Shown here: one piece after another, positions 1-64,000 of the stretch | How the letters are laid out: each line of letters opens with the position of its first letter | Numbering within the stretch: position 1 is the stretch's first letter | From: Bacilli bacterium | GTDB taxonomy: Bacteria; Bacillota_I; Bacilli_A; RF39; UBA660 | Assembly: GCA_051872415.1 (NCBI GenBank) | Contig: JBJEDW010000042.1 | Location: forward strand, 56,850-120,849 | Length of the DNA stretch: 64,000 nt | Direction: 5' to 3' | The notes under the pieces: model-generated | Seen by the model: only the letters and a program-made list of their open reading frames with translations | Database searches by the model: none | Told to the model about the DNA's origin: nothing | Program-made: the position numbers and the translations under genes

Positions 1-89
1 CCAGTTATAAAAGAAGCTAATAAATTATTTGTTTTATTTTCTACTGGAATATGTTTATCTACTATTTTTTGATATTTTTTTGTTTCCAT
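1..89 (-). CDS. spoVAC: Stage V sporulation protein AC (SpoVAC), N-terminal part; gene runs off the window start
   Basis: Minus-strand ATG at 89 preceded by AGGAGG. Translation METKKYQKIVDKHIPVENKTNNLLASFITG resembles the SpoVAC N-terminus. Lies downstream of sigF, as in the spoIIA-spoVA arrangement. Confidence 0.5.
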   Translation of the reverse strand, partial: METKKYQKIVDKHIPVENKTNNLLASFIT

Positions 90-159
90 TTTTATTCCTC
101 CTGTTTTATTATGGAAATTTTATCTTTTTTTATACTAAATTAAGCTATAAAAAACAAGG

Positions 160-810
160 CTACATTAGTCTTGTTCTCAGTCTTGTTAAAATTTGTTTTT
201 CTTGTCTTGAAACTTTTACTTGATTTATTCCTAACTCTTTTGATAATTCACTTTGAGTTAATCCTTCTTCATAACGTTTTAGAATTAAATTTCTGTCATA
301 TTCATTTAGATTATCAAGTTCTCTTTTTAAATCAAGTATTTCTTCATTGTAAGCATTTTCTGTATACCCTAGTTTGTCATAAATTTTTAACTCTTCTTCA
401 TTTTCACTATCTAGACTTGCTACTAGAAAATTTGCTTCTTTTGCTTCTTCCAAAAGTTTTACATCTATTTCTAGGAATAATGCTATGTCAATATCACTAG
501 GAATGTATCCTAGTTTTTGAGTTAAAGAATCCCTTGTTTTTTCTACTTTTGTATTTAGTTTTACTAATTCTCTACTAACTTTTAAAACATTTGATTTTCT
601 TATATATTCTTTTACTTTACCGAGGACGTAGAAATAAGCGAAGGAAGAAAACTTAGTGTTTTTATCACTTTTATAGTTTTCATAAGCATCTAAAAGTCCC
701 ATCATACCTACTTGATATAAATCATCTTTGTCAAAATAATAAGTATATTTGTTAATTATGGAATAAACTATTTTTTCATTATCTAACAGAATTTGTGTTT
801 TATCATTCAT
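160..810 (-). CDS. sigF: Sporulation sigma factor SigF-like (sigma-70 family group 3), 216 aa
   Basis: Regions 2 to 4 align to SigF, e.g. INQVKVSRQEKQILTRLR versus ISQVQVSRLEKKILKQIK. Start overlaps the stop of the upstream STAS gene. spoVAC follows. Confidence 0.7.
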   Translation of the reverse strand: MNDKTQILLDNEKIVYSIINKYTYYFDKDDLYQVGMMGLLDAYENYKSDKNTKFSSFAYFYVLGKVKEYIRKSNVLKVSRELVKLNTKVEKTRDSLTQKLGYIPSDIDIALFLEIDVKLLEEAKEANFLVASLDSENEEELKIYDKLGYTENAYNEEILDLKRELDNLNEYDRNLILKRYEEGLTQSELSKELGINQVKVSRQEKQILTRLRTRLM

Positions 811-1142
811 ATATTTATTATTTCATAAGCAGTTACTTCTTCATTTACTTGATATAAATTTTCTGTTAGAATGTTATTTTTATCGAATAGTTTATTTATT
901 CCACAAATAATTAGTTTACCTTTGTTATTGACAATTTGTTTATAACTATTTTGAATTGCTTCTAGACCATAATTATCTATATAATCTAGTTTTTTTAAAT
1001 TTAAAAGAACATATTTAATTCCATTATCCTTTATTACCATTTCTAAGTCACTTTTAAGTAAGTTTACTGTATCTCCATTTAAAATTCCTTTTAAACGAAC
1101 CATTAAAATTCCCTGTTTAAATTCCATGTCTATGTCTAACAT
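807..1142 (-). CDS. spoIIAA: Anti-sigma factor antagonist (STAS domain, SpoIIAA-like)
   Basis: 111 aa. STAS fold with a phosphorylatable-Ser context (YIDNYGLEAI). Immediately upstream of the sigma gene. Confidence 0.75.
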   Translation of the reverse strand: MLDIDMEFKQGILMVRLKGILNGDTVNLLKSDLEMVIKDNGIKYVLLNLKKLDYIDNYGLEAIQNSYKQIVNNKGKLIICGINKLFDKNNILTENLYQVNEEVTAYEIINI

Positions 1143-1402
1143 TTTATTTGCTCCTTTTAAATTTATTTTTATTACTTATTTATAAGTATTAAAACTATAA
1201 CAAATGAAAAAGGAATTTTATGTCGATTTTTAAGATTGGAGTGTCATTTTACATTTTTATACTACTTATACGAAAAAAATAAAAGATGGGGTGATTTAAA
1301 ATCACAAAATAAACTACTAAAATATTTATTACAACATAAAAAACCTTTTCATATATATAATTACCTCAAAAATATATATGACCTAGGTTTTTGAAAATTT
1401 TT

Positions 1403-2131
1403 TTATTTTTTATTTAATTCATATAAAATTATGCTTGTAGCTACTGCTACATTAAGACTTTCTACGTTATTTGTTTTTATATGAACACTTTTCTCAACTT
1501 GTTTTTTTATTTTTTCACTTACTCCATTTGATTCATTTCCCATGATTACACAGAAATTATCTTTTGGAATTTCTGTTATATCTTCTCCAGTATTTACATC
1601 TGTTTTATATATATTTATATTTAGTTTTTTTAAGTTATTTATTGCTTCTTCTAAATCTTCTGTTATGATGTTTACTTTAAATATAGCTCCTTCAGTTGCC
1701 CTTATTGTTTTTTCGTTATAGACGTCACAACAGTCTTCGGATAAAATTATAGTATCTATATCAAATGCTGAAGCACTTCTTATAATTGTTCCAAGGTTTC
1801 CTGGATCACTTACTTTATCAAGCATTAAGTATCTTTTTCCAATGTATTCTAGGTTTTCTTTTTTTGTTGCTATACCTAAGATTTTTGATGTGTTAACACT
1901 TTTTATTTTATCCATTACTTTAGAAGTTACCTCGTAAATAGGACAATCAAGTTTTAAAGAAATATTTTCATTTTCTAATATATAAACTTCTTCTAAACGA
2001 TTTTCAAGATAAGCTTCTTCTATTAGATTTTCTGTTTCTATGATGAATTTATTTTCGATATTGCGGTATTTTTTTTGTTTTAGTTTAACGATTTCTTTTA
2101 TTTTTTTATTGTCTGTACTTGTTATTAACAT
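1403..2131 (-). CDS. TrmH/SpoU family RNA 2'-O-methyltransferase
   Basis: SpoU methylase motifs GNLGTIIRSA, GNESNGVS and LNVAVATSIILYE. Confidence 0.8.
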   Translation of the reverse strand: MLITSTDNKKIKEIVKLKQKKYRNIENKFIIETENLIEEAYLENRLEEVYILENENISLKLDCPIYEVTSKVMDKIKSVNTSKILGIATKKENLEYIGKRYLMLDKVSDPGNLGTIIRSASAFDIDTIILSEDCCDVYNEKTIRATEGAIFKVNIITEDLEEAINNLKKLNINIYKTDVNTGEDITEIPKDNFCVIMGNESNGVSEKIKKQVEKSVHIKTNNVESLNVAVATSIILYELNKK

Positions 2132-2308
2132 ATATTCTCCTTTTTATATTCTGCTACTTTTACTATTTTTTAGTAAATATTCATTTAGATAACTATAATC
2201 ATGTCCAACAATGAAATTTTAAGTTTTATGATATTTTTTAATATTTCGATCTATTAATATGTAATTAAAATGCAATCGCAACTATATTATAAGCTTTTAT
2301 TTAAATTA

Positions 2309-2779
2309 CTATTTTTCAGAATTACTATATACATTTCCATTTTCATCCATTGTATAACCATTTTCACTTTCACATATTTTATTCAATTTTAATGGTTTTT
2401 CAAAACTAACTTTAACAGAATAATCCCAAACATTTCCTTGTTCAATCTCACCAGAAACACTATCATCAAAACTAAAGTATGCTTCTAAATAATTATCTCC
2501 ATTTTCTCCCCCGGAAGTTTGATATATATTACCTTCAATATTACTATCAAATTCAACAGGTACGAAACATCCCTTAATTTCTCCGCCTTCTAAATTCAAC
2601 TCATAAGCATGTTTACCTTTGACAATAGGTATTTCCTGTCCAAAAACAGATAAACTTTCAAGTTTAGGTTCTTTGTAGTGTTCATATAAAAAATAGCCAG
2701 TAATTGCAAGAGCAATAACCACTAAAAGTAATATAGGATAAATATAATTGAACTTTTTATTTCGTTTTTTCTTAGCCAT
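2309..2779 (-). CDS. Hypothetical membrane-anchored protein
   Basis: Basic N-terminus followed by one TM helix. No recognisable domain. Confidence 0.5.
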   Translation of the reverse strand: MAKKKRNKKFNYIYPILLLVVIALAITGYFLYEHYKEPKLESLSVFGQEIPIVKGKHAYELNLEGGEIKGCFVPVEFDSNIEGNIYQTSGGENGDNYLEAYFSFDDSVSGEIEQGNVWDYSVKVSFEKPLKLNKICESENGYTMDENGNVYSNSEK

Positions 2780-2877
2780 AATAACACCTCGCTATAATTA
2801 TATAATAAAAGCATAAGAAATTCAATCATATGCATCTTGAATTTCTTTTTTAAACAAGAGAATAAAATTATAAATCC

Positions 2878-3516
2878 TTATACATTTTTCATCTCTTTTT
2901 TTATTTGTTTATAATTTGGAACATATTTTTCTACTAAAGTCCAAAAATCTTTGGAATGATTTGGATGCTTTAAGTGACATAATTCATGATAAATAACGTA
3001 GATTAGATATTTTGGATTTAGTTTTATTAGTTCTAAATTTAAGGTTATGGTTTTATTTGTTATATTACATACTCCCCATTTACCTTTCATTTTTCTTATT
3101 TTTAGAAGTGGTTTATATTTTGCTTCCTTAAAATTTTGAAAACAAGAATTGTAATAGTTTTCAAATACTTCTATAGCGTTTTTTTTGTACCAATTATCAA
3201 TATTTACGTTTTTTCCTATTAAGGCTTTTTCATCTCCAAGAAAAATTTTTCTTTCATTTATGTAGCAAATATCATAAAGTTTTCCTAGGTACTGAAATTT
3301 GTCCTTTTTTTTTGCTAAGACTTCTTCTTTTTGGATAATTACTTTTGAGATATAATCTATGTTACTTTCAACAAATTTTTGTATTTTCTTTTCGCTTATT
3401 TTTAATGGTGCGGTTACTACTATTTTTAAGTCATCTTTTATTCTAAGATACATGTTTTTATTGTTTTTATATATTATTTCTACGTTGTAGATTTTATTAT
3501 TTATTTTTATATTCAT
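2878..3516 (-). CDS. YgjP-like metal-dependent hydrolase (DUF45 / M48 family)
   Basis: HELCHLKHPNHSKDFW motif typical of the YgjP/DUF45 family. Confidence 0.75.
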   Translation of the reverse strand: MNIKINNKIYNVEIIYKNNKNMYLRIKDDLKIVVTAPLKISEKKIQKFVESNIDYISKVIIQKEEVLAKKKDKFQYLGKLYDICYINERKIFLGDEKALIGKNVNIDNWYKKNAIEVFENYYNSCFQNFKEAKYKPLLKIRKMKGKWGVCNITNKTITLNLELIKLNPKYLIYVIYHELCHLKHPNHSKDFWTLVEKYVPNYKQIKKEMKNV

Positions 3517-3528
3517 ATTATTTCCTTT

Positions 3529-4506
3529 TTAAAGCAAATTATCTTGATGACTTTTTTCAAAGTATTCGTAAGCTTTTGTAGTTGCTATTCTTCCTCTTGA
3601 AGTTCTTTTAAGCATTCCTATTTGAATTAGGTAAGGTTCATACATATCTTCAATTGTTGATGTTTCTTCTCCGACTGCTGTTGCTAGTGAATCTATTCCT
3701 ACAGGGCCACCTGAGAATTTTTCAATAATTGCTAGTAGTAATTCTTTATCAGTTTCATCTAGTCCTATTCTATCTATTTTTAATCTATCTAAAGCTTTTT
3801 TTGTTACTTCAAGGTCAATAGTTCCTTTTCCTTCAACTAGGGCAAAGTCTCTTACTCTTCTAAAGAGTTTGTTAGCTATTCTAGGGGTACCTCTGCTTCT
3901 ACTTGCTAGTTCTTTGGCTGCTTCTTCTTCGATTTCTGCTTCTAAAACTTTACTTGTTCTTTTTATAATTTTTGTTAATTCTTCTTCGGTATAATACTGA
4001 AGTTTATTTACTATTCCAAATCTATCTCTTAGTGGTGAAGTTAAATCTCCAGCTTTTGTGGTTGCTCCGACTAAAGTAAATGGAGGCAAATCTATTTTTA
4101 TATTTCTAGTTGAACCTTCACTTCCAATTATTATATCTAGAGTAAAATCTTCCATGGCAGGATAAAGGATTTCTTCGATAAATCTTGGCATACGATGAAT
4201 TTCATCAATAAATAGAACATCTCCAGGCTCTAGCGATGAAAGGACTGCTGCTAAATCACCTGGTTTTTCTATTGATGGACCACTTGCAGTTTTTATATTT
4301 ACTTCAAGTTCATTTGCTATAATGTAGGCCATTGTTGTTTTACCAAGTCCTGGCGGGCCATATAAAAGAACATGATCTAGGCTTTCTCCTCTTATTTTAG
4401 CAGCCTCTATGAAAACTTTCATGTTGTTTTTTACTTCTTTTTGACCAATATATTCTTCAATTAGGGCTGGTCTTATTGCTATTTCTAATTTTTCTTCTTT
4501 TTCCAT
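3529..4506 (-). CDS. ruvB: Holliday junction branch migration ATPase RuvB
   Basis: [12 protein letters not shown] Walker A and full-length RuvB similarity. Confidence 0.95.
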
Positions 4507-4510
4507 GCAA

Positions 4511-5125
4511 TCACCTTTCTAATAGTTTATTTTCTATTTCGTTTAAATTTTGTTTTTTAACTTTGGTTAGGTAACATTTTCCACATAAAGGTACATAACA
4601 AATATTTGCTGTTCCATCTATTACTATTTCTTCACCTTCTAGAACAAAATTTTCTCCAACTTTTCTTCCTACGTATCTTGCAATTTCTCCGCATCCACAA
4701 AGGGTTGTTAACTCTTCAAGGACATCTGCTATTTCAAGTAATCTTTTACTACCTGCGAAGCTTTCCATTTTAAAATTTGTTCTAAGTCCATAACAGATTA
4801 CTGGGATATTACATGCTTTAGAAATCAAAAATAAGTCTTCTACTTGCTTTATTGAAAGAAACTGCGCTTCATCTACCAAAATACAAGAAATACCTTTTAA
4901 TTTTCCTTTTAGAACTTCAATTAAATTGTCAGAATATAATAGTAAAACATCTATTTTCTTTTCTACTCCAAGCCTGGATGATACAGTATCTTTTGTTTTA
5001 GTATCTATTATTGATTTTATTATTAATACTTTGTAACCATTTTCTTCATAATTGTAGGCTGTTCTTATTAAATCTGTACTTTTTCCTGAATTCATGCTGG
5101 CATATTTAAAATGCATTTTCGCCAT
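4511..5125 (-). CDS. tdk: Thymidine kinase
   Basis: MNSGKST P-loop and a C-terminal zinc ribbon (CxxC..CxxC), typical of Tdk. Confidence 0.9.
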
Positions 5126-5140
5126 AATATCACTCCTATT

Positions 5141-5959
5141 TTATTTATTAATTATTTGAGTTAATTCGTTATAGAAATATTCCACATCAATGATATGTTT
5201 TGTTATAGTTTCCTCATCTTCATTGAAAGAAATTGTTTGCTTTATAATTAAATCATTATTATCATAAAAAACGTTTAACACTCTAGTAGTACAAAAATTA
5301 TTTATAATACTTTGCACATAAGGATTATTCAAATCTATAAATTGTTTGAATCCTACGAAACGATATTCTAATATATTAAATACTCCAACCCATCTTGTTT
5401 GGGGAGGATCACTCCACAAATCGATTTCTTTTGTTTGAATTTCATAATTTGTTAAATGGCATCTATAATTTGGAAAAGAAATATCAAATCTAAATTTCTT
5501 GCGATGAAACTTATCTTTTTCATCAATTCTTCTAGTCATAGTTTTTCTTTCAATAGTAAATGAATCTTGATATTTGCTGTAACATATTTTTTTATAAATT
5601 TTATATTCATGCAATGGTTTAAAAGCGTAAAATATAATTATAAATATCATACCTATTATAAAGGAAGTTACGAATATAATAGCTAATTTTTCATATTTTC
5701 CATCAGTAGATGAAATAGTTCCAACGTTTATTGTTCTAATTCCTATGAATGTTGCAACTATTATCATTAAAAGAAAAAACACTATAACCATTCTAGATTT
5801 TTTTTCGTAATCTATACTTCCATGTAACGATTTATATTGTTCTGGATTTTTTTGTTTTGACATTTTATTAAATTTATATTCTGCTTTAAAGTATACTATC
5901 GCTCCAATTATCATAAATACTATAATAATAAGATAAATTCCCATATTAAAATATTTCAT
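5141..5959 (-). CDS. Hypothetical integral membrane protein
   Basis: Several hydrophobic helices, no known domain. Sits between ruvA and tdk. Confidence 0.5.
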   Translation of the reverse strand: MKYFNMGIYLIIIVFMIIGAIVYFKAEYKFNKMSKQKNPEQYKSLHGSIDYEKKSRMVIVFFLLMIIVATFIGIRTINVGTISSTDGKYEKLAIIFVTSFIIGMIFIIIFYAFKPLHEYKIYKKICYSKYQDSFTIERKTMTRRIDEKDKFHRKKFRFDISFPNYRCHLTNYEIQTKEIDLWSDPPQTRWVGVFNILEYRFVGFKQFIDLNNPYVQSIINNFCTTRVLNVFYDNNDLIIKQTISFNEDEETITKHIIDVEYFYNELTQIINK

Positions 5960-5969
5960 TTTTACTCCT

Positions 5970-6530
5970 TTATTTCAAAAGTAGTTTTAAAGCATCTTTT
6001 ACTTGTTCTTCTACTTTTTTTGTTTCATCTATTTTAGGAATTATTCCTTTGAAATCTTTTTCTTTGTATCCTAAACCTTTTAAAACTTCGATTAATTCTT
6101 CTTTGGTGTTTTCATCTTGAATATCTACTTTTGCAAGTTTTCCTTTTAAATCTAAGATTATTTGTCTAGCTACTTTTTCTCCTATTTTAGGGAATTTTTT
6201 TAAATATAAAATATTTTCTCTTTCAATTGCATCTATTATTCCATTTACTCCGCCTGTTGCAAACATTGGAAGAGCCATTTTTGGACCAAGTCCTTTTACA
6301 CTTATTAGTTTTAGGAATAGTTCTTTTTCCTCAATATTTTTAAAACCATATAAAGTGTGTTCATCTTCTCTTATGTGTTCGTATAAGTATACTTTTGCTT
6401 CTTTTTCAATTTCAAATGAATAAGGATTGGACACATTTATTTCATAACCAATATTGTTAGTTTCTAAAATTATTTGATTTGAAGTTTGATCTTTTACTTT
6501 TCCTATTATGTACGCATACATTTTTATCAC
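5970..6530 (-). CDS. ruvA: Holliday junction DNA helicase subunit RuvA
   Basis: The N-terminal OB fold and HhH region are recognisable: MIKMYAYIIGKV, ELFLKLISVKGLGPKMA. Confidence 0.9.
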   Translation of the reverse strand: MIKMYAYIIGKVKDQTSNQIILETNNIGYEINVSNPYSFEIEKEAKVYLYEHIREDEHTLYGFKNIEEKELFLKLISVKGLGPKMALPMFATGGVNGIIDAIERENILYLKKFPKIGEKVARQIILDLKGKLAKVDIQDENTKEELIEVLKGLGYKEKDFKGIIPKIDETKKVEEQVKDALKLLLK

Positions 6531-6648
6531 ATCCTGTAGTCATTATAACATGAACAATAGTTTTAATCAATATAGTTCGCGAACATTTGTTCTTTTTTGC
6601 AAAAAAAATTATAATACTTTTCTATTACACAAAAAAAGAAAAACTTCA

Positions 6649-6816
6649 TTATTTTCCTTTTCTTTGTACTGATAGTCCTAACATTAAAGTAGATAGCGCT
6701 ATGTTACTAGAGCCCATCGCTATATCCCCTGTTGAAAAATTGATTACTGCTGCAATAATCAAAAGTATAAATGATATTCTATATAAATTAATTTCATTTT
6801 TATTCTTCACTTTCAT
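6649..6816 (-). CDS. Possible small membrane protein (55 aa), not in the ORF track
   Basis: ATG at 6816 with GGTGA about 8 nt upstream. Hydrophobic core FILLIIAAVINF. Unsupported beyond this. Confidence 0.25.
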   Translation of the reverse strand: MKVKNKNEINLYRISFILLIIAAVINFSTGDIAMGSSNIALSTLMLGLSVQRKGK

Positions 6817-6875
6817 ACTAGCTTCACCATATATAGTTTATCATTAAATTATTAAAAAAGAAAGTTATTTTAAAA

Positions 6876-7121
6876 CTATTTTATATAATCATCTAAATTA
6901 TCAGGTACTTTATCTTGCATAATTGTATTTATTATTTTATCTTCTTTTTCTTTAGGAACTTCTTTACCTGTCAAAATACTAATTTGCTTTATTACATCTC
7001 TTAAAGCATCTTCATTTTTCATATTATCATCTTGTAATTTTTCTGCCAAAGAAAGAATTGTATCTTTATCAACGCTTGTCTTTTTCTCTACTTTTTTAAA
7101 AAAGTTATCACTTAATCTCAA
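6876..7121 (-). CDS. Hypothetical small acidic protein
   Basis: 81-aa ORF upstream of der, no domain recognised. Confidence 0.45.
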   Translation of the reverse strand: MRLSDNFFKKVEKKTSVDKDTILSLAEKLQDDNMKNEDALRDVIKQISILTGKEVPKEKEDKIINTIMQDKVPDNLDDYIK

Positions 7122-7185
7122 AATTAAAACCTCCTACTATAAGGTATGTAGAAGGCCTATTTTTTGTTATTAAATATTTTATTTT

Positions 7186-8499
7186 TTACAATAGATCATT
7201 TTTGTTTTTGAAATTTATTTCTATTGGAGTTCCTTCAAAGTCAAAGCTTTCTCTTATTTTGTTTTCTAGGTATCTTTCATAGGAGAAATGAACAAGTCCT
7301 TTATTGTTAACATTAAAGGTAAATTTAGGTGGTTTTACTCCAGTTTGGCTTACAAAATATATTTTTAACCTTTTACCTTTATAACTTGGTGCAGGATTTA
7401 GACTATATGCTTCTGCTATTACATTGTTTAAAACACTTGTTTTTATTTCTTTATTCTGATTTTCTCTTACTTTTTTCACTTCTGGCATTAAAGTATGAAG
7501 TCTTTTTTTAGTAAGTGCTGAAAGAAATACTACTGGGGCATAAGAGATAAATTTGAATTCTTCTTTTATATTTTTAGTAAACTCTTTGATATCTTTATCT
7601 TTTTCAAGTACTATATCCCATTTATTCACTACAATTATTATTCCTTTTCCTTTTTCAAGAGCATATCCTGCGATATGTTTATCATGTTCTATTATTCCTT
7701 CTTCTCTATTTATCACTAAAAGGCAAATGTCTGCTCTATCGATAGCACGCATACTACGAAGAAAACTATATTTTTCTATTTTTTCAAAGATTTTGCCTTT
7801 TTTTCTCATACCTGCAGTATCTATTAAAATATAATCTTCTTTGTCATATTTAAATGGAATATCTACAGAATCTCTAGTTGTTCCTGCAACATCACTTACT
7901 ATTACTCTCTCTTCATTTAAAAGGGCATTTACTAAACTACTTTTACCAACATTTGGACGCCCTATTACACATATTTTAGTTATATCTTCTTTTTCTTTTC
8001 CTTCTTTAGTAAAGTCTTTAGTTAGTTCATCAAGTAGATCTGCTATTCCACGATTATGTTCTCCACTTACTTCTATATAAGTATCAAATCCTAATTCATA
8101 GAAGTCGTAAATATTGTTTTCTGCTTGTTTATTATCTACTTTATTGATTGCTACTATAACATCTTTTCCTGATTTTTGAAGAAGTTCTTTTACTTCAAGA
8201 TCATTTGATGTTAATCCTTCTTTTGCATCTACAACAAAGATAATTTTATCAGCTTCAAGGACTCCTATTTCTACTTGAGTCTTTATTTCATCATTAAATA
8301 GTTCTTTTGATATATCTAACCCTCCGGTATCAATTAAATTGAACTTTTTTCCTTGATAAGTTACTTCTCCATATATTCTATCTCTAGTTACACCAGGAGT
8401 ATCTTCAATAATTGATATTTTTTTTCCTACTAACTTGTTGAAAAGTGTTGATTTTCCAACATTTGGTCTCCCTACTATACATACTGTTGGTAAACTCAT
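7186..8499 (-). CDS. der: Ribosome biogenesis GTPase Der (EngA)
   Basis: Two tandem G domains, GRPNVGKST at both, and a KH-like C-terminus. Confidence 0.95.
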   Translation of the reverse strand: MSLPTVCIVGRPNVGKSTLFNKLVGKKISIIEDTPGVTRDRIYGEVTYQGKKFNLIDTGGLDISKELFNDEIKTQVEIGVLEADKIIFVVDAKEGLTSNDLEVKELLQKSGKDVIVAINKVDNKQAENNIYDFYELGFDTYIEVSGEHNRGIADLLDELTKDFTKEGKEKEDITKICVIGRPNVGKSSLVNALLNEERVIVSDVAGTTRDSVDIPFKYDKEDYILIDTAGMRKKGKIFEKIEKYSFLRSMRAIDRADICLLVINREEGIIEHDKHIAGYALEKGKGIIIVVNKWDIVLEKDKDIKEFTKNIKEEFKFISYAPVVFLSALTKKRLHTLMPEVKKVRENQNKEIKTSVLNNVIAEAYSLNPAPSYKGKRLKIYFVSQTGVKPPKFTFNVNNKGLVHFSYERYLENKIRESFDFEGTPIEINFKNKNDLL

Positions 8500-8573
8500 C
8501 CAATCACCTCTTTTTTTCTTTATGATTATAACAAAAAAAAAGGAAAAAAGCTAGGTCTTTTCCTAAAGTTTAG

Positions 8574-8963
8574 TTATCCTTGATAGGTTGCTTCTCCAAA
8601 TGCTAATATTGGATAAGCAATTATCGGCAAGAATACTGCTAACACTGCAAAACCTGTATCTTTTCCAAATGCTTTAGCAAGTTTAATTGGTATTAAAATT
8701 GAATATACTAGAGCCGCAAACGGAACAAATAACATAATAAGAATATGCCACCATTCTAACTTGATCACTCTTAGCATCACTACTATATTGTAGATTGGCA
8801 CAATAGCTGCCCATCCAGGTTGACCAGCTTTCTTATAAATCATCCAAATTGTTATAATTAAGAAAACTGTTACTGCAAGTGATGATACCCAAAAACCTGC
8901 ACCAAGAACTGCAAATGGATTGTCTGTAGTAGTCGCAGTTACATCGTAATAAGTATAATCCAT
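8574..8963 (-). CDS. Small integral membrane protein
   Basis: 129 aa with 3-4 TM helices and a conserved PGWAAIVPIYN stretch. Confidence 0.5.
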   Translation of the reverse strand: MDYTYYDVTATTTDNPFAVLGAGFWVSSLAVTVFLIITIWMIYKKAGQPGWAAIVPIYNIVVMLRVIKLEWWHILIMLFVPFAALVYSILIPIKLAKAFGKDTGFAVLAVFLPIIAYPILAFGEATYQG

Positions 8964-9036
8964 ATCTTTTCCTCCTTTATAATAACATTATACTTTAGAT
9001 AATTTATCATGTCTAGTTTTTTTACTTGCCCTTAAA

Positions 9037-9627
9037 TTATTTATTTCTTTGAAAAACACTTAAAAATTTTGAAAACTCAAATAATATTTCATTCGCGTTG
9101 TTGATTGCAATTGTTTTTCCAAAAGCTTTTCCTCCAATTGTAAGCGCTGAAATAATACTTGTTGTAATTATTGTTACAATTACTGTGTTTATTCCAATAA
9201 GTGTTGCTAATTTTATGCTTATTGCAAGACCACAACTACCACTTACAACGCCACAGATATCCCCGATTACATCGTTTAAAAATGATGAAACTTTATCTTT
9301 TTGATTTATTAGTTTTATAGCTTGTTTTGCGCCATTTACTTTTTTAGTAGCCATCGAGTGAAATATTTTATCATCTGCTGTTGCAACAGATAGTCCTATT
9401 GCATCGAATATTACTCCAATAAATATGAACATTAATACCAAAAATATTGATACTGCTATAAAAGTGTTTGGAATGATTAATTCACTTATTAAAGATAAGC
9501 AAAATGATATTATAAAAGATATAATTGTTATTGTAAGTAACCATTTTGTATCTGCTTCTTTATTTTTCTTTTTATCTTGTTTTTTTGGCTCTTTGGTATA
9601 TTTTTCTTTGAACTGTTTTATTTTCAT
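9037..9627 (-). CDS. Multi-pass membrane protein, 196 aa; possibly OLE-associated protein OapA
   Basis: About 21 kDa with 4 predicted TM helices. Lies directly downstream, on the same strand, of a ~620-bp structured non-coding region. Confidence 0.5.
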   Translation of the reverse strand: MKIKQFKEKYTKEPKKQDKKKNKEADTKWLLTITIISFIISFCLSLISELIIPNTFIAVSIFLVLMFIFIGVIFDAIGLSVATADDKIFHSMATKKVNGAKQAIKLINQKDKVSSFLNDVIGDICGVVSGSCGLAISIKLATLIGINTVIVTIITTSIISALTIGGKAFGKTIAINNANEILFEFSKFLSVFQRNK

Positions 9628-9649
9628 TTGTTTTAAAGTTCCTCCTTAA

Positions 9650-10270
9650 TACGATTTTATCATAGTTTTTTCTAAGAAAAAAGACCAATATGGTCTTCCT
9701 ATAAAATGGCTAATCTATAGTTAACTTTACGTCTTAGGTCAAGTTGGATTTCCCTATTTCTTACTTTGCCGTTACCAGCAGAGCAGTTCCCTTTTAAAAG
9801 AAACAGTAGTATGTTACCATAGCTACGACTTGATTACCACTTAGTACGCACTGCAATCCTATAAATTATCACTCTAGGGGTTTTCCCCTCTGACAAGTTT
9901 GGTTACTAATACTCTTTTGCAATTACAGTTTCATATAGCAATAATTATATTTTATTGGCCAGTAAAATATAATTTGATCTATAATCCCCTGTAACCACTC
10001 AAGTCACGCTTTTATAATTATTATTTAATTATAGATTTTGCTCCTTAAATTAAGGTCTTAGTGAAAGAATGGGTCGGAATCATATGCCATTATGAGCGCC
10101 CATAAATTCTAACCTTTTAGTAATCACCCCAAACTGGGCGTATGAAGCAAATACTAAAAGTTTCGCAAATTAGCTTTTTAGTGGATTTTTAGCCCCACCT
10201 TCGTAACTTTTGTCAACTAGAATAATGTACCATTTTTCTAGTGGTTTAAATTATATCACAAATGGATAAA
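9650..10270 (-). ncRNA. Large structured non-coding RNA candidate (OLE-like?)
   Basis: About 620 bp with no ORF on either strand. Locally elevated GC, e.g. gccgttaccagcagagcagttccc and gggtcggaatcatatgccattatgagcgcccat. Positioned exactly upstream of a small membrane-protein gene. Confidence 0.35.
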
Positions 10271-10274
10271 AAAA

Positions 10275-10724
10275 TCAAGATTTTCTGTAAATAATTAATT
10301 GTCCTGGTAATAAGTAAATGCTGTTGTTACTATATATTACATCTGCTGAAGGAGCTTTAAAAAACTCTGATACAGTTTCTATAGTATCTCCTGTTTTAGT
10401 AATATATAATTTTACATCTTGTTTTGGTATTAAAATTGTTTGTCCTTCGTATATGTATTCATCTTTATCTAAGCCATTTACTCCTAAAAGTATATCTAAT
10501 GAAATATTATTATTTTTTGCTATTTCATAAAGATTATCCCCTTTTTTTACTACATAATAATTAAATATGTTATATAACCCTGTAGGAATCGTTAAACTTT
10601 CCCCCTCTCTTAATGTATAAGGAGCTTTTAAATTATTAGCTTTTACTATTTCAATTACAGGAATATTATATTTTCTACCTATACTTTCAACAGTATCTCC
10701 TTTTTCCACAATATATATGTCCAT
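10275..10724 (-). CDS. LysM peptidoglycan-binding protein (3 LysM repeats)
   Basis: Three repeats of the type YIVEKGDTVESIGRKYNIPVIEIVKANNL. Confidence 0.8.
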   Translation of the reverse strand: MDIYIVEKGDTVESIGRKYNIPVIEIVKANNLKAPYTLREGESLTIPTGLYNIFNYYVVKKGDNLYEIAKNNNISLDILLGVNGLDKDEYIYEGQTILIPKQDVKLYITKTGDTIETVSEFFKAPSADVIYSNNSIYLLPGQLIIYRKS

Positions 10725-10753
10725 GTTATTTTGTACCTCCTTTTTTTAATTAT

Positions 10754-10840
10754 ATGAAAAAAAGAGTATATAATTACTCCATATAGGTGACTAATATTTT
10801 TTCGAATTAAATAAAAGTTCACTATAAGTTACTAGTTTTT
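10754..10840. repeat. 87-bp direct repeat, copy 1 (decayed copy of the 3' end and terminator of gene 12890..14119)
   Basis: About 85% identical to 12870-12956. Contains hairpin GGAGTA-N6-TACTC(C/T) followed by a T run on the minus strand. Confidence 0.8.
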
Positions 10841-10844
10841 TTAT

Positions 10845-11437
10845 AAATTTTCTAATACGCCATTTTCCAAGTCATCAATGTTATACATTGTTTCTAGCTC
10901 GTTAAATGTTTCTTCCAAATTCTTTCTAGCACTATTCCAACCAGTACCATCAGTAAACCAGATAAATGTTACTCCATCAACTTTTTTAGATTCTTAGGCT
11001 AACATTTTATAACTTCTTGCAGTTTCATTTAGTTTAGAACCTTGTGTAGCATAAAAATTTGTTTCAATAACATAGACTTGATTTTTAGTTTTGATAACAA
11101 AATCAAATCTTTTAGTGGATACATTATTCCAGACATAGCACTTAAATCTAAATTCCATTTTTCTTCAATATCTTTTAAATACATTTCTTTAAAATAAGTT
11201 TTGCCTTTAACAAACCCTGCCTTAATTATGTAGGATTCAACTAAGTTTTCCATTAAATCTCCACCACGACTTTTTCTTGCATGAGAATCCAATCCTACTT
11301 CAATGCCCAAAACATAGTCATATAAATTATTTATAATATGATTTTGTAATAAATCAAATAATCCACTTTCATTCATAAATTTAATGTAATCTTTCATTGA
11401 ATATACCATTTCATCAAACTTAAATAAATATTCTTTT
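10845..11437 (-). pseudogene. dpnB: DpnII/MboI-type restriction endonuclease (R.DpnII-like) remnant: N-terminal ~120 codons deleted and at least two frameshifts
   Basis: ESGLFDLLQNHIINNLYDYVLGIEVGLDSHARKSRGGDLMENLV matches R.DpnII. Homology continues in other frames (NVSTKRFDFVIKTKNQVYVIETNFYATQGSKLNETARSYK, then VTFIWFTDGTGWNSARKNLEETF...). Confidence 0.75.
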
Positions 11438-11800
11438 CCAAGTTATATTATTTATTATTTTGAATCCTTCTTGTTCTAATGCCATACCTATTGAATAAAT
11501 ATTATGCATTGTTCCACTTATCCAAATGGTACCATTATCTTTTAATGCATGATAACATAGTTTAATCCATTTTCTATTAAATTTATGTTTTTCATCTATA
11601 CTAATAGATTTATCCCAATCACCTTTATTTACTGATACCATTTTTCCACCACTACAAGATATTCCATCACTAGACAAAAAATAAGGAGGGTCTGCGAATA
11701 TCATATCAATACTCTTAGGTTCTAACCTCTTAAGTATTTTAAATGAATCGCCTTGTATAAGTTTAAAATCTTTATCCTCATAATAATACTTCTTACTCAT
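11420..11800 (-). pseudogene. dpnA: DpnA-type (M.DpnII 2) N6-adenine DNA methyltransferase, truncated after ~125 codons
   Basis: IFADPPYF and GDWDK..NGTIWISG..IYSIGMALEQEGFKIINNITW match DpnA, then the reading frame ends. The 3' half is replaced by dpnB-derived sequence, consistent with an internal deletion. Confidence 0.7.
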
Positions 11801-11834
11801 ACATTACCCTCCTATATATACTATATATCATTTA

Positions 11835-12686
11835 TTACTCAAATTCCTTATTATTTTCAAAATTTGTTATAATTACTTCTTCTACTTTACCTCGTCTTTT
11901 TCCATCTGAATTAATATTTCTTTTTGCTTCAATTACATGAATATTAAAATCTTTATATAATTCATTTATTAAAGTTGTGTTGTGATTAGAAAGCATAACA
12001 TAACATCCTTTATCAGATAATTCTTTAAATACTTTAGCAAGTCTTTTTTGCTGTTCTTTTCCAAAACCATCTTCAGTATAACTATTAAATGTTGATGTAT
12101 CTGAATCATAAGGTGGATCAAAATAAATAAAATCTCCTTTTTTGGCAGACTTTACTGCTTCTTCAAAATCAACTGATAATAACTCAATGTCATTATAGTT
12201 TAAATACCCACATATAATACCTAAATTTTGTCCTTCATAGGTATTAACCTTATTTTTTTTACCAAATGGTACATTAAATTCATTTTTACTATTAACTCTA
12301 TATAAACCGTTAAAACATGCTTTGTTTAAATAAATAGTTCTTGCTGCTCTTTTGTAATCTGCAAGTTTACTAAATTTTTTCTTATCTCTATCAAGATTTC
12401 TAATTTCATAATAATATTCTTCTGAATGTTCAGCCTCGTGACGATTTAATTCTCTACACATTAAATCAAATTTTTTACTATCTTTAATACATTCATACAC
12501 ATTCATAAGTTCCTTATTAGAATCATTTATAACTGCCCTTTTAGGTGATAATTCAAAAAGTAATGCGCCACCACCTATAAATGGTTCATAATAAGTGTTA
12601 AATTCATCTGGAACATATTGTTTCAATTTATCTATTATTTGCCTTTTTCCCCCAGCCCATTTTACAAATGGTTTTCCTTTAATCAT
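11835..12686 (-). CDS. dpnM: Dam-family GATC N6-adenine DNA methyltransferase (DpnM-like)
   Basis: MIKGKPFVKWAGGKRQI, FIGGGA and DPPY motifs of the D12-class Dam MTase. Intact 283 aa. Confidence 0.85.
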   Translation of the reverse strand: MIKGKPFVKWAGGKRQIIDKLKQYVPDEFNTYYEPFIGGGALLFELSPKRAVINDSNKELMNVYECIKDSKKFDLMCRELNRHEAEHSEEYYYEIRNLDRDKKKFSKLADYKRAARTIYLNKACFNGLYRVNSKNEFNVPFGKKNKVNTYEGQNLGIICGYLNYNDIELLSVDFEEAVKSAKKGDFIYFDPPYDSDTSTFNSYTEDGFGKEQQKRLAKVFKELSDKGCYVMLSNHNTTLINELYKDFNIHVIEAKRNINSDGKRRGKVEEVIITNFENNKEFE

Positions 12687-12869
12687 TGTCTGATACCTCC
12701 AATACGTTTATTAAAAAGATTTATGGTTATTTATTTTTATTTTAAGTATAAAGATATTTTATACCTGTTGTAAATCTTTAATCTCTTTGATAATTATACC
12801 ATGGCAAAAGATATTTTTCTTCAAATTGACTTAAATTTTGTCATTATTTTTAATATTACTTATTTTTCT

Positions 12870-12956
12870 ATGAAAAAAGGAGTATATAATTACTCCATAT
12901 AGATAGCCAATCTATTTTTTGAATTAAATGAAAGTTCACTATAAGTTATTAGTTTT
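12870..12956. repeat. 87-bp direct repeat, copy 2 (authentic 3' end of 12890..14119 plus its terminator)
   Basis: See copy 1. Hairpin GGAGTAATTATATACTCC + TTTTTT immediately after the stop codon on the minus strand. Confidence 0.8.
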
Positions 12957-14119
12957 CTTAAACCTTCTTTAAAATCATATGAGTAAAGATTATCTTCACT
13001 TATAAAATATAATGTATCTTTTACTAAAGTAAAATCTGATATTTCTTTATTAAATAGAAGAACTTTTGTTTTGTTATTTATATTATAGTAATAAACATCA
13101 TTATTTTTTGTTTGATAGTAATAAGTATCTTCTGCGCTCTGAAGATAATTTATGCTAGTATTTTTTTCTATTTGTGATATATAATCTTTCATAGTTTTAA
13201 ATTTTAATTCTTCATCTCTAAAGTCGTAGACACTTTTTGTTTCAAATTTTAAATTATAGAAAAGTGCCCCATCTTCTTTATTTCCTACTTCTTTTATTTT
13301 CTTACCTTTTTTAGATATTTTGTACTGTTTTAATTCATCTTTATCAAAGATATATACTTCATCTTCTATTACTCCATTTATGTAAGAATCTTTGGAAATT
13401 TTATATTTTAATTTTCTTTGTTTCACTTTATTTTTTGTCATATCAATAACATATAATTCATCATAATCATATTTTTGATCATAATTTGGTATCAAATAGT
13501 ATTTATCAATAGTTGTTCCTAAGTGATTTATGTATGTGTCATTTTCAAATAATTTTATTTGTTCTAGTGAGTCTTTTGTTATAGCAAAGAACCCATTATA
13601 TTTATAAATGTAAATATATGTTTTTTCTTTGATATTGTTTTGATATGCTGTTAATGTTTCAATTTGCCTGCTTTTGTTGCTTTGTTTTTCCCAAGATGGG
13701 CTATCATAACCTTGTTTTTTTAATGTTTCCACAAATGATCCTAAATATTTTTCATAGTTTGTGTAAGAGTATGATTTTTTATTTTTACTACATAAAATAT
13801 TTGTACTTTCTCCTTTTTCTATAGCAGGATAAATACAGTATAAATCATCTTTTTGATATGAATAGATTTTGTTTATTATCTCTTTTCTCTTATGAAATTC
13901 ATCTGGTATTTCGAAGGAATAAATTAAATCTTTGTTTGTTATTTTGAAGTAGTATTTTTTATTCTTATAAATTTCATTTATTTTGAATGTTTGGTTATCA
14001 TCTTTTAAGGTATATGTTACTTCATGATGAGTTTTGAATATGTATGCTATTAGTTCAAAAATTAGTACTAGGACAAATATTCCTATTAATAGTTTGATAA
14101 CTTTTTTCATGTACTTCAC
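12890..14119 (-). CDS. Hypothetical exported/membrane-anchored protein (409 aa)
   Basis: N-terminal TM helix, Tyr/Lys-rich, no known domain. Confidence 0.5.
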   Translation of the reverse strand: MKYMKKVIKLLIGIFVLVLIFELIAYIFKTHHEVTYTLKDDNQTFKINEIYKNKKYYFKITNKDLIYSFEIPDEFHKRKEIINKIYSYQKDDLYCIYPAIEKGESTNILCSKNKKSYSYTNYEKYLGSFVETLKKQGYDSPSWEKQSNKSRQIETLTAYQNNIKEKTYIYIYKYNGFFAITKDSLEQIKLFENDTYINHLGTTIDKYYLIPNYDQKYDYDELYVIDMTKNKVKQRKLKYKISKDSYINGVIEDEVYIFDKDELKQYKISKKGKKIKEVGNKEDGALFYNLKFETKSVYDFRDEELKFKTMKDYISQIEKNTSINYLQSAEDTYYYQTKNNDVYYYNINNKTKVLLFNKEISDFTLVKDTLYFISEDNLYSYDFKEGLRKLITYSELSFNSKNRLAIYME

Positions 14120-14431
14120 CTACTTTACTACACTTAATCTTATTATTTCTTCCATATTATCATCTATTGCTTTGATATTTTTAGTTTCATATCCACATTT
14201 TTGACATTTATAAAGTATTTTGAAATTATCTTTTTTTGTTTTTTCTATACCAATTGGAATAAGATGTCCATGACAAGTTGATTTTCTATCTCCAGGAAAT
14301 ATGTCAAGATGAAGAGAATATAAACAGTTTGGGCAGTGATCTCTAGCAGTGTATCCAAGTGGTTTTACTTTTGTTTTACAGTTATAACAAGTAAACTCTT
14401 CATCTATCATTGTAAACTTTTTATCTTGCAT
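14120..14431 (-). CDS. RNHCP domain zinc-ribbon protein
   Basis: CYNC...RDHCPNC...CQKCG matches the RNHCP signature. Overlaps the upstream desulfurase gene by 11 nt. Confidence 0.7.
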   Translation of the reverse strand: MQDKKFTMIDEEFTCYNCKTKVKPLGYTARDHCPNCLYSLHLDIFPGDRKSTCHGHLIPIGIEKTKKDNFKILYKCQKCGYETKNIKAIDDNMEEIIRLSVVK

Positions 14432-15461
14432 GTTCGCCTCTTTTAATTAATTCAATTACTTTATCTAAATCTTTTTTTGTTGTTAAGGGAGAAAGACTTA
14501 TTCTGACAGAAGTTTCTGCTCTTTCTTTATTATTTGTTAAAGCATAAACTGATTTTGAATAAGATCCAGATGTTGAACAAGCACTTTTTGTTGATATATA
14601 GATGTCTTCAAGTTCTAGATAATGCAAAAATGTTTCTGGTTTATAGAATAACATGCTAATGTTTAAAATATGTGGTATAGAGTTTTTACTTTGGTTAATA
14701 ATAATATTAGGAAGGCTTTTTAAGTTATCTTTTAGGTAATTGTTTAGGTCTTCCACTTTTTTATAGTTTTCTTCTAGTGTTTGAAGTGATATTTCAAGAG
14801 CTTTCGTTAACCCATTTATTAGACCAAGATTATATTTTCTCTTGCCATAAATTAATTTTTTTAAATTTATACTTTTATTTGTTAGAAGCACTCCAATTCC
14901 TTTAGGACCATAGAATTTATGAGCTGTAAAACTTACTAAGTCTATGTTATCTATAGGAATGTTTATTTTTCCTATACTTCCTGTCATATCACAGTGAAAT
15001 GGAATGTTATGTTTTTTTGCTAAAACTCCTATTTTTTCTATAGGTTGTATAGTTCCAGTTTCAGTATTTACTGATGATATCGTAAGGAGTGCAACATCAC
15101 TTGTCAGGAGCTTTTCTAATTCTTCTATAATAACAATTCCATCTTTTAAAGGAGCATAAATTATTTCAAATCCTTTTGTTTTTAGATAATTTAAAGTTTC
15201 ATTTATTGAAGAATGTTCCATTTCCGTTGTTATTATTTTTGTCTTTTTAGAATTTTCACAAATCCCTTTAAGAGCCCAGTTATTTGATTCACTTGAACCA
15301 CTAGTAATGTTTACTTCTAAATTGGTATTTAGTAGTTTTTGAATTTTTTCTTTTACAGAAGTTAATTCTTTTTCAGAAGCCTCCTTAAATAAATTTTGTT
15401 TTACTATTTCTAACACTTCTTTATTTATCATAGTTGTTGCTGAATAATCTAAATATGTCAT
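14421..15461 (-). CDS. Class-V aminotransferase fold, cysteine desulfurase (NifS-like) family
   Basis: SGSSESNNWALKG, HKFYGPKGIGVL (PLP lysine) and a C-terminal Cys loop SACSTSGS. Confidence 0.75.
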   Translation of the reverse strand: MTYLDYSATTMINKEVLEIVKQNLFKEASEKELTSVKEKIQKLLNTNLEVNITSGSSESNNWALKGICENSKKTKIITTEMEHSSINETLNYLKTKGFEIIYAPLKDGIVIIEELEKLLTSDVALLTISSVNTETGTIQPIEKIGVLAKKHNIPFHCDMTGSIGKINIPIDNIDLVSFTAHKFYGPKGIGVLLTNKSINLKKLIYGKRKYNLGLINGLTKALEISLQTLEENYKKVEDLNNYLKDNLKSLPNIIINQSKNSIPHILNISMLFYKPETFLHYLELEDIYISTKSACSTSGSYSKSVYALTNNKERAETSVRISLSPLTTKKDLDKVIELIKRGEHAR

Positions 15462-15581
15462 AATATCACCTTTAGGTAATTATATCATTGTTTTGGATTT
15501 TTTTAAACAAACTATTGACAAATTGGTTATTTTTACCTTATAATTAGATTTGTCAGTTGTTAATTGGCATTTAATTTTTTT

Positions 15582-15655
15582 GCGGATGTAGTTTAATGGT
15601 AGAACCTCAGCCTTCCAAGCTGACTACGGGAGTTCGATTCTCCTCATCCGCTCCA
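15582..15655 (+). tRNA. tRNA-Gly (anticodon TCC)
   Basis: GCGGATGTAGTTTAATGGTAGAAC...CTTCCAAG anticodon loop...GGGAGTTCGATTCTCCTCATCCGCTCCA. Cloverleaf and encoded CCA. Confidence 0.9.
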
Positions 15656-15762
15656 GAAGCAAAAATCGTCGCACCAAAGCGATGTTAATGATTAAATCTA
15701 TCTGAAAAGATTGATTTTTTTTCGTTTAAGCAAAAAAAGTTAATTATTAGTGTACTTTATCA

Positions 15763-16584
15763 TTAAATCGTTACTGTTTCCATATTTACTAAATAATCTT
15801 TAATTTTATCAATTACCTCATCTATATTTTTATCTAACCAATTATATTTTGGATTATTAAGATTTATTTTGTATAGTCTTGAATCAGCAATTTTTTCAAA
15901 TTGATTTATTAAATCTTTTATATTATTAATATTAATTGATTTATCATCATAAATCAAAATTTTAAAACATTTTTCAAGTTTTTCCTTATTAAGTAGTTTA
16001 TTATCTATTAAATAATAAAAATCAAATATATCTTTATATCTAGTTGATCAAATATTAAATTTTAAAAGAGATTTCATTTTTTCGGTAAAAACTTGTTCTG
16101 GAGAATTAATTAATAAATTGGCTCCTAGATTAATTATACTAAAATCAAACATATATTGTTCTTGTTCAAGTTCAAATAAATTATGAACTCCAATATCTAA
16201 CTTTGTATCAATTTCATTTTTGTAGTTATCTTTAATCTTTAAAAATACTCTTTTGCCTTTATAATCCTGATGATGTAATGGAATAATTTCATCTATTATT
16301 TCAAAATTAATATAATTAATAGTCTTATTTAATTCATTAATAAAATTTATAATAGAATTATCATCTAGAGAATATTTTATAAAATCCAAGTCCAAATCAC
16401 GAGTTGCTCTACGCTTATCATTTGATAGATTATGCATAACAACTTCGCCTTTAATAGTAATATTTTTAATATATTTACTATTTGCTATAGCTGTTAGTAT
16501 CAAATCTTGGGACACTTTTGAAGAAGCAAATTCATCTGAATAACCATTTTCTATGTACTTTTGTATCATTTCTTGTAAATTCAT
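15763..16584 (-). pseudogene. abiEii: AbiEii/AbiGii nucleotidyltransferase toxin, split by an in-frame TGA at 16048-16050
   Basis: The N-terminal ORF 16048..16584 carries the RATRDLDLDF NTase motif. Reading through the TGA continues in frame into ORF 15763..15957, giving about 273 aa, the normal AbiEii length. Confidence 0.6.
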
Positions 16585-17126
16585 TAGAACACTTCCTTTT
16601 GTATTTTTAGAAATAAATCAATATCATTTTTATAATAGTTCAAATAATCAGATAATTTATTCATATCAAGTTTATCACTAATACTTCTATAATTATTTAT
16701 AATTTCCTTATAATAATCAAAAGGAATATTTTTGCTATTTTTTACCAGTTCTATCAATAATTTTTCTTTGTCATATATCTTAATTTTAATTCCATCAACC
16801 ATTATTGTAGTAATTCCAATATCAAACTTATCTTCTGGCACATATATTTGTTTTACTTTATTATCCATTATTTTACTTGCTTTTCTATTTGTAGCAAGAA
16901 AATAATTTTGAGGAATAACATCAGTTAAGTTGTGATAATAAAAAGCACTGTCGGAAGTAAAAACGGCATTAGGATATTTTTTGTTAATAACTAGTAAATA
17001 ATTAACAAATTCTTGACTTGAATATATTCCTGATTCAATTCTAAATATTTTTTTATCTTTTAAAGCTTTATCTAATTGATAATTATTTTTATATTTAGAA
17101 ATTACATCTTTATAACTATAAATCAT
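16584..17126 (-). CDS. abiEi: AbiEi-family type IV TA antitoxin / transcriptional regulator
   Basis: IFRIESGIY...AVFTSDSAFYYHNLTD matches the AbiEi wHTH. Stop overlaps the abiEii start. Confidence 0.7.
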   Translation of the reverse strand: MIYSYKDVISKYKNNYQLDKALKDKKIFRIESGIYSSQEFVNYLLVINKKYPNAVFTSDSAFYYHNLTDVIPQNYFLATNRKASKIMDNKVKQIYVPEDKFDIGITTIMVDGIKIKIYDKEKLLIELVKNSKNIPFDYYKEIINNYRSISDKLDMNKLSDYLNYYKNDIDLFLKIQKEVF

Positions 17127-17154
17127 TTTTCATCACCCAATATAATTTTAAAGC

Positions 17155-17189
17155 AAATCTCGGCAAAATATTGACTTTTGCCGAGATTT
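17155..17189. promoter_or_regulatory. Perfect 14-bp inverted repeat AAATCTCGGCAAAA-N7-TTTTGCCGAGATTT upstream of abiEi
   Basis: Read directly from the sequence. AbiEi proteins autoregulate via inverted repeats in their promoter. Confidence 0.5.
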
Positions 17190-17475
17190 ACTAAAACGAA
17201 ATGTTTTTCTATTAATTTATATATTTTCATGGTATACTTATATCAGTTAGTAGTTTATTACTACCTATAATTTAGTTAAATAAAGGTTGTCCGACTTCAA
17301 CCTTTATAGCTCCATTTGATTTTTAATCGAACTTTTTGGTTCGATTTTTTAATGTTTTAATTTTCTATGGTCGAAAGGTAATCGAAAAGCAATCGAATAC
17401 TATTTTTATATACTAAAATTAAGTCTTTTCTTTTTAACAAAAATGTGCTATAATACACTTGCTCGAGGTGATAGT

Positions 17476-18027
17476 ATGTTAAAAAATAAAGATATTTTAG
17501 ATGAAAAAAATAAAAAACTAAGACAAATAAGCAAAGAAGTAATTTTTCCTTTAGATAAAAAAGATAAAGAAACAATAGATTTAATTATAGAATATCTAAC
17601 TAATAGTCAAATAGAATCTCTCGCAGAAAAATATGATTTAAGACCAGGCATGGGTATGGCAGCAATCCAACTTGGAATACCAAAAAGATATTTTGTAGTA
17701 GTACACGAACAAGAAAAAAAAGAAACATTCAAAAATTATGTAATTATAAATCCAAAAGTAGTCTCAACATCTGAAGAAATGATTTACGTAGACGAAGGAG
17801 AAGGATGCTTAAGTGTAAATCGTGAAGTCGAAGGAATAGTACCAAGACATGCCAGAATAACAATCGAAGGATACGACACTGAAGGAAAAAAAATAAAAAT
17901 ACGTGGAAGAGAAGAACTCGCAGTAGCATTTCAACATGAACTTGACCATTTAGATGGAATTTTATTCACAGATAAAATAGACAAAAAAAATCCTTATAAA
18001 TATTCTGATACTTATAGGGCAATATAA
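17476..18027 (+). CDS. def: Peptide deformylase
   Basis: GMGMAAIQLG, EGCLS and HELDHLDG motifs. GAGGTGA RBS. Extended -10 TGCTATAAT at 17445-17453. Confidence 0.9.
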   Translation: MLKNKDILDEKNKKLRQISKEVIFPLDKKDKETIDLIIEYLTNSQIESLAEKYDLRPGMGMAAIQLGIPKRYFVVVHEQEKKETFKNYVIINPKVVSTSEEMIYVDEGEGCLSVNREVEGIVPRHARITIEGYDTEGKKIKIRGREELAVAFQHELDHLDGILFTDKIDKKNPYKYSDTYRAI

Positions 18028-18045
18028 AATAAAGGAGATAAAAAA

Positions 18046-19617
18046 ATGGAAGCAGTAAAAAAAATAGAACTTTTTGAAACAAAAAAAGAAGAATTCAAAA
18101 AATATATAAAAAATCATAAAATACCTACTAAAAATAATGATGGATACTTTGAAAACGGAAACAGCATGTGTAGTTTCTTTTATAAATACAAAAATGAATT
18201 ATTAAAAGATCCTGAAATACAAGAAATAATCAAATCAAAAATAAAAGAAGAAAAAGAAAAATTCACCCTAGAAGAAGAAAAATTAAAAAAACAAGAACAA
18301 AACTTTTTAAAAGAATTAAAAGAACTCCCAACAAACTTTGATAAATTATCTGAAATAGACAGATTAATATTCTACAGAGAGTGTTTCCTAACACCTGAAA
18401 AAGAAACAAATTCATATGTTATAGAAAATATAGTAGTCAATAAAAAACAATTAACAGCATTCAAAGAATTATATTACAATTATTACGCAACCTATTTAGA
18501 AAAAGAAAAAGCAAAAGGAAACGATCCACTTACAGAAAAAATAAACCAACAAGAACTTGAAAAATTAGAATATCTAAACACAATATGTAATCAAACAAAT
18601 TGGAACGAATCAAAATTAGAAGAACTTGCAAAAATTTATAATTGTACTAAAGAAGACATAAAAAATTCTGTAATAAAATACAATTATTTATCTTTCTATC
18701 CAGAAACAACAGGAATAAAAACTGCAAGAAGAAAACCTACAATATTTCAAACTCATCAATTAAAATCAACAACAATTGAAGAAATCGAAGCAGTAAAAGC
18801 TCCAGTTCAACTAAATGAATACCTAGAATATAAAAATAATAATGAGTCTAACTGGAAATATTTAAAAAAGATTAATATGCCAACTGACGAAACTATTAAA
18901 ATGATATACAATATTCAAACAAAAGCTAATCTATTCTGCAGAAATATTGAAAACAAAAAGATTAAAGAAATAGCACAAAAAGAAAATAACCTAAAAGAAA
19001 AAATTGAACTAACCGAAAAAGAAATAAACTCTGTTTTAGAAAATATAGAAAATCAAACTTTTGCTACAATGACAGACTTTTATAAAATTAACAATTTAGA
19101 TCCTAAAGAATTCAGAAAATCAATGAATTTCCTAAAAGAAAACAATAATAAGTTATACCAAAAATTTAAAACTACTATAGAAGCAAAAAAAGAAGAAAAG
19201 ATAGATCCAAATGAAGAAATTTACAATCTTGTAAACTTACTAAAAAAATATAAAGAAGAAGGCAAAGAATTTACCATAATAGATTATCAAAAAACAACAA
19301 GTATACCTATTCAAGAAATGAAAAAATGCCTAAATAAATTCGACATAACAAATGAAGATAAAAAAATAATACAAACATTCGTTTCAATAACCTTAAGCTC
19401 TAGACCTCTAAAAATCAAACAAATCCTATCAATAAAAACAACTCTTCAAGATAAAAATAATAATCCAGTAACACCAAACAGTAACGAAATAAAAGAAATT
19501 ATAAATTTCATGGAAGAAAACAACATACCATTATTAAATAAAACATACAATACAATTTTAAAACTTTATATAAATGATGAACTTAAAATAAACCAAGAAA
19601 AAAATCGTAAACTTTAA
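18046..19617 (+). CDS. Hypothetical Lys/Glu-rich protein (523 aa)
   Basis: Co-directional with def, in the position where fmt normally sits. No recognisable domain. Confidence 0.5.
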   Translation: MEAVKKIELFETKKEEFKKYIKNHKIPTKNNDGYFENGNSMCSFFYKYKNELLKDPEIQEIIKSKIKEEKEKFTLEEEKLKKQEQNFLKELKELPTNFDKLSEIDRLIFYRECFLTPEKETNSYVIENIVVNKKQLTAFKELYYNYYATYLEKEKAKGNDPLTEKINQQELEKLEYLNTICNQTNWNESKLEELAKIYNCTKEDIKNSVIKYNYLSFYPETTGIKTARRKPTIFQTHQLKSTTIEEIEAVKAPVQLNEYLEYKNNNESNWKYLKKINMPTDETIKMIYNIQTKANLFCRNIENKKIKEIAQKENNLKEKIELTEKEINSVLENIENQTFATMTDFYKINNLDPKEFRKSMNFLKENNNKLYQKFKTTIEAKKEEKIDPNEEIYNLVNLLKKYKEEGKEFTIIDYQKTTSIPIQEMKKCLNKFDITNEDKKIIQTFVSITLSSRPLKIKQILSIKTTLQDKNNNPVTPNSNEIKEIINFMEENNIPLLNKTYNTILKLYINDELKINQEKNRKL

Positions 19618-20711
19618 TACGATTTTTTTATTTCTTTTATTTTTAATTTTTCTTTTTTTGTAGAGTTTTTCTTATCATTCTTTTTACTAATATAATTAAT
19701 CTTATCAGGACGTCTTGCACTTTTCATTTTTATCAAATTATCTGGATTAACATCCTCAACATCTGGAATAAGTTCAACATATAAACTATCAAATTCACTA
19801 GATAAATCATCTAAAATTTCTTTATGCAAACACTTAAGCTTTGCTATACTTATCAAATCTTTTTCTATAACAAAATATATTTCAACCCAAATTTTTCTTC
19901 CTGTTTTTATCACATCTAAAAAATTAATATAACAATTATATTTTTCCATATGTTTATTACAAATTTTTCTTATCTTAGCACTAGTCTCACTATCCGGAGC
20001 AAATAACACTAAATTCTTAAGAGATTCCACAAAAAGCCCAATAGGCTCTTTTAATAAAAGAACAGCCAAAATAATAGCAATACCCGGATCAATATAAGGA
20101 CCAATAAAAGAAAAATCAGTTCTGTCAAGTAAAAGTTTAATCAAAAAAGCAACTCCTACTCCTAAAGTACTAAGAGAATCTAGTTTCCAAATATAAAGTT
20201 CAGCCTTAATAGAAGGAGAAGTATATTTCTTACTTAGTTTACTAAGTACAAAATACATAATAACACATGTAAGAGATACTAAAAGTTCAAATATCGCAAC
20301 AACTGAAGCATCAACTTCATTACCACCCGATAAAATAGTTTGCAAACTATCAAAAATCAAAAAACATGTAACCCCTATCAAAACCCCTGATTTAAGTAAA
20401 ATAAACAAAGATTCAATTTGAGAAAACCCATAAGGTCTCTTTTCTGTTTCTGGTTTATAAAGAAGTGGAATAAGAACCAAAAAAGGTCCAATCATAATAA
20501 GATCAGCAATATCATACACACAATCCATAAAAACAGCATTAGAATTAGTTATAATAGCAACAAGTATTTCTGCAAGCAAAAAAGCAATACTACCAACAAA
20601 AGAAATATTAAGAATTAATTTTTCCCGTTTTAAATTGGGATTCATTATGTCACTCCTCTCAAATAGTAATTTTATCAAATTTTCAACAAAAAGTCTATTG
20701 TTAATTACCAA
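19614..20711 (-). CDS. Cation diffusion facilitator family transporter
   Basis: Six-TM CDF core with a C-terminal cytoplasmic domain. Characteristic HxxxD-like region. Confidence 0.75.
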   Translation of the reverse strand: MVINNRLFVENLIKLLFERSDIMNPNLKREKLILNISFVGSIAFLLAEILVAIITNSNAVFMDCVYDIADLIMIGPFLVLIPLLYKPETEKRPYGFSQIESLFILLKSGVLIGVTCFLIFDSLQTILSGGNEVDASVVAIFELLVSLTCVIMYFVLSKLSKKYTSPSIKAELYIWKLDSLSTLGVGVAFLIKLLLDRTDFSFIGPYIDPGIAIILAVLLLKEPIGLFVESLKNLVLFAPDSETSAKIRKICNKHMEKYNCYINFLDVIKTGRKIWVEIYFVIEKDLISIAKLKCLHKEILDDLSSEFDSLYVELIPDVEDVNPDNLIKMKSARRPDKINYISKKNDKKNSTKKEKLKIKEIKKSY

Positions 20712-20820
20712 AGCAAAATCGTTATAGTAAAACTATAACTAACTCTTCATCTTCACTTTAATATTTTAGATAATCTCCATACTTTAAAGTTTTTCCATAT
20801 ATGATAGAAATTATTAAACA

Positions 20821-21732
20821 CTATTTAACTGCTCTAAAAACTCTAAGTTTATTAGTTTTAGGACTCTTATATTTTGATAATCTTCCATAATAACCTGCAG
20901 AACTTCCACAATAACTAGCTTCAGCTCTATAACCAACATTGCCTTTTTTCAAATATATAAAAGTATGACCTCCACTACCACCACTATGTGAATATGTAAA
21001 TATATCTCCAGATTGTAACTGACTCTCTTTAATTGTATTACCAGTATTTATTTTTTTCCATTTTGAAGATTTCTCATAATATGGAATTTGTTCTGCCAAT
21101 CCCCTTGGAACATTCTTATCATAACCAGATGCCCTTATAACTATTCCTACATAAACATCACAACTTCTACCCTTATTAGCACACTTTCCCCATTTATTAT
21201 GATTTGGGTATACTTGATCTAAATATTTAGTAAACGCTGAAGTTGCTTTTTTAGTGGAGTTACTTCTTTGTGATATCGGCCAAGCTGTTTCAAAAGCAAT
21301 TTTAGTTATTGCTTCACCTCCATTAGAAGACGTACTTGTTGCATTTGAAGAAGAACTAGCATTTGCTTTAATTCTTTTTTGTTCTTCTTCTTTTTCTTTT
21401 TTTATCTCTGCATCTTTTTCTGCTTTTACCTTAGCTTTATATGCTTCATATTCACTCGCTTCTTCCTTTTTTGCACTTTCTATTCCAGAAGGCGTTGCAT
21501 TATTATAACAATCTGCTGCACTTACCTGCATATCTCCGAGAAGTCCAAATGCTATATTTACTATCATTGGTACAAAAAATATTGCTACTGCAAAGATTAT
21601 TCTCTTTACTATCATTCTCATATTAGTTTTTATTACATTATCTTCTCCGCTCATTACTATTTTAAATATATCAATAGAAAGCATTAATATAAGTATCGCA
21701 GGTACCACATAACAAAGTATCTTTACTATCAT
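20821..21732 (-). CDS. Membrane-anchored CHAP-domain peptidoglycan hydrolase
   Basis: N-terminal TM helix, a KEKEEEQKR low-complexity linker, and C-terminal Cys...His CHAP-like residues (GRSCDVYVG...GGHTFIY). Confidence 0.55.
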   Translation of the reverse strand: MIVKILCYVVPAILILMLSIDIFKIVMSGEDNVIKTNMRMIVKRIIFAVAIFFVPMIVNIAFGLLGDMQVSAADCYNNATPSGIESAKKEEASEYEAYKAKVKAEKDAEIKKEKEEEQKRIKANASSSSNATSTSSNGGEAITKIAFETAWPISQRSNSTKKATSAFTKYLDQVYPNHNKWGKCANKGRSCDVYVGIVIRASGYDKNVPRGLAEQIPYYEKSSKWKKINTGNTIKESQLQSGDIFTYSHSGGSGGHTFIYLKKGNVGYRAEASYCGSSAGYYGRLSKYKSPKTNKLRVFRAVK

Positions 21733-21914
21733 ATTTATAAAATAAAATATCTAAAGAACATTACTCGTTTCACAAAATGCTCTAAGTATCATAAAAAAAC
21801 TCCTCCCAAGTATAATCAAAATACCAAATACCATTTCTAAATCAATTGTAACAAATTTCAGTCAAAAAGTCCTTAGATTTAATAAAAAATATTATCAAAA
21901 AAGAAAAAATCATC

Positions 21915-22328
21915 CTAAGACAATTTCTTCTTAAAAACATTAGTATCATAAATATTAAAACCTAAACTTTTATAAAGTCTATTAGCTTCTTTTCTCTTTG
22001 AAGAAGATGTAAGCATAATCTCACAAGCTCCATCTTCCAAAACAATTCTTTCAACTTCTGAAAGCATAAACTTAGCAATTCCTTTATTCCTCATATTCTT
22101 ATCAACACAGACAGTATTAATAAAAGCAGTTCTCTTAGAAACAAATATATCATCCATATAATTAACCATACACATTCCAACAACATCATCATCTAAACAA
22201 ACAACATATATATTTTCATTAGTATAGTTAACAGAAGCTGAAACTTTCTTACCAAAAGAATCACTATAAATAGATTTAACTTTTTCCAAATCAGAAACCT
22301 CAAGTCTCCTTACACTTAAACTTTCCAT
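21915..22328 (-). CDS. GNAT family N-acetyltransferase
   Basis: Acetyl-CoA binding motif VDKNMRNKGIAKFML. Confidence 0.7.
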   Translation of the reverse strand: MESLSVRRLEVSDLEKVKSIYSDSFGKKVSASVNYTNENIYVVCLDDDVVGMCMVNYMDDIFVSKRTAFINTVCVDKNMRNKGIAKFMLSEVERIVLEDGACEIMLTSSSKRKEANRLYKSLGFNIYDTNVFKKKLS

Positions 22329-22774
22329 TACTTCGCTCCAGTAGAACCAAATCCACCTTCTCCTCTAATAGTGTCATTAAGCTCAGAAACTTCGTTAAAT
22401 TCAGCTTTATAAAAAGGCATAATAACAAGTTGAGCAATTCTTTCACCATGTCCTATAACTCTATCTTCTGAAGAATGATTATGAACTGCAACCATAACTT
22501 CACCACGATAATCAGCATCAACTACCCCAACCTTATTCGCTGGAGCAAGACCTTTCTTACAAGCAAGACCACTTCTTGCAAAAATCATTCCAGCGTACCC
22601 CTCTGGAATCTCTAGTGCAAGACCAGTTCTAACAAATACAGTTTCACCTGGACTAATAATAACATCATCATCAAGTACCGCATACAAATCAGCACCCGCT
22701 GACAATTTTGAACCATAAGTTGGAATAACTGCCCTTTCATCTAATTTCTTAATATTAACATTTCCACCTAACAT
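22328..22774 (-). CDS. dut: dUTP diphosphatase
   Basis: Five dUTPase motifs, including AGADL, RSGLA and GVVDADYRGEV. Confidence 0.9.
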   Translation of the reverse strand: MLGGNVNIKKLDERAVIPTYGSKLSAGADLYAVLDDDVIISPGETVFVRTGLALEIPEGYAGMIFARSGLACKKGLAPANKVGVVDADYRGEVMVAVHNHSSEDRVIGHGERIAQLVIMPFYKAEFNEVSELNDTIRGEGGFGSTGAK

Positions 22775-23310
22775 AAAACTTTCTCCTTTTCAAAAATAAT
22801 TTCACTAACTTCCCCCAACTTTAAACTTTCCTGAACATCAATAATTCTCTGATTAGAAGAGCCCCTAAAATAAAGATTAGGATTCTTAAGAGACTCTTCA
22901 AACTTTCCATCAACTAAAACATCTATATAAGATAAAAGTTCCTTAGTCTCAGGAAAAATATTGCACTGTTTACCAACAATATCCCTATCAAACAAAAATC
23001 CAGAATAAGCCCAAATACTCTTTTCAGGATAAGTAGTCTTAACCTTACGAACAAGATCCAAAAGACCTATTTGATTAACATGTTCAAAAGGTTCACCACC
23101 AAGAAGAGAAAGCCCTTCAATATAATCAGGAGCCATCGCATTAATCACTTCATCAATAGTCTCTTCCGTAAAAACATTACCATAATCAAAATCCCAAGCC
23201 TCTTTATTAAAACATCCCTTACAATGATGATTACATCCACTAACAAATACAGAAACTCTAATACCAGGACCATTAGCAACATCATATTTCTTTATAGTAG
23301 CATATTTCAT
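22768..23310 (-). CDS. nrdG: Anaerobic ribonucleotide reductase activating protein (radical SAM)
   Basis: CNHHCKGC cluster motif. Adjacent to nrdD. Confidence 0.85.
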   Translation of the reverse strand: MKYATIKKYDVANGPGIRVSVFVSGCNHHCKGCFNKEAWDFDYGNVFTEETIDEVINAMAPDYIEGLSLLGGEPFEHVNQIGLLDLVRKVKTTYPEKSIWAYSGFLFDRDIVGKQCNIFPETKELLSYIDVLVDGKFEESLKNPNLYFRGSSNQRIIDVQESLKLGEVSEIIFEKEKVLC

Positions 23311-23320
23311 AAATAACCTC

Positions 23321-25465
23321 CTAAAGATGCAAAGTACGTAAATTTATTTCCTTAGTTTTTCCTTCATTCCAGAAATTTTCTCCTAAATAACCACAAGTTC
23401 TACGAGTTACATTCATCTTATTTTTATCTTTATTTCCACAATTAGGACATTCCCATTCAAGATCTTTATTTATTATAATTTCTCCATCAAAACCACACTC
23501 ATGACAATAATCACTCTTAGTATTAAACTCAGCATATTGAATATTGTCATAAATAAATTTAACAAGTTCTTCTAATGCTTTAAGATTATGTCTCATATTC
23601 GGAATTTCAACATAACTAATCGCACCACCTGAACTAATCTTTTGAAACTGACTTTCAAACTTAAGCTTACTAAAAGCATCAATCTTTTCCCTAACATCAA
23701 CATGATAAGAATTAGTATAATATCCCTTATCAGTTACATCTTTAATAGTACCAAACTTTTCCTTATCAATACGAGCAAATCTATAACATAAACTCTCCGC
23801 AGGTGTTCCATATAAAGCAAAACCAATACCAGTTTCTTCTTTCCAACGATCAGTAGTAGCCCTAAGTTTATTCATAACCTTAAGAGCAAATTCTTCCCCA
23901 ACTGGATCAGTATGACTAACACCCTTAACAAGTTTAGTAGTCTCATAAATTCCAATATAACCAAGAGAAATAGAAGAATATCCACCCTTTAAAAGTTTAT
24001 CAATCTTTTCCCCTTTCTTAAGTCTTGCAATCGCACCATATTGAAAATGAACAGGACTAGTATCAGAAAGCGTTCCAAGAAGAGCATAATGACGACACAT
24101 AATCGCTTCATAACAAAGTTCAAGTCTTTCTTCAAGAATTTCAAAAAACTTATCTTCATCACCCTCACTTAAAATACCAATTTGTGGAAGATTAATACTA
24201 ACAACACCTTGATTAAATCTACCTTCAAACTTATAATTTCCATCCTCATCCTTCCAAGGAGCAAGAAAACTTCTACAACCCATTGGGCTAAATACATTAC
24301 CCTCACAATTTTCTCTCATCTTTTTCGCAGAAATATAATCAGGATACATTCTCTTAGAAGAACACTTAACAGCAAGATGAGTCAAATAATCATACTTACC
24401 ACCCTTTAATGAGTTATGTTCATCAAGAACATAAATAAGTTTAGGAAAAGCTGGAGTAATATACACACCTTTTTCATTCTTAATACCTTGAAGTCTTTGA
24501 TTCAAAATTTCTTCAATAATCATAGCATTTTCTTCAATATAAGGATCATCTTCCTTAAGATTCAAAAACAAAGTAACAAAAGGAGTTTGTCCATTAGTAG
24601 TCATCAAAGTATTAATTTGATATTGAATAGTTTGAACTCCCGCAGAAAGTTCTTCTTTTAATCTTTCTTCCACTAAAGCATCAATTTCTTCCTTAGAAAT
24701 CTTACCCTTATGCTTAGCATTAATCTTTTTCTTAAACTTATCACGACTTATTTTAAGATACTTACCAAGATGACTTACATCAACACTTTGTCCTCCATAT
24801 TGATTAGAAGCAACCGCTGCAATAATCTGAGTCATAACAGTACAAGCAACTTGAAAACTTTTAGGACTCTCAATCATCTTTCCATTCATAACAGTACCAT
24901 TATCAAGCATATCACCAATATTAATCAAACAACAATTAAATATAGGTTGAACAAAATAATCTGCATCATGAAAATGTAAAATTCCATCCTCATGAGCCTT
25001 ACTAATCTTCTCAGGCAAAAGTATCCTCTTAGTCAAATCACGAGAAACTTCCCCAGCAATATAATCTCTTTGAGTCGAAGCAACAGTAGGATTCTTATTA
25101 GAATTTTCCTCATTAAGTTCTTTATTTTCATTCTTAATCAAACTAAGAATAGATTCATCAGTAGTATTACTCTTCCTAACTAAAGCTCTATTATAACGAT
25201 AAATAATATAAGCCTTAGCAAGATCAAACTTCTTAATATCCATAAGTTTCTTTTCAATAATATCTTGAATATCCTCAACCAAAATTCTCTTTTTCTTAAG
25301 TCCCTCAATATATTTTATAATATTTTCAATTTGTCTACTACTAACTCTTTCTTCTTCACAAACATCTTCATTAGCCTTAGTAATAGCAACTCTAATCTTT
25401 TCTCTGTCATAGTCAACTGCACGACCATCACGTTTAATTACTTTCATTTTCATAACTCCTCTCAT
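23321..25465 (-). CDS. nrdD: Anaerobic ribonucleoside-triphosphate reductase
   Basis: ATP-cone N-terminus, C-terminal Zn ribbon CHECG...CPNCG, and glycyl-radical motif RRTCGYLG. Confidence 0.95.
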   Translation of the reverse strand: MRGVMKMKVIKRDGRAVDYDREKIRVAITKANEDVCEEERVSSRQIENIIKYIEGLKKKRILVEDIQDIIEKKLMDIKKFDLAKAYIIYRYNRALVRKSNTTDESILSLIKNENKELNEENSNKNPTVASTQRDYIAGEVSRDLTKRILLPEKISKAHEDGILHFHDADYFVQPIFNCCLINIGDMLDNGTVMNGKMIESPKSFQVACTVMTQIIAAVASNQYGGQSVDVSHLGKYLKISRDKFKKKINAKHKGKISKEEIDALVEERLKEELSAGVQTIQYQINTLMTTNGQTPFVTLFLNLKEDDPYIEENAMIIEEILNQRLQGIKNEKGVYITPAFPKLIYVLDEHNSLKGGKYDYLTHLAVKCSSKRMYPDYISAKKMRENCEGNVFSPMGCRSFLAPWKDEDGNYKFEGRFNQGVVSINLPQIGILSEGDEDKFFEILEERLELCYEAIMCRHYALLGTLSDTSPVHFQYGAIARLKKGEKIDKLLKGGYSSISLGYIGIYETTKLVKGVSHTDPVGEEFALKVMNKLRATTDRWKEETGIGFALYGTPAESLCYRFARIDKEKFGTIKDVTDKGYYTNSYHVDVREKIDAFSKLKFESQFQKISSGGAISYVEIPNMRHNLKALEELVKFIYDNIQYAEFNTKSDYCHECGFDGEIIINKDLEWECPNCGNKDKNKMNVTRRTCGYLGENFWNEGKTKEINLRTLHL

Positions 25466-25508
25466 GTATTCTTACAACATCATCTTAACATAAAAACCAA
25501 AATATTTT

Positions 25509-25526
25509 TTGTTGCATTTGCAACAA
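25509..25526. promoter_or_regulatory. Palindrome TTGTTGCA-TT-TGCAACAA in the divergent nrdD / crp-fnr promoter region
   Basis: Perfect 8-bp arms. A TATAAT-like box lies 10 bp downstream on the plus strand. Confidence 0.4.
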
Positions 25527-25577
25527 AATTAAAATATAATTAAATTAATAAAATTACTTTACAAAGGAGAAAAAATC

Positions 25578-26213
25578 ATGAAAAAAATTTCCATATTTGA
25601 AAACATAAACAAAGAAGATATTAACAAAATGTTAAAATGTTTCGAAGCAAAAACAAGAACCTTCAAAAAAGATGCAATAATTCTAAATTACTTAGGAAAC
25701 ACCAGTATGATAGGAATAATCATAAAAGGAAAAGCAGAACTAATAAGAAATGATTACAATGGAAACAGAACCATTCTAGAAACCCTAAATGAAAACGATA
25801 TCTTCGGAGAAATATTTTCAAATTACAACACAGATGAACTTTCAGTAAAAGCAACCGAAGAAACAGAAGTATTATTTATCGACTATTATCACATAACAAA
25901 AAGATGTAAAAAAGCTTGTCCTTATCACAGTACTCTAGTAGAAAACACTCTAAACATCTTATCCCAAAAAATAGTAACCAATAACGAAAGAATAGAAATA
26001 CTAGCAAAAAGAACCATTAGAGAAAAACTACTAGCATACTTTGACATCATGTCAAAAAAGAAACTATCCAAAACATTTACTATTCCCTTAACATATACTG
26101 ATTTAGCAGACTATCTAGGAATAGATAGAAGCGCCATGCAAAGAGAGTTAAAAAATCTAAAAGAAGATGAACTAATAAAAACCTCAGGTAAAAAAATAAC
26201 CCTAAATTACTAA
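25578..26213 (+). CDS. Crp/Fnr family transcriptional regulator
   Basis: cNMP-binding beta-roll (GEIFS) plus a C-terminal HTH (TYTDLADYLGIDRSAMQRELKNL). Confidence 0.8.
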   Translation: MKKISIFENINKEDINKMLKCFEAKTRTFKKDAIILNYLGNTSMIGIIIKGKAELIRNDYNGNRTILETLNENDIFGEIFSNYNTDELSVKATEETEVLFIDYYHITKRCKKACPYHSTLVENTLNILSQKIVTNNERIEILAKRTIREKLLAYFDIMSKKKLSKTFTIPLTYTDLADYLGIDRSAMQRELKNLKEDELIKTSGKKITLNY

Positions 26214-26262
26214 AAAAAGGGCAAATGAAAAAGCCTTCGAAACGAAAGCTTAAAGTTTGATT

Positions 26263-27642
26263 CTAGACTGCTCCACATTCAAATATTTCGCTACCCAATG
26301 TCCATTTTGGACCTGTAATTAAGATATCTGAAGTTACTCCAGAACCGCAAAACATGGAATATCCATTTGTTACTTTACTTGTATCCCAAGTGTTTAAATC
26401 TAAATCATATAGTTTATATGTGTTTTGAAACATTTCCCCCATGTATAGTACCTTTGATACATTTAATTTATTGGCATTTATTGTTGTGAGATTCACAAAA
26501 CTATCAAACATATAACTGCTATCAGGATTGGCATATATTGTATCTTTGGTTGTTGCTATATATAAAGTATAATTGGAAGATGTGCCTTCTACCCAAGCGA
26601 TTACACTTCCATCTTGTTCTTCGCTTACATCAAGCACCTTCCCATCAACTGCATTACTTGTATCTATTACACTTTGACTCGTTTTAAATTCTACTATTTT
26701 TATAGAATCATTATAATAACCACCCCCAAATGAATCGTTGATTAGATTTTTGAAACTTCGTCCTATCATTAAAGTGGCATTTGTTTCTTCTTGAGGTATT
26801 TTTACTCCTATTTTAAATTTGTATTCTAACTTTGTATTTTCATCCCAGTTTCCTGCTTCTACATCTTTATCTACCCATACTCTCAGTTTAAATTTATCTG
26901 TTTGTTTGGTATTTGTTTTACTATGTATATTTGTATCATTATATAGTATGTAGTTATCTCCTAAAGAACTTATTTTTGTTGGAGATATTAATACATTTCC
27001 TTCATAATCTTCTAAATATATTTTTACTTCATTATCTTTTAAGAATTGAGAAGAATCTACATTATCTCCATTAAATGTATAATCATATGTTATTGTTTCT
27101 CCGGTATCATTTTGATACCAATCAATTAAATCAGCTTCGTAACCTGCTGTTTCTAAAGAATCAGCGCCATTTTGAGCATCTTCTTCAGACCATCCTATAC
27201 TTATAAAATAATTATAAATTCCTTCTTTATCATGGGCTATTATTGCATTATACAAAGTTGTTGCTTGGTCTGTTGTTACGCTGTACATATTGGCTAACCC
27301 ATTAATCAGCTTATTCTTACTTTCTTCTGATATATTAAAATAACAACTTGGATATGTCTCTTTACTTGGATTTTCTATTTCACTACATTTTGTATATATT
27401 TTTTCTAAGTAAAGACTATATCCTATTTCTAAATTTTTACTTGCTTTTGTTGTTACTGCAAAGTCGAATGTTTCATTTAATGTTTTACCTGTTTCATCAC
27501 TTATTGGAAGAGCATTTTCTATACTTATTATATCTGTATTACTTTCTAATAGTTCTAAAGATACTTCTCCTGTATCTATTTTGTTTGTTTCTCCTAAAAA
27601 GTTATAATTCCACACAGCAAAACTTATGCCTGTACAAAGCAT
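26263..27642 (-). CDS. DUF285 / BspA-type surface protein. Body of a phase-variable gene; the true start lies at 27766 behind a poly-G tract
   Basis: C-terminal YMFDSF..LDLNTWDTSKVTNGYSMF DUF285 repeats. The in-frame leader 27715-27766 encodes MKKLFKSTNKCSS-GGGG, which is cut off by the frameshift. Confidence 0.7.
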   Translation of the reverse strand: MLCTGISFAVWNYNFLGETNKIDTGEVSLELLESNTDIISIENALPISDETGKTLNETFDFAVTTKASKNLEIGYSLYLEKIYTKCSEIENPSKETYPSCYFNISEESKNKLINGLANMYSVTTDQATTLYNAIIAHDKEGIYNYFISIGWSEEDAQNGADSLETAGYEADLIDWYQNDTGETITYDYTFNGDNVDSSQFLKDNEVKIYLEDYEGNVLISPTKISSLGDNYILYNDTNIHSKTNTKQTDKFKLRVWVDKDVEAGNWDENTKLEYKFKIGVKIPQEETNATLMIGRSFKNLINDSFGGGYYNDSIKIVEFKTSQSVIDTSNAVDGKVLDVSEEQDGSVIAWVEGTSSNYTLYIATTKDTIYANPDSSYMFDSFVNLTTINANKLNVSKVLYMGEMFQNTYKLYDLDLNTWDTSKVTNGYSMFCGSGVTSDILITGPKWTLGSEIFECGAV

Positions 27643-27717
27643 AAGTAATATTACTATTAGAGAAATTGTTATTATTTTTCTTTTATTATCCCATTTATTT
27701 ATAGGGTTTTTAGTTAA

Positions 27718-27728
27718 CCCCCCCCCCA
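27718..27728. repeat. Homopolymeric tract C11 (G11 on the coding strand) inside the 5' coding region of the DUF285 gene
   Basis: 11 consecutive C. With 12 (or 9, or 15) the leader MKKLFKSTNKCSSGGGG joins in frame to LTKNPINKWDNKRKIITISLIVILLMLCTG..., giving a signal peptide. Confidence 0.85.
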
Positions 27729-27963
27729 GACGAACATTTGTTTGTACTTTTAAATAGTTTCTTCATAGTTTTTACTCCTTTTTTGTAGAATTTTTTCACT
27801 TAAATTACTCTACTTATTTTCATAACCTAATTATACAGTTTTTAATTTATTTTAACAATACCATTTTTTACTTTTTACACTTTTTTCTATTTAACACAAC
27901 TTAAATAAACACTTTTAACAAAATCACAAACCAAAACCACCATACATATACTAAACTAGATAG

Positions 27964-28221
27964 GTGAGGAAAGTGAAAATAGATACTTTAAACAACTTAA
28001 ATTTAGAGGAAACTGCCTATATCATAGAAAATGATATAAAAACAGAAAACAAACAAAATCTAATCAATTTAGGAATAACAAAGAATTCAAAAATAAAATG
28101 TTTATACAAAAGTCCTTTTAACGACCCAACTGCATATCAAATAAAAAATGTTATTTTAGCAATAAGAGAAGAAGATGCTAAACAAATAATGATTTTAAGG
28201 AAAGATAATGGGACTTACTAG
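27964..28221 (+). CDS. feoA: Ferrous iron transport protein A
   Basis: Small SH3-like FeoA domain. GTG start. Overlaps feoB. Confidence 0.75.
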   Translation: MRKVKIDTLNNLNLEETAYIIENDIKTENKQNLINLGITKNSKIKCLYKSPFNDPTAYQIKNVILAIREEDAKQIMILRKDNGTY

Positions 28222-30085
28222 AAAATCAAAATTATTCAAAATAAAAGAAAACGAAAATACCCTAATAGAAAACAAAAACATAATAGCACTACTAGGAAAC
28301 CCAAATGTAGGCAAAACAACTTTATTCAACACCTTAACAGGACTAAGACAGCACACCGGAAACTGGCCTGGAAAAACAGTATCTAACGCAGAAGGAAAAC
28401 TAAAAATTAAAAACAAAACCTATAACTTAATAGACCTACCAGGAATTTACTCTTTAAATGCTTACTCTGAAGATGAACAAATAGCAAAAGAATTTATAAA
28501 AACTAAAGACATAGATATCATCCTTTTAGTAGTAGATGCAACTTCTTTAGAAAGAAACTTAAACCTTGTTTTAGAAACAAAAAACATAAAAAACAACATA
28601 ATAGTATGTCTAAATCTACTAGATGAAGCAAAAAAGAAAAACATAGATATTGATATCAAAAAACTAGAAAAAGAATTAAACTTACCAGTAATAGGCACAA
28701 GTGCAATAAACAAAGCTGGAATAAATGATCTTATAGAAACAATAGAAAATTATAATAAACCCAAAGAAAAAGAAGATTATGTTATTAACACCGAAGAAAA
28801 AGCCAAAAATATTTATGAAAATTGTGTAACTTTAAAAGAAGAAAATTATAATAAAAAAACTATCAAAATAGATAAAATTCTAACTTCTAAAAAATATGGA
28901 ATACCAATAATGCTCCTAACACTTGGACTTATTCTTTGGATAACTATAATCGGGGCTAATTACCCATCTGAACTTTTAAACAAAGGACTATTTTATATTT
29001 ATGATAAACTACTAATTCTTCTAACAAATCTAGGAATAAATACTACTATAATAGATTTTCTTTTAAATGGAATATATAAAGTAGTAGCATGGGTAATATC
29101 AGTTATGCTTCCCCCTATGGCAATATTTTTTCCATTATTTACACTCCTAGAAGATTTAGGATATCTTCCTAGAATAGCATTTAACATGGACAAAGTATTT
29201 AAAAAATGTGGTGCTCATGGAAAACAATCTCTAACAATGTGTATGGGATATGGTTGTAATGCATGTGGAGTAATCGGATGTAGAATAATCCAGTCAAAAA
29301 AAGAAAAACTAATAGCAATCTTAACTAACGTTTTTTCTCCTTGCAACGGAAGATTTCCTTCTTTAATAGCAATAATATCTATCTTTCTAGTAAGTGGAGC
29401 TTCAAACAAATTTGCATCTTCAACACTATCAGCACTTACTCTTCTTGGACTAATAGTTTTCTCGGTTCTAATAACTCTACTAATATCAAAAATTCTTTCA
29501 AGTACAATTCTAAAAGGAAAGCAAAGTTCATTTACCCTAGAACTTCCACCTTATAGAAAACCAAAAATATTAGATACAATCATAAGATCCATCCTAGATA
29601 GAACAATATTTGTTTTAGGAAGAGCAATATATATATCAATACCCGCAGGAATATTAATCTGGCTAACAACAAACATCACAATTAACAGCATTCCACTACT
29701 TAATTATTTATCAAACTTTTTAGAACCACTTGGAACAATAATCGGATTAGATGGTACAATCCTAATAGCATTCCTTTTAGGATTGCCTGCAAATGAAATA
29801 GTAATTCCTATATTATTAATGTCTTACACACAAATGACTACTCTAACAGACTACAACTCCTTAAATGAATTAAAAACATTATTAATAGATAATAACTGGA
29901 CAATAATAACAGCAATATCATTTATGATATTTACAATCTGTCACTTTCCATGTGGCACAACAATAATGACAATAAAAAAAGAAACCAAAAGCACAAAATG
30001 GACATTATTAAGTATAATAATACCAACCCTAACAGGACTCATTCTATGTTTTATAGTATCAAACATCTTAAAACTCTTTATCTAA
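28208..30085 (+). CDS. feoB: Ferrous iron transporter FeoB
   Basis: N-terminal G domain GNPNVGKTT plus a polytopic permease domain. Confidence 0.9.
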   Translation: MGLTRKSKLFKIKENENTLIENKNIIALLGNPNVGKTTLFNTLTGLRQHTGNWPGKTVSNAEGKLKIKNKTYNLIDLPGIYSLNAYSEDEQIAKEFIKTKDIDIILLVVDATSLERNLNLVLETKNIKNNIIVCLNLLDEAKKKNIDIDIKKLEKELNLPVIGTSAINKAGINDLIETIENYNKPKEKEDYVINTEEKAKNIYENCVTLKEENYNKKTIKIDKILTSKKYGIPIMLLTLGLILWITIIGANYPSELLNKGLFYIYDKLLILLTNLGINTTIIDFLLNGIYKVVAWVISVMLPPMAIFFPLFTLLEDLGYLPRIAFNMDKVFKKCGAHGKQSLTMCMGYGCNACGVIGCRIIQSKKEKLIAILTNVFSPCNGRFPSLIAIISIFLVSGASNKFASSTLSALTLLGLIVFSVLITLLISKILSSTILKGKQSSFTLELPPYRKPKILDTIIRSILDRTIFVLGRAIYISIPAGILIWLTTNITINSIPLLNYLSNFLEPLGTIIGLDGTILIAFLLGLPANEIVIPILLMSYTQMTTLTDYNSLNELKTLLIDNNWTIITAISFMIFTICHFPCGTTIMTIKKETKSTKWTLLSIIIPTLTGLILCFIVSNILKLFI

Positions 30086-30123
30086 ATTTAAACACTAAAA
30101 AAGTATCAAAACGATACTTTTTT

Positions 30124-30555
30124 CTATTCAATTTCAATTTTTTTCTTATTAGATATTTCTTCTTTTTTTGGAACAACTACTTTAAGTACTCCATCAATAA
30201 AGCTAGCTTTTATAGAATCTTCATCTACATCACCAACATAAAATTGTCTTTTTGTAGAACCATAAACTCTTTCTTTTCTAATATAATTCTTATCTTCTTC
30301 GTCCTTTTCTTCATTATGAGAAGCACTTATAGTAAGATATCCCTTTTCAACATCAACATCAATTTCATCTTTATTAAATCCAGGAACATCCATTTCCACT
30401 ACATAACTATTATCTTCTTCATAAATATCACATTTCATATCTTGACCCTTTACTTTTCCAAAGTCATCAAAGAAATCATCTAATAAAAAACTTCTAGGTA
30501 CTAAACTCATTATTTTCTCCTCCTTACAATTATAATTATACTCAAGTTTTAGCAC
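30124..30555 (-). CDS. Hsp20 family small heat-shock protein
   Basis: Alpha-crystallin domain, ...DVDVEKGYLTISA...GVLKVVVPK. Confidence 0.85.
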   Translation of the reverse strand: MLKLEYNYNCKEEKIMSLVPRSFLLDDFFDDFGKVKGQDMKCDIYEEDNSYVVEMDVPGFNKDEIDVDVEKGYLTISASHNEEKDEEDKNYIRKERVYGSTKRQFYVGDVDEDSIKASFIDGVLKVVVPKKEEISNKKKIEIE

Positions 30556-30704
30556 TTGTCAAGTAAAAGTGCTAAAAAATAAAAATTTTTTTATTAAAAA
30601 CCTATCATCATAATATATACACTAATTACTATACCTATTTTTATATAAATTATACAAAAAAAATAAAGTTTCAAAAGAATTAATCACTTTCATATAACTT
30701 TATT

Positions 30705-31178
30705 TTAATATTCTAACTTTCTAACAACTGAAGTTTGATTAGTATAAGGACAAATAGCAAAACTAGAATCATCAGATAAACTCTCAAAATTATTAAGATC
30801 TCCTTTTTTATTGTTTTCCAACATTGAAATAAGCTTTTCATCTCCCTTTCTCAAAACATAAGAACTAACAATTCCATATAACATAGGAGACAAAATATAA
30901 GAAATCTTTTTTATTTCTTTACCTTCATAAGTCCTAATAATTGCATAATTAGCATCTTCTAAAAAACAAGAATTACAATCTTCGTCAGTAAAAAAGCCAT
31001 CTGTTTCAATTCTATCAACATATTTATATTTATCATTACACGATCTTTTATAACCATACTTGCCATTTACATCATCAACATAAACATCAATATTATCACA
31101 TTCACAAGCAAGTGAAAGTAATCTTTCTTCAAAGTTGTCATAATCTTTTTTCATCTTATTCTCCTCCTGAGCAAACAT
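30705..31178 (-). CDS. Hypothetical protein (157 aa, Cys-rich)
   Basis: ORF only. Confidence 0.4.
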   Translation of the reverse strand: MFAQEENKMKKDYDNFEERLLSLACECDNIDVYVDDVNGKYGYKRSCNDKYKYVDRIETDGFFTDEDCNSCFLEDANYAIIRTYEGKEIKKISYILSPMLYGIVSSYVLRKGDEKLISMLENNKKGDLNNFESLSDDSSFAICPYTNQTSVVRKLEY

Positions 31179-31204
31179 ATTATAACATAGAAAGCTTTAA
31201 AAAA

Positions 31205-32225
31205 TCAACTAGAAGGTATCTTTAACTGTTGCCCTATTGACAACAAATCACTCGTTAAATTATTATAACTCTTAAGTTCACTTACACTTATTCCATAATT
31301 ATTCGCTATCTTCCACAAACTATCTCCTGATTTTACTATATAAATTGTACTAACACCACCACTTGGTATCTTTAATTGTTGCCCTATTGATAATAAATCA
31401 CTTGTTAAGTTGTTATAACTCTTAAGTTCACTTACACTTATTCCATAATTATTTGCTATTTTCCACAAACTATCTCCTGATTTTACTACATAAACCACCC
31501 CAGTCTCTTCTTCTTTCTCACTCGGAATAAACAAAAGTTGACCTATATTCAAATTATTACTAGTAAGATTATTAGCTTTTTTTAATTCATCCACACCAAT
31601 TCCATAACTAGTGGCAATCTTCCATAAACTATCGCCTTTAACTACCACATAATAATTAGCCCCTGGCAAAGGCGCATATTTAACTCCTGTATAAATTGCT
31701 ATTGCACGTACAACAGCTTCGGCATACTTTAAATAATCTTTTTTTATCCTACTAGCATCATTACTATTATCAACATAACCAAATTCAACCATAACAGTCT
31801 CGTAATCAGGAGTATCTCTTAAAAGAACATAATAATCATTTTGTGTATTCTCTGGATCTCTAAGTTGATAATATTTATTAACAACTCCTCCAGAAGTAGT
31901 AACTTGATCTGCTATCTCTTCAGCAAAATCATCACTATTCCTAAGAGCATAAATAATTTCTAAACCCTCTTCTCCACCTTTATTCAAATGATTAGAAACT
32001 ACTATTACATTTTTATCATTGCCAAAAGCAGAAGTTATAATATTAACCCTTTCTTCATCCGAAATAGTCCTATCAGTACTTCTAGTAATAATATTTTCTA
32101 TTCCCAAATCATCAAGTCTATCTTTAATATAATTAGAAATTAAAAGAGCATAATCTTTTTCTACAATAGCATTACCTTGATTACCAGGATCACTTCCTCC
32201 ATGGCTGGTATCGGATAAACCCAGA
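31205..32225 (-). pseudogene. N-acetylmuramoyl-L-alanine amidase with 3 C-terminal LysM repeats; 5' end (about 10 codons plus promoter) missing
   Basis: Frame is open from TAG at about 32226 with no start. Reads ..SDTSHGGSDPGNQG.. (Amidase_3 zinc-binding region), then 3 LysM repeats. The first ATG (31205..32107 in the ORF track) lies well inside the catalytic domain. Confidence 0.7.
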
Positions 32226-32258
32226 AACTATATTTTTTATTATTTTATAGGTTATACT

Positions 32259-33866
32259 TTATAAATCAAGATTCCACTCTATCTTAATCTCTCTGGTATT
32301 GGTTTCTTTATTTAATGCACCAACATATATTTTTTCTATAAATTCATCCACAATTATTCTAGTTAGTTTTTTAATATGTTTATACTTTTTAAGTATGCTT
32401 TCAATGTCTTTAGAGTTTTCTTTTCTCTCTTTTGTTTCATCAAGTTGTTTTTCTATTTCTTCTAGTCTTAATTGATATGATTCAACATCCTTTGTATATT
32501 CATCTCTTAACATTGAAAAATCACTATCGGATATTACACCTTTCAACTTATCTGTATAAAGATTTTTAAAATATAATTTGCTTTCATTTATCTTCTTTTC
32601 AAGATTTGCTTTTTCCTTATTTAAATTAGTAATTAAAATATCTTGTTTATTTTCTCTTTCTAATGTTGCGTTATATTCATCTTCAAGTAATTTCTTATTA
32701 CACTTTTTTAATAATTCATTTATAGCATCAAGTACATAATTTTCAATAATATCATATCTTATTGATCTATTATTATCACAAGTATGATATTTTTTACTAC
32801 CTTTGCATTGTAGATATGCTCTTTTTTGCATAACTCCATCAGCACATTTAATATTGCATTGATTTCTCATAAAGATTCTTCCACATTCAGCACAATATAC
32901 TTTACTGCTTAATATATGTACTTTACCATCTTCTTTTGCTGGTCTATGATGATTCTTTAATCTTTTTTGAACTAAATACCATGTTTCATTATCAATGATT
33001 GCCTCATGAGCATTTTCTGTGACGCTCCATTCTGATTTAGGAACTTTTTTTGACTTATGATTTTTATAACTAATATTTGTTCTTTTACCTTGTACTAATG
33101 TACCATTATAAGTTTCATTTCGTAGCATTCTTGCTATTGTATCTGATGTCCATATTCCAGTTGTATCATAATCAAAATTGCAACATACGAAATTACTTCC
33201 AATAGATTTTTTATAAAGAGATGGACATAATATTTTTCTTTCATTTAGACTAGCACATATTCTATGATAACCAAGTCCATTTTTATATTTTTCAAATATC
33301 TCTCTAACAATGGGGGCAACATTTTCATCAATAATAAGTTTATGCTTATCATTAGGGTCTTTCATATAGCCATAAGGTGCAAAACTCCCCATAAATAAAC
33401 CATCATCTCTTTTATTTTTCAACGATTTCTTAACATTGTTAGATAAATCCTCTAAATACCACTCATTAACAAGTCCATTAATTTGTCTTGATTTCTTGTT
33501 AGCCTCATTGTTAGTATCAGCATTATCAACTATACTTACAAATCTAACTCCCCATTCAACAAACTTGTTATGTAGATATTTCTCTATTACTTCCATATCT
33601 CTTGAAAATCTACTTTGTGTTTTACATAATACAATATTTATTCTTCCATTTTCACAATCATTAATTAATCTATTAAAATCTGGTCTTTCAACTCCTGCTC
33701 CAGAATAATCATCATCTGAATAAATATCTACAATTTCCCAACCTTGATCCAAAGCATATTTTAAAAGCATACTCTTTTGATTAGTGATTGACTCACTATC
33801 ATCATTTTTATTTTTCTTATATCTATCCTCATCCGATAGTCTGCAATATACACCTACCTTTTCCAT
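32259..33866 (-). CDS. Large serine recombinase (resolvase N-terminal domain, recombinase and zinc-ribbon domains)
   Basis: MEKVGVYCRLSDEDR catalytic Ser motif. 535 aa with a Cys-rich C-terminal domain. Its stop lies 33 bp from the truncated amidase. Confidence 0.9.
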   Translation of the reverse strand: MEKVGVYCRLSDEDRYKKNKNDDSESITNQKSMLLKYALDQGWEIVDIYSDDDYSGAGVERPDFNRLINDCENGRINIVLCKTQSRFSRDMEVIEKYLHNKFVEWGVRFVSIVDNADTNNEANKKSRQINGLVNEWYLEDLSNNVKKSLKNKRDDGLFMGSFAPYGYMKDPNDKHKLIIDENVAPIVREIFEKYKNGLGYHRICASLNERKILCPSLYKKSIGSNFVCCNFDYDTTGIWTSDTIARMLRNETYNGTLVQGKRTNISYKNHKSKKVPKSEWSVTENAHEAIIDNETWYLVQKRLKNHHRPAKEDGKVHILSSKVYCAECGRIFMRNQCNIKCADGVMQKRAYLQCKGSKKYHTCDNNRSIRYDIIENYVLDAINELLKKCNKKLLEDEYNATLERENKQDILITNLNKEKANLEKKINESKLYFKNLYTDKLKGVISDSDFSMLRDEYTKDVESYQLRLEEIEKQLDETKERKENSKDIESILKKYKHIKKLTRIIVDEFIEKIYVGALNKETNTREIKIEWNLDL

Positions 33867-34674
33867 TTACTACAACACCTCAATTCCGATTAGTTGTAGC
33901 AAACATAAATCTACAAGGACATTATATATCATATTATGAATTATTTAAAACTACACTATTTTCTTCCTCTGCTAATATAACTCGTAGTAATTTTTTTGCT
34001 ATGATATCTTTTAATTTATTTTCTTCAATTTCTTTATTATCTTTTATTATATTTATTACATTATAATTTACCTCCATTTTTCTATACCCCCTTTATGATG
34101 TTCTATAAAGAATATCCTCCTATTTTAGTCATATATCAATCCTCCTTAAACTCTTTTAATAAATATTCCATATATGCCTGTTCTTCAGGACTTGCTAGAT
34201 CATCTACACAAACTTCTGGATGTTCCATCCAATATGGAATAAATTTATTATTTTTATTATAATTATTTCTTGTATATTCTTTTCTTTTATATTGGTAATT
34301 TTTTACTATGTTTTTATTCTCATTTTTTCTAACACCTTAGAATTTTCTTTACTCACAATATCTTCATTAAGATAAATTCTTCGTTATCCATTTATAAATT
34401 TAACACTTATATAATTTTTTCTTTTTAAATTATTAATTAAATTAGATATTGTTTTTTCTTTAACACTTAATGTATTAGCAAAGTAACTATTACTAGCATA
34501 GCAATACTCCTTATTATTTAATAGTGAGTTAATCACACCATAAACTAAACTTATCTATTTGGGAACAAGTTTGGTCATTTAATATTATTCTTGGTACAAC
34601 AATAAAATACCTTATAAAAGCCATGTGTTCCTTTCAAATAAATATAGTTCCAGTATCCTAACACCATATTATTA

Positions 34675-34735
34675 GTTTGAACTATAACATATTTTAAAGA
34701 ACTAATTAAAAAAATATATATGTTATAGTTCAAAC
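34675..34735. repeat. Perfect 18-20 bp inverted repeat AGTTTGAACTATAACATAT-N25-ATATGTTATAGTTCAAACT
   Basis: Read directly. Lies in a gene-poor stretch with decayed HTH-like ORF fragments. Confidence 0.6.
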
Positions 34736-35116
34736 TTGTATTCATCCTATATTTCTATAAGATAGGTTCTGATATAAGCCTATATATCTTACCGAGTCTC
34801 TTATAACTAGCGTTCATTGTTACTTTTCTAGTTAAGTGTTATTGTGTACATTCCGTTTGAGTATTCTTTATATATTAGATATTTTAATTCTTTAAACAAT
34901 AATAAGTTCAAAAACAATTGTTGGAATACACCAGATAGTTTACAATCTGAAATATTTCCAAGTGTAAAGCAAAAGAAAAAGAACTGAAGAAAAATTAATC
35001 ATTTAATTTTTCAACAACTCCTTGCTTTGTTTATTATTATTTATATAAATTATTATTTACTACAACTAGTTCTATTTACATTGGATTTATTCGTACTTTG
35101 ATGACACTATTTAATT

Positions 35117-35164
35117 CAAAAAAAGCGGCAAAAAAGCGGCAAAAAAGCGGCAAAAAAGCGGCAA
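35117..35164. repeat. Four tandem copies of an 11-bp unit (GCGGCAAAAAA), iteron-like
   Basis: AAAGCGGCAAAAAAGCGGCAAAAAAGCGGCAAAAAAGCGGCAAATG, period 11 bp, immediately 3' of gene 35168..36838. Confidence 0.8.
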
Positions 35165-35167
35165 ATG

Positions 35168-36838
35168 CTATTTTATTTTCCAGCATGAGCCACCTGATTT
35201 TGCATCATTATATATTTTTCCTTCTTTTTTTAAAACATCTAATAAATATCTAACTCTACTAACTTTATTCTTATTATCTAATGATTTAGGAAGTTTATCA
35301 TTTAATAGTGCTATTATCTCTTTTCTACTTGCCGAACCATATTCATTCAAATATTTTAGAATCATTTCCATATAAAATTCATTTTCTAAGCCAGAGTTAT
35401 ACACATATTCTTCTTTAGCTCCTGTTATCTTGGCAATATCTGATGAAATATAAATTTTAGGATATCTTCCTTCTATTAAATTATCTTTTCTTAAATAATC
35501 GCTTTGTTCTTTTGTAATTTCAAAACCTTTTTGTACCCTATCTAATAACATCACTTCATCTATATCTAAATTCGTTTTTTCAAATAATATTTTACTATAT
35601 TTTTCATCTATTATCTTTCCGTATAAAGTTACTTTAACACGATTATCTTCACTCAAATCATAATCAGGCATTGGAAAAAACTTTTTCTTTTGAATATCAT
35701 ATACTCTTCTTATCCCACTACCAACAGTATCAATCATATTTAAATTAACCATCGCATTAGCTAAAAATTGATTTCTATAATAAGGTGATGAAAAACCATC
35801 TTTTAAAACATTTTCAATTGTTTCAGGAATAAAATTTCCTTCATTAGTTATTATTAACTTATCTTTGTATTCCATAACATTTATATTGCCACGTAATTTA
35901 TAATCTTGGTGAACGATACAGTTGTTAATTAACTCACGAAGTATATAATTATCGTATTGATCTACTTCATTTGGAAATAAAGTGTTATCATTAACCATGT
36001 ATCTATATCTCAAATTTCGTATCTTCGATTTTAATTTCTCAACATTGATAATAAATGGTATACCAAAATGTTCATAATCGATAACATTAAAATCATCATA
36101 AAGTTTCCATGTCATTTTAGGTGTATAGCCATTCATTAAATAATCATCATCATTCTTTCCTAATAATAGCATACAAGCCATAGTAATTTTGTTATTTAAT
36201 GTTAATTTAACTTTATTTAAAAAATCAATATCAGATAAATTATCTATTTCATCAGATATACTTTTTCCTTTATATTTAACCTTAAATTGTTCTCTAGCCA
36301 ATTTGATTGCTTCCTTATCTAAATTATCTATTGTTGCATTTTCTATTACTTGCCTTGACCAGTCATAATTTGCTGTTGCTTTAATTTGTTCTATCTTATT
36401 TGATGTTAAAGGAGATATTGATTCACCATTTCTACCATATGGAAATCCTTTCCAATTAATTGGTGTACCAGAAGCAGCTGGAACTTGAAACATAATTACT
36501 CTATTATGATCCTTTGTAAATTCATATATTTCAATAAACCCTATGTTATCTGTTGTATTATCAGAGATTTGTTTCTTCACTTTGTTAAAATTATTATCTC
36601 TATAAAAATTGGTATTAGTTAATTCATGCGTCTTATCATCAACACCAAAAACTATCCAAGAATATTGTTTATTTTTTAAATTTGCTTCATTACCTAAAGC
36701 TGAAAAATATTTACCCAAAGTATCAATATCGAAATTGTTTTCTGCTCTTTTAAATTCTACGCATTCATCCTCTGGATTTAATAATAGCTCATCTAAAATT
36801 TTATTTAACTCCTCGTTATTTTTATACAAAGCAATCAC
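35168..36838 (-). CDS. COG2865-type putative transcriptional regulator (AlbA_2/Schlafen-like DNA-binding domain + HATPase_c_4 + C-terminal wHTH)
   Basis: N-terminal ECVEFKRAENNFD...LGKYFSALGNEA...IVFGVDDK, typical of the AlbA_2 domain. 556 aa. Confidence 0.6.
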   Translation of the reverse strand: MIALYKNNEELNKILDELLLNPEDECVEFKRAENNFDIDTLGKYFSALGNEANLKNKQYSWIVFGVDDKTHELTNTNFYRDNNFNKVKKQISDNTTDNIGFIEIYEFTKDHNRVIMFQVPAASGTPINWKGFPYGRNGESISPLTSNKIEQIKATANYDWSRQVIENATIDNLDKEAIKLAREQFKVKYKGKSISDEIDNLSDIDFLNKVKLTLNNKITMACMLLLGKNDDDYLMNGYTPKMTWKLYDDFNVIDYEHFGIPFIINVEKLKSKIRNLRYRYMVNDNTLFPNEVDQYDNYILRELINNCIVHQDYKLRGNINVMEYKDKLIITNEGNFIPETIENVLKDGFSSPYYRNQFLANAMVNLNMIDTVGSGIRRVYDIQKKKFFPMPDYDLSEDNRVKVTLYGKIIDEKYSKILFEKTNLDIDEVMLLDRVQKGFEITKEQSDYLRKDNLIEGRYPKIYISSDIAKITGAKEEYVYNSGLENEFYMEMILKYLNEYGSASRKEIIALLNDKLPKSLDNKNKVSRVRYLLDVLKKEGKIYNDAKSGGSCWKIK

Positions 36839-36868
36839 CTCTTTTTTATTTTATCATACTTTTAATAA

Positions 36869-39232
36869 TTATAGTGTCATTTGACAATTATTTTCAATAA
36901 TTTCATATCCTACTTTTTCATATGCTTTTTTTCTTTTTAAAAACATATTTCTAATCATTGAAAAATTATCATCAACATAATCATAAACTATTATTTCTTT
37001 TTTATTCTTATTTTTTCTATGTAGTCTTCCTGTATATTGTACTATTCTATTTACACTAGATATTGGCATGGTTAAGAATAATACTTCTAATGTTGAATCA
37101 TCAAAACCCTCACCAATACATGAACTTGTAGCAATTATAATTTTATTTTCATTGTTTTCTTTAATATTAGAATTTAGTTCATCATATTTTTTAAGTATTT
37201 TCTTACCTAATCCACCGCGATACACAATTATATTATTGGTTATTTTTGATAATTTTCATATAAATATTCTAAATGATCAATTCTTTCCGTTAATACTAAT
37301 ACATTTTTACCATTTTTAAACTCTTTCTCAACATCTTTTATGACCACTTCATTTCTAATAACATCTTTCGAAATTAAATCATATATTTCATTAATTTTAT
37401 AATCTGTTACATTTTTGTTAACAAAATTTAAATGAACACTTTTACTATAAACTTTCATTGATAAATTTAATTTTTTATTATATTCTTTCATATCAACTCT
37501 ATATCTAATATCACCACATTGCATTTTAATAATTGGTGTATGCCCATTTTCTTTTTCTGGAGTTGCAGATACACCATATACATATTTAGCATTCATCATA
37601 TTTAATGCTGCTTCATAGGTATAAGCAGATAAATGATGGCATTCATCTATAATTATCATTCCATAGTTTTTAACAATATCATTAAATTTACCATCATTGT
37701 AAATAGTTTTAATACTAGCTACATCAATTTTATTTGTTAAAGTGTTTTTATTATCACCAATTTGTCCCACTTCTTCAATATTTAAAAATTCTTTTATTCT
37801 TTCTTTCCATTGCTTTAATAGTGATAAATTAAATGTAACTACAAGAGTATTAACATTTCTTGCCTCAACCAGTTTACAACATATAACTGTTTTACCAAAC
37901 CCAGTGGGTGCCTCAAGTATTCCATTTTTCATACTTCAACATTTCTTCTAGTGCTATACTTTGCTCTTCTCTTAATTTACCATTGAATTTTATATTTAGT
38001 TTTTGACCTTTATTTCTCTTATCAATAATATTCATCTTTATATTATTTTGATTACATAAATCAGATAAATACTCAAGTTTACCTCTAGGAATCATCAAAT
38101 ATTTTTCATCTTCTTTGCTGCAATCTATTACCATAGGAACATTATGAACAGACATTCTCATTCTTTGTTTTCTAAAAAATTCTGGATTGGCAAAAGTTGC
38201 AAGTCTTCTGAAACAATTTTTTACAACCGCACTTAAATTTGCTTTATCTATATAAATCATATTATCTAAGATAATATCAATACTTTTAGGAAAGTCAAAA
38301 TTATTTTTTTGCTTATTTTTAATTTCTTTTTTAATTTCTACATATTCATTACTAATATCTATTGTATTTTCAGATAAAATTCTTATTACACTAAATACAT
38401 CATCATAGTTCATTTTTTTTACACTACTTAAATAACTATATTGATCATCATAAGCAATAAAGTTTCTATCCAAGAAAGCAGTGTTATTATATTTCATAGG
38501 TTCATTTTGAAATGGAAGTGCGATTAAATTACCATAACCACCTTTAGGCATAGTATCTTGATTTGGAAACATTCTATCAAAAGAATCAATTTTTAAATTA
38601 TCACGTATTTCCATTGTTTTGGATAGCAATAGACTGCCCATCTTTCTAGCTGTTAATGCTTTTATATTATTTTCAAAGAAAATCCATACATGAATACCAT
38701 GGCCTGATCTACTACGCTCAATAGAAATAGGAACATTATACTTGTCACAAACGCTTGCAAAAGCAAGCACATCTTCTTTAATATCATTTTCATTTTTTTT
38801 ATCATCAAAATCAAAAGCCAAAAAGTAACAAGATTCATCTTCTAACATAGGATAAATTCCAATAGGATTACTATTAAATAAATGATTACTAATTACTTCT
38901 TTATCTATTGGTTTATCAATCCAATAATGACAATCTCTGCATTTTTTACCCATTGTTTTATTACAAACATTTTTATTCCATTCATTAGCACATTTAGGTA
39001 TATAATATTTCTTACTTGGATCTTTTTTATCAATTGATAGATAAGGATATATACTATCTCTACCTTTAAAATAACTCATAAAAACATTAACTTTTTCGTC
39101 ATTAGTAAAATTTATTTTAGGTTGATTATCATAAGTTTTAAGTAACTTCTTTAATTCATTAATTTCATTAATCAATTTCTTCGCTTCAAGTGTTTTTTTA
39201 TTTATGGTTTCAATTATCTCATTTCTTTGCAT
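36869..39232 (-). pseudogene. PrimPol (AEP primase-polymerase) fused to SF2 helicase, broken into three ORFs by two frameshifts
   Basis: 37913..39232 has the AEP motif RSGHGIHVWIFF and Cys clusters. 37240..37932 has helicase motifs I to III (APTGFGKT, DECHH, SAT). 36869..37225 has motifs V and VI (QYTGRLHR). The ORFs overlap or abut. Confidence 0.65.
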
Positions 39233-39349
39233 ATTATGCCCCTTAAAAATAATAAAGTTACTATATTATGCAATATTTTTAATTTTTTTTAAAGATTTAA
39301 AAGGATTTTGCATATTTTTCCGGTATATATACAATAGGAGGTGATGTTT

Positions 39350-39475
39350 ATGCAAGAATTAAACAAAGCAGAAATGCTTAATATCAATGGTGGTTCATCA
39401 ATAGTTGCTTGTACATATTATGGATTAGTTAAAATCACAAGATGTATCATCAAATTCATAAGTTCTAGATTCTAG
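39350..39475 (+). CDS. Double-glycine-leader class II bacteriocin-like peptide (41 aa), unannotated
   Basis: AGGAGGTG RBS 6 nt upstream. MQELNKAEMLNINGG|SSIVACTYYGLVKITRCIIKFISSRF, with an LNKxEMxxIxGG leader. Confidence 0.6.
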   Translation: MQELNKAEMLNINGGSSIVACTYYGLVKITRCIIKFISSRF

Positions 39476-39489
39476 TAAAAATTGCAGAA

Positions 39490-40146
39490 TTAATTTTTCT
39501 GCTTTTTCATTATTGTAAAAATATATCCAATAACACTTATTGGTAATAATATATACCAATAATTACTGTAATTAAGTAAATTATTGCTCACTGCATATAA
39601 ATTATGAATCAAATGTAAAAGAATTGGATAAATTAGGTTATTTGTTTTATAAAATGAATAATTCCATATTAAACTTATTCCTAACAAAATAATAAAACCA
39701 TCAATATTATAGATATGTATTAAGGCAAAAACAGTAGATGTTAATAGTATAGAAATAAAAATATTTAACTTTTTATTTAATTTTTTATATAATCCAAATC
39801 TAAATATTATTTCTTCAAATATTGGTGCAAAAATACAAGTAGTCACAATTTCAGCAATTATTTCAAAAATATTTGAAGGAATTTGAACATCAGTCGTTGA
39901 TATTGGAATAAATGTAACTAATTGTTCTAATAATATCCTAATAATAAATGATAAAAACATGTATTTCAATAAAATATTAACACTAATTTTTCTAATATTT
40001 AAACATTCTCTTATGTCAATTTTATCTTTACTTTTTAAATCATTTATTACTGCAAGTCCAAATAAGATTACTATCACAATATAAAATAATCTAGAAAAAT
40101 AAAAATCATTTATAACTTTATCTACCATTTTATCACCTATCTTCAT
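39490..40146 (-). CDS. CPBP family intramembrane metalloprotease (CAAX/Abi, bacteriocin immunity-like)
   Basis: EEIIFRFGLY motif 1 and FALIHIYN motif 2. Convergent with the peptide gene. Confidence 0.75.
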   Translation of the reverse strand: MKIGDKMVDKVINDFYFSRLFYIVIVILFGLAVINDLKSKDKIDIRECLNIRKISVNILLKYMFLSFIIRILLEQLVTFIPISTTDVQIPSNIFEIIAEIVTTCIFAPIFEEIIFRFGLYKKLNKKLNIFISILLTSTVFALIHIYNIDGFIILLGISLIWNYSFYKTNNLIYPILLHLIHNLYAVSNNLLNYSNYWYILLPISVIGYIFTIMKKQKN

Positions 40147-40273
40147 ACTAATTATACCATTTTGATGATTATTTAAAAAGATACTTCTTAAAAAGTAATT
40201 GGTTTGCTTATATTTGTATAGATTATAATTTGTTACAACTAATTCTTTTTATACTGGGTTTAATCTCACTTGG

Positions 40274-40306
40274 GTGTCCTGCATCAATAGCAACCTTATA
40301 ATTCAT
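40274..40306 (-). other. Amidase gene 5' stub (MNYKVAIDAGH) with RBS, fused to element-end sequence
   Basis: GGTGATGTTTATGAATTATAAGGTTGCTATTGATGCAGGACAC, then unrelated sequence. About 50 bp identical to the 41027-41075 copy. Confidence 0.6.
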
Positions 40307-40666
40307 AAACATCACCAATTAATTTTATGATAGTATTAATAAATAATTGTCAAAAACTATACAAAAAAGGAGCTGTAATAAAATAATTTAATTCAATTCT
40401 TTTATAGTACATATAATTATTTTCAGCTTTTAATAATTTATTTATGACTTTTCTATTATCCAAAAAGAGAAACATCATTTTATTTTGACATTTCTCTTTA
40501 AAAGTTAATTTATTTATTTATTTTCTATTTTCTTTAATTCTGCTAACTCTATTTGAGCTATTGATTTTTTCGGAGTTGGCAAATTTTCTGGCAAAGTACC
40601 ATCTAATCTTTTAATCGTTTCTCTCACTGCTTTTCCTACTTTATGATGAGTCATATTAGCATCGTG

Positions 40667-40897
40667 TTAGTTATTTATATTTTCTTTTTTTAGTTTTGCT
40701 TCAATTTGAACAATACAAAATAAATTATCTGCTAATTCTTCACTGCCCATATAATCTAATATTTCATCTTTATCAGTAAGCCCTATTCGGTTTGCTATTT
40801 GCTTAGCATTTTCTCCACCATACAAACCTTGATAACCATAATTAGTAAATTTACCACAATTGTCTAATCCTTCAAAAATAACTAACACGCCTATCAC
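40667..40897 (-). CDS. Hypothetical small protein (76 aa)
   Basis: ORF only. Lies in a region of decayed phage-like fragments; a DinD/Bro-like C-terminal fragment MTHHKVGKAVRETIKRLDGTLPENLPTPKKSIAQIE is at 40505-40645 on the minus strand. Confidence 0.3.
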   Translation of the reverse strand: MIGVLVIFEGLDNCGKFTNYGYQGLYGGENAKQIANRIGLTDKDEILDYMGSEELADNLFCIVQIEAKLKKENINN

Positions 40898-41023
40898 CTA
40901 ACATATACATTATAGCATTAAAATATGACTTTTTATCAAAAAAGACAATCTATTATTAAATAAATCATCCTTATATTTACTAGGTTTTATAGCTATTCTT
41001 CATATTTGGGATATTCCAACACC

Positions 41024-41059
41024 TTAATGACCTTCATCAATAGCAACCCTATAATTCAT
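41024..41059 (-). other. Second amidase 5' stub (MNYRVAIDEGH-stop), followed by a diverged copy of the element right-arm sequence
   Basis: ATGAATTATAGGGTTGCTATTGATGAAGGTCATTAA, then AGGTGTTGGAATATCCCAAATATGAAGAATAG, about 70% identical to the 40240-40273 arm. Confidence 0.5.
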
Positions 41060-41110
41060 AAACATCACCACTTAATTTTATGCAAAGTAAAAAGAAATAA
41101 TTATTAGAAA

Positions 41111-43027
41111 CTATTTCTTAATACTATCATATAAAACAGCATAACTATAAAGATTAATGCCATCATCATTTGGATGAATACAATCAACATAATATGAAAA
41201 AGCATTGTGACTATCCAAAAACTTTTCTATATAATTATTTGGATTAATATAAACATAATTATTCTCTAGAGCATAACTATAAAGAGCAGAAGAATACTCC
41301 TCAATAAGCATACTTTTTTCATTAAAACTAATTCTAGAAACACTATCATTTATCAAACTATACCAAGGGGCAATTAAAACAACTTTAGCTTTTTTATTTT
41401 TTATAAACTTAACAAGTTTATCAATATTTTCAATATATTCGCTACTTGTCATTGCACATCTTTTAGAATCCCTATATCTAATATCATTAATCCCTAAAGC
41501 TATAAAATAAACATCAGAATCACTTTCACTAATTTTTGAAGAAAAATTATCAATAACATCAACAGTTGTATAACCACTTTTAGAAATATTATTAACCCTA
41601 ACATTTGGGTATAACTCCATAAGAGGTAAATACCAACCTTTTTCATTATTCTTACTAATACCACTTGTAATACTATCACCAATAAAAGAAACAGAAGTAG
41701 CTTTATCCAAAGAACTTTTTAAACTACTTTTTTCCAAAACAGAAGATAAATCCAAATCAATATCCTCATCCTTATAAACAAAATATCTTTTTTGAAGCTG
41801 AGAGACCTCTATACTTTTACCAATCATTGAAGAAGTAACAATTTCATGAACCTTATTAGCTCTTTCTAATTCTTTAGAATCAAAACTATTATACACATCA
41901 TTATTTTCATAAATATCATAAATTGGTACTGCTTGATACTTTCCTTTAGAAATAAGCTTAGTATACATAGGAATAATGCTAGCTTTATCAACTTTTTTTG
42001 TTTTTTTATTAATATAAATTTCTGCAATAGCAGTACTATCACTATCATCTTTAACATATGAATTAGCAAAACTACCTAAAGAATTTACAATAAGCGTATC
42101 ACCCTCAAATAATACAGAAGAAGTAGCATGAGAATTATTTCCTAAAATAATATCTGCACCATATGAAATAAATATATCATTCCATTCTTCCTGCATTTTA
42201 TTAGTTTCATGTACAAATTGAGTCCCCATATGAGGCATAACAAGAATCAAATCAGCCAAACTTTTTTTAGCAAGCTCAAAATCTTTCTTAACCATTGCCT
42301 TAACCTTTTGAAAATTCTTACTATCACTAGAAACAATCACACTTGTCAAATTAGGTTCATCATAAATAAAATAATCACTATCATAATAATTAGAACTTAC
42401 AGAATAAGATAAAACAGCTATTTTTATTCCTTTAACATTAATAATTTTAACTTTACTTTTATCTATTGCACTTTTATAAGACCCAGTATGATCAAGCCCT
42501 ATTTTATCCAAATAATTTATAGTATTAAAAACACCATCTTTACCCTTATCCATTAAATGATTATTCGCAGTACTAACAAAGTCAATTCCAGAAGCCTTAA
42601 CAGAATCTGCAAAAGCAGTTGGAAAACCTAAATATAGTTTATTCCCATCATCATAATTACTTGTAGAATATCCCATTTCAGAATTCGAAACAGGACCTCC
42701 AAGCACCCCGATACAAAAATCAGACTCAGAAAAATATTTTTTTACTCTTTCAAACATATAATCAAAATTATATTTTTTAGAAGAAGAATCATAAGAATAA
42801 TTAACTTGATCTTTAAGTAAACTCAAATCTCCAACATAAGAGATAGAAACATAAGAATTATCTTCATTAGAACTTATCTTAGAATTTTTTACCAAAGAAC
42901 AAATACCATAACCTGCTAAAACAACTAAAAAAAGAAACATAATCAAAAAAAATAATAGTAACAATTTAAATTTATTTCTTTCAAAAAAAGATTTATACAT
43001 CAAAACAATCCTCCAGTAACAACACAA
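41111..43027 (-). CDS. CapA/PGA_cap-like metallophosphatase fused to a C-terminal SGNH/GDSL hydrolase domain, membrane-anchored
   Basis: N-terminal TM, a metallophosphoesterase-like capsule-synthesis region, and C-terminal FIGDSITSG plus a DxxH-like SGNH block. Confidence 0.55.
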   Translation of the reverse strand: MCCYWRIVLMYKSFFERNKFKLLLLFFLIMFLFLVVLAGYGICSLVKNSKISSNEDNSYVSISYVGDLSLLKDQVNYSYDSSSKKYNFDYMFERVKKYFSESDFCIGVLGGPVSNSEMGYSTSNYDDGNKLYLGFPTAFADSVKASGIDFVSTANNHLMDKGKDGVFNTINYLDKIGLDHTGSYKSAIDKSKVKIINVKGIKIAVLSYSVSSNYYDSDYFIYDEPNLTSVIVSSDSKNFQKVKAMVKKDFELAKKSLADLILVMPHMGTQFVHETNKMQEEWNDIFISYGADIILGNNSHATSSVLFEGDTLIVNSLGSFANSYVKDDSDSTAIAEIYINKKTKKVDKASIIPMYTKLISKGKYQAVPIYDIYENNDVYNSFDSKELERANKVHEIVTSSMIGKSIEVSQLQKRYFVYKDEDIDLDLSSVLEKSSLKSSLDKATSVSFIGDSITSGISKNNEKGWYLPLMELYPNVRVNNISKSGYTTVDVIDNFSSKISESDSDVYFIALGINDIRYRDSKRCAMTSSEYIENIDKLVKFIKNKKAKVVLIAPWYSLINDSVSRISFNEKSMLIEEYSSALYSYALENNYVYINPNNYIEKFLDSHNAFSYYVDCIHPNDDGINLYSYAVLYDSIKK

Positions 43028-43067
43028 ATATATTAATAGTATATCAACAAAACAAAAGAAAAAGAAA

Positions 43068-43589
43068 CTATTTTACAATAATTTCATCAAAACTTTTTCT
43101 AGGTCTCATCTTAGGTTTTTCTAAAGACCTTCCAATAGCAAGACTAGATACACATTCCAAAGAAACACCAGTAATTTTACTTATTTCATCTTTCACATAA
43201 TTAGTATTAGCAATCCATAAAGAACCATATCCCATTTCAGTACACTTTAAATGCATACTTAAAGTAAAAGCACCAATAGATAACATATCATTATCACGAC
43301 TTCCTGTACTCTTATCATAAAATATCAAAATCAAAACAGGAGCTTCTTTTATTATTCTCGCAGTATTAGTAATACTAGGAGCTAAATTAGCCTTTTCAAA
43401 AAGAGTATCCGCAATTAAATTCTTTTCATCACTTTTAACTATCTTAACCTTCCAAGGTTGTCTATTATGAGCAGAAGGAGCATAGATTCCAAATTCTATT
43501 ATTTTATATAAATCATCTAAACCAACATCTTCAGCAAGATATTTTCTAATACTACGACGATTTAAAACAACATCATCAAATTTCATCAT
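43068..43589 (-). CDS. Nitroreductase family protein
   Basis: RRSIRKY and GIYAPSAHNRQPW motifs. Confidence 0.8.
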   Translation of the reverse strand: MMKFDDVVLNRRSIRKYLAEDVGLDDLYKIIEFGIYAPSAHNRQPWKVKIVKSDEKNLIADTLFEKANLAPSITNTARIIKEAPVLILIFYDKSTGSRDNDMLSIGAFTLSMHLKCTEMGYGSLWIANTNYVKDEISKITGVSLECVSSLAIGRSLEKPKMRPRKSFDEIIVK

Positions 43590-44566
43590 CTACCAAGCCC
43601 AACTTTTTCTTTAACAAGTTCATACTTAACTCTAGCAATCTCTCTAGTTTTAGAAATTCCCCTATCAAGAATTTTATCAAGTTCATCACTTTTTATCAAT
43701 TCTCTATAACGAGCTTGTATTTTAGAAACTTCATCGCACACAACATCCGCAACCTTTTCTTTAAAATTACCATAATTTGAAGTCTTAAACTCATCTTCTA
43801 TCTCTTTAACACTTTTCAAAGTAAGAGCACTATAAATATTAATTAAATTAGAAATACCAGGTTTATTTTCCATATCAAACTTAACAGACATTTCACTATC
43901 CGTAGTAGCACTCTTTATCTTTTTTCTAATATCCTTAACATCATCTAAAAGTCTAATAACCCCTTTAGGATTATCACTAGATTTACTCATCTTTTTCAAA
44001 GGATCAACTAAATCCATAATTTTAGTACCACTATCACTAATCATAACATCAGGCACTTTAAAAGTATCTCCATATTTTTTATTAAAACGAATAGCAATAT
44101 CCCTAGCAATTTCAACATGTTGTTTTTGATCAATCCCTACTGGAACATAATCAACATCATAAGTCAAAATATCACTAGCCATCAAAACCGGATAAGTAAA
44201 AAGTCCTGCAGAAAAATTAGCATTTTTACGACTCTTATCTTTAAACTGAGTCATACGAGAAAGCTCTCCAAAATAAGTATTACACTCTAAAATCCATGAA
44301 ATGTTCGCATGATATTCATTCTCAGATTGAATAAAAATAACATTTTTCTCTGGGTCAATACCACATGCCAAATAAAGAGCCACTAAATTTCTAATATTAT
44401 CATGAAGCACTTTTGGATCCTGACTAACAGTAATTGAATGTAAATCCGCAATAAAAATATAACTTTCAAACTCATCCTGATACTTAACCATTTGCTTAAT
44501 CGCACCAATATAATTACCAAGAGTAATAACCCCTGTAGGTTGAAGTCCAGTTAACATTCTTTTCAT
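43586..44566 (-). CDS. trpS: Tryptophan--tRNA ligase
   Basis: HIGH-like (TGLQPTG..TLGNYIG) and KMSKS motifs. Class Ic size. Confidence 0.9.
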   Translation of the reverse strand: MKRMLTGLQPTGVITLGNYIGAIKQMVKYQDEFESYIFIADLHSITVSQDPKVLHDNIRNLVALYLACGIDPEKNVIFIQSENEYHANISWILECNTYFGELSRMTQFKDKSRKNANFSAGLFTYPVLMASDILTYDVDYVPVGIDQKQHVEIARDIAIRFNKKYGDTFKVPDVMISDSGTKIMDLVDPLKKMSKSSDNPKGVIRLLDDVKDIRKKIKSATTDSEMSVKFDMENKPGISNLINIYSALTLKSVKEIEDEFKTSNYGNFKEKVADVVCDEVSKIQARYRELIKSDELDKILDRGISKTREIARVKYELVKEKVGLGR

Positions 44567-44842
44567 AAATAAACACCTCTAATCAATTATAGCACAACTC
44601 TCATTAAAAACTAAACAATTAAAAATAATATATTCCAAAAACAAGACATTTTAAAATATAAAACCCATAAAAAAACAAATAATTAAAAGTAATAATATTA
44701 AAAATAAAGATAACACTCAAAATAAAATATCAAAATTACTATAAAAAGACCAAATCAAACAAAAAATTACAAAAAAAATTAATCTCAAACACAAAAATTG
44801 CCAATTTGCAAGCAACCTAAAACTAATCTATAATAAAAAACC

Positions 44843-46381
44843 ATGGAAACAAAAATAAATAAACTTCTAAACAATATAAATGGATATCCCTTAGACAAAG
44901 CCCAAAGAAAAGTAGTAACCGATGAAAAAAAACATCTCTTAGTTTCTGCAGGAGCAGGTTCTGGAAAAACCCTAACCATAATCGGTAAAATAAGATACCT
45001 AATAGAAATAAAAAATTTAAAAGAAGAAGAAATAATCTGTATCTCATTCACTAATGAAGCAACAAATAATCTTAAAAACAAACTAAAAGAAAACTATAAT
45101 TATAACATTCCCTGCTATACATTTCACAAACTAGGACTAGAAATCCTAAAAAATGAAAAATATCAAATATCTCAAGCAGACACATTACCATATATAATAA
45201 ATGAATACTTCATATCACTAATAAACGAAAATCCAGAAAATAAAAAAAGAACCCTTTCATTTTTAAACATAAAATATACCTCCAAAAACTTTCAAAAAAA
45301 ATATCAAAACTTATCAAACAAAGACTTAGAAAACTTAAAAAATCTAATAGAAAAATTCATCAATCTCTTCAAAGCAAATGATTATCCAAGCACAGAATTT
45401 ATTAACTTCTTAAAAAACGAAAAAAATAAAAAATACCAAAATTTCCTAATCTTAACTTACTATATATACCATATCTACCAAAAAGAACTAGAGTCGAAAA
45501 AAGAAATAGATTTTTCTGACATGATTTCTTTAGCAACAAAACACGTAGAAAAACATGGTTTTAAAAACAAAATAAAATACATAATCATAGATGAATTCCA
45601 AGACACCTCAAAAGTAAGATTCAATCTTATCAAAGCAATACTCAAAAAAACAAATTCATCCCTCCTCGTAGTAGGAGACGATTTTCAATCTATCTATCGT
45701 TTTACAGGATGCGACCTATCTCTTTTCCTAGAGTTTAAAAATCTCTTTAAAGATAGCAAAATACTAAAAATAGAAAACACTTACAGAAACAGTCAAGAAT
45801 TAATAAATATTGCAGGAAATTTCATCATGAAAAACAAAAATCAATTAAAAAAAGACTTAAAATCAATAAAACATAACAAATATCCTATTCAAATAATCTA
45901 TTACAAAAACTTCATAAAAACATTTACCAAACTAATAGAACATATTCATAAAACCACCAATAAACCTATTCTAATTCTAGGAAGAAATAACTTTGATGTA
46001 AACAAATTAACAAGCACCAACCTCTTCACCTTAAATAAACAAAATCTAATATATAACAAAAACAAAGACATAAAAATGACTTATTTAACAGTACACCGTT
46101 CAAAAGGACTTGAAGAAGAAAATGTCATTATAATAAATCTTACAAATAATAAACTAGGATTCCCAAACAAAATAACAGATCATACTGTACTAAAACATGT
46201 ATCACAAAAAGAAGATATCTATCCTCATGCCGAAGAAAGAAGACTCTTTTACGTAGCAATAACTAGAACAAAAAACATAAGCTATCTTTTAACACCTTTA
46301 AAAAATGAATCAATTTTCATAACAGAACTTAAAAAAGATTACAAAAACAAAATAAAAGTAATCAAAAACAATAAATTCTGA
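44843..46381 (+). CDS. UvrD/Rep-family SF1 helicase (short, 512 aa)
   Basis: AGAGSGKT Walker A, DEFQD motif II and a C-terminal VHRSKGLE block. Confidence 0.75.
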   Translation: METKINKLLNNINGYPLDKAQRKVVTDEKKHLLVSAGAGSGKTLTIIGKIRYLIEIKNLKEEEIICISFTNEATNNLKNKLKENYNYNIPCYTFHKLGLEILKNEKYQISQADTLPYIINEYFISLINENPENKKRTLSFLNIKYTSKNFQKKYQNLSNKDLENLKNLIEKFINLFKANDYPSTEFINFLKNEKNKKYQNFLILTYYIYHIYQKELESKKEIDFSDMISLATKHVEKHGFKNKIKYIIIDEFQDTSKVRFNLIKAILKKTNSSLLVVGDDFQSIYRFTGCDLSLFLEFKNLFKDSKILKIENTYRNSQELINIAGNFIMKNKNQLKKDLKSIKHNKYPIQIIYYKNFIKTFTKLIEHIHKTTNKPILILGRNNFDVNKLTSTNLFTLNKQNLIYNKNKDIKMTYLTVHRSKGLEEENVIIINLTNNKLGFPNKITDHTVLKHVSQKEDIYPHAEERRLFYVAITRTKNISYLLTPLKNESIFITELKKDYKNKIKVIKNNKF

Positions 46382-48409
46382 TTACTTAAACTTATTCCTA
46401 ATTCTAAGGGTATTAAATATTGTAATTAATGTAACACCAGTATCTGCAAAAACTGCAAACCACATAGTAGTAAGACCAAAAACACTTAAAACAAGAATAA
46501 TAATCTTAACACCAATAGCAAAAACAAGATTTTGTTTAATTATATAATTTGTATATTTAGAAATATCAATACTCTTTATAATCTTCATCAAATCATCACT
46601 CATAATAACGACATCAGAAGCCTCTATTGCAGAAGGAGTGCCTATTGCTCCCATACTAATACCAACATCAGCACGTTTTATAACAGGAGCATCATTAATC
46701 CCATCACCAACAAAAGCAGTAAGCTTTCCATCACTAGAAACTTTTTCATATTCTTTAAATTTATCCTCAGGAAGCATCTCATATTTGACATCAGAAAGCT
46801 TAAGTTTTTTTGAAACACTAACTGCAGCATCTTTACGATCACCTGTAAACATCATAGTACTTATTCCCATTTCACTAAGTCTTGAAACAAGTTCAAAAGC
46901 ACTTTTTTTAATACAATCACTCAAACTAATCGAAGCAACATGCTTTCCATCTATATTAACATGTAAATTAGTATCAACTTTACAACCTTTACAAATTTTA
47001 TTTGTACCTATCTTTACACTTTTACCCTTAAACTTATAACTAATTCCTTTACCAGAAATTTCTTTAAAATCCTGGACCATACCAGGGTCAATCACGCCAT
47101 CATAAATATTTAAAATAGACTTAGCAATAGGATGAAAAGACAAAGACTCCCCAAATGCAACTATTTTAATAATTTCATCTTTACTATAACTATCATCTAA
47201 AACCTCAACATCAGAAACTTCAAAAAAGCCAGTTGTCAAAGTACCAGTCTTATCAAAAATTATTCTCTTCAAATGAACTAAATTATCTAAATAATTGCTT
47301 CCTTTAATTAAAATACCATTTCTAGAGGCAGAACCAATTCCTGTAAAATAAGAAAGAGGTACAGATATAGCAATAGCACAAGGACAAGCAATAACTAAAA
47401 AAGTAAGTCCTCTATATAAAGAATCATCAAAAGAAACACCAAAAACAGGAAGTAAAAAAGTAGTAAGAATAGCCAAAACAAGAACAATTGGAGTATATAC
47501 TTTACTAAACTTAGTAACAAAAGTTTCAGTCTTAGCTTTCTTATCACCAGCATTCATTGCAAGATCCAAAATCCTCGAAGTTGTAGAATTTTCATAAATT
47601 TCAGTTGCACATAAAACAAAAGCATCACCTTCATTAATAGAACCTGAAAGAATTTTATCGCCTAAAGTAGCATTATATAAATAAGATTCTCCAGTAAGAG
47701 AAGACATATCAAGCTTAGCAACACCTTCCTTCAAAACACCATCAACCGGAACCTTTTCCCCTCTTTTAACAACCAAAATATCCCCAACTTTAATATCATA
47801 AACATCTATTTTTTTAAGTGTAGAACCAACTTTAACATTAGCATAATCTTGCTTTATTTCTAACAAACTCTTAATAGAAGTCCTAGTATTATTAATCGCC
47901 TTCTCTTCTAAAATCTTACCAATAGCATAAAGAAAAGCAACCATCATACCTTCCAGAGCTTGAGAAACACAAATCGCACCAATACAAGAAATACAAATAA
48001 GAGCATTTTCATTTATAGAATGACTCCTAATAAACATCAAAACAGCATTGACAAAAGGCTTATAAAGAAGAAGAACATAAGAAAGTCCAATAAAAATAAC
48101 TTTTAAAAACAAAGAAAAATCTAAATAAAAACCTAACCCTCCAAAGAAAAGAGCCACAATAGGAATAAACATTTGATACTTCTTCAAACTAACTCTAACA
48201 GAACTAGTAACATAACTAGAAGGTTCAACCCTTTTTATAATTCTATTAATCTCAAAAGCAGAAATATCATCATCAGAATAAAAAACAAGAGTAGACGCTC
48301 CAAAATTAACTTTAACATTCTTAAAACTTAAATTTTTACTTAATTCACTTTCAATCTTTCTAGCACAATCAGCACAATCAAGACCAACAATATCATAAGT
48401 ATACTTCAT
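46382..48409 (-). CDS. cadA: Heavy-metal translocating P1B-type ATPase (Cd/Zn/Co type)
   Basis: N-terminal HMA GLDCADCA, CPC transduction motif, DKTGTLT, and GDGINDAP. Confidence 0.9.
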   Translation of the reverse strand: MKYTYDIVGLDCADCARKIESELSKNLSFKNVKVNFGASTLVFYSDDDISAFEINRIIKRVEPSSYVTSSVRVSLKKYQMFIPIVALFFGGLGFYLDFSLFLKVIFIGLSYVLLLYKPFVNAVLMFIRSHSINENALICISCIGAICVSQALEGMMVAFLYAIGKILEEKAINNTRTSIKSLLEIKQDYANVKVGSTLKKIDVYDIKVGDILVVKRGEKVPVDGVLKEGVAKLDMSSLTGESYLYNATLGDKILSGSINEGDAFVLCATEIYENSTTSRILDLAMNAGDKKAKTETFVTKFSKVYTPIVLVLAILTTFLLPVFGVSFDDSLYRGLTFLVIACPCAIAISVPLSYFTGIGSASRNGILIKGSNYLDNLVHLKRIIFDKTGTLTTGFFEVSDVEVLDDSYSKDEIIKIVAFGESLSFHPIAKSILNIYDGVIDPGMVQDFKEISGKGISYKFKGKSVKIGTNKICKGCKVDTNLHVNIDGKHVASISLSDCIKKSAFELVSRLSEMGISTMMFTGDRKDAAVSVSKKLKLSDVKYEMLPEDKFKEYEKVSSDGKLTAFVGDGINDAPVIKRADVGISMGAIGTPSAIEASDVVIMSDDLMKIIKSIDISKYTNYIIKQNLVFAIGVKIIILVLSVFGLTTMWFAVFADTGVTLITIFNTLRIRNKFK

Positions 48410-48768
48410 TTCATCATCCTCCTACAAAGTTCCATAACCTCATCAATTGTTTCATAATTCTTATTATTAATATCATCAATCATACAAGTCTTCATATGAT
48501 TAAGAAGAATTTCTTGCCCTAAACTTTTAATAGCATTATTAACCGCAGAAATTTGAATCAAAATATCATCACAATGACGATCATCACCAATCATCTTACT
48601 TATTCCCCTAACTTGACCTTCTATTCTGTTAAGTCTTTTAACATAATTACCCTTTTCCTCACAACTACGATGAACTGATCTCTTACATCTATCACTTTCT
48701 TTACTCATACTAGTCACTCCAAACTTTTTAACTAAAAAAAGTATATACCCTAGGGAGGTATATGTCAA
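48406..48768 (-). CDS. CsoR/RcnR-family metal-sensing transcriptional repressor (true start probably MSKESDR at 48706)
   Basis: RLNRIEGQVRGI...DDRHCDDILIQISA. Stop overlaps the ATPase start. Confidence 0.8.
   Translation of the reverse strand: MTYTSLGYILFLVKKFGVTSMSKESDRCKRSVHRSCEEKGNYVKRLNRIEGQVRGISKMIGDDRHCDDILIQISAVNNAIKSLGQEILLNHMKTCMIDDINNKNYETIDEVMELCRRMMK
48744..48763. promoter_or_regulatory. Candidate CsoR-type operator TATACC-N7-GGTATA
   Basis: ATATACCCTAGGGAGGTATAT upstream of the csoR-like gene. Resembles known CsoR operators of the form TACCC...GGGTA. Confidence 0.4.
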
Positions 48769-48797
48769 GAAAAAAATGTTAACACAAAAGTTAACAC

Positions 48798-49916
48798 CTA
48801 TTCAAAATACTTATTATACTGACTAATAAAAAATGCATCAGTCATTCCTGCTATATAATCAATAACCTTCCTAGCACTAGAACACTCATTATAAAAAACA
48901 TCCATTTCATTAAGAAAAAGAGTAAAAATATCTTCAGTAACATCTTTATTTTCAATTTGCTTATAATAAAGAGCAAAAAGTTCATTAAACATTTTCTCAT
49001 ATTTCTCTATTTGACTTTTACTATTCGCCTTAAAATATATATTTTCATAATTAAAAGAAATAAGCTTATTCAAAGCATTATAAATATCATCTGAAATCTT
49101 AATATAATCTTTACCAATACTATTATTTATAATATCTTTAACAATAGTATCAACTATACTAGAATTAGAATTTCCAAAAACATCTGAAATATCCTTAGGA
49201 ATATCTTCTTTTCTTATTATTCCAAGTCTAATTGCATCATCTATATCTTTACCTATGTAAGCAACTATATCACTAATTCTAACAACACAACCCTCTAAAG
49301 TCATTGGTCTTACATTTTTTAAAATATCCTTATCTTTATAACTTTTCTCATATTCCAATAGAAAATCATTCACACTCTTAGAAACTGGTCTATATTCTCC
49401 CTCAAGCATTTCTCCATTATGACAAAAAATAGCATCTAAAACCTGAACAGTAATATTATTTCCTTTACCACAATTCTCAATATTCATAAGAGTCCTAACA
49501 CTTTGAACATTATGATTAAAATAACCTTCACCATACCTTAAACTAATTTTATTTAAAATACTTTCTCCAACATGTCCAAAAGGAACATGACCCAAATCAT
49601 GCCCAAGACTAGCAGCCTCAATTAAATCCTCATTTAAATTTAAAGCCCTACCAATAGTCCTAGCAATCTTGCTAACCATTTGAACATGTGTCATTCTCCT
49701 ACTTATCATATCATTATCACTATCAGAAAAAACTTGTGTCTTATCAATATAACGAACATATGACAAAGAATAAATTATCTTATCAATATCTCTAAAAAAA
49801 GGAGTCCTAAAATCCTCTTGAGTAGAAACAAGTCTTTTAGCCTCATTATCAAAACAAGCATATCTAGAAAGATTAAGATTATGTTTTTTCATATTTTGAT
49901 TTATCTTATCATTCAT
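48798..49916 (-). CDS. HD-domain dGTPase-like deoxynucleoside triphosphate triphosphohydrolase
   Basis: HDLGHVPFGH metal-binding motif. Dgt-family architecture. Confidence 0.8.
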   Translation of the reverse strand: MNDKINQNMKKHNLNLSRYACFDNEAKRLVSTQEDFRTPFFRDIDKIIYSLSYVRYIDKTQVFSDSDNDMISRRMTHVQMVSKIARTIGRALNLNEDLIEAASLGHDLGHVPFGHVGESILNKISLRYGEGYFNHNVQSVRTLMNIENCGKGNNITVQVLDAIFCHNGEMLEGEYRPVSKSVNDFLLEYEKSYKDKDILKNVRPMTLEGCVVRISDIVAYIGKDIDDAIRLGIIRKEDIPKDISDVFGNSNSSIVDTIVKDIINNSIGKDYIKISDDIYNALNKLISFNYENIYFKANSKSQIEKYEKMFNELFALYYKQIENKDVTEDIFTLFLNEMDVFYNECSSARKVIDYIAGMTDAFFISQYNKYFE

Positions 49917-50022
49917 ATTATTACCTCACAACCATTAAATATATATTCATTTTAACATATTGGCAAAAAAGCATAAAGATAAAAACAAAAAAAACCTTGC
50001 ACAACAAGGATTACTAACATAA

Positions 50023-50096
50023 TGGCAGGGGTAGCAGGAGTCGAACCCACATCAGCGGTTTTGGAGACCGTTATTCTACCATTGAACTATACCCCT
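50023..50096 (-). tRNA. tRNA-Trp (anticodon CCA)
   Basis: Minus strand AGGGGTATAGTTCAATGGTAGAAT..CTCCAAAAC..GGGTTCGACTCCTGCTACCCCTGCCA. Confidence 0.9.
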
Positions 50097-50171
50097 AACA
50101 ACAAAATAATTATATCTAATATAACACACTTTTGTCAATTATTTTTAGCACATTAACATATTATTAATTAG

Positions 50172-50606
50172 GTGATAAATATGGCAATAGTAAATTATAC
50201 AACTAAAGAAAAAGAATTACTTGCAAGAATAATGAGAGCAGAAGCACTTGGAGATGGAAATCTAGCCATGCTAATGGTTGGGAACGTTATTATAAATAGA
50301 ACAATTGCTAACTGCCTCACTTTCACAAACTTAAGAACCATAACAGATGTAGTGTATCAAAAAAATCAATTTTCTGGAATTAATTCTTCTCTTTTTGTAG
50401 GGAATCCAACAACAAAAGAATTAGAACTAGCTGAAAGAATCCTAAGAGGAGAATACTATCACCCTGCAACAAATGCCCTATGGTTTTTCAATCCAGGAAC
50501 CAATAACCCTTGTCCAACTCTCTGGTACGATCAAAGAAATTCAGGAAAATACAAAAGCCATTGTTTTTATATACCATACCCAGGTGTATGTAGACAACTT
50601 CATTAA
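50172..50606 (+). CDS. SleB/CwlJ-type cell wall hydrolase (Hydrolase_2 domain)
   Basis: LLARIMRAEALGDG...MLMVGNVIINR...VVYQKNQFSG is typical of the spore cortex-lytic catalytic domain. Confidence 0.75.
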   Translation: MINMAIVNYTTKEKELLARIMRAEALGDGNLAMLMVGNVIINRTIANCLTFTNLRTITDVVYQKNQFSGINSSLFVGNPTTKELELAERILRGEYYHPATNALWFFNPGTNNPCPTLWYDQRNSGKYKSHCFYIPYPGVCRQLH

Positions 50607-50706
50607 AAAAATCTCTATAACAGAGAATTTTTTTTATTAAAAACAGATCAAAATATCAAAAAATATCTTAATCTATTATTAAATTTTACCAAAAAATAGA
50701 AATAAA

Positions 50707-51647
50707 TTATGGAATCAAAAGAGTTTGTCCTATTTGCAAAATATCACTAGATAAATTATTAAGCTTAATCAAATCATTAACATTAACATCATAAATTTGA
50801 GCAATTTTCCATAAACTATCTCCACTCTTAACAATATAAGTTTCATATTCACTAGTCTTTGGAATAACAAGCTGTTTACCTATACTAAGCATATTACTGC
50901 TTAAATTATTAGCCTCCTTAAGTTCATCAACTGTAATATTATATTTCTTAGCAATACTCCACAAACTATCACCTGATTTTACTACATAAATAATTTGATC
51001 ACTATTATTTTTATCAATACTAGGTATTAATAGTTGCTGACCTATTTGTAATAAAGTAGTACCCAAGTTATTATAATCAACAATATCATTAACACTCACA
51101 CCATATTGATTAGCAATATTCCACAAAGAATCACCAGATTTTACAGTATAAACAACATAATCACCAGGAGAAACATTAGAAGAAGTCGGAATAACCAAAG
51201 TTTGTCCAATATTAATAAGATTACCACTAAGTCCATTAGCATTCTTTAAACTTTCAACACTAATATCATATTTATTAGCTATTCCATATAAACTATCACC
51301 TTTTTTAACAACATAAGTATTTGCACTAACCCCAGGAAGCGAATAAGGAACACCTATATAATCCACAACAGCTTTAACAACAGCCTCTACATAATCATCT
51401 AAGTTATTCTTAAGCTGACTAATATCATCCTTAGGACTATCAATAAAACCATATTCTACCAAAATAGGTTCAGTCTTTCCTGTTTCTCTATGAATAAAGT
51501 AATAATCCTTAGTAGGATCACTAGGAAGTCTTCTCTGATAATAACTACGAATATTTTGTCCTTCACGAGCTATATTATTAAGAACAGACTTAGACAAAGT
51601 ATCACTATTTCTTAAAGCATAAACTACTTCAGCACCATCGCCACCTG
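50707..51647 (-). pseudogene. C-terminal about 313 codons of a LysM amidase (end of catalytic domain plus 4 LysM repeats), 5' part severed
   Basis: Frame opens at TGA right at the junction. Reads SPGGDGAEVVYALRNSD.., about 90% identical (protein) to 55040..56233. Junction after CACCT 51643-51647. Confidence 0.75.
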
Positions 51648-51699
51648 GTGATGGTCATTGTGTAACATTTTTCTAATTTCTTAATATTTTAAAACTTTA

Positions 51700-52130
51700 T
51701 ATTGTGCTTTTCACACCATTCTCTAAATACATAATTATAATAATCAGATGAAAAGTTGCGATATTCTTCATATAAATCATGTTTTTTCAAACAATCATAA
51801 AATTTATCCATATAATTGTGGTTTCTTAATATATAAAATAATTCTGTCTTGTTTGTTTATCATCCCAAATATTTTTTACAAATTCAGACATTGTTGATTT
51901 ATGATCAATAAATTCATAACTTGGCAGTGAATAAATATTTAAAGAAGCTTTAGATAGTAATTTTTCATAATCTTCATCAATTGGATTGTCAGGTAAATGC
52001 TTTTTTTAATAATCCCATGGATTTACTATTTCCATTATATCCGTTTTAAAAAAAACACATTCCCTGTCACGTATATTCATAAGAATATCTGCTATCGTAT
52101 ATTTTTTTAAATTATTCATTATTATCACCA
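51700..52130 (-). pseudogene. Decayed ORF with multiple in-frame stops
   Basis: Minus-strand translation gives recognisable segments (KKHLPDNPIDEDYEKLLSKASLNIYSLPSYEFIDHKSTMSEFVKNIWDDK) interrupted by stops. Confidence 0.4.
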
Positions 52131-52153
52131 TCTATCTAACATTTAAATTCTTA

Positions 52154-53041
52154 TTAATTATGACTCTTTTTATTTTTCGTTAAATTTTCTATAACATACT
52201 CATGAAGTCTTGGCATCGTAATTAATAAATAGACATAACGTTCCAAATACATAAAGATTTCGGAAGAATCGCCTCTACTATAATAACCAGGGTTTGCTTT
52301 ATCACTTTCTTTTATAGTACCATTAAAAAACTTAACAAAATTTGAATTGCATTTATTAACTCTATTTAAATATTCTTTAGCTTTCTTATCATTTCCAATC
52401 TTATAGTATAATGCAAATAAAGGAAATAACATTTCTAAATTTTCTTCTGGATATTTTTTATATAATTTCAGCATATCATTTTCTTCTTCTAATGTAGCAA
52501 GTATTGCCATTAATAAATATCTGGCTCCCATATTGTCATTTTCATTTAATCTTAAAACTTCTCTACATATACTTTCTGCTTGGCGTAATTTTCCTTCTTC
52601 TAATAAATATTCTGCTTTAACAACCAGCCCTCTAATATATGGTCTTGTTTCAAATATTCCATAAAAATATCCAATGTTTTCTTTATCAAAATATTTCTCT
52701 TTTGTTAATCTATTTTTTTCAGCTTCTAAGCCATCATCTAAAAGTTTCATTCTTTTTATTCCATTTTCCTCTAAATCACATTGAAATAAAATTGCATCAA
52801 AACATTCTGGCGATTTTTCATATGCTTTTTTTGCTAACTTTATAGCCTCTTTCTCGTTTCTTGCATTTTGTGCTTCTTCTAATATTTCATAAGCATCATC
52901 AAGTGGTGTATTTTCATATTCTATTTCTCCATTGTTATACATTTTTATAAATTCTTGTAATTTTTCATTTGCTTCATCAATGCTTTCAACATTATTATTT
53001 TTTAAATATTCTTGTAACATATTATTAAACTTATTATCCAT
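52154..53041 (-). CDS. Hypothetical helical-repeat (TPR-like) protein, 295 aa
   Basis: Repeated amphipathic helix pairs (AIKLAKKAYEKSPECFDAIL, EGKLRQAESICREVLRLNENDNMGARYLLMAI). No catalytic motif. Confidence 0.45.
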   Translation of the reverse strand: MDNKFNNMLQEYLKNNNVESIDEANEKLQEFIKMYNNGEIEYENTPLDDAYEILEEAQNARNEKEAIKLAKKAYEKSPECFDAILFQCDLEENGIKRMKLLDDGLEAEKNRLTKEKYFDKENIGYFYGIFETRPYIRGLVVKAEYLLEEGKLRQAESICREVLRLNENDNMGARYLLMAILATLEEENDMLKLYKKYPEENLEMLFPLFALYYKIGNDKKAKEYLNRVNKCNSNFVKFFNGTIKESDKANPGYYSRGDSSEIFMYLERYVYLLITMPRLHEYVIENLTKNKKSHN

Positions 53042-53066
53042 TTACTTCACCTTCTACTTTCTATTT

Positions 53067-53501
53067 TTAACAATCTTTTTCATATTCTATTTTATTATCA
53101 ATACACCATTGTTCAGCAATTTTCTTATATTCATTATCTCGAAATTTATACCAATCATCAGTTATATTATTGTAATCAGTTATTTCTCTAAACCTATGAA
53201 AAGTTCCGTTTCCTCTAGTTACGTTAAATAATTCATTTCTTATTAAATCATTACTTATATTACTAATAAAATCCTGCATAATATCATAATCATTTTTTGT
53301 ATAAAAATTAAACATACTAATGATATCATCATTGAATTCATCATCTTCTGTATATGTAGATTCCTCTTTGTTAAAATCCCATTGCCACAAAACTTCATTT
53401 GTTTTAGTATTAAAATAACAACTTGTTTCCATACTAACATCATATAATGCATCTCTTATTTCAGATAATTTTATCATATTTACTTCACCTACTACTTTCA
53501 T
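53067..53501 (-). CDS. Hypothetical acidic protein, 144 aa
   Basis: ORF 26 bp downstream of 52154..53041. Preceded by the TGCAGAATTCTCTGCA palindrome at 53526-53541. Confidence 0.45.
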   Translation of the reverse strand: MKVVGEVNMIKLSEIRDALYDVSMETSCYFNTKTNEVLWQWDFNKEESTYTEDDEFNDDIISMFNFYTKNDYDIMQDFISNISNDLIRNELFNVTRGNGTFHRFREITDYNNITDDWYKFRDNEYKKIAEQWCIDNKIEYEKDC

Positions 53502-53586
53502 TCTGCGGTAATTATTGTAGAACTATGCAGAATTCTCTGCACATTTTTATTATTAAATATTTCTTAATAACATAGGATTTTTCATT

Positions 53587-54801
53587 TTAAAATTCTTCAC
53601 TTAATAAAAAATCAATCAAATTCAAATGAATAATACCATCACGAGATAAATCTATCTTATCAAGAGAAATAACATATTTTGGATAATTATCTTCTATAGA
53701 TTTATACGCTCCAAATTCTCTTTCAATAGTACTTTCATTGCCTTTCATTTCATAAGTGACTTGAATATATTTAATATTTCCATCTTTCTTTGCTAAAAAG
53801 TCAACTTCACCATTTTTAGTTTTACCAATATATACTTCATAGTTTCTATTTATTAATTCGTTATAAACAATATTTTCTAAAACAACATAACTTTTAAATT
53901 CTGGATTATTATTTTTAATTTGGGCAATTCCTAAATCAGTTGCATAATACTTATTTAACGTTTTTAAAACTCCTTTACCTGCAATATCATATCTATATAC
54001 CTTTTTAAGTATTAATGCTTTACATAAAGCATCTATATAATTATATAATGTTTCATTAGATATTTTTTTATTTTCTTTATCTAGATATTTTATAATATTA
54101 TCAGAAGAAAACTCACGACCAGCAGTTTCAATCAAATATTGTAATATCATATCAAACAAAACTGTATCTTTTAAATTTAATCTTTTTACAACATCTCTTA
54201 AAATAATTGAATCATATACACTATGAAGATAATTTTTAATATCAATTTCATTTGTAAACTCACATCTATTAGGAAGTCCACCCCATTTAGCGTAATCCCA
54301 AAAAGTATCTAAGTCTTTTCCATCTTTATTTGTTAAAGAAACATACTCTTTATAAGATAAAGGATTAATATTAAATGAAACATATCTTCCTGATAAAACT
54401 GATGACAATTCATCTGATAACATTTTACTATTAGAACCAGTTAAAAATATGCTTATATTTTTTATTGAAGCTCTTAATGAATTAACAACTTTTTCAAAGT
54501 TATCTACATTTTGAATTTCGTCTAAAAACAAATAATATATTTTATTATCTTGAATTTTATCTTTTACGTATTTATTTAGCTTTTTATAATCTAGTAATTC
54601 TTCAAATTCAATAAATTCAAAATTAATAAATATTATATGTTCTTCATCAATTTTTCTTTTTTCTTTTAATTCTTCTATTATTTGATTTAGAATAACTGAT
54701 TTACCGCATCTTCTTATACCAACCAATATTTTAATTAAATCTGAATCATAAAATCCTCTTATTTTAGATAAATAATCTTCTCTTAAAAGCATATTAATCA
54801 C
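53587..54801 (-). CDS. AAA ATPase of the AAA_14 + DUF4143 family
   Basis: VGIRRCGKS Walker A, LFLDEIQ Walker B and a C-terminal DUF4143-like region. Confidence 0.7.
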   Translation of the reverse strand: MINMLLREDYLSKIRGFYDSDLIKILVGIRRCGKSVILNQIIEELKEKRKIDEEHIIFINFEFIEFEELLDYKKLNKYVKDKIQDNKIYYLFLDEIQNVDNFEKVVNSLRASIKNISIFLTGSNSKMLSDELSSVLSGRYVSFNINPLSYKEYVSLTNKDGKDLDTFWDYAKWGGLPNRCEFTNEIDIKNYLHSVYDSIILRDVVKRLNLKDTVLFDMILQYLIETAGREFSSDNIIKYLDKENKKISNETLYNYIDALCKALILKKVYRYDIAGKGVLKTLNKYYATDLGIAQIKNNNPEFKSYVVLENIVYNELINRNYEVYIGKTKNGEVDFLAKKDGNIKYIQVTYEMKGNESTIEREFGAYKSIEDNYPKYVISLDKIDLSRDGIIHLNLIDFLLSEEF

Positions 54802-54833
54802 CTCTGATTACATTATATATTATTTTTATATTT

Positions 54834-54871
54834 TTGTAAAGTTATTACGGTTAATCGTAATAACTTTACAA
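54834..54871. promoter_or_regulatory. Perfect 16-bp-arm palindrome TTGTAAAGTTATTACG-GTTAAT-CGTAATAACTTTACAA
   Basis: Read directly. Lies between the amidase stop and the start of the DUF4143 ATPase. No flanking T run, so operator-like rather than a terminator. Confidence 0.5.
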
Positions 54872-55039
54872 ATGTAAAAATTATTACACCAGTAGTATAT
54901 TGGTCAAAAAATAAAATTCTATAAATTATATTCAATTTATTTCAAACAATCCATTTTTTATCAAAACACAAAATAGATTAAAATATCTACAAGAATATCT
55001 CAATCTATTATAAATAATTACCAAAAAATGGAAAATAAA

Positions 55040-56233
55040 CTAAGGTATCAAAAGAGTTTGCCCTATTTGCAAAACATCACTAGATAAATTATTAAGCTTA
55101 ATTAAATCATTAACATTAACATCATAATTTTGAGCTATTTTCCACAAACTATCACCACTTTTAACAACATAAGTTTCATATTCACTAGTCTCAGGTATAA
55201 TAAGTTGTTGTCCTATACTAAGCATGTTACTACTTAAATTATTTGCATCTTTAAGTTCATTAACAGTTATATTATATTTCTTAGCAATACTCCATAAACT
55301 ATCACCTGATTTTACTACATAAATAATTTCATCACTATCAAGAGTAACACTAGGTATTAAAAGTTGTTGTCCAATTTGTAATAAAGTAGTTCCTAAATTA
55401 TTATAATTGGCAATATCATTAACACTAACACCATATTGATTTGCAATCTCCCATAAAGAGTCACCCTTTTTAACAGTATAAACCACATAATCACCTGGAA
55501 GAACATTGTTAGAAGCAGGAATGATTAAAGTTTGTCCAATATTAATAAGATTACCACTAAGTCCATTAGCACTCTTCAAGCTTTCAACACTAACACCATA
55601 TTTATTAGCTATTCCATATAAACTATCACCCTTTTTAACAACATAAGTATTAGCACTTACACCAGGAGCAACATAAGGAACACCTATATAATCCGCAACT
55701 GCTTTTACAACAGCTTCAACATAATCATCTAAATTATTCTTAAGTTGACTTATATCATCCTTAGGACTATCAATAAAACCATACTCCACTAAAATAGGTT
55801 GGGTCTTCCCAGTTTCCCTATGAATAAAGTAATAATCCTTAGTAGGATCACTAGGAAGTCTTCTTTGATAATAACTACGAATATTTTGTCCTGTTTTAGC
55901 AATATTATTAAGAACAGATTTAGCTAAAGTATCACTATTTCTTAGAGCATAGACTACTTCAGCACCATCGCCACCTCCCGCATTTATGTGATTAGAAATA
56001 ACTATCACATCATCTCTATTACCAAAAGCATTAAGTATCCTACTAACTCTTTCAGTCTTAGAAAGCGTCTCATCAGTATCACGAGTAAGTTTAACAGGAA
56101 TTCCAAGTTCATTAAACCTATCATACATATATAAAGCAGCCTCTAAAGTAAAATCTTTTTCCTGTAAATTTCCATTAATAGCACCAGGATCAACTCCTCC
56201 ATGTCCTGCATCCACTACTATTTTATAATTCAT
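55040..56233 (-). CDS. N-acetylmuramoyl-L-alanine amidase (Amidase_3) with 4 LysM repeats, intact
   Basis: MNYKIVVDAGHGGVDPGA...SNHINAGGG...E. The C-terminus has four LysM repeats of the type YVVKKGDSLYGIANKYGVSV. Confidence 0.85.
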   Translation of the reverse strand: MNYKIVVDAGHGGVDPGAINGNLQEKDFTLEAALYMYDRFNELGIPVKLTRDTDETLSKTERVSRILNAFGNRDDVIVISNHINAGGGDGAEVVYALRNSDTLAKSVLNNIAKTGQNIRSYYQRRLPSDPTKDYYFIHRETGKTQPILVEYGFIDSPKDDISQLKNNLDDYVEAVVKAVADYIGVPYVAPGVSANTYVVKKGDSLYGIANKYGVSVESLKSANGLSGNLINIGQTLIIPASNNVLPGDYVVYTVKKGDSLWEIANQYGVSVNDIANYNNLGTTLLQIGQQLLIPSVTLDSDEIIYVVKSGDSLWSIAKKYNITVNELKDANNLSSNMLSIGQQLIIPETSEYETYVVKSGDSLWKIAQNYDVNVNDLIKLNNLSSDVLQIGQTLLIP

Positions 56234-56421
56234 AAACTATCACCTAAAATATCTTATGAAAAAAATCAAAAATGGTGCAAATATATTAAATGTAAACAAA
56301 ACAAAATTACCAAAAATTACCAAAAAAAATAGGTTGACATAGTCAACTCTAAGCCTCTCCATTCCAAAAATATAAAGGAATTTAGAAAGTTTTCGCAAAT
56401 AATACTATTAGGAGGTGTTAT

Positions 56422-56550
56422 ATGTCAAATTTAAATAATTCAGAACTAATGAATATTTATGGCGGTAGAGCAGGATTTGCTTTACCTAATTTTGATGCTT
56501 ATATCAAAATGTTTAATTGGATTTATAAAACTGTTAAATCCTGGTTCTAA
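56422..56550 (+). CDS. Double-glycine-leader bacteriocin-like peptide (42 aa), unannotated
   Basis: TAGGAGGTG RBS. MSNLNNSELMNIYGG|RAGFALPNFDAYIKMFNWIYKTVKSWF. Confidence 0.6.
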   Translation: MSNLNNSELMNIYGGRAGFALPNFDAYIKMFNWIYKTVKSWF

Positions 56551-56644
56551 TTTTTTACAGTAGTATTTTTGCTACTGCTTTTAATTTTTAATAATATATA
56601 AATGATTAAACATATAACACCAAATACAAAGTAAACTATATTAT

Positions 56645-57060
56645 TCAATTAATATATCCTATCATTGCATAAATATTGTGTATAAAATGCATAATTATTG
56701 GATATATTAAATTATCCATTTTAAAGTAAGAATAATTCCATATTAAACTAATAACTAATAGTATTACAAAAACATCTATCCCATAAAAATGTATTAATGA
56801 AAATATTATTGAAGTTAATAGCATAATTATAATATTAGATTTAAATTTTTTATTTAAATATTCATATAATCCAAATCTAAATATTATTTCTTCAAAAATT
56901 GGAGCAAACAAACACATAGTAACTATTTCTAAAACTATAGACCAAAAATTCGTTGGAATATTTGAAATAGTTTCATCTATTGGTAAAAAATAAATTGTTT
57001 GTTCAATTATATTCTTAATATTTCTAAAGGAAAGTGTTTATCAATATTTTTTACTTCCAT
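56645..57060 (-). pseudogene. CPBP-family (Abi/CAAX) immunity-type protease, N-terminal part disrupted
   Basis: ORF 56645..56917 carries EEIIFRFGLY and SLIHFYG. Upstream TM-coding sequence is out of frame. Confidence 0.55.
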
Positions 57061-57189
57061 AAAACCACCTATAATTTTTTTATATAATACCTGATATAAT
57101 TTTTAATTTTGCCTGGTATTATGAAACAACATTTAAAAATTATTCTTTATTTAAATATTTTCAATTTATCCTATCAATCTATAGTTTGA

Positions 57190-58482
57190 TTAATTTTTTA
57201 AATTTCCAATAGAAACAACATATACCCCATCTTCACGAACATAAGATAATTCCGAAGCTGTTAACACCATTAAAAATGCCGGTTCCCCGCTTTTAGCTAT
57301 ATCTATTTTATCTTTAAATTGGATTAATGTCTTAGCAGCATCATCAATTTGTTTTGCTCCCATTTTAACTTCAATTGCACCCCATTTACCATCAGAAGTT
57401 TTTAATATAAAATCGACTTCAAAATCTTTGTTATCTCTAAAATAGAATAAATCTGCATTTATAGATTCGGCATATATTTTTAAATCTCTATAACACAAGT
57501 TTTCAAAAATAAATCCAGTAAAATTTAAATCATTTATTAAATTTTCTTTTTTTAATCCTAAAGACGCTATTGCTATAGAAGGATCTATTAATTCTAATTT
57601 AGGACTTGTTCTTAATTGTATTGATGATCTTAAATTCAAATTAGTTGCAGGAACATATTCGAGAACAAATAATTTTTCTAACGTTAATAAATAATCATCA
57701 ACGGTAGGTCTTGAAATTCCTAGATTAAATAAATTTGATGTATCGTTTACAATTGTAATTTTATTTGTTGCTGTTGAAACATTTCTACTAATACTTTTTA
57801 ATAAAGCTTCCATTTTATATTTATCTCGTTCAATGCCATCTAATGATTTTACATCTTCATTAATTAAACTTTTAACATATTCTGTAGCAACTTTAAATTT
57901 ATTTTCACCAGCAATATTTAATGATTCAGGCCATCCACCTCTTATCATTACATTAATAATATCATCAAAAGATAAACTAGAAACTCCAGATATATCTTTA
58001 CTATTTATAATGTCTAATAATGATACTTTTCCATTTGATTCTCCAGATTCATACAATGACATTGTTCTCATCATTAGCTTTGTTATCCTACCTGTACCAG
58101 TATGCATAATCTCGTTTTCAACTGGTCTTGCAGAACCCGTCAAGATATATTGTCCTTTTAAACTAGTATGATCAATATCCATTCTAATAGAATCCCATAT
58201 AACAGGATACATTTGCCATTCATCAAATAATCTTGGTTTTTCACCTTCTAGAAACAACGATGGTTTTGTATTACTAATATTATCATATTGAATTTTTTTA
58301 TCAGGATCTTGTAATTCAACTAAACTATTACAAAATTGTTTCGCAGTCGTTGATTTTCCACACCATTTTGGTCCTTCTATCACAATTGCTCCCATATATT
58401 CAAGCTTATTTTTTATTATATTATCTACAATTCTAGGCATATATTTTTTCATAAATGAATCCCTCCAAATATTATTATACAC
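57190..58482 (-). CDS. AAA ATPase of the AAA_14 + DUF4143 family (second copy, diverged)
   Basis: IEGPKWCGKST Walker A and a DUF4143-like C-terminus. Confidence 0.7.
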   Translation of the reverse strand: MYNNIWRDSFMKKYMPRIVDNIIKNKLEYMGAIVIEGPKWCGKSTTAKQFCNSLVELQDPDKKIQYDNISNTKPSLFLEGEKPRLFDEWQMYPVIWDSIRMDIDHTSLKGQYILTGSARPVENEIMHTGTGRITKLMMRTMSLYESGESNGKVSLLDIINSKDISGVSSLSFDDIINVMIRGGWPESLNIAGENKFKVATEYVKSLINEDVKSLDGIERDKYKMEALLKSISRNVSTATNKITIVNDTSNLFNLGISRPTVDDYLLTLEKLFVLEYVPATNLNLRSSIQLRTSPKLELIDPSIAIASLGLKKENLINDLNFTGFIFENLCYRDLKIYAESINADLFYFRDNKDFEVDFILKTSDGKWGAIEVKMGAKQIDDAAKTLIQFKDKIDIAKSGEPAFLMVLTASELSYVREDGVYVVSIGNLKN

Positions 58483-58649
58483 TATTTTTATTATTTTACA
58501 AATTTTATTTTACATTTTGTACTGTTTATGTTTTACGTTTTGTACTTTTTTTATTTTGCATTTTGCCTTTTTTATTTTATGCGCATTATTCATATTTAAT
58601 ATTATATAAAAAACTAAACATAATAACTTTTTATTTTTTATCTCAATAC

Positions 58650-58946
58650 TCAATCAATTCCTTTGTAGTGGTAACTAAACTCTGCACCTCCCGCATTTAT
58701 GTGATTAGAAATAACTATAACATCATCTCTATTACCAAAAGCATTAAGTATCCTACTGACTCTCTCACTCTTAGAAAGGGTCTCATCAGTATCACGGGTA
58801 AGTTTTACAGGAACACCAAGTTCATTAAACCTATCATACATATATAAAGCAGCTTCTAAAGTAAAATCTTTCTCCTGCAAATTACCATTAACAGCACCAG
58901 GATCTACTCCTCCATGATCAGCATCCACTACTATTTTATAATTCAT
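58650..58946 (-). pseudogene. N-terminal about 87 codons of the amidase (DADHGG variant) with promoter, severed after HINAGG
   Basis: About 97% nucleotide identity to 55976-56340, including about 100 bp upstream. Diverges exactly after CACCT (58684-58688). Confidence 0.75.
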
Positions 58947-59042
58947 AAACTATCACCTAAAATATCTTATGAAAAAAAGCAAAAATGGTGCAAATATATT
59001 AAATGTAACCAAAACAAAATTACCAAAAATTACCAAAAGAAA

Positions 59043-59786
59043 TTAACAGCGCCTAACTCTAAACTTCTCCATAAAAGTAAATCTACCAAAAATAATATAA
59101 AAACAAGAGCACAAAGAAATAATAAAAGCACTAATAGAATTAACAAACAAATCCTCCATAGTATCAATAAGCCCAATATCCAAATATCCATCATCTAAAA
59201 CAATAACAGAACCATCAACATAAATCTCTGCCTTTTCAATATTTCTAATTTTACTAACAACTAAATTTTCTCTATCTAAACTAACAGTATTAAACTTCTC
59301 AACATAAGTATCTTTCTGCATATCAAAACCAAAGCAGTTATCAAATGCAAATTCCGTAAATTCCCAAAACACCCCAACTGAAATAGAAAAACAAAACACA
59401 AACAAAAAACACATCAAAAACATATTTTTTACCTTACTACATCTTTTTAAAAACCCATAAATCAAAGAAAAACCAAAAGAAGCAGTAATTACCCCTGCTA
59501 AAAAATGTAAAAAATTATCCCAAAAGGAAAAAATAGTATAAAAATTAAACACTTCTCCTAGTATCTCAGCTAAAAATATGAAAGAAAAAATAAAAAATCG
59601 AAGCAAAAAAGGAATCTCAAATCCAAAAAACTTTTCAACAAACAAACACAATAAAAACAAAAAAGAAGTCAAAAAAGAAATAAAAACCATCCTATGCTCT
59701 CCAATACAAAACCCATAACACAAACACAAAAAAGTTAAAAAATAAAACAAATAAAATATACTCTTTCTCTTCTTCAAATCTTTCAC
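59043..59786 (-). CDS. Polytopic membrane protein of unknown function
   Basis: At least 6 hydrophobic helices, Phe/Cys-rich. Confidence 0.5.
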   Translation of the reverse strand: MKDLKKRKSIFYLFYFLTFLCLCYGFCIGEHRMVFISFLTSFLFLLCLFVEKFFGFEIPFLLRFFIFSFIFLAEILGEVFNFYTIFSFWDNFLHFLAGVITASFGFSLIYGFLKRCSKVKNMFLMCFLFVFCFSISVGVFWEFTEFAFDNCFGFDMQKDTYVEKFNTVSLDRENLVVSKIRNIEKAEIYVDGSVIVLDDGYLDIGLIDTMEDLFVNSISAFIISLCSCFYIIFGRFTFMEKFRVRRC

Positions 59787-59831
59787 CTAATAAAATATAT
59801 CAACTCAAAACAAAAAAAATGATAACTAATA

Positions 59832-61070
59832 TCATTTTTCCTTCAAATTAATAGAAACATCCACAAGCTTTCCATCTCTTTCAACAGTAAATAAAGCTTT
59901 ATCTCCAACCTCTTGTTTAAATAACTCGTATCGTAAATAAGCCATATTATCAACACTGTTTCCATTAAGCTTTATAATAATATCACCAACCATAAGCTTT
60001 CCATCAGCAGAAGTACCAGATTGAACTTCCTCAATAACCACTCCTTTTTCAAGTTTAGTATCAACCTTTTTAGAAAGACCATAATACTCCATAGCTTCTT
60101 GATTTTCTAAATTAACCATAGAAATACCTAAATAAGGTCTTTTAATATTTTCTCCCTTTTCAAATGTATCTAAATGCCCCTTAATATCTTCAATAGAAAT
60201 AGCAAATCCCATTCCTTCAACTTCATTTTTAACAAGTTTAAGAGAATTCATTCCAATAACTTCACCATTAACATTACAAAGAGGCCCACCACTATTACCA
60301 GGATTCATAGCGGCATCAGTTTGAAGAAGCTTCATAACATAATCTTCTACACCCCCACTAACAGCAACTGTAACAAGTCTATCCTTACCAGATAAAATAC
60401 CTCGAGTAACAGTACCTCTATATTCATCTCCAACTGGAGAACCTACAGTAAATACAGTATCACCAAGTACAGCACTTGTACTAGAACCAAGCTCAGCAAC
60501 CTGCTTAACAGCACCATCATCAACACTTATAATAGCAATATCTAAATATTGATCCCCACCAACATATTTAGCATCAACTTTAGAATCATCTGAAAAAGAA
60601 ACCTTCAAAGAACTACTACCATTAACAACATGATAATTAGTTAAAATATATCCTTTACCTGAATCTTTTTTATATACAAAACCTGTTCCAGAAACAGAAA
60701 GTTTATCATTCTTATAATTCTCTATATAAACAGTAGCATCATAAACTTTCTTTATCCCTAAATTAAGCCCCTTATCAACAAGTTCTACCTGAGCAGTGGA
60801 AGATTTAAACATAACTTCTTTAAAACAAAATACAAAAATAATAGCAACTACAAATCCAAGAACAAACAAAAGAATATACTTAATATTCTTACTCAAAAAA
60901 TCACTTTTCTTAACAGATTGACTCAAAGATTCACTCTTCTCATTATTTCTTGTAAAGCTTTTCTTTTTATCAGAATTATCCTCATAAACAACTTCAGCAT
61001 CAATTACTTTATCACTAATAACTTCAGTTTCATCTTCTTTTAATTTTTTTTCCTCATTACCTGTTTCCAT
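59832..61070 (-). CDS. htrA: HtrA/DegP-family serine protease (trypsin domain + PDZ), membrane-anchored
   Basis: His in TNYHVV, Asp in DIAII, Ser in GNSGGPL. C-terminal PDZ. N-terminal TM. Confidence 0.85.
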   Translation of the reverse strand: METGNEEKKLKEDETEVISDKVIDAEVVYEDNSDKKKSFTRNNEKSESLSQSVKKSDFLSKNIKYILLFVLGFVVAIIFVFCFKEVMFKSSTAQVELVDKGLNLGIKKVYDATVYIENYKNDKLSVSGTGFVYKKDSGKGYILTNYHVVNGSSSLKVSFSDDSKVDAKYVGGDQYLDIAIISVDDGAVKQVAELGSSTSAVLGDTVFTVGSPVGDEYRGTVTRGILSGKDRLVTVAVSGGVEDYVMKLLQTDAAMNPGNSGGPLCNVNGEVIGMNSLKLVKNEVEGMGFAISIEDIKGHLDTFEKGENIKRPYLGISMVNLENQEAMEYYGLSKKVDTKLEKGVVIEEVQSGTSADGKLMVGDIIIKLNGNSVDNMAYLRYELFKQEVGDKALFTVERDGKLVDVSINLKEK

Positions 61071-62026
61071 TAAAACAACTCCTTCTTAAATATTCCCTTA
61101 ATATCACTCCAATTATCTGGAAATCCCATTCTATCAAGAACTTTATTAATAGGTATAGTCCTTAAATTAAAATCTAAATTATTAATAGCATCCTCTATTT
61201 CTAAAACTAAATCATTAACTTCATTCTCCTTAAGCATAGACTTAAGAATAATAACAAGAGCAAATAAATCATTCTTACCATAAATATACTCATTATCCAT
61301 CATAGGAATATTAAGTTTTCTATGATACACAGAATCTTCAATACATTTTTGAGTTCTATTTTCATAAACAATATCCTCATGAGCACATAAATTACGATAA
61401 TTAGACAAAATACTAAGATTATTCATAAAAGCTTTTAAATCAAGATCATAAAATTCAATAATATCATATTGATCCTCTTTCTTTAAAACCGAAAAAAGCT
61501 CAACAACAATTCCAAAAGACAACACCTTAACAAGAACCCACAAAGGAATATAGCCATAATTAAGAGCATAATGTCTAGTAGCAGAATGAACAGTAGCATT
61601 AGTCTTAATTTGTCTTTTCATTTTACCAATCACATCATTTACTTGCCTTCTGCAATCAAAAGATGTATTAAAATTAGAAGACTTTAAATATTCCTTTTCT
61701 CTATAACCATATTTCTTAGAAAGTTGATAAGATATTATAGACTTAATATTATTCTCAATTATTAAAATATTTTTAAATAATATATTTCTAAGACGCCTAT
61801 CAAATAAAAATAAACTATATACTTCTTCAAACTTAGTACCTTCAATATATCTAGATTTATCCTTTGATTTCATAAAAAGATGACGATATCCATTCAAAAA
61901 GAAATAATTTTCCCTAAGAAGAACTTCCTTAGCAAACTCTTCATCATCTATTACAAGACCCTTATCCCTCAAAATCTTAATTTGTTCATCTAAAGACTTA
62001 AATGTTTTGCTTCTCATAAGTACCAC
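61070..62026 (-). CDS. Abi_2 family abortive-infection protein (AbiD/AbiF-like)
   Basis: LDEQIKILRDKGLVIDDEEFAKEVLLRENYFFLNGYRHLF matches the Abi_2 N-terminal signature. Its stop overlaps the htrA start codon. Confidence 0.65.
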   Translation of the reverse strand: MVLMRSKTFKSLDEQIKILRDKGLVIDDEEFAKEVLLRENYFFLNGYRHLFMKSKDKSRYIEGTKFEEVYSLFLFDRRLRNILFKNILIIENNIKSIISYQLSKKYGYREKEYLKSSNFNTSFDCRRQVNDVIGKMKRQIKTNATVHSATRHYALNYGYIPLWVLVKVLSFGIVVELFSVLKKEDQYDIIEFYDLDLKAFMNNLSILSNYRNLCAHEDIVYENRTQKCIEDSVYHRKLNIPMMDNEYIYGKNDLFALVIILKSMLKENEVNDLVLEIEDAINNLDFNLRTIPINKVLDRMGFPDNWSDIKGIFKKELF

Positions 62027-62398
62027 CTACTATAAAAGTATAACATAATTATCTAAGAAATAAAATAAACTACCCTCACAAAATTAGAAATTTCAAAACA
62101 AGAATAACAGCAGTAATTATTAACACAAATAAATCACTTCCGAAAAATATCACTAATAATAAAAACAAACTTATCTTATCATCAAAACAAAAAATATTTC
62201 AAAAAATCTTAAAAATAAGCCAAAAATATAGCTTTTAAAGAATTATACTTCGAAAAAAAGGAGTTTTAACCAAAGAAAACTCCTAAAAATAAACTCCAAA
62301 CAAAAGTTATAAATAACACAAAAATATTAATATTTTCTATTACTTTTAAAACATCGTTTTTTTATAAAATAAACATCAAATTACAAACCATCAAATTA

Positions 62399-62596
62399 TT
62401 AACTTTTGAATATATTAGTAAGTCTATCATTAATTTCAATGGCTAAAGCATTTTGTTGATCAAAATACTCTTCATCAGTAAGAGTACCAGGTTCATAATT
62501 TGGATAAGGTACATCCTTCATATCATTTATTATATCTAATAATCTAAGAATTTTTCTCAAATTTAAATTTAATTCATTTTTTTTATCTTCTATCAC
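62399..62596 (-). CDS. Hypothetical small protein (65 aa)
   Basis: ORF abutting the upstream gene by 1 nt. Confidence 0.35.
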   Translation of the reverse strand: MIEDKKNELNLNLRKILRLLDIINDMKDVPYPNYEPGTLTDEEYFDQQNALAIEINDRLTNIFKS

Positions 62597-64000
62597 TATC
62601 TTGCACTTCCTTTTCTAAGATCTTCAACATAATCTTCTGATAAAGCTGAATCTACAAAATCATCACGTCCATCTATAGAAAATTTTTCTTTTGCAAAATC
62701 TTCAAACTTCTTATCATATCCATTTGCTTTAGCAATCATAAATTGTTCATATATTGTTTTATCTCTTTTTTCTCTTAATTCTAATACTTTTATCACTTGA
62801 ACCTGAGACGGATATTTTCCTTTCATATACTCTAAATAAGATCCCTTGTATCCTTTTACCTTTTCTCTCATATAATCTGGATAATGCAAATTTAATCTAA
62901 TATCTGGATTTTTATCTTTTTCAGTCAAATAATCATTTGTCATATCATTTACTTCATCTTCAATAGTAATAACTTTTGATTCCTGATTATTAACTACTGG
63001 ATTTTCTAAAACTTCATTTTGCACCATTTTAGAATGATTAACATCCTCAGCAGAATCCTGATTTAAAATTTCCGTTTTTTCCTTATCAAATTCTCCTTTT
63101 TCATTTTTTGCATCTTCTATAATAACATTTTCTTCTTTGCCATTAGTTTCCTTTTTATTTTTTTCATAATCTATTTTACCAATTTCGTTAATCAACTTTA
63201 TTTTTTCTTTCCTTTGTTCTTCTACAATCTTATCTAATCCATTAAGTGTTTTACTGAAATCTATATTATATATTTCATTTAAAATCTTTTTTAAACTTTC
63301 TATAGCTAAACAATTATTCTCTATACTATCTATTCTAATTTCCATATTTCGAGCATTTGAATTAATTTCTTCAGCAGACATAATTTCTTTATTTTTAAAC
63401 GAAGATTCTAATTTTTCACCAGTATTTGACCACATCAAAATACTTTTCTCTTCATACAATTTAACTATTGATTGCATTAAATTTTCTACTGAAGTAGAAC
63501 CAAATTGTCTATATCCCAAACCAAGATTATCTTCTTTATATTGATACATATCTATATGTGCTTTATTAAAACCTAAACTCTTTAATTGTTTTAAACATTC
63601 ATTTATCTTCTTTTCAAAATGTTGATTCTGTTTTTGAGATTCTTTTCTTAAATCTTCTGAAATAAGTTTATGAACTTCTCTAGCAGTTTCCTTATCAAAC
63701 TTTCCTAATTCATCTGCTATCTCTGATAAATCATGCCCTGCTAATTCAAAATTGTGCTTATCTGAATAAGTTTTACATATATTACAAATATCACTTGCTA
63801 CTTGCATATCTCTTTTTGCAGATTGAAATTCCTTTAGTTTATTAGTGTTTATTCTTTTCTCTATTAAACCTTTCGAATCTTGCAATTTTTCCTTTAACCT
63901 ATCAACTCTACTATTATATAGTGCTGTTTTTTTTTTAAGATACTTATCTAAAGAGAAAAAAGCCTCATCAAGTTTCTTTTGATTTTCAACATACGCATAA
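62596..64000 (-). CDS. Hypothetical large acidic coiled-coil protein; 5' end beyond the window
   Basis: Frame stays open upstream of the annotated TTG (63885) to the window edge: ..YAYVENQKKLDEAFFSLDKYLKKKTALYNSRVDRLKEKLQDSKG... Confidence 0.45.
   Translation of the reverse strand, partial: YAYVENQKKLDEAFFSLDKYLKKKTALYNSRVDRLKEKLQDSKGLIEKRINTNKLKEFQSAKRDMQVASDICNICKTYSDKHNFELAGHDLSEIADELGKFDKETAREVHKLISEDLRKESQKQNQHFEKKINECLKQLKSLGFNKAHIDMYQYKEDNLGLGYRQFGSTSVENLMQSIVKLYEEKSILMWSNTGEKLESSFKNKEIMSAEEINSNARNMEIRIDSIENNCLAIESLKKILNEIYNIDFSKTLNGLDKIVEEQRKEKIKLINEIGKIDYEKNKKETNGKEENVIIEDAKNEKGEFDKEKTEILNQDSAEDVNHSKMVQNEVLENPVVNNQESKVITIEDEVNDMTNDYLTEKDKNPDIRLNLHYPDYMREKVKGYKGSYLEYMKGKYPSQVQVIKVLELREKRDKTIYEQFMIAKANGYDKKFEDFAKEKFSIDGRDDFVDSALSEDYVEDLRKGSAR

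Follow-up and report, generated by a model that had tools for sequence, protein, structure and literature searches.

The region from position 9037 to position 10278 on the minus strand of the DNA analysed here (a stretch of 64,000 nucleotides, hereafter the window) is very probably an ole-oapA locus, composed of the gene of an OLE RNA and the gene of its membrane partner OapA. The identity of RNA and protein was demonstrated, as was conservation of the fold, of the pairing between the genes and of promoter and terminator, and no counter-evidence to the identification was found. The locus belongs to the known OLE family as an ordinary copy in slightly trimmed form. The original prediction had proposed an OLE RNA/OapA pair for positions 9037-10270, a range that spans both genes (the promoter reaches 10278); the proposal is supported by a match of the RNA to the OLE model and by the hallmarks of OapA on the encoded 196-aa protein. 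The locus contains the following elements.

10250 to 10278, minus strand: promoter of ole (consensus scan, 10/12 with TG, and direct reading).
9690 to 10249, minus strand: OLE RNA gene, 560 nt by the extent of its match to RF01071, with a fold backed by covariation in 20 related sequences.
9675 to 9698, minus strand: intrinsic-terminator-like hairpin GAAGACCA-UAU-UGGUCUUU that precedes a U run, between ole and oapA (8-bp fold).
9641 to 9647, minus strand: ribosome-binding site AAGGAGG of oapA, 13 nt 5' of the ATG (direct reading).
9037 to 9627, minus strand: oapA, encoding a protein of 196 aa, 21.5 kDa and pI 9.6.

The start of oapA (9627) and the stop of the upstream LysM gene (10275) are separated by 647 bp. 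Open reading frames of at least 30 aa that touch this gap encode 38 aa (9572..9688, minus strand) and 31 aa (9899..9994, plus strand), a third being merely the tail of a 74-aa frame (9425..9649, plus strand); none exceeding 40 codons was found across about 625 bp, in agreement with the roughly 620 bp given originally. An enrichment in GC had also been described, and it is real, though modest: the OLE segment has 33.9% GC as compared to 26.5% for the whole window, and 1.6% of 560-nt windows are at least as GC-rich (sd 3.35%, about +2.2 sd). Among the flanking genes, GC is lower in oapA (26.7%) and the LysM gene (25.6%) and equally high in the DUF5684 gene (34.9%).

The Rfam model of OLE (RF01071) matches positions 10249..9690 on the minus strand with 317.4 bits (E 1.6e-89; gathering score, 50 bits), covering model positions 1-616 without truncation. 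Whereas the anticipated size was about 600 nt, which is the canonical length, the copy found here is a shortened form with a 560-nt match. Across the 38 OLE matches seen, scores ranged from 275 to 438 bits, and the window copy is among the lowest because its P7 and P8 stems are shrunken.

To evaluate the fold, the window OLE was aligned with 19 related OLE RNAs. In this alignment of 20 sequences 186 columns are invariant, all major helices and conserved blocks are visible, and RNAalifold recovered P1, P2 and P3 in addition to the Rfam helices. Double (compensatory) changes were observed for 78 of 134 pairs, compared to 43 +/- 3.3 in shuffled alignments and 19-26 when the structure was slid, and 96.4% of cells were paired, compared to 84.9% and 37-44%, respectively; no shuffle out of 500 attained these values, which are to be read with the caveat that the structure was predicted from the same 20 sequences. 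As judged from the aligned sequences, the ornate multi-helix structure characteristic of OLE is maintained by compensatory substitutions. Helix names (P1-P15) were inferred for the Rfam helices from the text of PMC12286853, PMC12265935, PMC9723947 and PMC7936274, giving the following features.

9702 to 9710, minus strand: 3' strand of P1, GCCAUUUUA, pairing with 10237-10229 and closing the whole RNA (7/9 pairs covary).
10180 to 10199, minus strand: P4 hairpin with loop CUAAAAAU (3/5 pairs covary; named P4 from the text of PMC12286853 and PMC12265935).
10115 to 10159, minus strand: P5/P5.1, a long hairpin with invariant loop ACGCCCAGU (18 pairs, 8 with double changes).
10063 to 10109, minus strand: P6 hairpin with conserved loop AAUGGCAU (Rfam alignment, relatives and RNAalifold).
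10041 to 10057, minus strand: miniaturised P7, GACCUUAAUUUAAGGAG, folding as a 5-bp hairpin.
10013 to 10034, minus strand: miniaturised P8 of A-U pairs only, CUAUAAUUAAAUAAUAAUUAUA, folding as an 8-bp A-U hairpin; the stem is poorly scored by the Rfam model.
9911 to 10004, minus strand: long arm P9-P9.3 with the palindrome GGCC in its terminal loop (9960-9957) (Rfam, relatives and RNAalifold).
9870 to 9888, minus strand: P10 hairpin, GGGGAAAACCCC, followed by the 3' strand of P2, CUAGAGUG, which pairs with 10224-10217 (UAUUCUAG) (RNAalifold and alignment).
9715 to 9864, minus strand: 3' domain (domain 2, P12-P15) (Rfam, relatives and RNAalifold).
9826-9806, minus strand: P13, capped by a GUAA tetraloop and carrying a bulge of one nucleotide (8/8 pairs covary).
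9784-9763, minus strand: P14.1, with a GUAA tetraloop, within the 3' domain.
Within 9715 to 9864, minus strand: P15, GGGAAAUCC, in the 3' domain.

Several of these elements coincide with published sites of interaction. The long-range helix P2, predicted independently by RNAalifold and with 99.4% of its cells paired, carries a CUAG palindrome that falls in a published OapA-binding region, OapA sites having been placed in P2 and P4a (PMC12054373, PMC12265935). Both loops that bridge the dimer in OLE cryo-EM structures are present, namely the A-rich L4, which forms the A-A helix bridge B1, and the GGCC palindrome of L9.3, which forms the kissing-loop bridge B3 (PMC12286853); among relatives the latter reads GGCC or GUAC, consistent with the palindrome covariation reported in the same study. 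The GNRA loop and bulge of P13 represent the published OapB site (PMC7936274). The conserved blocks of L4 (CUAAAAAU), L5 (GCCCA), L6 (AAUGGCAU) and domain 2, as well as those of P9 (CUUGAGUG...UGAAAC...UGCAAAAGAG) and P10 (GGAAAAC-CCUAGAGUG), all occur in the window and are invariant or nearly so in the 20 sequences.

The stem set of the full-length consensus is, on the other hand, incomplete: P7 and P8 are vestigial, and a small hairpin at Rfam model positions 424-436 is absent. The distal part of P7, 33 nt in the model (positions 204-236), is reduced to 2 nt. Such stem reduction falls within the published variant OLE RNAs and is hence no bar to membership (PMC11332333). J4a/5 and J6/7 (the published k-turn) read GCGAAAC and CACUAAGACC in the window versus GUGAAGC and CGUGGAGACC in more distant relatives, and the AUCGAU palindrome of the Rfam consensus in the P4a region is replaced by UAAUUU; given these altered sequences, some protein contacts may differ.

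Upstream of the RNA, a -35 box (TTGATT, 10278-10273) shares bases with the LysM stop codon; a 17-nt spacer then leads to an extended -10 element, TGaTATAAT (10258-10250), which predicts a transcription start near 10244-10242. Relatives L002-L007 and L014 have the arrangement cTTGATTttttt...TGtGnTATAAT ahead of OLE as well, and nearly all remaining relatives have a TATAAT box. At the other end, the terminator hairpin is weak, with 3 G-C pairs, and emerged from folding and comparison with relatives, a simple consensus scan having reported no terminator; its stem covaries among relatives, reading GACCA/UGGUC, GGACAU/AUGUCC, GGAC/GUCC and GAGC/GCUC, each followed by T6-8. The primary transcript of ole probably extends from about 10243 to about 9675 (~565 nt).

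The gene downstream of ole encodes, as originally noted, a co-directional polytopic membrane protein of 196 aa. Its identity was judged by the published defining features of OapA (PMC11332333, PMC12265935). With 21.5 kDa and four transmembrane helices, located by hydropathy and in an AF2 model at about 27-54, 57-83, 110-144 and 148-176, the protein agrees with the expected size of about 21 kDa and four predicted helices. It contains the DxxxD motif (DVIGD, 119-123) that sets OapA apart from CNNM domains (PMC11332333), and positive clusters in a Lys-rich N-terminus (12 K/R in residues 1-28) and in the loop 84-118 (7 K/R). Among 45 homologues, down to 57% identity, 38 columns are invariant, including N118-D119-V120-x-G122-x-I124-C125-G126-V127; D123 is invariant in 15 homologues and at least 90% conserved in the 45. 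By eye, the segment TIGGKAFGK (163-171) may correspond to the GE..PK segment of CNNM, with G in place of the conserved proline.

The protein also has the expected character of a distant CNNM relative, with a weak PF01595 score and a CorB-like fold. Pfam CNNM (PF01595) scored 26.1 bits, just under the cutoff of 28.4, and membership in CNNM/DUF21 was rejected on this basis; the score fits the published position of OapA proteins as the cluster next-closest to MpfA in a PF01595 search (PMC11332333). In a Foldseek search of the PDB with the AF2 model (pLDDT 79.3, four transmembrane helices), the top four matches were to the archaeal CNNM CorB, MtCorB (7m1t and 7m1u; probability 0.99-1.0, TMq 0.41-0.51), and each remaining match had a probability of at most 0.18. 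No other Pfam domain, CBS and CorC_HlyC included, passed E 0.01, three weak matches to Pfam DUFs being attributed to hydrophobic segments. NCBIfam gave no family match for the protein, and a sequence search of the PDB for a solved OapA returned none (best E 0.64, irrelevant). At the thresholds applied, an OapA family was not matched in Pfam or NCBIfam; the published OapA features examined in sequence and model were all present, and they support identification of the protein as OapA. As already published for OapA, it is a distant relative of the CNNM family and not a member of it.

The shrunken P7 and P8, the loss of one small hairpin, the altered k-turn and P4a sequences, and the fact that the lowest OLE scores seen (275-317 bits) belong to the clade of the window could suggest a decaying relic, i.e. 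an RNA that is being lost in a reduced genome and is no longer functional, and rare, apparently defective ole genes are mentioned in PMC11332333. We consider this very unlikely, as the conserved blocks are intact outside P7/P8, the helices keep pairing by compensatory changes within the clade, and promoter and terminator are conserved, the terminator with covariation. Moreover, the adjoining oapA is intact and strongly constrained in its homologues, whereas the defective copies of the literature sit in organisms without OapA (PMC11332333).

Pairing of the two genes was examined in related loci. In 37 of the 39 loci tested, OLE lies upstream of, and co-directional with, an OapA homologue, and the gene order LysM-ole-oapA-DUF5684-der is kept in close relatives. 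In the window oapA lies immediately downstream of ole, starting 63 nt past the end of the OLE match; in more distant relatives the ribosome-binding site of oapA is reached within 4-27 nt of the 3' end of OLE. This proximity on the same strand, together with the terminator-like hairpin between RNA and oapA, would also suit a riboswitch or attenuator, in which case the RNA would be a long 5' leader regulating oapA in cis and not a trans-acting RNA. However, the sequence is unambiguously OLE, a family of RNAs known to be stable and abundant, to dimerise and to form a ribonucleoprotein with OapA, OapB, OapC and bS21 (PMC12265935, PMC12286853), and no riboswitch family matched in a permissive scan of positions 9550-10350. 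In L014 and L036, furthermore, insertions of 1-2 kb separate ole from oapA, the one in L014 including a restriction-modification pair, and ole can therefore stand alone. A cis-acting leader is accordingly extremely improbable, and a trans-acting OLE RNA remains the preferred reading.

A length of ~560 nt, elevated GC and lack of an open reading frame might also suggest a different large structured RNA, such as tmRNA, RNase P RNA or 6S, or the remains of a protein-coding gene, but the chance of this is negligible: Rfam was negative for such families at the gathering threshold as well as at E up to 1, tmRNA was not detected by ARAGORN, and substitutions track base pairs, not codons. At the gathering threshold, the only further Rfam matches in the whole window were two tRNAs, and the permissive scan (E up to 1) of 9550-10350 revealed no other credible family; a sub-threshold match of 25 bits to a eukaryotic snoRNA was taken as chance. 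The earlier exclusion of tmRNA and RNase P RNA holds, as tmRNA was negative in both ARAGORN and Rfam, and RNase P RNA had no Rfam match anywhere in the window.

Compared to full-length OLE RNAs of Halalkalibacterium halodurans, Clostridium acetobutylicum and C. botulinum (about 577-610 nt), the window RNA (560 nt) shares the closing helices P1-P3, P4-P10 and P12-P15, the loops CUAAAAAU, GCCCA and AAUGGCAU, the GGCC kissing loop, the GNRA loops of P13 and P14.1, and an oapA gene immediately downstream. It differs from them by its 17-nt P7, its A-U-only P8, the missing 424-436 hairpin, the changed J4a/5, J6/7 and P4a sequences and a GC content of just 34%, and its ole has its own promoter and terminator. 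The eclectic gene neighbourhood that is usual for OLE (PMC12265935) was not seen among the flanking genes of the window that were scanned, and genes for OapB (KOW/SBB) or OapC (L7Ae-type YbxF) were not found among 30 further flanking or small ORFs of the window. From the correlations reported in PMC11332333, OapB, OapC and MpfA (CNNM+CBS+CorC) would be expected to be lacking in the host genome.

With the variant OLE RNAs of reduced-genome gut clades the window copy has in common its source, a low-GC gut MAG, the reduction of P7/P8 and the lowered covariance model score. Of the published variants (Fernando & Breaker 2024, PMC11332333), variant 1 (TANB77) has short P7, P8 and P9 and has often lost the OapB site, while variant 2 (RF39) lacks P7 and P8; the nearest relatives L002, L004 and L005 likewise lack P7, the L002 RNA being 531 nt long. 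The window RNA differs from both variants in keeping a vestigial P7/P8, P9-P9.3 as a full arm and, in P13, the GNRA tetraloop and bulge, and it sits between these categories, which are defined by bit score under the authors' own model, with bins of at least 390, 310-390 and 235-310 bits, and were compared here by description. P7 spans 30-60 nt in L007-L029, with full stems in L007, L011 and L014, and is present as a mini-hairpin in the window, L001, L003 and L006. Tentatively, and with somewhat less than even confidence, this may indicate a graded, stepwise loss of P7/P8 in a single clade of gut Bacilli MAGs at family level, with OapA, L4, L9.3 and a private promoter and terminator kept throughout. 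If functional, the trimmed RNAs would define a natural minimal OLE core, for which neither the share of L7 in dimer bridge B2 nor the canonical J6/7 k-turn partner would be required; the published scarcity of OapB and OapC in such clades is in line with this (PMC11332333).

Like OapA of H. halodurans (BH2780), the window protein measures ~21 kDa, has four transmembrane helices, DxxxD and a basic cluster, is predicted to adopt a CNNM-like fold and is encoded directly after ole. The transmembrane fold also resembles that of CNNM/CorB/MpfA Mg2+ transporters (PF01595; 7M1T, 7M1U), with the weak HMM match given above, from which the window protein differs by having four rather than three transmembrane helices and by DxxxD.

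A functional model can be borrowed from work on OLE in H. halodurans and clostridia. A sigma-70-type promoter overlapping the LysM stop codon would drive a transcript of ~565 nt that is predicted to fold as OLE, with P1-P3 closing the molecule, a 5' domain of P4-P10 and then a 3' domain of P12-P15, and to end with a short hairpin and U tract. Read-through could supply the oapA transcript; alternatively, a weak extended -10 element immediately past the terminator could drive oapA, whose product would be a four-helix CNNM-like membrane protein. By analogy, OapA may bind OLE with at least two proteins per RNA and carry it to the cell membrane; cooperative binding (at least 2:1) and a need of OapA for membrane localisation are attributed to Block et al. 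2011 as cited in PMC12265935. The RNA may dimerise via loop-loop bridges, the resulting particle would help to cope with stress (cold, short-chain alcohols, excess Mg2+ and poor carbon sources), and OapA might act as a divalent-cation transporter-like subunit. The trimmed copy retains the dimerisation loops L4 and L9.3, the P5 and P6 loops and the GNRA tetraloops of P13 and P14.1. For the window OLE and OapA we infer expression, RNA-protein binding, membrane localisation, dimerisation and a physiological role from these precedents, which give an incomplete picture of the OLE ribonucleoprotein.

A specialist would not be surprised to find ole-oapA here, and the locus serves mainly as a clean positive control, having been recognised correctly from raw sequence. 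It adds one OLE instance, probably unannotated, from an uncultured low-GC gut Bacilli lineage, and lends support to the published view that gut lineages with reduced genomes, although they trim peripheral stems, retain OLE and OapA. The graded reduction of P7/P8 and the compact, self-contained transcription unit could guide the choice of a minimal OLE construct for structural or functional studies.

The original prediction took the host for an anaerobic, spore-forming Firmicute, a description that could be checked in part; the host looks like a member of such an uncultured gut lineage and not like a classical extremophile, and a place in GTDB order RF39 would be a tentative assignment. The window holds no rRNA gene. 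The label 'Candidatus Scybalousia' of one relative led to an inconsistent placement in Bacteroidales. An identical OapA is deposited at NCBI as 'hypothetical protein' in a record labelled 'MAG: Bacilli bacterium'; MAGs of relatives are labelled Bacilli, Mollicutes or Tenericutes, and some Muribaculaceae or Bacteroidaceae, so these labels are unreliable. The window also contains a SpoVIF gene as well as SigF-like and SpoIIAA-like genes.

The original prediction placed a possible ole-oapA locus, i.e. the gene of the large structured OLE RNA followed by that of its membrane protein partner OapA, at 9037-10270, and this observation was confirmed. Between the LysM stop codon (10275) and the start codon of a 196-aa open reading frame (ORF; 9627) lie 647 bp in which the longest ORF on either strand has 38 codons, leaving aside the last part of a 74-aa antisense ORF, which ends at 9649. 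The noted GC enrichment is real, albeit modest: the OLE segment has 33.9% GC versus 26.5% for the whole 64-kb window. No more than 1.6% of 560-nt windows reach the value of the OLE segment, which the neighbouring DUF5684 gene also attains. Scanning the whole window with Rfam 15 at gathering thresholds returned three matches, two tRNAs and OLE (RF01071). The OLE match (10249..9690, minus strand) reached 317.4 bits (gathering score 50; E = 1.6e-89) and spans model positions 1-616 without truncation. OLE came up again when 9550-10350 was scanned at a permissive E-value; the sole other match, a 25-bit sub-threshold hit to a eukaryotic snoRNA, was regarded as chance. As the Rfam scans showed OLE as the only credible family and ARAGORN found no tmRNA, tmRNA and RNase P are excluded, in line with their earlier dismissal, and the Rfam check suggested along with the prediction came out in favour of OLE.

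The co-directional downstream gene, oapA (9037..9627, minus strand), encodes a hydrophobic 196-aa protein. Pfam and NCBIfam searches gave no OapA family match at the thresholds used, and the literature-defined features of OapA were therefore tested instead. Published descriptions of OapA give a mass of 21 kDa, four transmembrane helices, a conserved cluster of positive charges and a distinctive DxxxD motif; OapA is distantly related to the CNNM domain of MpfA/CorB, OapA proteins form the next-closest cluster after MpfA in a PF01595 search, and its predicted fold superposes on CorB, 7M1U (PMC12265935, PMC12054373, PMC11332333). The window protein (21.5 kDa, pI 9.6) carries 12 Lys/Arg within residues 1-28 and the DxxxD motif as DVIGD (residues 119-123). 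In an alignment of 45 OapA homologues, down to 57% identity, N118, D119, V120, G122 and I124-V127 are invariant, with I121 and D123 kept in 90% or more of the sequences. The AlphaFold2 model (mean pLDDT 79.3, pTM 0.69) together with the hydrophobic stretches gives four long helices at residues 27-54, 57-83, 110-144 and 148-176. The best four Foldseek matches of this model in the PDB were the archaeal CNNM protein MtCorB (7m1t, 7m1u; probability 0.99-1.0, TMq 0.41-0.51), all remaining matches having a probability of at most 0.18; a sequence search of the PDB found no solved OapA structure. The window protein thus resembles CNNM/CorB (PF01595; 7m1t, 7m1u) in predicted fold; its Pfam CNNM score falls just under the cutoff (26.1 versus 28.4 bits). 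Each published OapA feature tested, i.e. size, helices, charge, DxxxD and CNNM relation, is present in the window protein. The evidence supports both the observation and its interpretation. The locus clearly belongs to an established RNA family, accompanied by that family's established protein partner, and trimmed OLE variants have already been reported from this type of lineage.

Scanning a genome collection with an OapA alignment as query yielded 595 loci. The best 80 were all from uncultured gut or rumen MAGs, most of which carry the label Bacilli, Mollicutes, Tenericutes or Erysipelotrichaceae. When 39 distinct OapA loci were scanned with Rfam, OLE was found upstream of the OapA homologue on the same strand in 37, and immediately adjacent to oapA in 35 of these. 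An insert of 1-2 kb separates ole and oapA in the related loci L014 (879-3000) and L036 (1993-3000). L024 and L032, with OapA homologues of ~52-53% identity, showed no Rfam OLE match within 3 kb upstream; here ole is either displaced further away or lost.

The window OLE was aligned with 19 related OLE RNAs, giving 186 invariant columns. RNAalifold predicted 134 pairs on this 20-sequence alignment, of which 78 show one or more compensatory double changes, and added to the Rfam helices three long-range helices, unpaired in Rfam, which we equate with P1, P2 and P3 by the descriptions in PMC12265935 and PMC12286853. Paired cells amounted to 96.4%, compared with 84.9 +/- 0.4% after shuffling and 37-44% after sliding by 1-3 columns; the 78 pairs with double changes compare with 43 +/- 3.3 and 19-26, respectively. 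In 500 shuffles the observed values were never reached. Deriving the structure from the alignment on which it was then scored inflates the paired-cell measure; the pair-type measures, and the match to the independent Rfam structure, nevertheless make it safe to conclude that the OLE fold is maintained by covariation in relatives.

Elements of the window OLE RNA (helix names inferred from paper text, coordinates computed)
10237-10229 with 9710-9702, minus strand: P1, paired strands
10224-10217 with 9877-9870, minus strand: P2, contains a CUAG palindrome
10207-10203 with 9906-9902, minus strand: P3, paired strands
10199-10180, minus strand: P4, loop CUAAAAAU
10159-10115, minus strand: P5, loop GCCCA
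10109-10063, minus strand: P6, loop AAUGGCAU
10057-10041, minus strand: P7, reduced to a 17-nt hairpin, the model's 33-nt distal segment to 2 nt
10034-10013, minus strand: P8, reduced to an A-U-only hairpin
10004-9911, minus strand: P9-P9.3, terminal loop with GGCC
9888-9878, minus strand: P10
9864-9715, minus strand: 3' domain, including P13 (GUAA tetraloop and one-nucleotide bulge), P14.1 (GUAA tetraloop) and P15 (GGGAAAUCC)

Neither the window OLE nor any of the 19 relatives has the small hairpin of Rfam positions 424-436, and the P4a-region palindrome AUCGAU is not preserved in the window OLE. Junctions J4a/5 and J6/7 form a k-turn bound by the OLE-associated proteins OapC and bS21 (PMC9723947, PMC12054373, PMC12286853); they read GCGAAAC and CACUAAGACC in the window, and GUGAAGC and CGUGGAGACC in more distant relatives. 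P13 keeps the GNRA tetraloop and the bulge that OapB recognises (PMC7936274). The tetranucleotide in loop L9.3 (window 9957-9960; columns 351-354 of alignment A2) is always palindromic, being GGCC in the window clade, L007, L014 and L023 and GUAC in most other relatives keeping the loop. These palindromes agree with the kissing-loop covariation reported for L9.3 (PMC12286853) and fit an intermolecular kissing loop. The OLE of L029 (2450-2992, 398 bits) lacks distal P9 (P9.1-P9.3, ~46 alignment columns) and therefore the L9.3 kissing loop, which is used for dimerisation in cryo-EM structures (PMC12286853).

Reduction of P7/P8 is clade-specific and graded. Long P7 and P8 are kept in relatives with OapA 47-64% identical (OLE scores 337-414 bits), both are vestigial in the window, L001, L003 and L006 (297-317 bits), and P7 is lost in L002, L004 and L005 (275-287 bits). 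Such reduced forms match the 'variant' OLE RNAs that Fernando and Breaker reported from TANB77 and RF39, gut clades with reduced genomes (PMC11332333), although the window copy, compared by description, falls between their categories. Whether the graded loss defines a natural minimal OLE is somewhat doubtful; if true, this would be of modest interest.

Transcription and translation signals of the locus
10278-10273, minus strand: -35 box of the ole promoter, TTGATT, overlapping the LysM stop codon
10258-10250, minus strand: extended -10 of the ole promoter, TGaTATAAT, after a 17-nt spacer
9698-9675, minus strand: 3' hairpin (by folding) and U run, 8 bp, GAAGACCA-UAU-UGGUCUUU
9662-9654, minus strand: weak extended -10 element before oapA, TGaTAAAAT
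9647-9641, minus strand: strong oapA ribosome-binding site, AAGGAGG

L002-L007 and L014 share this promoter arrangement, and nearly all relatives have a TATAAT box 5' of OLE. The 3' hairpin begins four nucleotides past the P1 3' strand and was missed by a simple terminator scan. We read it as a putative intrinsic terminator or 3'-end-forming hairpin because its stem changes are compensatory in relatives (GGACAU/AUGUCC, GGAC/GUCC, GAGC/GCUC), each followed by T6-8. Expression of oapA might, speculatively, occur by read-through or from the weak -10 element; in more distant relatives 4-27 nt separate the OLE 3' end from the oapA ribosome-binding site.

Ole is thus a conserved RNA gene with its own transcription signals, and oapA is intact. 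By extension from other species, OapA dimers would bind OLE and hold it at, possibly through, the membrane, OLE would dimerise via L4 and L9.3, and the particle would aid adaptation to cold, alcohols, excess Mg2+ and poor carbon sources, with OapA as a CNNM-like putative divalent-cation transporter (PMC12265935, PMC10898510, PMC11332333, PMC12286853). Among 30 further ORFs scanned, all within the window, none was OapB-like or OapC-like.

Close relatives share the gene order aminotransferase, RNHCP, 409-aa ORF, LysM, ole, oapA, DUF5684, der, SpoVIF, ruvA, tdk, ruvB, which differs from the usual ole neighbourhood of isoprenoid, recombination and division genes as described. The DUF5684 membrane protein gene (8574-8963, minus strand), directly downstream of oapA, is preceded by a strong promoter-like site of its own (TAGACA-17-TATAAT, 9015-8987); among relatives, only the closest (L002, L003, L006, L084-L086) have it next to oapA.

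A degraded DpnII-type restriction-modification cassette (11029-12686, minus strand) lies between the 409-aa ORF and LysM.

Components of the cassette
11835-12686, minus strand: D12-class Dam methyltransferase, intact
11420-11800, minus strand: N6_N4 methyltransferase fragment, 126 aa, Pfam profile positions 1-82 of 221
11029-11409, minus strand: DpnII endonuclease fragment, 126 aa, profile positions 101-185 of 278

The fragments recur in two independent assemblies (L081, L082), and the cassette is absent at the matching position in the Hadza-gut relatives L084-L086. The L014 insert holds an R.Pab1-like restriction endonuclease (2192-2950, plus strand) and a 409-aa ORF that weakly matches a DNA methylase (917-2146, minus strand); restriction-modification genes thus adjoin ole in two separate lineages, those of the window and of L014.

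Other features of the window
160-810, minus strand: divergent SigB/SigF/SigG-family sigma factor, scoring 148.7 bits where the subfamily cutoff is 234
807-1142, minus strand: STAS anti-sigma-factor antagonist, SpoIIAA-like, overlapping the sigma factor gene by 4 nt
6876-7121: SpoVIF
15582-15655, plus strand: tRNA-Gly(UCC)
16048-16584, minus strand: ORF with an AbiEii-type toxin domain (type IV toxin-antitoxin nucleotidyltransferase)
50023-50096, minus strand: tRNA-Trp(CCA)
50172-50606: SleB-type cell-wall hydrolase domain

The STAS and sigma factor genes have no gene for an anti-sigma kinase of the SpoIIAB type between them. With SpoVIF and the SleB-type domain also present, this set hints at a retained but divergent sporulation programme. 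Three minus-strand ORFs had no Pfam or NCBIfam match (2309-2779, 156 aa; 5141-5959, 272 aa; 12890-14119, 409 aa), the last of which is syntenic upstream of LysM-ole in close relatives.

Follow-up and report, generated by a model that had tools for sequence, protein, structure and literature searches.

The 64-kb window (the whole stretch of DNA that was analyzed) carries, entirely on its minus strand, the remnant of a DpnII-type (GATC) restriction–modification (R-M) cassette, dpnM–dpnA–dpnB, rather than a working member of that family. The insert is 2.0 kb long (12868-10844), starts with GAAAAATAAG and ends with TTATAAAAAAA; the corresponding insert in the sister lineage L127, in which the cassette is intact, measures ~2.7 kb. 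Upstream lies the gene for a 406-aa conserved hypothetical membrane-anchored protein (12890..14110, minus strand, from the ORF list), which has no Pfam match, and downstream lies the gene for a 149-aa LysM-repeat protein (10275..10724, minus strand), recognized by its Pfam LysM match and by synteny. The upstream flanking gene has 159 homologues, and the order RNHCP–upstream gene–LysM–OLE is conserved. An exact-protein look-up returned no match for DpnM or for a 409-aa, GTG-start form of the flanking protein, but the 406-aa, ATG-start form was matched.

A single intact methylase in a colinear cassette

The gene order M-A-B is kept, and the window is colinear with the intact cassettes of L043, L050, L071, and L127, in all four of which dpnA and dpnB overlap by 17 nt. 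In the ORF list and the Pfam searches, the insert contained the dpn genes and short spurious ORFs, and no ORF with a mobility function. The cassette opens with a 5′ leader (12687..12868, minus strand), delimited by BLAST, by junction alignments, and by direct reading of the sequence, and the first two of these show that leader bases 12868-12777 are conserved: in at least three unrelated contexts, DpnII cassettes have this segment at their left end. The leader carries an extended -10-like element, TGGTATAAT (12801-12793), and a GGAGG ribosome-binding site lies 5′ of dpnM. No canonical -35/-10 promoter could be assigned, as TTGAAG stands 20 nt from TATAAT, and only the extended -10-like element is claimed. 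The upstream junction, CATA/GAAAAA, is the same in the window and in L127.

The first gene, dpnM (12686-11835, minus strand), encodes a Dam-class N6-adenine methylase of 283 aa and is intact, as the first-pass annotation of this DNA had claimed: the protein covers the full PF02086 (D12/Dam) profile (E 1e-61), scores 284 bits against TIGR00571 dam (cut-off 115), matches the Streptococcus pneumoniae DpnM structure 2DPM with an E value of 3.7e-85, and retains both the FxGxG and the DPPY motifs. It is 93% identical at the amino acid level to DpnM of L127. With tblastn, no homologue of DpnM, DpnA, or DpnB was found elsewhere in the window; within these 64 kb, dpnM is thus a solitary methylase gene, intact and with no functional cognate endonuclease nearby. 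On these similarities DpnM is predicted to modify GATC, now as a solitary enzyme, and its GATC specificity and activity are presumed in the same way; its expression is presumed too. Among the 4-nt palindromes of the window, GATC, at roughly 1.2 sites per kb, is the most strongly depleted (observed/expected 0.43), a depletion that is consistent, if indirectly, with past GATC restriction.

Three lesions in dpnA and dpnB

The two genes downstream of dpnM are both broken, with neither a complete DpnA nor a complete DpnII endonuclease being encoded. The truncated second methylase gene, dpnA′ (11800-11420, minus strand), was identified with PF01555 and by alignment with full-length DpnA. Its ORF consists of DpnA codons 1-122 followed by 4 out-of-frame codons from dpnB and a stop; the truncation had been recognized in the first-pass annotation, which gave its extent as the first 125 codons. 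The product covers only positions 1-82 of the 221 in PF01555 and keeps the DPPY motif, but the C-terminal AdoMet-binding motif FNGSGTT, identified from the full-length DpnA proteins of L043 and L127, lay within a deleted segment of 657 bp. The endonuclease gene remnant, dpnB′ (11433-10841, minus strand), identified with PF04556 and by alignments to intact genes, retains codons 91-284 and its original stop (10843-10841), and it matches profile positions 101-228 of PF04556 (DpnII), spread over two ORFs. It had been described as the middle and C terminus of the endonuclease without its N terminus and in three frames; the first part of this description stands, whereas the remnant in fact occupies two frames and is interrupted by an in-frame TAA.

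The lesions were mapped against eight intact cassettes, plus the L127 cassette at the same chromosomal site, and alignment of the window with this intact ortholog reveals exactly three. The largest is the 657-bp deletion, with its junction at 11434/11433 (minus strand), where the alignment has exactly 657 columns present in L127 only. The part of dpnA from codon 123 onward, stop included, was lost together with codons 1-90 of dpnB, and the two ends that were joined share no more than 4 nt of microhomology. As the two sequences are otherwise colinear, the proposal that a single deletion fused dpnA and dpnB is borne out. The other two lesions both lie in dpnB′ on the minus strand and are a 1-nt deletion (GGAAAT to GGAAT, 11129/11128) and a nonsense change (CAA>TAA, 10996-10994). 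Point lesions had thus been rightly predicted, although as frameshifts rather than as one 1-nt deletion and one nonsense codon. Four clustered changes in an otherwise invariant DpnII motif (DSNGRKNRGGH to DSHARKSRGGD) were considered as a further sign of decay and rejected, because the intact L127 enzyme has the same residues. Phase-variable switching of the endonuclease was dismissed in view of the 657-bp deletion together with the nonsense codon.

The window derives from a metagenome-assembled genome, and the 1-nt deletion, alone among the lesions, touches a short A run (AAA), features that might suggest sequencing or assembly errors, or a strain chimera, in an organism that really has an intact DpnII system. 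This is very improbable. Two Logan assemblies from other runs (L002, SRR30616767; L003, SRR30616778) are 100% identical to the window over 10200-12000, base for base across all three lesions, so that assembly artefacts are excluded, and neither a deletion of 657 bp nor a nonsense codon created by C>T is a homopolymer error.

A target duplication and its empty, intact, and alternative alleles

The cassette is bracketed by two copies of a single target sequence. The upstream, functional copy is 92 nt long (12869..12960, minus strand; repeat alignment and terminator scan) and comprises the last 23 codons of the upstream gene, its TAA stop (12892-12890), a hairpin (12896-12879), a T-tract, and CATA; the hairpin is the sole terminator-like match in the 4 kb scanned. 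The downstream, decaying copy is 91 nt long (10753..10843, minus strand; repeat alignment) and consists of a frameshifted pseudo-3′ end of the same gene and a weakened hairpin, with a predicted folding energy of -5.7 kcal/mol compared with -7.9 kcal/mol upstream. It supplies the sequence immediately 5′ of the LysM gene, and its first 8 nt (TAAAAAAA) are common to the cassette end. The copies match at 81/92 positions (88%), with one 1-nt indel. These are essentially the ~85% identical 87-bp direct repeats of the first-pass annotation, now extended to 92/91 nt, and its assignment of them to the 3′ end and terminator hairpin of the neighboring gene was correct.

An empty site with a single 92-nt copy occurs in at least 14 related genomes: L007, L009, and no fewer than 12 that are more distantly related (those named are L007, L009, L010, L012-L019, L021, and L027). 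In these genomes the LysM gene directly follows the upstream gene, beginning ~50 nt past its stop, an arrangement that supports the earlier proposal that the cassette inserted with duplication of the end of the target gene. The single copy of L009 is identical to the upstream copy of the window at 85/92 positions and to the downstream copy at 79/92. The terminator hairpin in the repeat is generic-looking, and the repeats could in principle be members of a family of dispersed repeats or terminators, present at both positions before the cassette landed between them by chance. We attach almost no probability to this explanation: the empty sites have exactly one copy, contiguous with the LysM gene; the repeat contains 23 codons of a specific gene; and there is no further copy in the 64-kb window, in which the best unrelated ungapped match to the upstream copy is 58/92.

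Insertion of R-M systems with a long target duplication is a published class (Nobusato et al. 2000; Furuta et al. 2010, PMC2853133), within which repeats spanning the stop codon of a gene are common (PMC2853133). The window has the properties by which that class was defined. In particular, the insert holds restriction and methylase homologues (dpnM and the dpnB remnant, both intact in L127), is shorter than 20 kb, and lacks mobility genes, and its direct repeats exceed 30 bp (92/91 nt), align to one empty-site copy, and span a stop codon. In contrast to the cases described in PMC2853133, the host belongs to a Firmicutes/Bacilli gut lineage, absent from the taxa named there for long target duplication, the system has been caught after inactivation of its restriction gene, and empty, intact, methylase-only, and broken alleles have all been recovered for one site.

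These alleles come from the genomes of related strains, comparison of which had been suggested in the first-pass annotation and yielded, between the same flanks, an intact cassette and an alternative one in addition to the empty sites. The sister lineage L127 has intact dpnMAB with the same two junctions, and L004 has a cassette consisting of orf65, a UDG-like gene, and dpnM. The orf65 protein has no Pfam or PADLOC match, and its UDG-like neighbor has a Pfam UDG match only and belongs to no PADLOC family. Methylase-only alleles are present in L004, L125, and L126, the UDG gene is broken in L119-L122, and dpnM is frameshifted in L120. In the sister species, the site is empty in some genomes, and in others its cassette is intact, reduced to the methylase, or fully broken. 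Moreover, a single species-level group contains both empty (L009) and occupied (L127 and L004) alleles, with flanks that are ~98% identical. Among 80 metagenome loci picked by DpnM similarity, tblastn with the flanking gene and blastn with the 92-nt repeat found no more occupied copies of the site, and the DpnM-similar cassettes of these loci sit in other contexts. Close DpnM orthologues also stand alone beside housekeeping genes in other gut contigs (L052, L079, L083, and L113).

In S. pneumoniae, alternative DpnI, DpnII, and DpnIII cassettes occupy one locus (Lacks et al. 1986, cited in PMC3812788; PMC3573125). The window cassette has the same three gene families in the same order as S. pneumoniae dpnMAB (a Dam-class DpnM, a DpnA-type methylase, and a DpnII-family endonuclease), and, as at the DpnI/DpnII locus, different cassettes or none are found between conserved flanks, in keeping with the “intercellular cassette” picture. 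There are, however, several differences. The window cassette resides in an uncultured Bacilli lineage of the gut, has lost both the endonuclease and DpnA, and has a 92-nt target duplication at its borders instead of shared flanks only. In addition, the alternative allele here consists of orf65, a UDG-like gene, and dpnM rather than a methyl-dependent DpnI system.

Exchange between lineages and the fate of the solitary methylase

The dpnB′ remnant differs from the intact dpnB of L127 by 8 substitutions in 594 nt (dS 0.06), whereas the flanking genes of the two lineages have a dS of 0.75-0.80 and the flanks are ~86% identical; therefore, the decay is recent, and cassette sequence has been exchanged between the lineages. 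Along the cassette, identity to L127 follows a mosaic profile, with 95-100% at the ends and 80-92% in the middle, and it drops from 100% to 73% exactly at the downstream cassette/repeat junction. As judged from these alignments, the cassette is not simply a vertically inherited relic but a mosaic shaped by recombination.

The survival of the same two junctions in the sister lineage makes it probable that the insertions in the window and in L127 go back to a single ancestral event. The downstream copies of the two lineages are both 91 nt long and share the derived states TTTTATT and ATATTAG. However, the two repeat copies differ by 12% in the window and by 31% in L127, and both window copies share two derived bases unseen in relatives, so that, barring gene conversion, the duplication in the window looks younger than a single ancient insertion predicts. 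The sharp fall in identity at the junction would also fit a separate re-insertion. Under such a scenario, recombination between the repeats would excise the cassette as a circle, which would re-integrate Campbell-style into an empty site via its single repeat copy and so regenerate the same junctions. A life cycle of this kind has been hypothesized for R-M complexes, without experimental support (PMC2853133). A separate recent arrival would account for cassette ends that are nearly identical to those of L127 between diverged flanks, for the position of the fall to 73%, and for repeat copies that differ by an amount similar to the divergence between the two lineages, and the coexistence of empty and occupied alleles in one species-level group is also in its favor. 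We nonetheless consider it unlikely. The shared length and derived states of the downstream copies suggest that this copy was inherited from a common ancestor, the central part of the cassette is too divergent from L127 for the whole to have moved recently, ordinary homologous exchange inside the cassette accounts for the mosaic equally well, and no circular junction was observed. The broader proposal, that the DpnII cassette is an autonomous unit that moves via its own long target duplication, by release of a circle and single-crossover re-integration at the empty site of a related genome, would likewise explain the identical junctions despite flanks that differ by ~12%, the near-identical cassette ends, and the drop at the repeat boundary, and seems to us similarly improbable. 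Were it true, the locus would provide evidence from natural populations that R-M complexes are released and re-invade, two steps of the life cycle proposed for them (PMC2853133).

A different question is whether DpnM has been kept as a domesticated host epigenetic regulator, like Dam, or is merely the last gene to decay. The gene is intact with a dN/dS of 0.06-0.10, methylase-only alleles are common in the sister species, and orthologues stand alone beside housekeeping genes, all of which speaks for domestication. On the other hand, the restriction gene was lost so recently that there has been little time for decay, and the low dN/dS can for the same reason not be assigned to the solitary phase. 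An earlier reading of long purifying selection on the solitary methylase, drawn from the sister-lineage dpnM of L004, was dropped, as the cassette is a mosaic and restriction loss is recent. Furthermore, the methylase is dispensable in close relatives, given the frameshifted dpnM of L120 and the absence of any cassette from the slot in L009. Domestication is therefore possible but doubtful, and the statement of the first-pass annotation that restriction was lost and the methylase retained holds, provided that “retained” is not equated with selected.

Collectively, these analyses favor, with a probability of about 85%, a model in which a DpnII cassette was inserted with target duplication, was exchanged between lineages, and recently had its endonuclease destroyed, leaving DpnM alone. 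According to this model, a 2.7-kb cassette without a mobility gene would have entered the chromosome of an uncultured Bacilli lineage of the gut directly behind the terminator of a conserved gene, duplicating 92 nt of its target and thereby keeping intact both the 3′ end and terminator of the upstream gene and the sequence upstream of LysM; we infer this mechanism, and a single origin for the insertion, from the junctions and repeats. Homologous exchange of cassette sequence between lineages would have followed. Recently, a 657-bp illegitimate deletion destroyed the endonuclease and the catalytic half of the accessory methylase DpnA, with the 1-nt frameshift and the nonsense codon added to it. 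Because loss of the methylase in the presence of an active endonuclease is lethal, the restriction gene must be lost first, and DpnM is predicted to go on methylating GATC, solitary and without restriction.

A large survey concluded that solitary methylases seldom arise by recent in situ degradation of R-M systems (Oliveira et al. 2014, PMC4176335). As in orphan methylases that did arise in this way, the intact methylase in the window stands beside recognizable remains of its cognate endonuclease, and the locus clearly exemplifies the route that this survey took to be infrequent. It thus offers a clean case of a solitary Dam-class methylase produced by in situ decay, a route judged to be uncommon (PMC4176335), and it adds uncultured gut Bacilli to the lineages in which insertion with long target duplication is seen. 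Moreover, the natural alleles of this one chromosomal site form a nearly complete series for a Type II R-M cassette: the empty site, the intact cassette, restriction freshly destroyed, methylase only, and the methylase broken. The locus is a clear but ordinary example of the arrival of an R-M system, its decay, and the emergence of an orphan methylase, and it changes no concept. For annotation, the organism should be scored as GATC-methylating, as a prediction, and not as GATC-restricting.

A restriction-modification cassette between two copies of a gene end

The window comes from a metagenome-assembled "Bacilli bacterium" of gut-type samples, and its relatives carry the labels of Bacilli, Tenericutes or Mycoplasma MAGs. 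All genes of the region lie on the minus strand and, in transcription order, are a cysteine-desulfurase-like gene, an RNHCP-domain gene (14431-14120), a conserved 406-aa hypothetical gene with no Pfam match (14110-12890), dpnM (12686-11835), a 126-codon ORF that is the dpnA remnant (11800-11420), DpnII-like fragments that are the dpnB remnant (11433-10841), a LysM-repeat gene (10724-10275), a full-length OLE (ornate, large, extremophilic) RNA (10249-9690; Rfam RF01071, 317 bits, model positions 1-616) and, 3' of it, an oapA-like membrane protein gene (9037-9627). The LysM, OLE, oapA order is kept across low-GC gut Bacilli MAGs of this group; the OLE region is 98-100% identical between the window and the sister-lineage locus L127, and the genes beside it are ~85% identical. 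In another sister-group member (L123, 1-2910), the region just 5' of the cysteine-desulfurase gene encodes a large serine recombinase, TnpV and a relaxase fragment, and therefore a mobile element borders this conserved gene block in some strains.

The cassette is bracketed by direct repeats of 92 and 91 nt (12960-12869 and 10843-10753), which share 81/92 positions with one 1-nt indel; the best unrelated match to the repeat within the window is 58/92. The first-pass annotation had recognized these repeats at an extent of 87 bp, adjusted here, and had correctly assigned them to the 3' end and terminator hairpin of the neighboring gene. Specifically, the upstream copy holds the final 23 codons of the 406-aa gene with its stop codon, a hairpin (12896-12879) that is the sole terminator-like match in 4 kb, and a T-tract. 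The predicted fold of this hairpin is -7.9 kcal/mol, that of the downstream copy is weaker (-5.7 kcal/mol), and the coding part of the downstream copy is frameshifted and pseudo-coding. The proposed insertion with duplication of the target gene end is borne out by L007 and L009 and, at greater distance, by at least 12 further genomes, in which a single repeat segment follows the 406-aa gene and the LysM start codon lies ~50 nt after the stop; this arrangement represents the unoccupied state, or empty site. On the upstream side the target joins the cassette at CATA|GAAAAATAAG; on the downstream side the junction falls within TAAAAAAA, a stretch common to target and cassette end. A leader segment that includes an extended -10-like TGGTATAAT makes up the left end of the cassette (12868-12777), and DpnII cassettes in at least three unrelated genomic contexts have this segment at their left end. 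The insert is devoid of mobility genes such as an integrase or transposase. By every criterion of Furuta et al. (PMC2853133), the locus belongs to the published class of R-M insertions with long target duplication, whose repeats, as that paper notes, often include a stop codon.

The same intergenic hotspot holds other inserts in relatives at greater distance. In L029 (7122-7881), an insert of ~500 bp is flanked by long direct repeats that duplicate a small acidic ORF (MPVRDENMKVRDID...), a second long target duplication at this position, and L020 (5980-6590) carries a 610-bp insert with a small ORF.

Lesions in dpnA and dpnB

Scanning metagenomes with DpnM yielded more than 460 loci, many of which hold intact dpnM (283 aa), dpnA (256 aa) and dpnB (287-288 aa), and intact cassettes have a 17-nt dpnA/dpnB overlap. 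L127 carries intact dpnM-dpnA-dpnB at exactly the chromosomal site of the window, and in alignment the two are colinear save for three changes. The first is a single deletion, as had been proposed, of exactly 657 bases at junction 11434|11433 with microhomology of at most 4 nt, which takes out dpnA from codon 123 to its end together with dpnB codons 1-90. As 657 is divisible by three, the reading frame of dpnA enters dpnB out of frame and stops after four codons; dpnA is thus truncated as claimed, the deletion beginning at codon 123 rather than after 125 retained codons. The second is a 1-nt deletion between 11129 and 11128 (GGAAAT in L127, GGAAT in the window), and the third is a nonsense change, CAA to TAA, at 10996-10994. 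The dpnB remnant therefore occupies two frames with an in-frame stop, not the three frames first described. Changes clustered in a conserved DpnII motif were considered as decay and rejected, as these residues are also present in the intact enzyme of L127. Over 10200-12000, the window is matched base for base by Logan assemblies from two further runs (L002 and L003); the lesions do not stem from errors in a single assembly, and the objection that the frameshifts are sequencing errors is not upheld.

The 126-codon ORF matches PF01555 only at positions 1-82 of 221. DpnA in intact cassettes has 256-259 aa with an AdoMet-binding FNGSGTT motif near residue 215, and DpnA of the window, from which the part bearing this motif is absent, is dead. 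The match of the dpnB fragments to PF04556 (DpnII endonuclease) starts at profile position 101, and restriction has been lost: the endonuclease lacks its first 90 codons and has two further interruptions. Loss of the methylase alongside an active endonuclease is lethal (PMC4176335), so this restriction-first order is the one expected. Of the 4-nt palindromes in the 64-kb window, GATC is the one most strongly depleted under a maximal-order Markov model (74 sites, observed/expected 0.43), followed by CGCG (0.56) and by CATG and GGCC (both 0.61), and the cassette contains only one GATC, at 12116. This depletion is consistent with past GATC-specific restriction pressure.

Alleles at the site and exchange between lineages

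Flanks of the window and the sister group are ~88% identical, and sister-group members are ~98% identical among themselves. A check of related strains at this site, as the first-pass annotation had advised, revealed an empty allele (L009), intact dpnMAB (L127) and an alternative, orf65 plus a family-4-like uracil-DNA glycosylase (UDG) plus dpnM with a shortened downstream repeat and no dpnA or dpnB (L004-L006, L125, L126). The UDG is split in L119-L122, and in L120 dpnM is split as well. Together, the window and sister-group alleles are a nearly complete arrival-to-loss series for one slot.

In the alternative allele (L004, 7261-7918; also L005, L006, L125, L126), a 65-aa ORF that matches no family and a 161-aa UDG homologue with no PADLOC match lie upstream of dpnM and take the place of the cassette leader; the UDG pieces in L119-L122 are of 45 and 83 aa. 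In intact DpnII cassettes of human-gut contigs, varied defence modules, namely IetA/IetS, PDC-M14B and PDC-S32 with DUF6414, lie between a ~90-nt conserved leader and dpnM (L043, 2713-5980; L071, 5216-5986; L050, 3176-4984; L039, 635-1510), and this gap has the look of a slot in which defence genes are swapped. In L039 it is occupied by an unannotated 291-aa ORF; further along, extra ORFs of 183 and 121 aa (2413-2964 and 3796-4161) separate dpnM from dpnA and dpnA from dpnB, and dpnB apparently lacks its first ~50 codons.

L127 and the window have both junctions in common, and the downstream copy of L127 is also 91 nt and shares derived states with that of the window, which favors a single ancestral insertion. 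Between the two, however, dS varies from 0.75-0.80 in the flanking genes to 0.43 in dpnM, 0.16 in the 5' part of dpnA and 0.06 in the dpnB remnant (8 substitutions in 594 nt), and sliding-window identity is 95-100% at the cassette ends, 80-86% in the middle of dpnM and 73% in the downstream repeat. Cassette and host have thus not simply co-diverged. The dS variation and mosaic identity indicate that lineages have exchanged cassette sequence, in line with the pneumococcal cassette mechanism (PMC3812788), and that all three inactivating lesions are of recent date. An excised circle that re-inserted through its own repeat copy would account for the sharp identity boundary and for the young-looking duplication in the window; we regard this as improbable and prefer a single ancestral insertion followed by exchange.

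The remaining methylase and the standing of the locus

The dpnM gene is intact, as claimed: its reading frame is uninterrupted, and it has both the conserved cassette leader and a ribosome-binding site. Its product is a full-length Dam-class methylase that matches PF02086 over the whole profile, passes TIGR00571, aligns end to end with the solved structure of Streptococcus pneumoniae DpnM (2DPM, E 3.7e-85) and has both the FxGxG and DPPY motifs. DpnM is probably active and, by homology, is predicted to methylate GATC as a solitary enzyme. Because its low dN/dS is mostly older than the loss of the restriction gene, this value gives no verdict on selective upkeep of the solitary gene; among relatives, dpnM is broken in some and the slot is empty in others. 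Several other gut contigs (L052, 6001-6852; L079, 128-979; L083, 6001-6852; L113, 6001-6849) have a close orthologue of DpnM (87-92% aa identity) as a lone gene next to housekeeping genes, and loss of the partner genes therefore seems to be recurrent.

The locus is derived from a DpnII-type system and works like one; with neither DpnA nor the endonuclease complete, it is a remnant. It is also a clear case of in situ decay giving rise to a solitary methylase, an uncommon route in one large survey (PMC4176335). The locus is nothing new in kind, and it provides a well-resolved new example from an uncultured gut lineage.

Follow-up and report, generated by a model that had tools for sequence, protein, structure and literature searches.

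The closest precedents for the gene described here appear, by analogy, to be the poly-G switches of the P48-like gene of M. agalactiae and of P68 of M. bovis. In the former (MAGa1620), a G10 tract in the 5′ coding region, varying by ±1, decides whether a signal peptide is present, and in the latter the full-length protein is encoded only at G9 among alleles of G8 to G10 (PMC2824730). In the same report, strains differ by a poly-A frameshift (A6/A7) in a DUF285-family lipoprotein, and poly-G tracts are located in the 5′ untranslated regions of the spma genes (PMC2824730). In the M. mycoides cluster, DUF285 proteins make up large families at the cell surface (PMC10634449). G/C homopolymers are rare in the AT-rich genomes of Campylobacter and Helicobacter, and where they reach about 8 or more they reportedly signal phase-variable genes (PMC6321876, PMC2823697).

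The gene studied here occupies nt 26263–27766, minus strand, of a 64-kb stretch of DNA (the whole stretch analysed, hereafter the window). With the P48-like and P68 genes it shared a poly-G of 8–10 ±1 in the 5′ coding sequence, a low-GC genome, a tract whose length would set the start codon and the inclusion of the signal peptide, and an annotated ORF that corresponds to a truncated, leaderless version. The P48-like and P68 proteins are lipoproteins encoded by single genes of wall-less Mollicutes, whereas the window gene resides in a host with cell-wall genes, its product has no lipobox, and its tract-bearing leader is found across a paralogous family. The DUF285 (“drp”) surface lipoproteins of the M. 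mycoides cluster, M. agalactiae and M. feriruminatoris are likewise multicopy and scattered over the chromosome, with C-terminal DUF285 repeats, and in one or more of them a homopolymer (A6/A7) brings about a frameshift (PMC2824730, PMC10634449). In contrast to these, the window protein possesses one short DUF285 stretch passing the Pfam cut-off and a large N-terminal beta-sandwich plus helical module with no Pfam match, and its gene carries the poly-G within the signal-peptide n-region. The Campylobacter and Helicobacter phasomes belong to another phylum and reportedly affect mainly glycosyltransferase, restriction-modification and flagellar targets (PMC6321876, PMC2823697), whereas a single paralogous family with a common leader is concerned here.

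Two further systems resemble the window gene in particular respects. Neisseria opa genes, a surface-protein multigene family, have CTCTT repeats in the part that encodes the signal peptide; as proposed for the present family, the copies switch independently via the leader repeat, and the number of repeats does not change the mature protein, although the opa repeat is a pentanucleotide, the host a Gram-negative pathogen and the fold unrelated. Haemophilus influenzae lic1 and lic2 are tetranucleotide switches with alternative start codons. The window gene may similarly have three expression states, with a second ATG upstream of the repeat in another frame, but use of this ATG (27737–27735), which has no ribosome binding site (RBS), is a prediction. 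The mechanism, by analogy with these systems, would be that of an ordinary, textbook slipped-strand contingency locus; what differs here is the host lineage, the protein architecture, and the presence of one tract-bearing leader over several architectures.

The poly-G tract and its reading frames

On the minus strand, the beginning of the gene reads AAGGAGTAAAAACT ATG AAG AAA CTA TTT AAA AGT ACA AAC AAA TGT TCG TCT G10 TTAACTAAAAACCC. The features of the locus, from 5′ to 3′ of the gene, are as follows.

27830..27858, minus strand: promoter-like TTGTTA-17 nt-TATAAT, the best sigma-70-like score in the region with 10/12 matches (consensus match only)
27775..27778, minus strand: RBS GGAG (within AAGGAGT), 8 nt 5′ of the ATG, read from the sequence
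27728..27766, minus strand: first 13 codons, MKKLFKSTNKCSS, including the true start codon 27766–27764; read from the sequence, and intact homologues begin MKKLF..NKCSS(G)n..LTK
27735..27737, minus strand: internal ATG (in AAC AAA TGT), joining the body frame at G8 or G11, without RBS; read from the sequence
27718..27727, minus strand: G10 homopolymer, presumed slipped-strand switch at an OFF length (by count; homologous tracts G6–G11)
27710..27712, minus strand: premature TAA closing the 18-codon ORF of the G10 state, by frame reading
27616..27717, minus strand: rest of the predicted signal peptide, a basic n-region LTKNPINKWDNKRK followed by hydrophobic IITISLIVILLMLCTGISFA (model helix; family conservation)
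26263..27717, minus strand: intact gene body (484 codons and the stop codon), in frame when the tract is G9 or G12; includes the P0001 ORF 26263–27642
26347..26517, minus strand: DUF285 repeat region (PF03382), residues 417–473 of the 500-aa product, by Pfam
26231..26251, minus strand: terminator-like hairpin plus T-run, 12 nt past the stop codon, read from the sequence

A script count gave 10 G residues on the minus strand (C10 on the plus strand) at nt 27718–27727, starting at codon 14 of the gene, base 27728 being the T of TCT and thus outside the run. No other G/C run in the window, which has 26.5% GC, reached 6, the next longest being 5; with 0.03 runs of at least 8 G expected per window in dinucleotide-preserving shuffles, the tract is far above chance expectation. 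The frame from ATG 27766, MKKLFKSTNKCSSGGGVN*, ended after 18 codons, whereas the other frame, LTKNPINKWDNKRKIITISLIVILLMLCTG..., ran into the annotated 459-aa ORF (26263–27642), the body frame being open from nt 27762 to the stop at 26263 (500 codons). Computed products were 500 aa for G9 (−1) and 501 aa for G12 (+2). With G11 the sequence becomes GGT TAA and stops at once; for both G10 and G11 the stops lie 1–3 codons past the tract, and TTAACTAA downstream of it provides a stop in both wrong frames.

The original prediction had placed the start at the ATG at 27766–27764 behind a GGAG RBS, and this was confirmed (RBS at 27778–27775), as were the G homopolymer after 13 codons (MKKLFKSTNKCSS), the run of the ATG frame into TAA (27712–27710), the continuation of the alternative frame, LTKNPINKWDNKRKIITISLIVILLMLCTG..., into the body 26263–27642, and the restoration of the frame by 12 G residues. 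It had also counted an 11-G run at 27718–27728 and stated that one extra G restores the protein; because the run is G10 and not G11, this does not hold, and repair takes the loss of one G or the gain of two.

Apart from the phase of the tract, no lesion was found in the gene: the promoter-like site, RBS, start, body and terminator were intact. The arrangement AGGAGT-N-ACT-ATG was kept in 15/15 homologous loci, and the hairpin with its T-run 12 nt 3′ of the stop codon makes the gene look monocistronic. The 459-aa protein annotated here, P0001, bears the NCBI name [quoted passage not shown]. Its start Met (27642) is situated in the middle of the hydrophobic signal-peptide segment and has no RBS. 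Full-length homologues keep the residues 5′ of this Met (LTK..KRK..hydrophobic segment), which makes the 459-aa call a truncation artefact; judged from the sequence, P0001 is what the ORF caller retained, without the leader, of a phase-OFF gene with a product of about 500 aa, and the annotation as a “BspA family” ORF of 459 aa is corrected in this sense.

The predicted product

The DUF285 assignment was upheld, PF03382 scoring 34.1 bits against a Pfam cut-off of 25, and homologues had already been annotated with PF03382. The PARCEL repeat TIGR02167 of NCBIfam reached 24.1 bits, under its cut-off of 30. No LRR Pfam family, BspA-type included, was among the matches at E up to 1; thus, the label “BspA-type” in the original prediction is left with the NCBI product name and a weak fold similarity in its favor. 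The AlphaFold2 model, built with 37 homologues, had a mean pLDDT of 76.7 and consisted of an N-terminal membrane helix, a beta-sandwich in two segments (~46–106 and 231–306) split by a five-helix insert (131–205), and a C-terminal repeat region. The helix, at residues 11–45 of the 484-residue model, corresponds to the signal-peptide region, with cleavage likely after SFA according to the −3/−1 rule. The N-domain matched no Pfam or NCBIfam family; a Foldseek search against PDB gave no significant match, and a profile search of PDB sequences gave no relevant one. The best description of the product is a protein predicted to be secreted or surface-located, whose C-terminal part carries a DUF285 repeat.

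A lipoprotein was considered and rejected: no lipobox [LVI][ASTVI][GAS]C is present, LLMLCTG having Leu at −1, and the Cys is not conserved, being replaced in many homologues (MLTIG). A weak TasA-like match of the N-terminal sandwich was also observed.

Homologous loci and variation in tract length

With the repaired protein as query, 211 relatives were found. The window protein shared 70% to 74% identity with full-length homologues over 97% to 100% of the length. Many relatives are about 500 aa long and begin MKKLF..NKCSSGG(G)LELTK..., others had been called from an out-of-frame ATG (MFVWGGG..., MTVQTNVRLGGG...), and further ones are truncated at an internal Met equivalent to that of P0001. 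The call MFVWGGG... arises in G11 homologues, where gene callers chose the internal ATG (P0019/L004 and P0126/L022). The same leader with a G-run also headed proteins of 650–850 aa with different C-termini (P0029, P0032, P0033, P0035, P0039, P0046, P0051 and P0052).

Judging by accession numbers and product names, P0001, P0003, P0039, P0050, P0052 and P0056 come from one MAG. The window holds only one family member; P0003 lies on the same 126.7-kb contig as P0001 but outside the window. At least five members in the window’s MAG bear the tract, P0039 and P0052 being in frame and P0001, P0003 and P0050 not, and the remaining member has no tract. The gene neighborhoods differ, namely MurD - DUF6512 - gene - rubrerythrin, ProRS - gene - D-Ala-D-Ala carboxypeptidase, gene - PPDK and, in the window, NrdD - Crp-family regulator - gene - FeoAB; therefore the genes are dispersed paralogues. 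A functional tie of the window gene to its neighbors NrdD, Crp-family regulator and FeoAB was dropped, as the homologues reside in unrelated neighborhoods. Host cell-wall genes were found at homologous loci (MurD and D-Ala-D-Ala carboxypeptidase) and in the window (amidase-LysM). A scan of representative genomes, a set from which the window’s genome is absent, yielded 10 loci in 3 MAGs, and a scan of JGI metagenomes for the leader plus G6 pattern gave 0 matches. Literature searches returned no description of the family or the lineage.

Among nine clusters of 90% identity with the G-run, 38 distinct members were in frame, 14 were in the alternative frame and 24 were truncated, whereas in a control cluster with an interrupted run (…NKSSSEGSD…) 9/9 were in frame (Fisher’s exact p = 0.0037). 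Many pairs and triples of bodies of 450–650 aa were 100% identical across differing call types, as in the sets P0124/P0126/P0123, P0131/P0134/P0133, P0141/P0143/P0147, P0168/P0171/P0169 and P0184/P0185/P0195/P0193.

At the DNA level, 15 loci with the same leader had tracts of G6 to G11; the reading frame was kept in 4 and lost in 11. Both wrong frames met a stop within a few codons after the tract in all 15, and the codon at which the tract occurs was constant among paralogues and MAGs. The proportion of 11/15 out of frame is compatible with frequent inactivation too.

Length polymorphism on otherwise identical DNA is present at the homologous PPDK-adjacent locus. In different ENA assemblies, this locus carried G9 (L021, ON), G10 (L024, OFF) and G11 (L022) with 0 mismatches in 2,975 nt (75 nt upstream plus 2,900 nt downstream of the tract), all comparisons being of consensus assemblies in which homopolymer errors or assembler choice may explain part of the polymorphism. 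Two further copies, L020 (G9) and L025 (G10), differed from these three at 1–2 positions. Another pair, L019 and L023, likewise had G7 and G10 between flanks that were almost 100% identical over 7.4 kb. A difference in pipeline is an unlikely cause, because L022 and L024, although from different ENA assemblies, are both k141-named contigs.

At the window locus itself, length variation was not observed, because the collections searched held no second copy of the window allele: P0001 was a singleton, with the next match 74% identical, and exact-protein look-ups of P0001, P0003 and FeoA returned no record. Look-ups with the Crp-family regulator and FeoB recovered Logan contigs from SRR30616767 and SRR30616778 with identical neighboring proteins, but these contigs break off either within the gene or 24 nt short of the tract and are uninformative on tract length. 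The breaks near the tract are likely due to repetition of the leader among paralogues.

An error of sequencing or assembly, by which the true tract would be G9 or G12, the gene ON and the frameshift an artefact of the MAG consensus, is an improbable explanation. G/C homopolymers of about 10 are error-prone and the data are metagenome consensus, and the breaking of the Logan contigs in the tract region could be read in the same way. However, the rest of the window holds many A/T runs of 7–10 but shows no gene with a frameshift, and about 79% of it lies under open stretches of at least 150 codons. Out-of-frame states occurred in about half of the run-bearing family members and in none of the run-less ones, and the two k141-named contigs gave G10 and G11 on identical flanks. 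Even with a miscount here, the tract would remain a hypermutable switch.

Somewhat less probable still is a fixed pseudogene, in which a one-off indel in a fortuitous G-run left the gene to decay without switching. The gene is out of frame in the assembly, as are many family members, and variation at the window locus was not seen; such observations would fit decay. On the other hand, 484 codons have stayed open at 26.5% GC, where stops arise easily, with the phase of the tract as the sole defect and the promoter-like site, RBS and terminator intact. The constant codon position of the tract across paralogues and MAGs, the occurrence of G9, G10 and G11 on identical backgrounds, and the in-frame state of all interrupted-run alleles also argue against a fixed pseudogene.

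The proposed switch and the leader cassette

Taken with the sequence of the locus, these comparisons make it likely that the window gene is a simple-sequence-repeat, slipped-strand contingency locus. The original prediction of a slipped-strand switch in a DUF285 surface protein thus gained strong support from G9, G10 and G11 on identical DNA at the homologous locus and from the mixed-frame calls on identical bodies in the G-run clusters beside a control wholly in frame; its G11 count and the +1 repair did not stand. The poly-G would lie in an unusually long signal-peptide n-region, where slipped-strand mispairing during replication would alter its length. With G(3n), that is G9 or G12, the RBS-proximal ATG would be in frame and the full pre-protein made and exported (ON), whereas G(3n+1), the G10 of the assembly, would yield the 18-codon peptide only (OFF). 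With G(3n+2), G8 or G11, the main frame would stop and the internal ATG at 27737–27735 alone would be in frame; expression in this state is probably off or very weak, because this sole in-frame ATG has no RBS, and translation from it is predicted from the sequence. Since the tract is within the cleaved leader, gain or loss of one Gly codon would leave the mature protein unaltered. The leader is shared by dispersed paralogues with different C-terminal domains, and each cell lineage would thus show a stochastic subset of these surface proteins. We infer the reversibility and rate of switching, its effect at the protein level and the surface location of the product; the benefit may be immune, phage or niche evasion.

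Long homopolymers can trigger RNA polymerase slippage, and GGG codons can permit tRNA-Gly re-pairing. On such general grounds, transcriptional slippage or +1 ribosomal frameshifting might bypass the tract and give a constitutive, possibly low, level of full protein with the DNA unchanged, and “riboshifting” has been raised as an alternative for the P48-like gene (PMC2824730), but this is very improbable here, as there was no sign of a stimulatory element, with neither a stop nor a slow codon in the A site where the shift would occur, and DNA-level tract differences between otherwise identical loci suffice for the ON and OFF states. Slippage or frameshifting could add leakiness on top of the DNA switch.

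A slipped-strand switch in this family points to a poly-G “phasome” over a whole surface-protein family in a Bacilli lineage that is AT-rich, uncultured and known from metagenome assemblies only. Such heterogeneity bears on strain tracking, on interactions with host, phage and immunity, and on the reading of “pseudogenes” in MAGs. It also offers a simple recipe for metagenomic protein catalogues, in which repeat-driven switches can be spotted as N-terminal length variation among proteins clustered at 90% identity.

A more tentative extension, possible but doubtful, is that a portable “phase-variable leader cassette”, paralogue exchange and two-start ON/weak/OFF switching together form a combinatorial surface-variation system. 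The cassette would consist of the RBS, the MKKLF..NKC start, the poly-G, the long signal peptide and a conserved beta-sandwich N-domain, and would head at least 3–4 C-terminal architectures, including the DUF285 proteins of about 500 aa and the proteins of 650–850 aa with other repeats. Independent switching plus gene conversion would yield variation comparable to that of Mycoplasma or Neisseria. If this reading is true, the system belongs to a Gram-positive, gut-commensal-like lineage, where slipped-strand phasomes have hardly been described. Movement of the cassette between paralogues may be reflected in two sets of observations. Identical bodies were found with different leaders in P0011 versus P0141 and in P0012 versus P0155. 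In L019 (G7) versus L023 (G10), the flanks were nearly 100% identical across 7.4 kb, and the remaining differences were concentrated, in a mosaic manner, in the central part of the gene.

Mosaic divergence and contig breaks in the surface-protein family

The loci L019 and L023 come from near-identical strains, and almost all their differences lie in the middle of the surface-protein gene, where the helical insert is encoded (alignment columns about 3000–4000). Among the homologous proteins, P0011 and P0141, as well as P0012 and P0155, share the same protein body but have different leaders. Differences confined to the central part, together with identical bodies joined to different leaders, suggest that recombination or gene conversion may have occurred among the paralogues. 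Alternatively, these patterns could stem from chimeric metagenome assembly at the common leader.

The Logan contigs L015 and L016 (at their ends) and L017 (1–60, run SRR30616767) belong to runs whose contigs encode proteins identical to those of the genes next to the window's tract-bearing gene; they stop inside the gene body or 24 nt upstream of the tract. These breaks fit graph branching where the leader sequence recurs among paralogues; thus, genes of this leader family are expected to be frequently fragmented in short-read MAGs.

Upstream regions at the PPDK locus and in distant family members

In one set of contigs carrying the family member that adjoins PPDK, a gene for a 396-aa HTH_38 protein, possibly a transposase, was located directly upstream (L020 255–1445, minus strand). 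Since similarity between the L020-type contigs and the upstream region of L023 starts only ~60 nt before the tract, the upstream region at this locus is, as judged by sequence comparison, replaced by insertion or rearrangement, altering the first codons, which differ between the two PPDK-locus contig sets (KKQ versus TNL).

In a rabbit-gut Bacilli MAG (CANQJD), the conserved element TTGTCAACATAGAGTAAACAATGGGGGGGGTTACTAACTAA, which contains a G8 run, was observed at two loci:

L011 2280–2330, 180 nt upstream of the start codon
L014 88–130, 109 nt upstream of the start codon

The two downstream genes are remote family members (28–32% identity), and the element is similar to the window leader, ...AACAAATG...G10 TTAACTAA. 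It may be the vestige of a leader, form a mini-ORF (MGGVTN*) or act as a switch close to a promoter.

Other features of the window

Three further features were found:

9690–10249, minus strand, full-length OLE RNA (Rfam RF01071, 317 bits, model positions 1–616)
31208–32227, amidase-LysM gene, adjoining the recombinase gene
32262–33866, minus strand, large serine recombinase (Resolvase, Recombinase, Zn_ribbon_recom and DUF4368 domains)

OLE stands for ornate, large, extremophilic; this large non-coding RNA is structured and is typical of anaerobic or extremophilic Firmicutes. The recombinase may mark a mobile or developmentally excised element.

The longest A/T homopolymers in the window, against which stutter in reads could be calibrated internally, are:

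3305–3313, T9
8533–8541, A9
63927–63936, T10

Follow-up and report, generated by a model that had tools for sequence, protein, structure and literature searches.

In the 64-kb window, meaning the whole stretch of 64,000 nucleotides analysed here, a chromosomal Amidase_3-LysM gene lies in two pieces. The DNA between them is very probably an integrated mobile island; the large serine recombinase of its family targets a fixed position in Amidase_3 genes.

An interrupted amidase gene and its empty sites

The two pieces of the gene are the following.

31205-32201, minus strand: 3' part of an Amidase_3 gene with three LysM domains (from codon 12 through the stop), lacking both promoter and start; homology to empty-site loci stops at 32203
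40274-40360, minus strand: stub1, in which amidase codons 1-11 (40306-40274) follow a copy of intergenic region IG1 (40307-40360)

The 3' part runs on the minus strand from the TGG at 32199-32201 to 31205, in a frame that opens past a TAG (32228-32230); the stop codon of the recombinase gene (32259-32261) is 28 nt above it. The start and codons 1-11 (MNYKVAIDAGH) are fused at 40274 to unrelated sequence (PSEIKPS...). The insertion split the promoter and these 11 codons away from the remaining gene, and it comprises 32204-40274 (8071 bp) plus one CA, a unit of 8,073 bp in total, at the CA of the amidase His codon. The initial annotation had described a gene without promoter and start whose frame opens at a TAG near the recombinase stop; this description holds, with the missing codons corrected from about 10 to 11, the TAG moved from about 32226 and the spacing reduced from 33 bp. 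NCBI lists the truncated amidase as a complete LysM protein (P0014), an example of how genome annotation can miss such insertions.

Uninterrupted amidase homologs (86% identity) begin with MNYKVAIDAGHGGSD, and, as expected for the target of a large-serine-recombinase integrative element, the gene is uninterrupted in relatives (L001-L004, L013). The empty sites in the related metagenome contigs L001-L004 rebuild MNYKVAIDAGH|GGSD exactly, with breakpoints of homology at window positions 40275 and 32203. Synteny holds on both flanks, with PGA_cap/GDSL, nitroreductase, tRNA-synt_1b and UvrD genes upstream and a 151-aa ORF, HSP20 and FeoB downstream, and the host genes flanking the element are equal or nearly equal in length to their L001 counterparts. 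This exact rejoining of 5' stub and 3' part, together with dozens of related elements, bears out the earlier proposal of an approximately 8-kb serine-recombinase integrative element in the amidase gene.

Attachment sites and crossover

32202-32224, minus strand: attR, with core CA at 32203-32202, P arm CTGGGTTTATCCGATACCAGC at 32224-32204 and outer 9-mer at 32216-32224
40175-40276, minus strand: attL and conserved left end, with core CA at 40276-40275 and P' arm CCCAAGTGAGATTAAACCCAG at 40274-40254

The sites read GGACA|TGG for attB, GGACA|CCC for attL and AGCCA|TGG for attR, and beyond the P' arm about 80 bp further of the left end are common to relatives. As is typical of large serine recombinases, attL and attR have only the 2-bp core in common, and their arms rebuild an attP with imperfect inverted symmetry. 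Inverted 9-mers, TAAACCCAG (32216-32224) and CTGGGTTTA (40254-40262), had been proposed as parts of the P and P' arms; each occurs once in the window, where about 0.13 occurrences per strand would be expected (our own arithmetic, at 26% GC), and each lies exactly 12 bp from the core, in agreement with that proposal. The guess that crossover takes place at CA was likewise right, CA being the sequence common to attB, attL and attR. The recombinase would join an attP of about 44 bp (CTGGGTTTATCCGATACCAGC-CA-CCCAAGTGAGATTAAACCCAG) to Amidase_3 genes at a fixed position, with the CA of the His codon within the zinc-binding D-x-G-H|G-G motif as its predicted target.

The recombinase and its conserved module

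32259-33866, minus strand: intact large serine recombinase of 535 aa (Resolvase, Recombinase, Zn_ribbon_recom, DUF4368), with YCRLS near the N-terminus
33934-34077, minus strand: orf47, a 47-aa ORF, in relatives always directly upstream of the recombinase gene
34139-34624, minus strand: remnant of an HTH_36 gene, disrupted by two frameshifts and an in-frame stop; an intact 162-aa ORF in relatives

The recombinase has the domains that define the large serine class, namely a resolvase domain (3e-24) with the serine nucleophile in the YCRLS motif (residues 7-11), a recombinase domain (2e-25) and a zinc ribbon (2e-11), and a DUF4368 match (2e-08; 34.7 bits, cut-off 25) places it with the Tn4451/Tn5397-type recombinases. 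Relatives at 59-94% identity are also full length (534-535 aa) and carry all four domains. Across 21 loci orf47 is 66-91% identical, and it has no match in Pfam, PADLOC or NCBIfam; it is a candidate accessory or directionality factor. The conserved block of the window (34892-32184) consists of the HTH_36 pseudogene, orf47, the recombinase gene and the P arm.

A family directed to one amidase motif

The arrangement of attR past the recombinase gene is repeated in 38 related loci. At 39 sites with 33 distinct flanks (B' arms), attR reads CA|YGGNGGNNNNGAYCCNGG, the coding sequence for H|GGxDPG in Amidase_3; the CA is invariant, and the P arms differ by recombinase subfamily. Among 36 metagenome loci examined, with recombinases 36-94% identical, 30 (spanning 49-94%) have H|GGxDxG amidase codons 35-75 bp past the recombinase stop, and the same placement is found in L005-L012, L022-L024, L029 and L031. 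In the other six no amidase lies past the gene (the pattern of L103, L105, L106, L117, L118, L121 and L122), so that either target specificity is not absolute or those elements have been rearranged. The loose targeting of Tn4451/Tn5397-type transposons is not seen, the 33 distinct targets all being CA|YGGNGGNNNNGAYCCNGG within Amidase_3 genes. CwlD-like amidases host some members of the family.

Complete relatives measure 7.5-11 kb, are delimited by matching attL sites with ...DAGH| stubs, and are either mobilizable (recombinase plus Mob_Pre relaxase, the latter present in L005-L007, L084 and L085) or conjugative (T4SS genes). The element is not an isolated oddity: it belongs to a large mobilizable and conjugative family with specificity for H|GG of Amidase_3. 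This family of gut-bacterial elements landing at a conserved amidase motif is apparently undescribed as well as large.

Earlier insertions and a second target motif

Upstream of stub1 lie the remains of an older event.

40361-41026, minus strand: relic between the stubs, with a P'-like arm TTAAGGTGTTGGAATATCCCAAAT and DinD gene fragments (40514-40654, 40667-40897)
41027-41110, minus strand: stub2, an older and diverged intergenic copy that runs on into MNYRVAIDEGH* and breaks off at the same CA (41029-41028)

The amidase site was hit on an earlier occasion, leaving an older attL relic at 41027-41059; this stub2 had been missed in the first reading of the sequence. The source is a metagenome-assembled genome (MAG), and several related contigs break within the recombinase gene, as they might if a chimeric contig joined strain variants. 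Such an artefact is highly improbable: both junctions show the exact att structure of about 38 independent assemblies, both flanks are syntenic with empty sites, and stub1 and stub2 differ by about 15%, so that an assembler could not have merged them.

A paralogous amidase of the window (55040-56233), itself intact, carries the remains of two more elements at another motif, NHxNAGG|G. Of some 51 loci from related species, this second motif is the cut site in about 43% and the first motif in 10%. A SleB/CwlJ-type Hydrolase_2 gene is present at 50172-50606.

Interruption of the gene is very common, at two sites in about 53% of the 51 related species loci, and the element could be viewed as a regulated intervening element on the pattern of skin (in sigK) or SPbeta (in spsM), kept because its conditional excision switches the amidase on. 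The geometry is the same (recombinase at one end, cut in coding sequence, in-frame rejoining), and the members in CwlD-like amidases fit. The present amidase, however, scores 55 bits against a CwlD model cut-off of 221 bits, the host appears to belong to a reduced, uncultured lineage of gut Bacilli, and the host genes tested in the window, a limited test, are housekeeping genes with no sporulation genes among them. Furthermore, the paralog could buffer loss of the amidase, the HTH_36 gene of the element itself is broken, and the relaxases and T4SS genes mark the relatives as ordinary horizontally moving elements. Taken together, a regulated switch of this kind is distinctly improbable, and a mobile island remains the preferred reading.

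Cargo, composite structure and decay

35020-35110, minus strand: degenerate inner copy of the family left end, CA|TCAAAGTACGAATAAATCCAATGTAAATAGAACTAGTTGTAG..., aligning with six family left ends
35119-35165, no strand: 11-bp repeat AAAAAAGCGGC in 4.3 perfect tandem copies, immediately past the stop of the AlbA_2 gene
35168-36838, minus strand: 556-aa SLFN_AlbA_2 plus HATPase_c_4 protein (Pfam domains; COG2865-type)
36869-39232, minus strand: broken AEP (PrimPol)-SF2 helicase gene (ResIII/Helicase_C), split over three ORFs
39341-39475, plus strand: 44-aa peptide with double-glycine (GG) leader (ELNKAEMLNINGG|)
39490-40146, minus strand: 218-aa CPBP/Rce1-like membrane protease (domain match)

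All cargo calls of the initial annotation are present (COG2865 Schlafen-type protein, frameshifted PrimPol-helicase, GG-leader peptide, CPBP gene), as is the 11-bp repeat array; two of its labels are without support. The repeat is not conserved and has no adjacent initiator gene, leaving "iteron" unsupported, as is "replication-initiator relic" for the PrimPol-helicase. The latter is just one of two readings, because the AEP-helicase gene elsewhere co-occurs with the GG-peptide and an AlbA_2 gene. In L254 a homolog of the GG-leader peptide is linked to it, and L254 and L255 both have a distant homolog of the AlbA_2 protein at the same position. The best matches of the PrimPol-helicase are AEP-TOTE in Pfam and PrimPol in PADLOC; its intact homolog P0241 (787 aa) is 91% identical, and its lesions are two single-base indels, an added A at about 37926-37930 and a lost base at about 37256. 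The cargo probably serves defence or competition, and the CPBP protein may act in bacteriocin immunity.

Only the two ends of the element are common to family relatives, the middle being unique. As in accreted composites, a second copy of an element end lies inside the outer att sites, the inner left end at 35020-35110, to the left of which the sequence resembles a P arm only weakly. The element consists of a 2.9-kb recombinase module (the conserved block and the inner left end, to about 35110) joined to a 5.2-kb segment of cargo that has a left end of its own and bears the CPBP protease, GG-leader peptide, AEP-helicase and AlbA_2 ATPase genes. Judging from one degenerate inner end, this composite may have arisen by accretion.

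No relaxase domain was found in any ORF of 32204-40274, and the element thus lacks the relaxase of its own that an integrative mobilizable element would carry. Serine integrases are common in temperate phages, and Amidase_3-LysM is also an endolysin-like architecture, but the probability that the element is a prophage or phage satellite is close to nil: capsid, tail, terminase and portal domains are absent from every element ORF, relatives have relaxases or T4SS genes, and the amidase sits within conserved chromosomal synteny. A search for the rebuilt attP (the circular junction) in the viral contigs of one collection gave only chance 15-mer matches. The earlier remark that this is not a standard prophage is justified by an element without virion or packaging genes.

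The window copy is a decayed composite, with HTH_36 and AEP-helicase pseudogenes and no relaxase, although the single-base indels could instead be MAG consensus errors. Decay might have gone further, to a dead fixed relic no longer capable of excision, its recombinase ORF intact by chance or because the decay is recent. Five inactivating lesions across two element genes and the missing relaxase are consistent with this, as is similar decay in the neighbourhood (stub2 and its relic; two relic ends at the paralog). Against it, the recombinase is full length with its catalytic motif, orf47 is intact, and the att arms on both sides agree with those of L084 and L085, its nearest complete relatives, making a dead relic doubtful, though a realistic minority possibility. 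On the favoured reading of a mobile island, the recombinase could still cut out the entire 8,073-bp unit via the outer att sites, restoring the amidase gene, and transfer would require the machinery of another element.

Implications

The interest lies in the family-level targeting of the amidase motif. For a DUF4368-type recombinase, of a class generally regarded as loosely targeting, the family offers a cleanly defined attP/attB pair whose core is known; the apparent multi-targeting is here the targeting of one conserved protein motif. Conservation of that motif opens many hosts and many paralogs to a single element family. In a gut lineage that is uncultured and little known, mobile DNA piles up at two motifs of this one enzyme family, which helps in locating islands and defence cargo there, and the well-defined att sites could serve as integration tools. 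A bolder and unlikely proposal is that Amidase_3-LysM autolysin genes are recombinase-gated in this lineage, several unrelated serine-recombinase element families competing for the catalytic-motif sites DxGH|GG and NHxNAGG|G, with reversible excision and the repeated relic-plus-restored-gene architecture reflecting a heritable on/off switch or an arms race rather than neutral hitch-hiking. This proposal notes that about half of the species carry the amidase gene split.

Comparison with known systems

The closest likeness is to Tn4451/Tn4453 (TnpX) and Tn5397 (TndX) of clostridia, which share the Resolvase, Recombinase, Zn ribbon and DUF4368 domains and a 2-bp crossover; the TnpX catalytic domain (2mhc) is among the closest solved structures to the window recombinase. 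Tn4451 pairs TnpX with the relaxase TnpZ, much as the complete 7.5-11 kb relatives pair their recombinase with a Mob_Pre relaxase. In contrast to the GA core of Tn4451/Tn5397-type recombinases, the core here is CA, and the recombinase, at 535 aa, is smaller than TnpX (about 700 aa). Tn4451 and Tn5397 use many loose sites, whereas the present family uses one protein-motif-coding sequence in 33 distinct amidase genes; there is no resistance gene, and the window copy has no relaxase.

DUF4368 occurs in 63% of large serine recombinases (LSRs) of the multi-targeting clade versus 0.73% of site-specific LSRs, and the target motifs of some multi-targeting LSRs are complex (Durrant et al., 2022; PMC10083194). 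Under the rule used there (one 90% LSR cluster, several 50% target-gene clusters), the present family would score as multi-targeting; amidases are not mentioned in that paper's text or the supplements examined (PMC10083194). Unlike in that clade, the many targets here come down to a single conserved catalytic motif in a single enzyme family, so that the element family is site-specific in practice.

In streptococci, work by Guedon and Payot reportedly describes small integrative mobilizable elements (IMEs; serine or tyrosine recombinase plus relaxase) in conserved genes, with decayed derivatives said to retain att sites, and with tandem composites formed via accretion. The window element resembles such IMEs and cis-mobilizable derivatives in being decayed, with two left ends and its att sites kept; host lineage, target gene and recombinase family differ, and accretion here is deduced from sequence only. 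Finally, skin (SpoIVCA) and SPbeta (SprA/SprB) are likewise large serine recombinase elements in coding sequence whose precise excision rebuilds a gene. Neither a sporulation gene nor a sporulating host nor developmental control is in evidence here, and the members of the present family are transferable.

Insertion into the amidase gene and attachment sites

The island at 32204-40274 belongs to a large family of serine-recombinase elements that target the H/GG motif of Amidase_3 genes (slashes mark junctions), and it is both decayed and composite. The initial annotation, which had proposed that the island splits an amidase gene and leaves its start 8 kb away, was essentially right and the finding is real, as borne out by syntenic empty sites in four metagenome contigs with an intact amidase homolog (L001-L004). 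The two gene pieces and the recombinase are as follows.

Ending at 31205, minus strand: 3' part of an Amidase_3 gene with three LysM domains, its frame open up to a TAG at 32228-32230 and without a start codon
40306-40274, minus strand: short ORF reading MNYKVAIDAGH, then unrelated sequence
32259-33866: large serine recombinase of 535 aa (Resolvase, Recombinase, Zn_ribbon_recom, DUF4368), with YCRLS near the N-terminus

When the amidase halves were joined in silico and used as a query against the protein collection, a check suggested at the outset, intact homologs of 343-394 aa with about 86% identity and the N-terminus MNYKVAIDAGHGGSDLGNQGN were found. L001-L004 are syntenic with the window both upstream of the amidase (PGA_cap/GDSL, nitroreductase, tRNA-synt_1b, UvrD) and downstream of it (151-aa ORF, HSP20, FeoB), and nucleotide homology is lost at 40275 and, at the opposite junction, at 32203. 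The truncated form is present as an NCBI protein of 'MAG: Bacilli bacterium' (P0014). Public annotation has this protein as complete, with 339 aa and the start MGLSDTSH (window 31205-32224); the annotated start is a CTG within the P arm, the attachment arm beside the recombinase gene, which retains D and H in register with the lost D-A-G-H of the amidase.

Comparison of the junctions attB (GGACA/TGG), attL (GGACA/CCC) and attR (AGCCA/TGG) identifies the shared CA (40276-40275 and 32203-32202) as the exchanged dinucleotide, in agreement with the crossover first suggested. The inserted DNA, 32204-40274, measures 8071 bp, or 8073 bp including one core copy, and the rebuilt attP reads CCGATACCAGC-CA-CCCAAGTGAG. 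The pair of 9-mers said to lie just inside the junctions was confirmed, each being single-copy in the 64-kb window and lying 12 bp from the core. A search of viral contigs for a free or circular form with an attP 15-mer gave 90 matches, all by chance, the best extended match having 27/44 mismatches. The island may still be able to excise.

A recombinase family specific for one amidase motif

Among solved structures, the recombinase comes closest to the catalytic domains of TP901-1 integrase, TnpX and the recombinase of a C. difficile conjugative transposon, and in NCBIfam it falls under every curated cut-off (139 bits for CcrB vs 900). Relatives in the protein collection number in the thousands, the top 120 sharing 59-94% identity and all having 523-553 aa.

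Genomic contexts came from exact-protein look-ups and from two scans, one of species-representative genomes using the rebuilt amidase and one of metagenomes using the recombinase. At 39 loci, a P arm lies 35-75 bp beyond the recombinase stop, followed by CA and then the H/GGxDPG codons of an Amidase_3 gene, and the distinct flanks (n=33) all read CA/YGGNGGNNNNGAYCCNGG. There are at least six P-arm types, which track recombinase subfamilies. On sufficiently long contigs, an attL with the pattern ...(V/I)DAGH-codons CA/CCCRAGT...AAACCCA lies 7.5-11 kb upstream. Complete relatives have either a Mob_Pre relaxase (L005-L007, L084, L085) or T4SS genes, among them those for a coupling protein, a VirB4-like protein and MobL (L010, L011). 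Given these amidase flanks and the relaxase and T4SS genes, the family is made up of elements that are mobilizable or conjugative, with specificity for a single protein-motif-coding sequence.

This specificity for the Amidase_3 H/GG motif is family-wide, with exceptions at six of the 36 metagenome loci examined, where something other than an amidase follows the recombinase gene. The P arm of L117 abuts G+C-rich non-amidase DNA (11584-11700), and another ORF follows the recombinase gene in L103, L105, L106, L118 and L122, that of L103 being a DinD gene. The hosts are presumably RF39-like gut bacteria, judging from the names of the records (uncultured Bacilli, 'Tenericutes', 'Mycoplasma', CAG:451, CAG:914).

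Modular structure and decay of the island

Only two parts of the island are common to its relatives: a left end of about 100 bp (40275-40175), with about 85% identity, and a right block (34892-32184) that is 90-92% identical to L084, L085 and L095. In the right block, the recombinase gene and orf47, a 47-aa ORF just upstream of it and a candidate accessory or directionality factor, are intact, and the HTH_36 gene, encoding an intact 162-aa protein in relatives, carries two frameshifts and one stop. An inner, degenerate copy of the family left end lies at 35110-35020 and reads CA/TCAAAGTACGAATAAATCCAATGTAAATAGAACTAGTTGTAG...; the sequence just left of its CA has only weak P-arm resemblance. Because of this second left end, the island resolves into a 2.9-kb recombinase module and a 5.2-kb segment with its own, better-preserved left end. 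Judging from sequence, two elements may have accreted, with loss of the right end of the left one. Host genes flanking the island match their counterparts in L001 exactly or closely in length, so the lesions are concentrated in the island, although some could be consensus errors of the MAG. Modularity and decay are both features of the island as it now stands. A prophage reading was rejected, as the island is without structural genes.

Cargo of the 5.2-kb segment

All the cargo genes first listed, namely those for a COG2865 Schlafen-type protein, a frameshifted PrimPol-helicase, a GG-leader peptide and a CPBP protein, are present. Besides the helicase gene, the 5.2-kb segment encodes:

CPBP/Rce1-like protein
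44-aa peptide with a typical double-glycine leader, its gene convergent with the CPBP/Rce1-like gene
SLFN_AlbA_2 and HATPase_c_4 protein

The AEP-SF2 helicase gene matches that of an intact 787-aa homolog (P0241, 91% identity) but for two single-base lesions, an additional A at about 37926-37930 and a deletion at about 37256. At two further loci (L254 and L255), a distant AlbA_2 homolog again lies after an intact AEP-helicase gene (787 aa), and in L254 (388-3968) a homologous GG-leader peptide also precedes the helicase gene. As the GG-peptide, AEP-helicase and AlbA_2 genes are linked again at these loci, they travel as a unit, which moves independently of the recombinase module; no homologs of the cargo proteins were found in other elements of the family. 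The AEP domain bears the Pfam name 'TOTE conflict system', and its PADLOC match is the PrimPol model. Literature searches on the TOTE system found nothing, and AEP-TOTE is used here as the Pfam name alone. For the AlbA_2 and CPBP proteins, PADLOC returned no credible match to a defence system. The cargo unit may serve either defence or replication.

A perfect 11-bp repeat, G+C-rich relative to the genome, occurs in four copies at 35119-35165, with the inner left-end relic on one side and the AlbA_2 stop codon on the other; on the minus strand it reads GCCGCTTTTTT. Its earlier description as an iteron array was not upheld, as it follows the AlbA_2 stop in window-specific DNA with no adjacent initiator.

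Repeated use of the amidase locus

The amidase locus has been used repeatedly. Directly after the PGA_cap stop codon, at 41110-41027, the intergenic region and the first 11 codons (MNYRVAIDEGH-stop) are present once more, in an older copy about 15% diverged from the first. This older copy runs to the same CA, where a P'-like arm, TTAAGGTGTTGGAATATCCCAAAT, adjoins it. Between the two stubs (40361-41026) are fragments of a DinD gene, which is nearly complete upstream of the intact amidase in the closest species locus, L013. The same layout is seen in L015, where a relic attL is followed by a 900 bp L085-like left end with a Fic pseudogene, after which the intergenic region recurs in nearly identical form ahead of an intact amidase.

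One way in which such relic-plus-restored-gene structures may have arisen is a small tandem duplication across the amidase 5' end and the element left end; precise excision of a complete element copy would then leave a stub, a relic and a restored gene. An older element carrying a replacement amidase 5' end was rejected as the main source of the two stubs, as a P arm matching the B arm exactly would not make an attP.

A second amidase gene and a second target site

A paralogous Amidase_3 gene with four LysM domains, 45% identical in the catalytic domain, is present in three forms in the window at 50640-59072:

58946-58650: N-terminal fragment, cut at NHINAGG/AEFSYHYK
56233-55040: intact copy
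51645-50707: C-terminal fragment, preceded by TTACACAATGACCATCACCA/GG

Each junction has the arm of a different element type known from other loci, one L051-like and the other L048-like, and no recombinase gene remains between the two. A reading of the intact copy as cargo of a single second-site element was rejected, as the two relic ends are of different element types. The duplicated flanks are 88-92% identical, and the intervening DNA encodes two AAA_14/DUF4143 ATPases, a CPBP fragment (56645-56917), a TPR protein and a UPF0158 protein. Adjoining the amidase fragment, at 50172-50606, is a Hydrolase_2 gene (SleB/CwlJ-type cell-wall hydrolase, 144 aa), the only hint of spore-related function seen in the window.

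Among about 51 related species-representative loci, 24 are intact, five are cut at the first site and 22 at NHxNAGG/G, fractions that are rough, as the choice of loci depended on peptide-word matches. Those interrupted at the second motif, NHxNAGG/GDGAE, include L038-L057, L059, L062 and L068; there are at least four second-site P-arm types, and nearby large serine recombinases are about 30% identical to that of the window. In L048, L051 and L052, the amidase halves are about 9.5 kb apart. In L005-L010, the amidase is cut twice, with only about 85 amidase codons after the first-site element and the second motif occupied by other DNA of mobile or defence type (AAA_21, Abi_2, HipA, PIN, type I R-M, HamA, TnpV, ParAB).

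Comparison with known systems

The island has the same geometry as the skin and SPbeta regulated intervening elements, yet its interpretation as such an element is not supported: the part of the genome covered, which was limited, showed no sporulation context, the family members are transferable elements, and an intact amidase paralog is present. The closest described kind is, we presume, the Tn4451/Tn4453 and Tn5397 group. Its members are small elements of clostridia that encode a DUF4368-type serine recombinase, accompanied in Tn4451 by a Mob/Pre relaxase.

Amidase targets of serine recombinases are not mentioned in the study in which DUF4368 is reported as a mark of a 'multi-targeting' recombinase clade, or in the supplements searched (Durrant et al. 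2022, PMC10083194), and literature searches returned nothing relevant on such targets. By the rule of that study, the recombinase family of the window would score as multi-targeting, yet it is specific for one motif.
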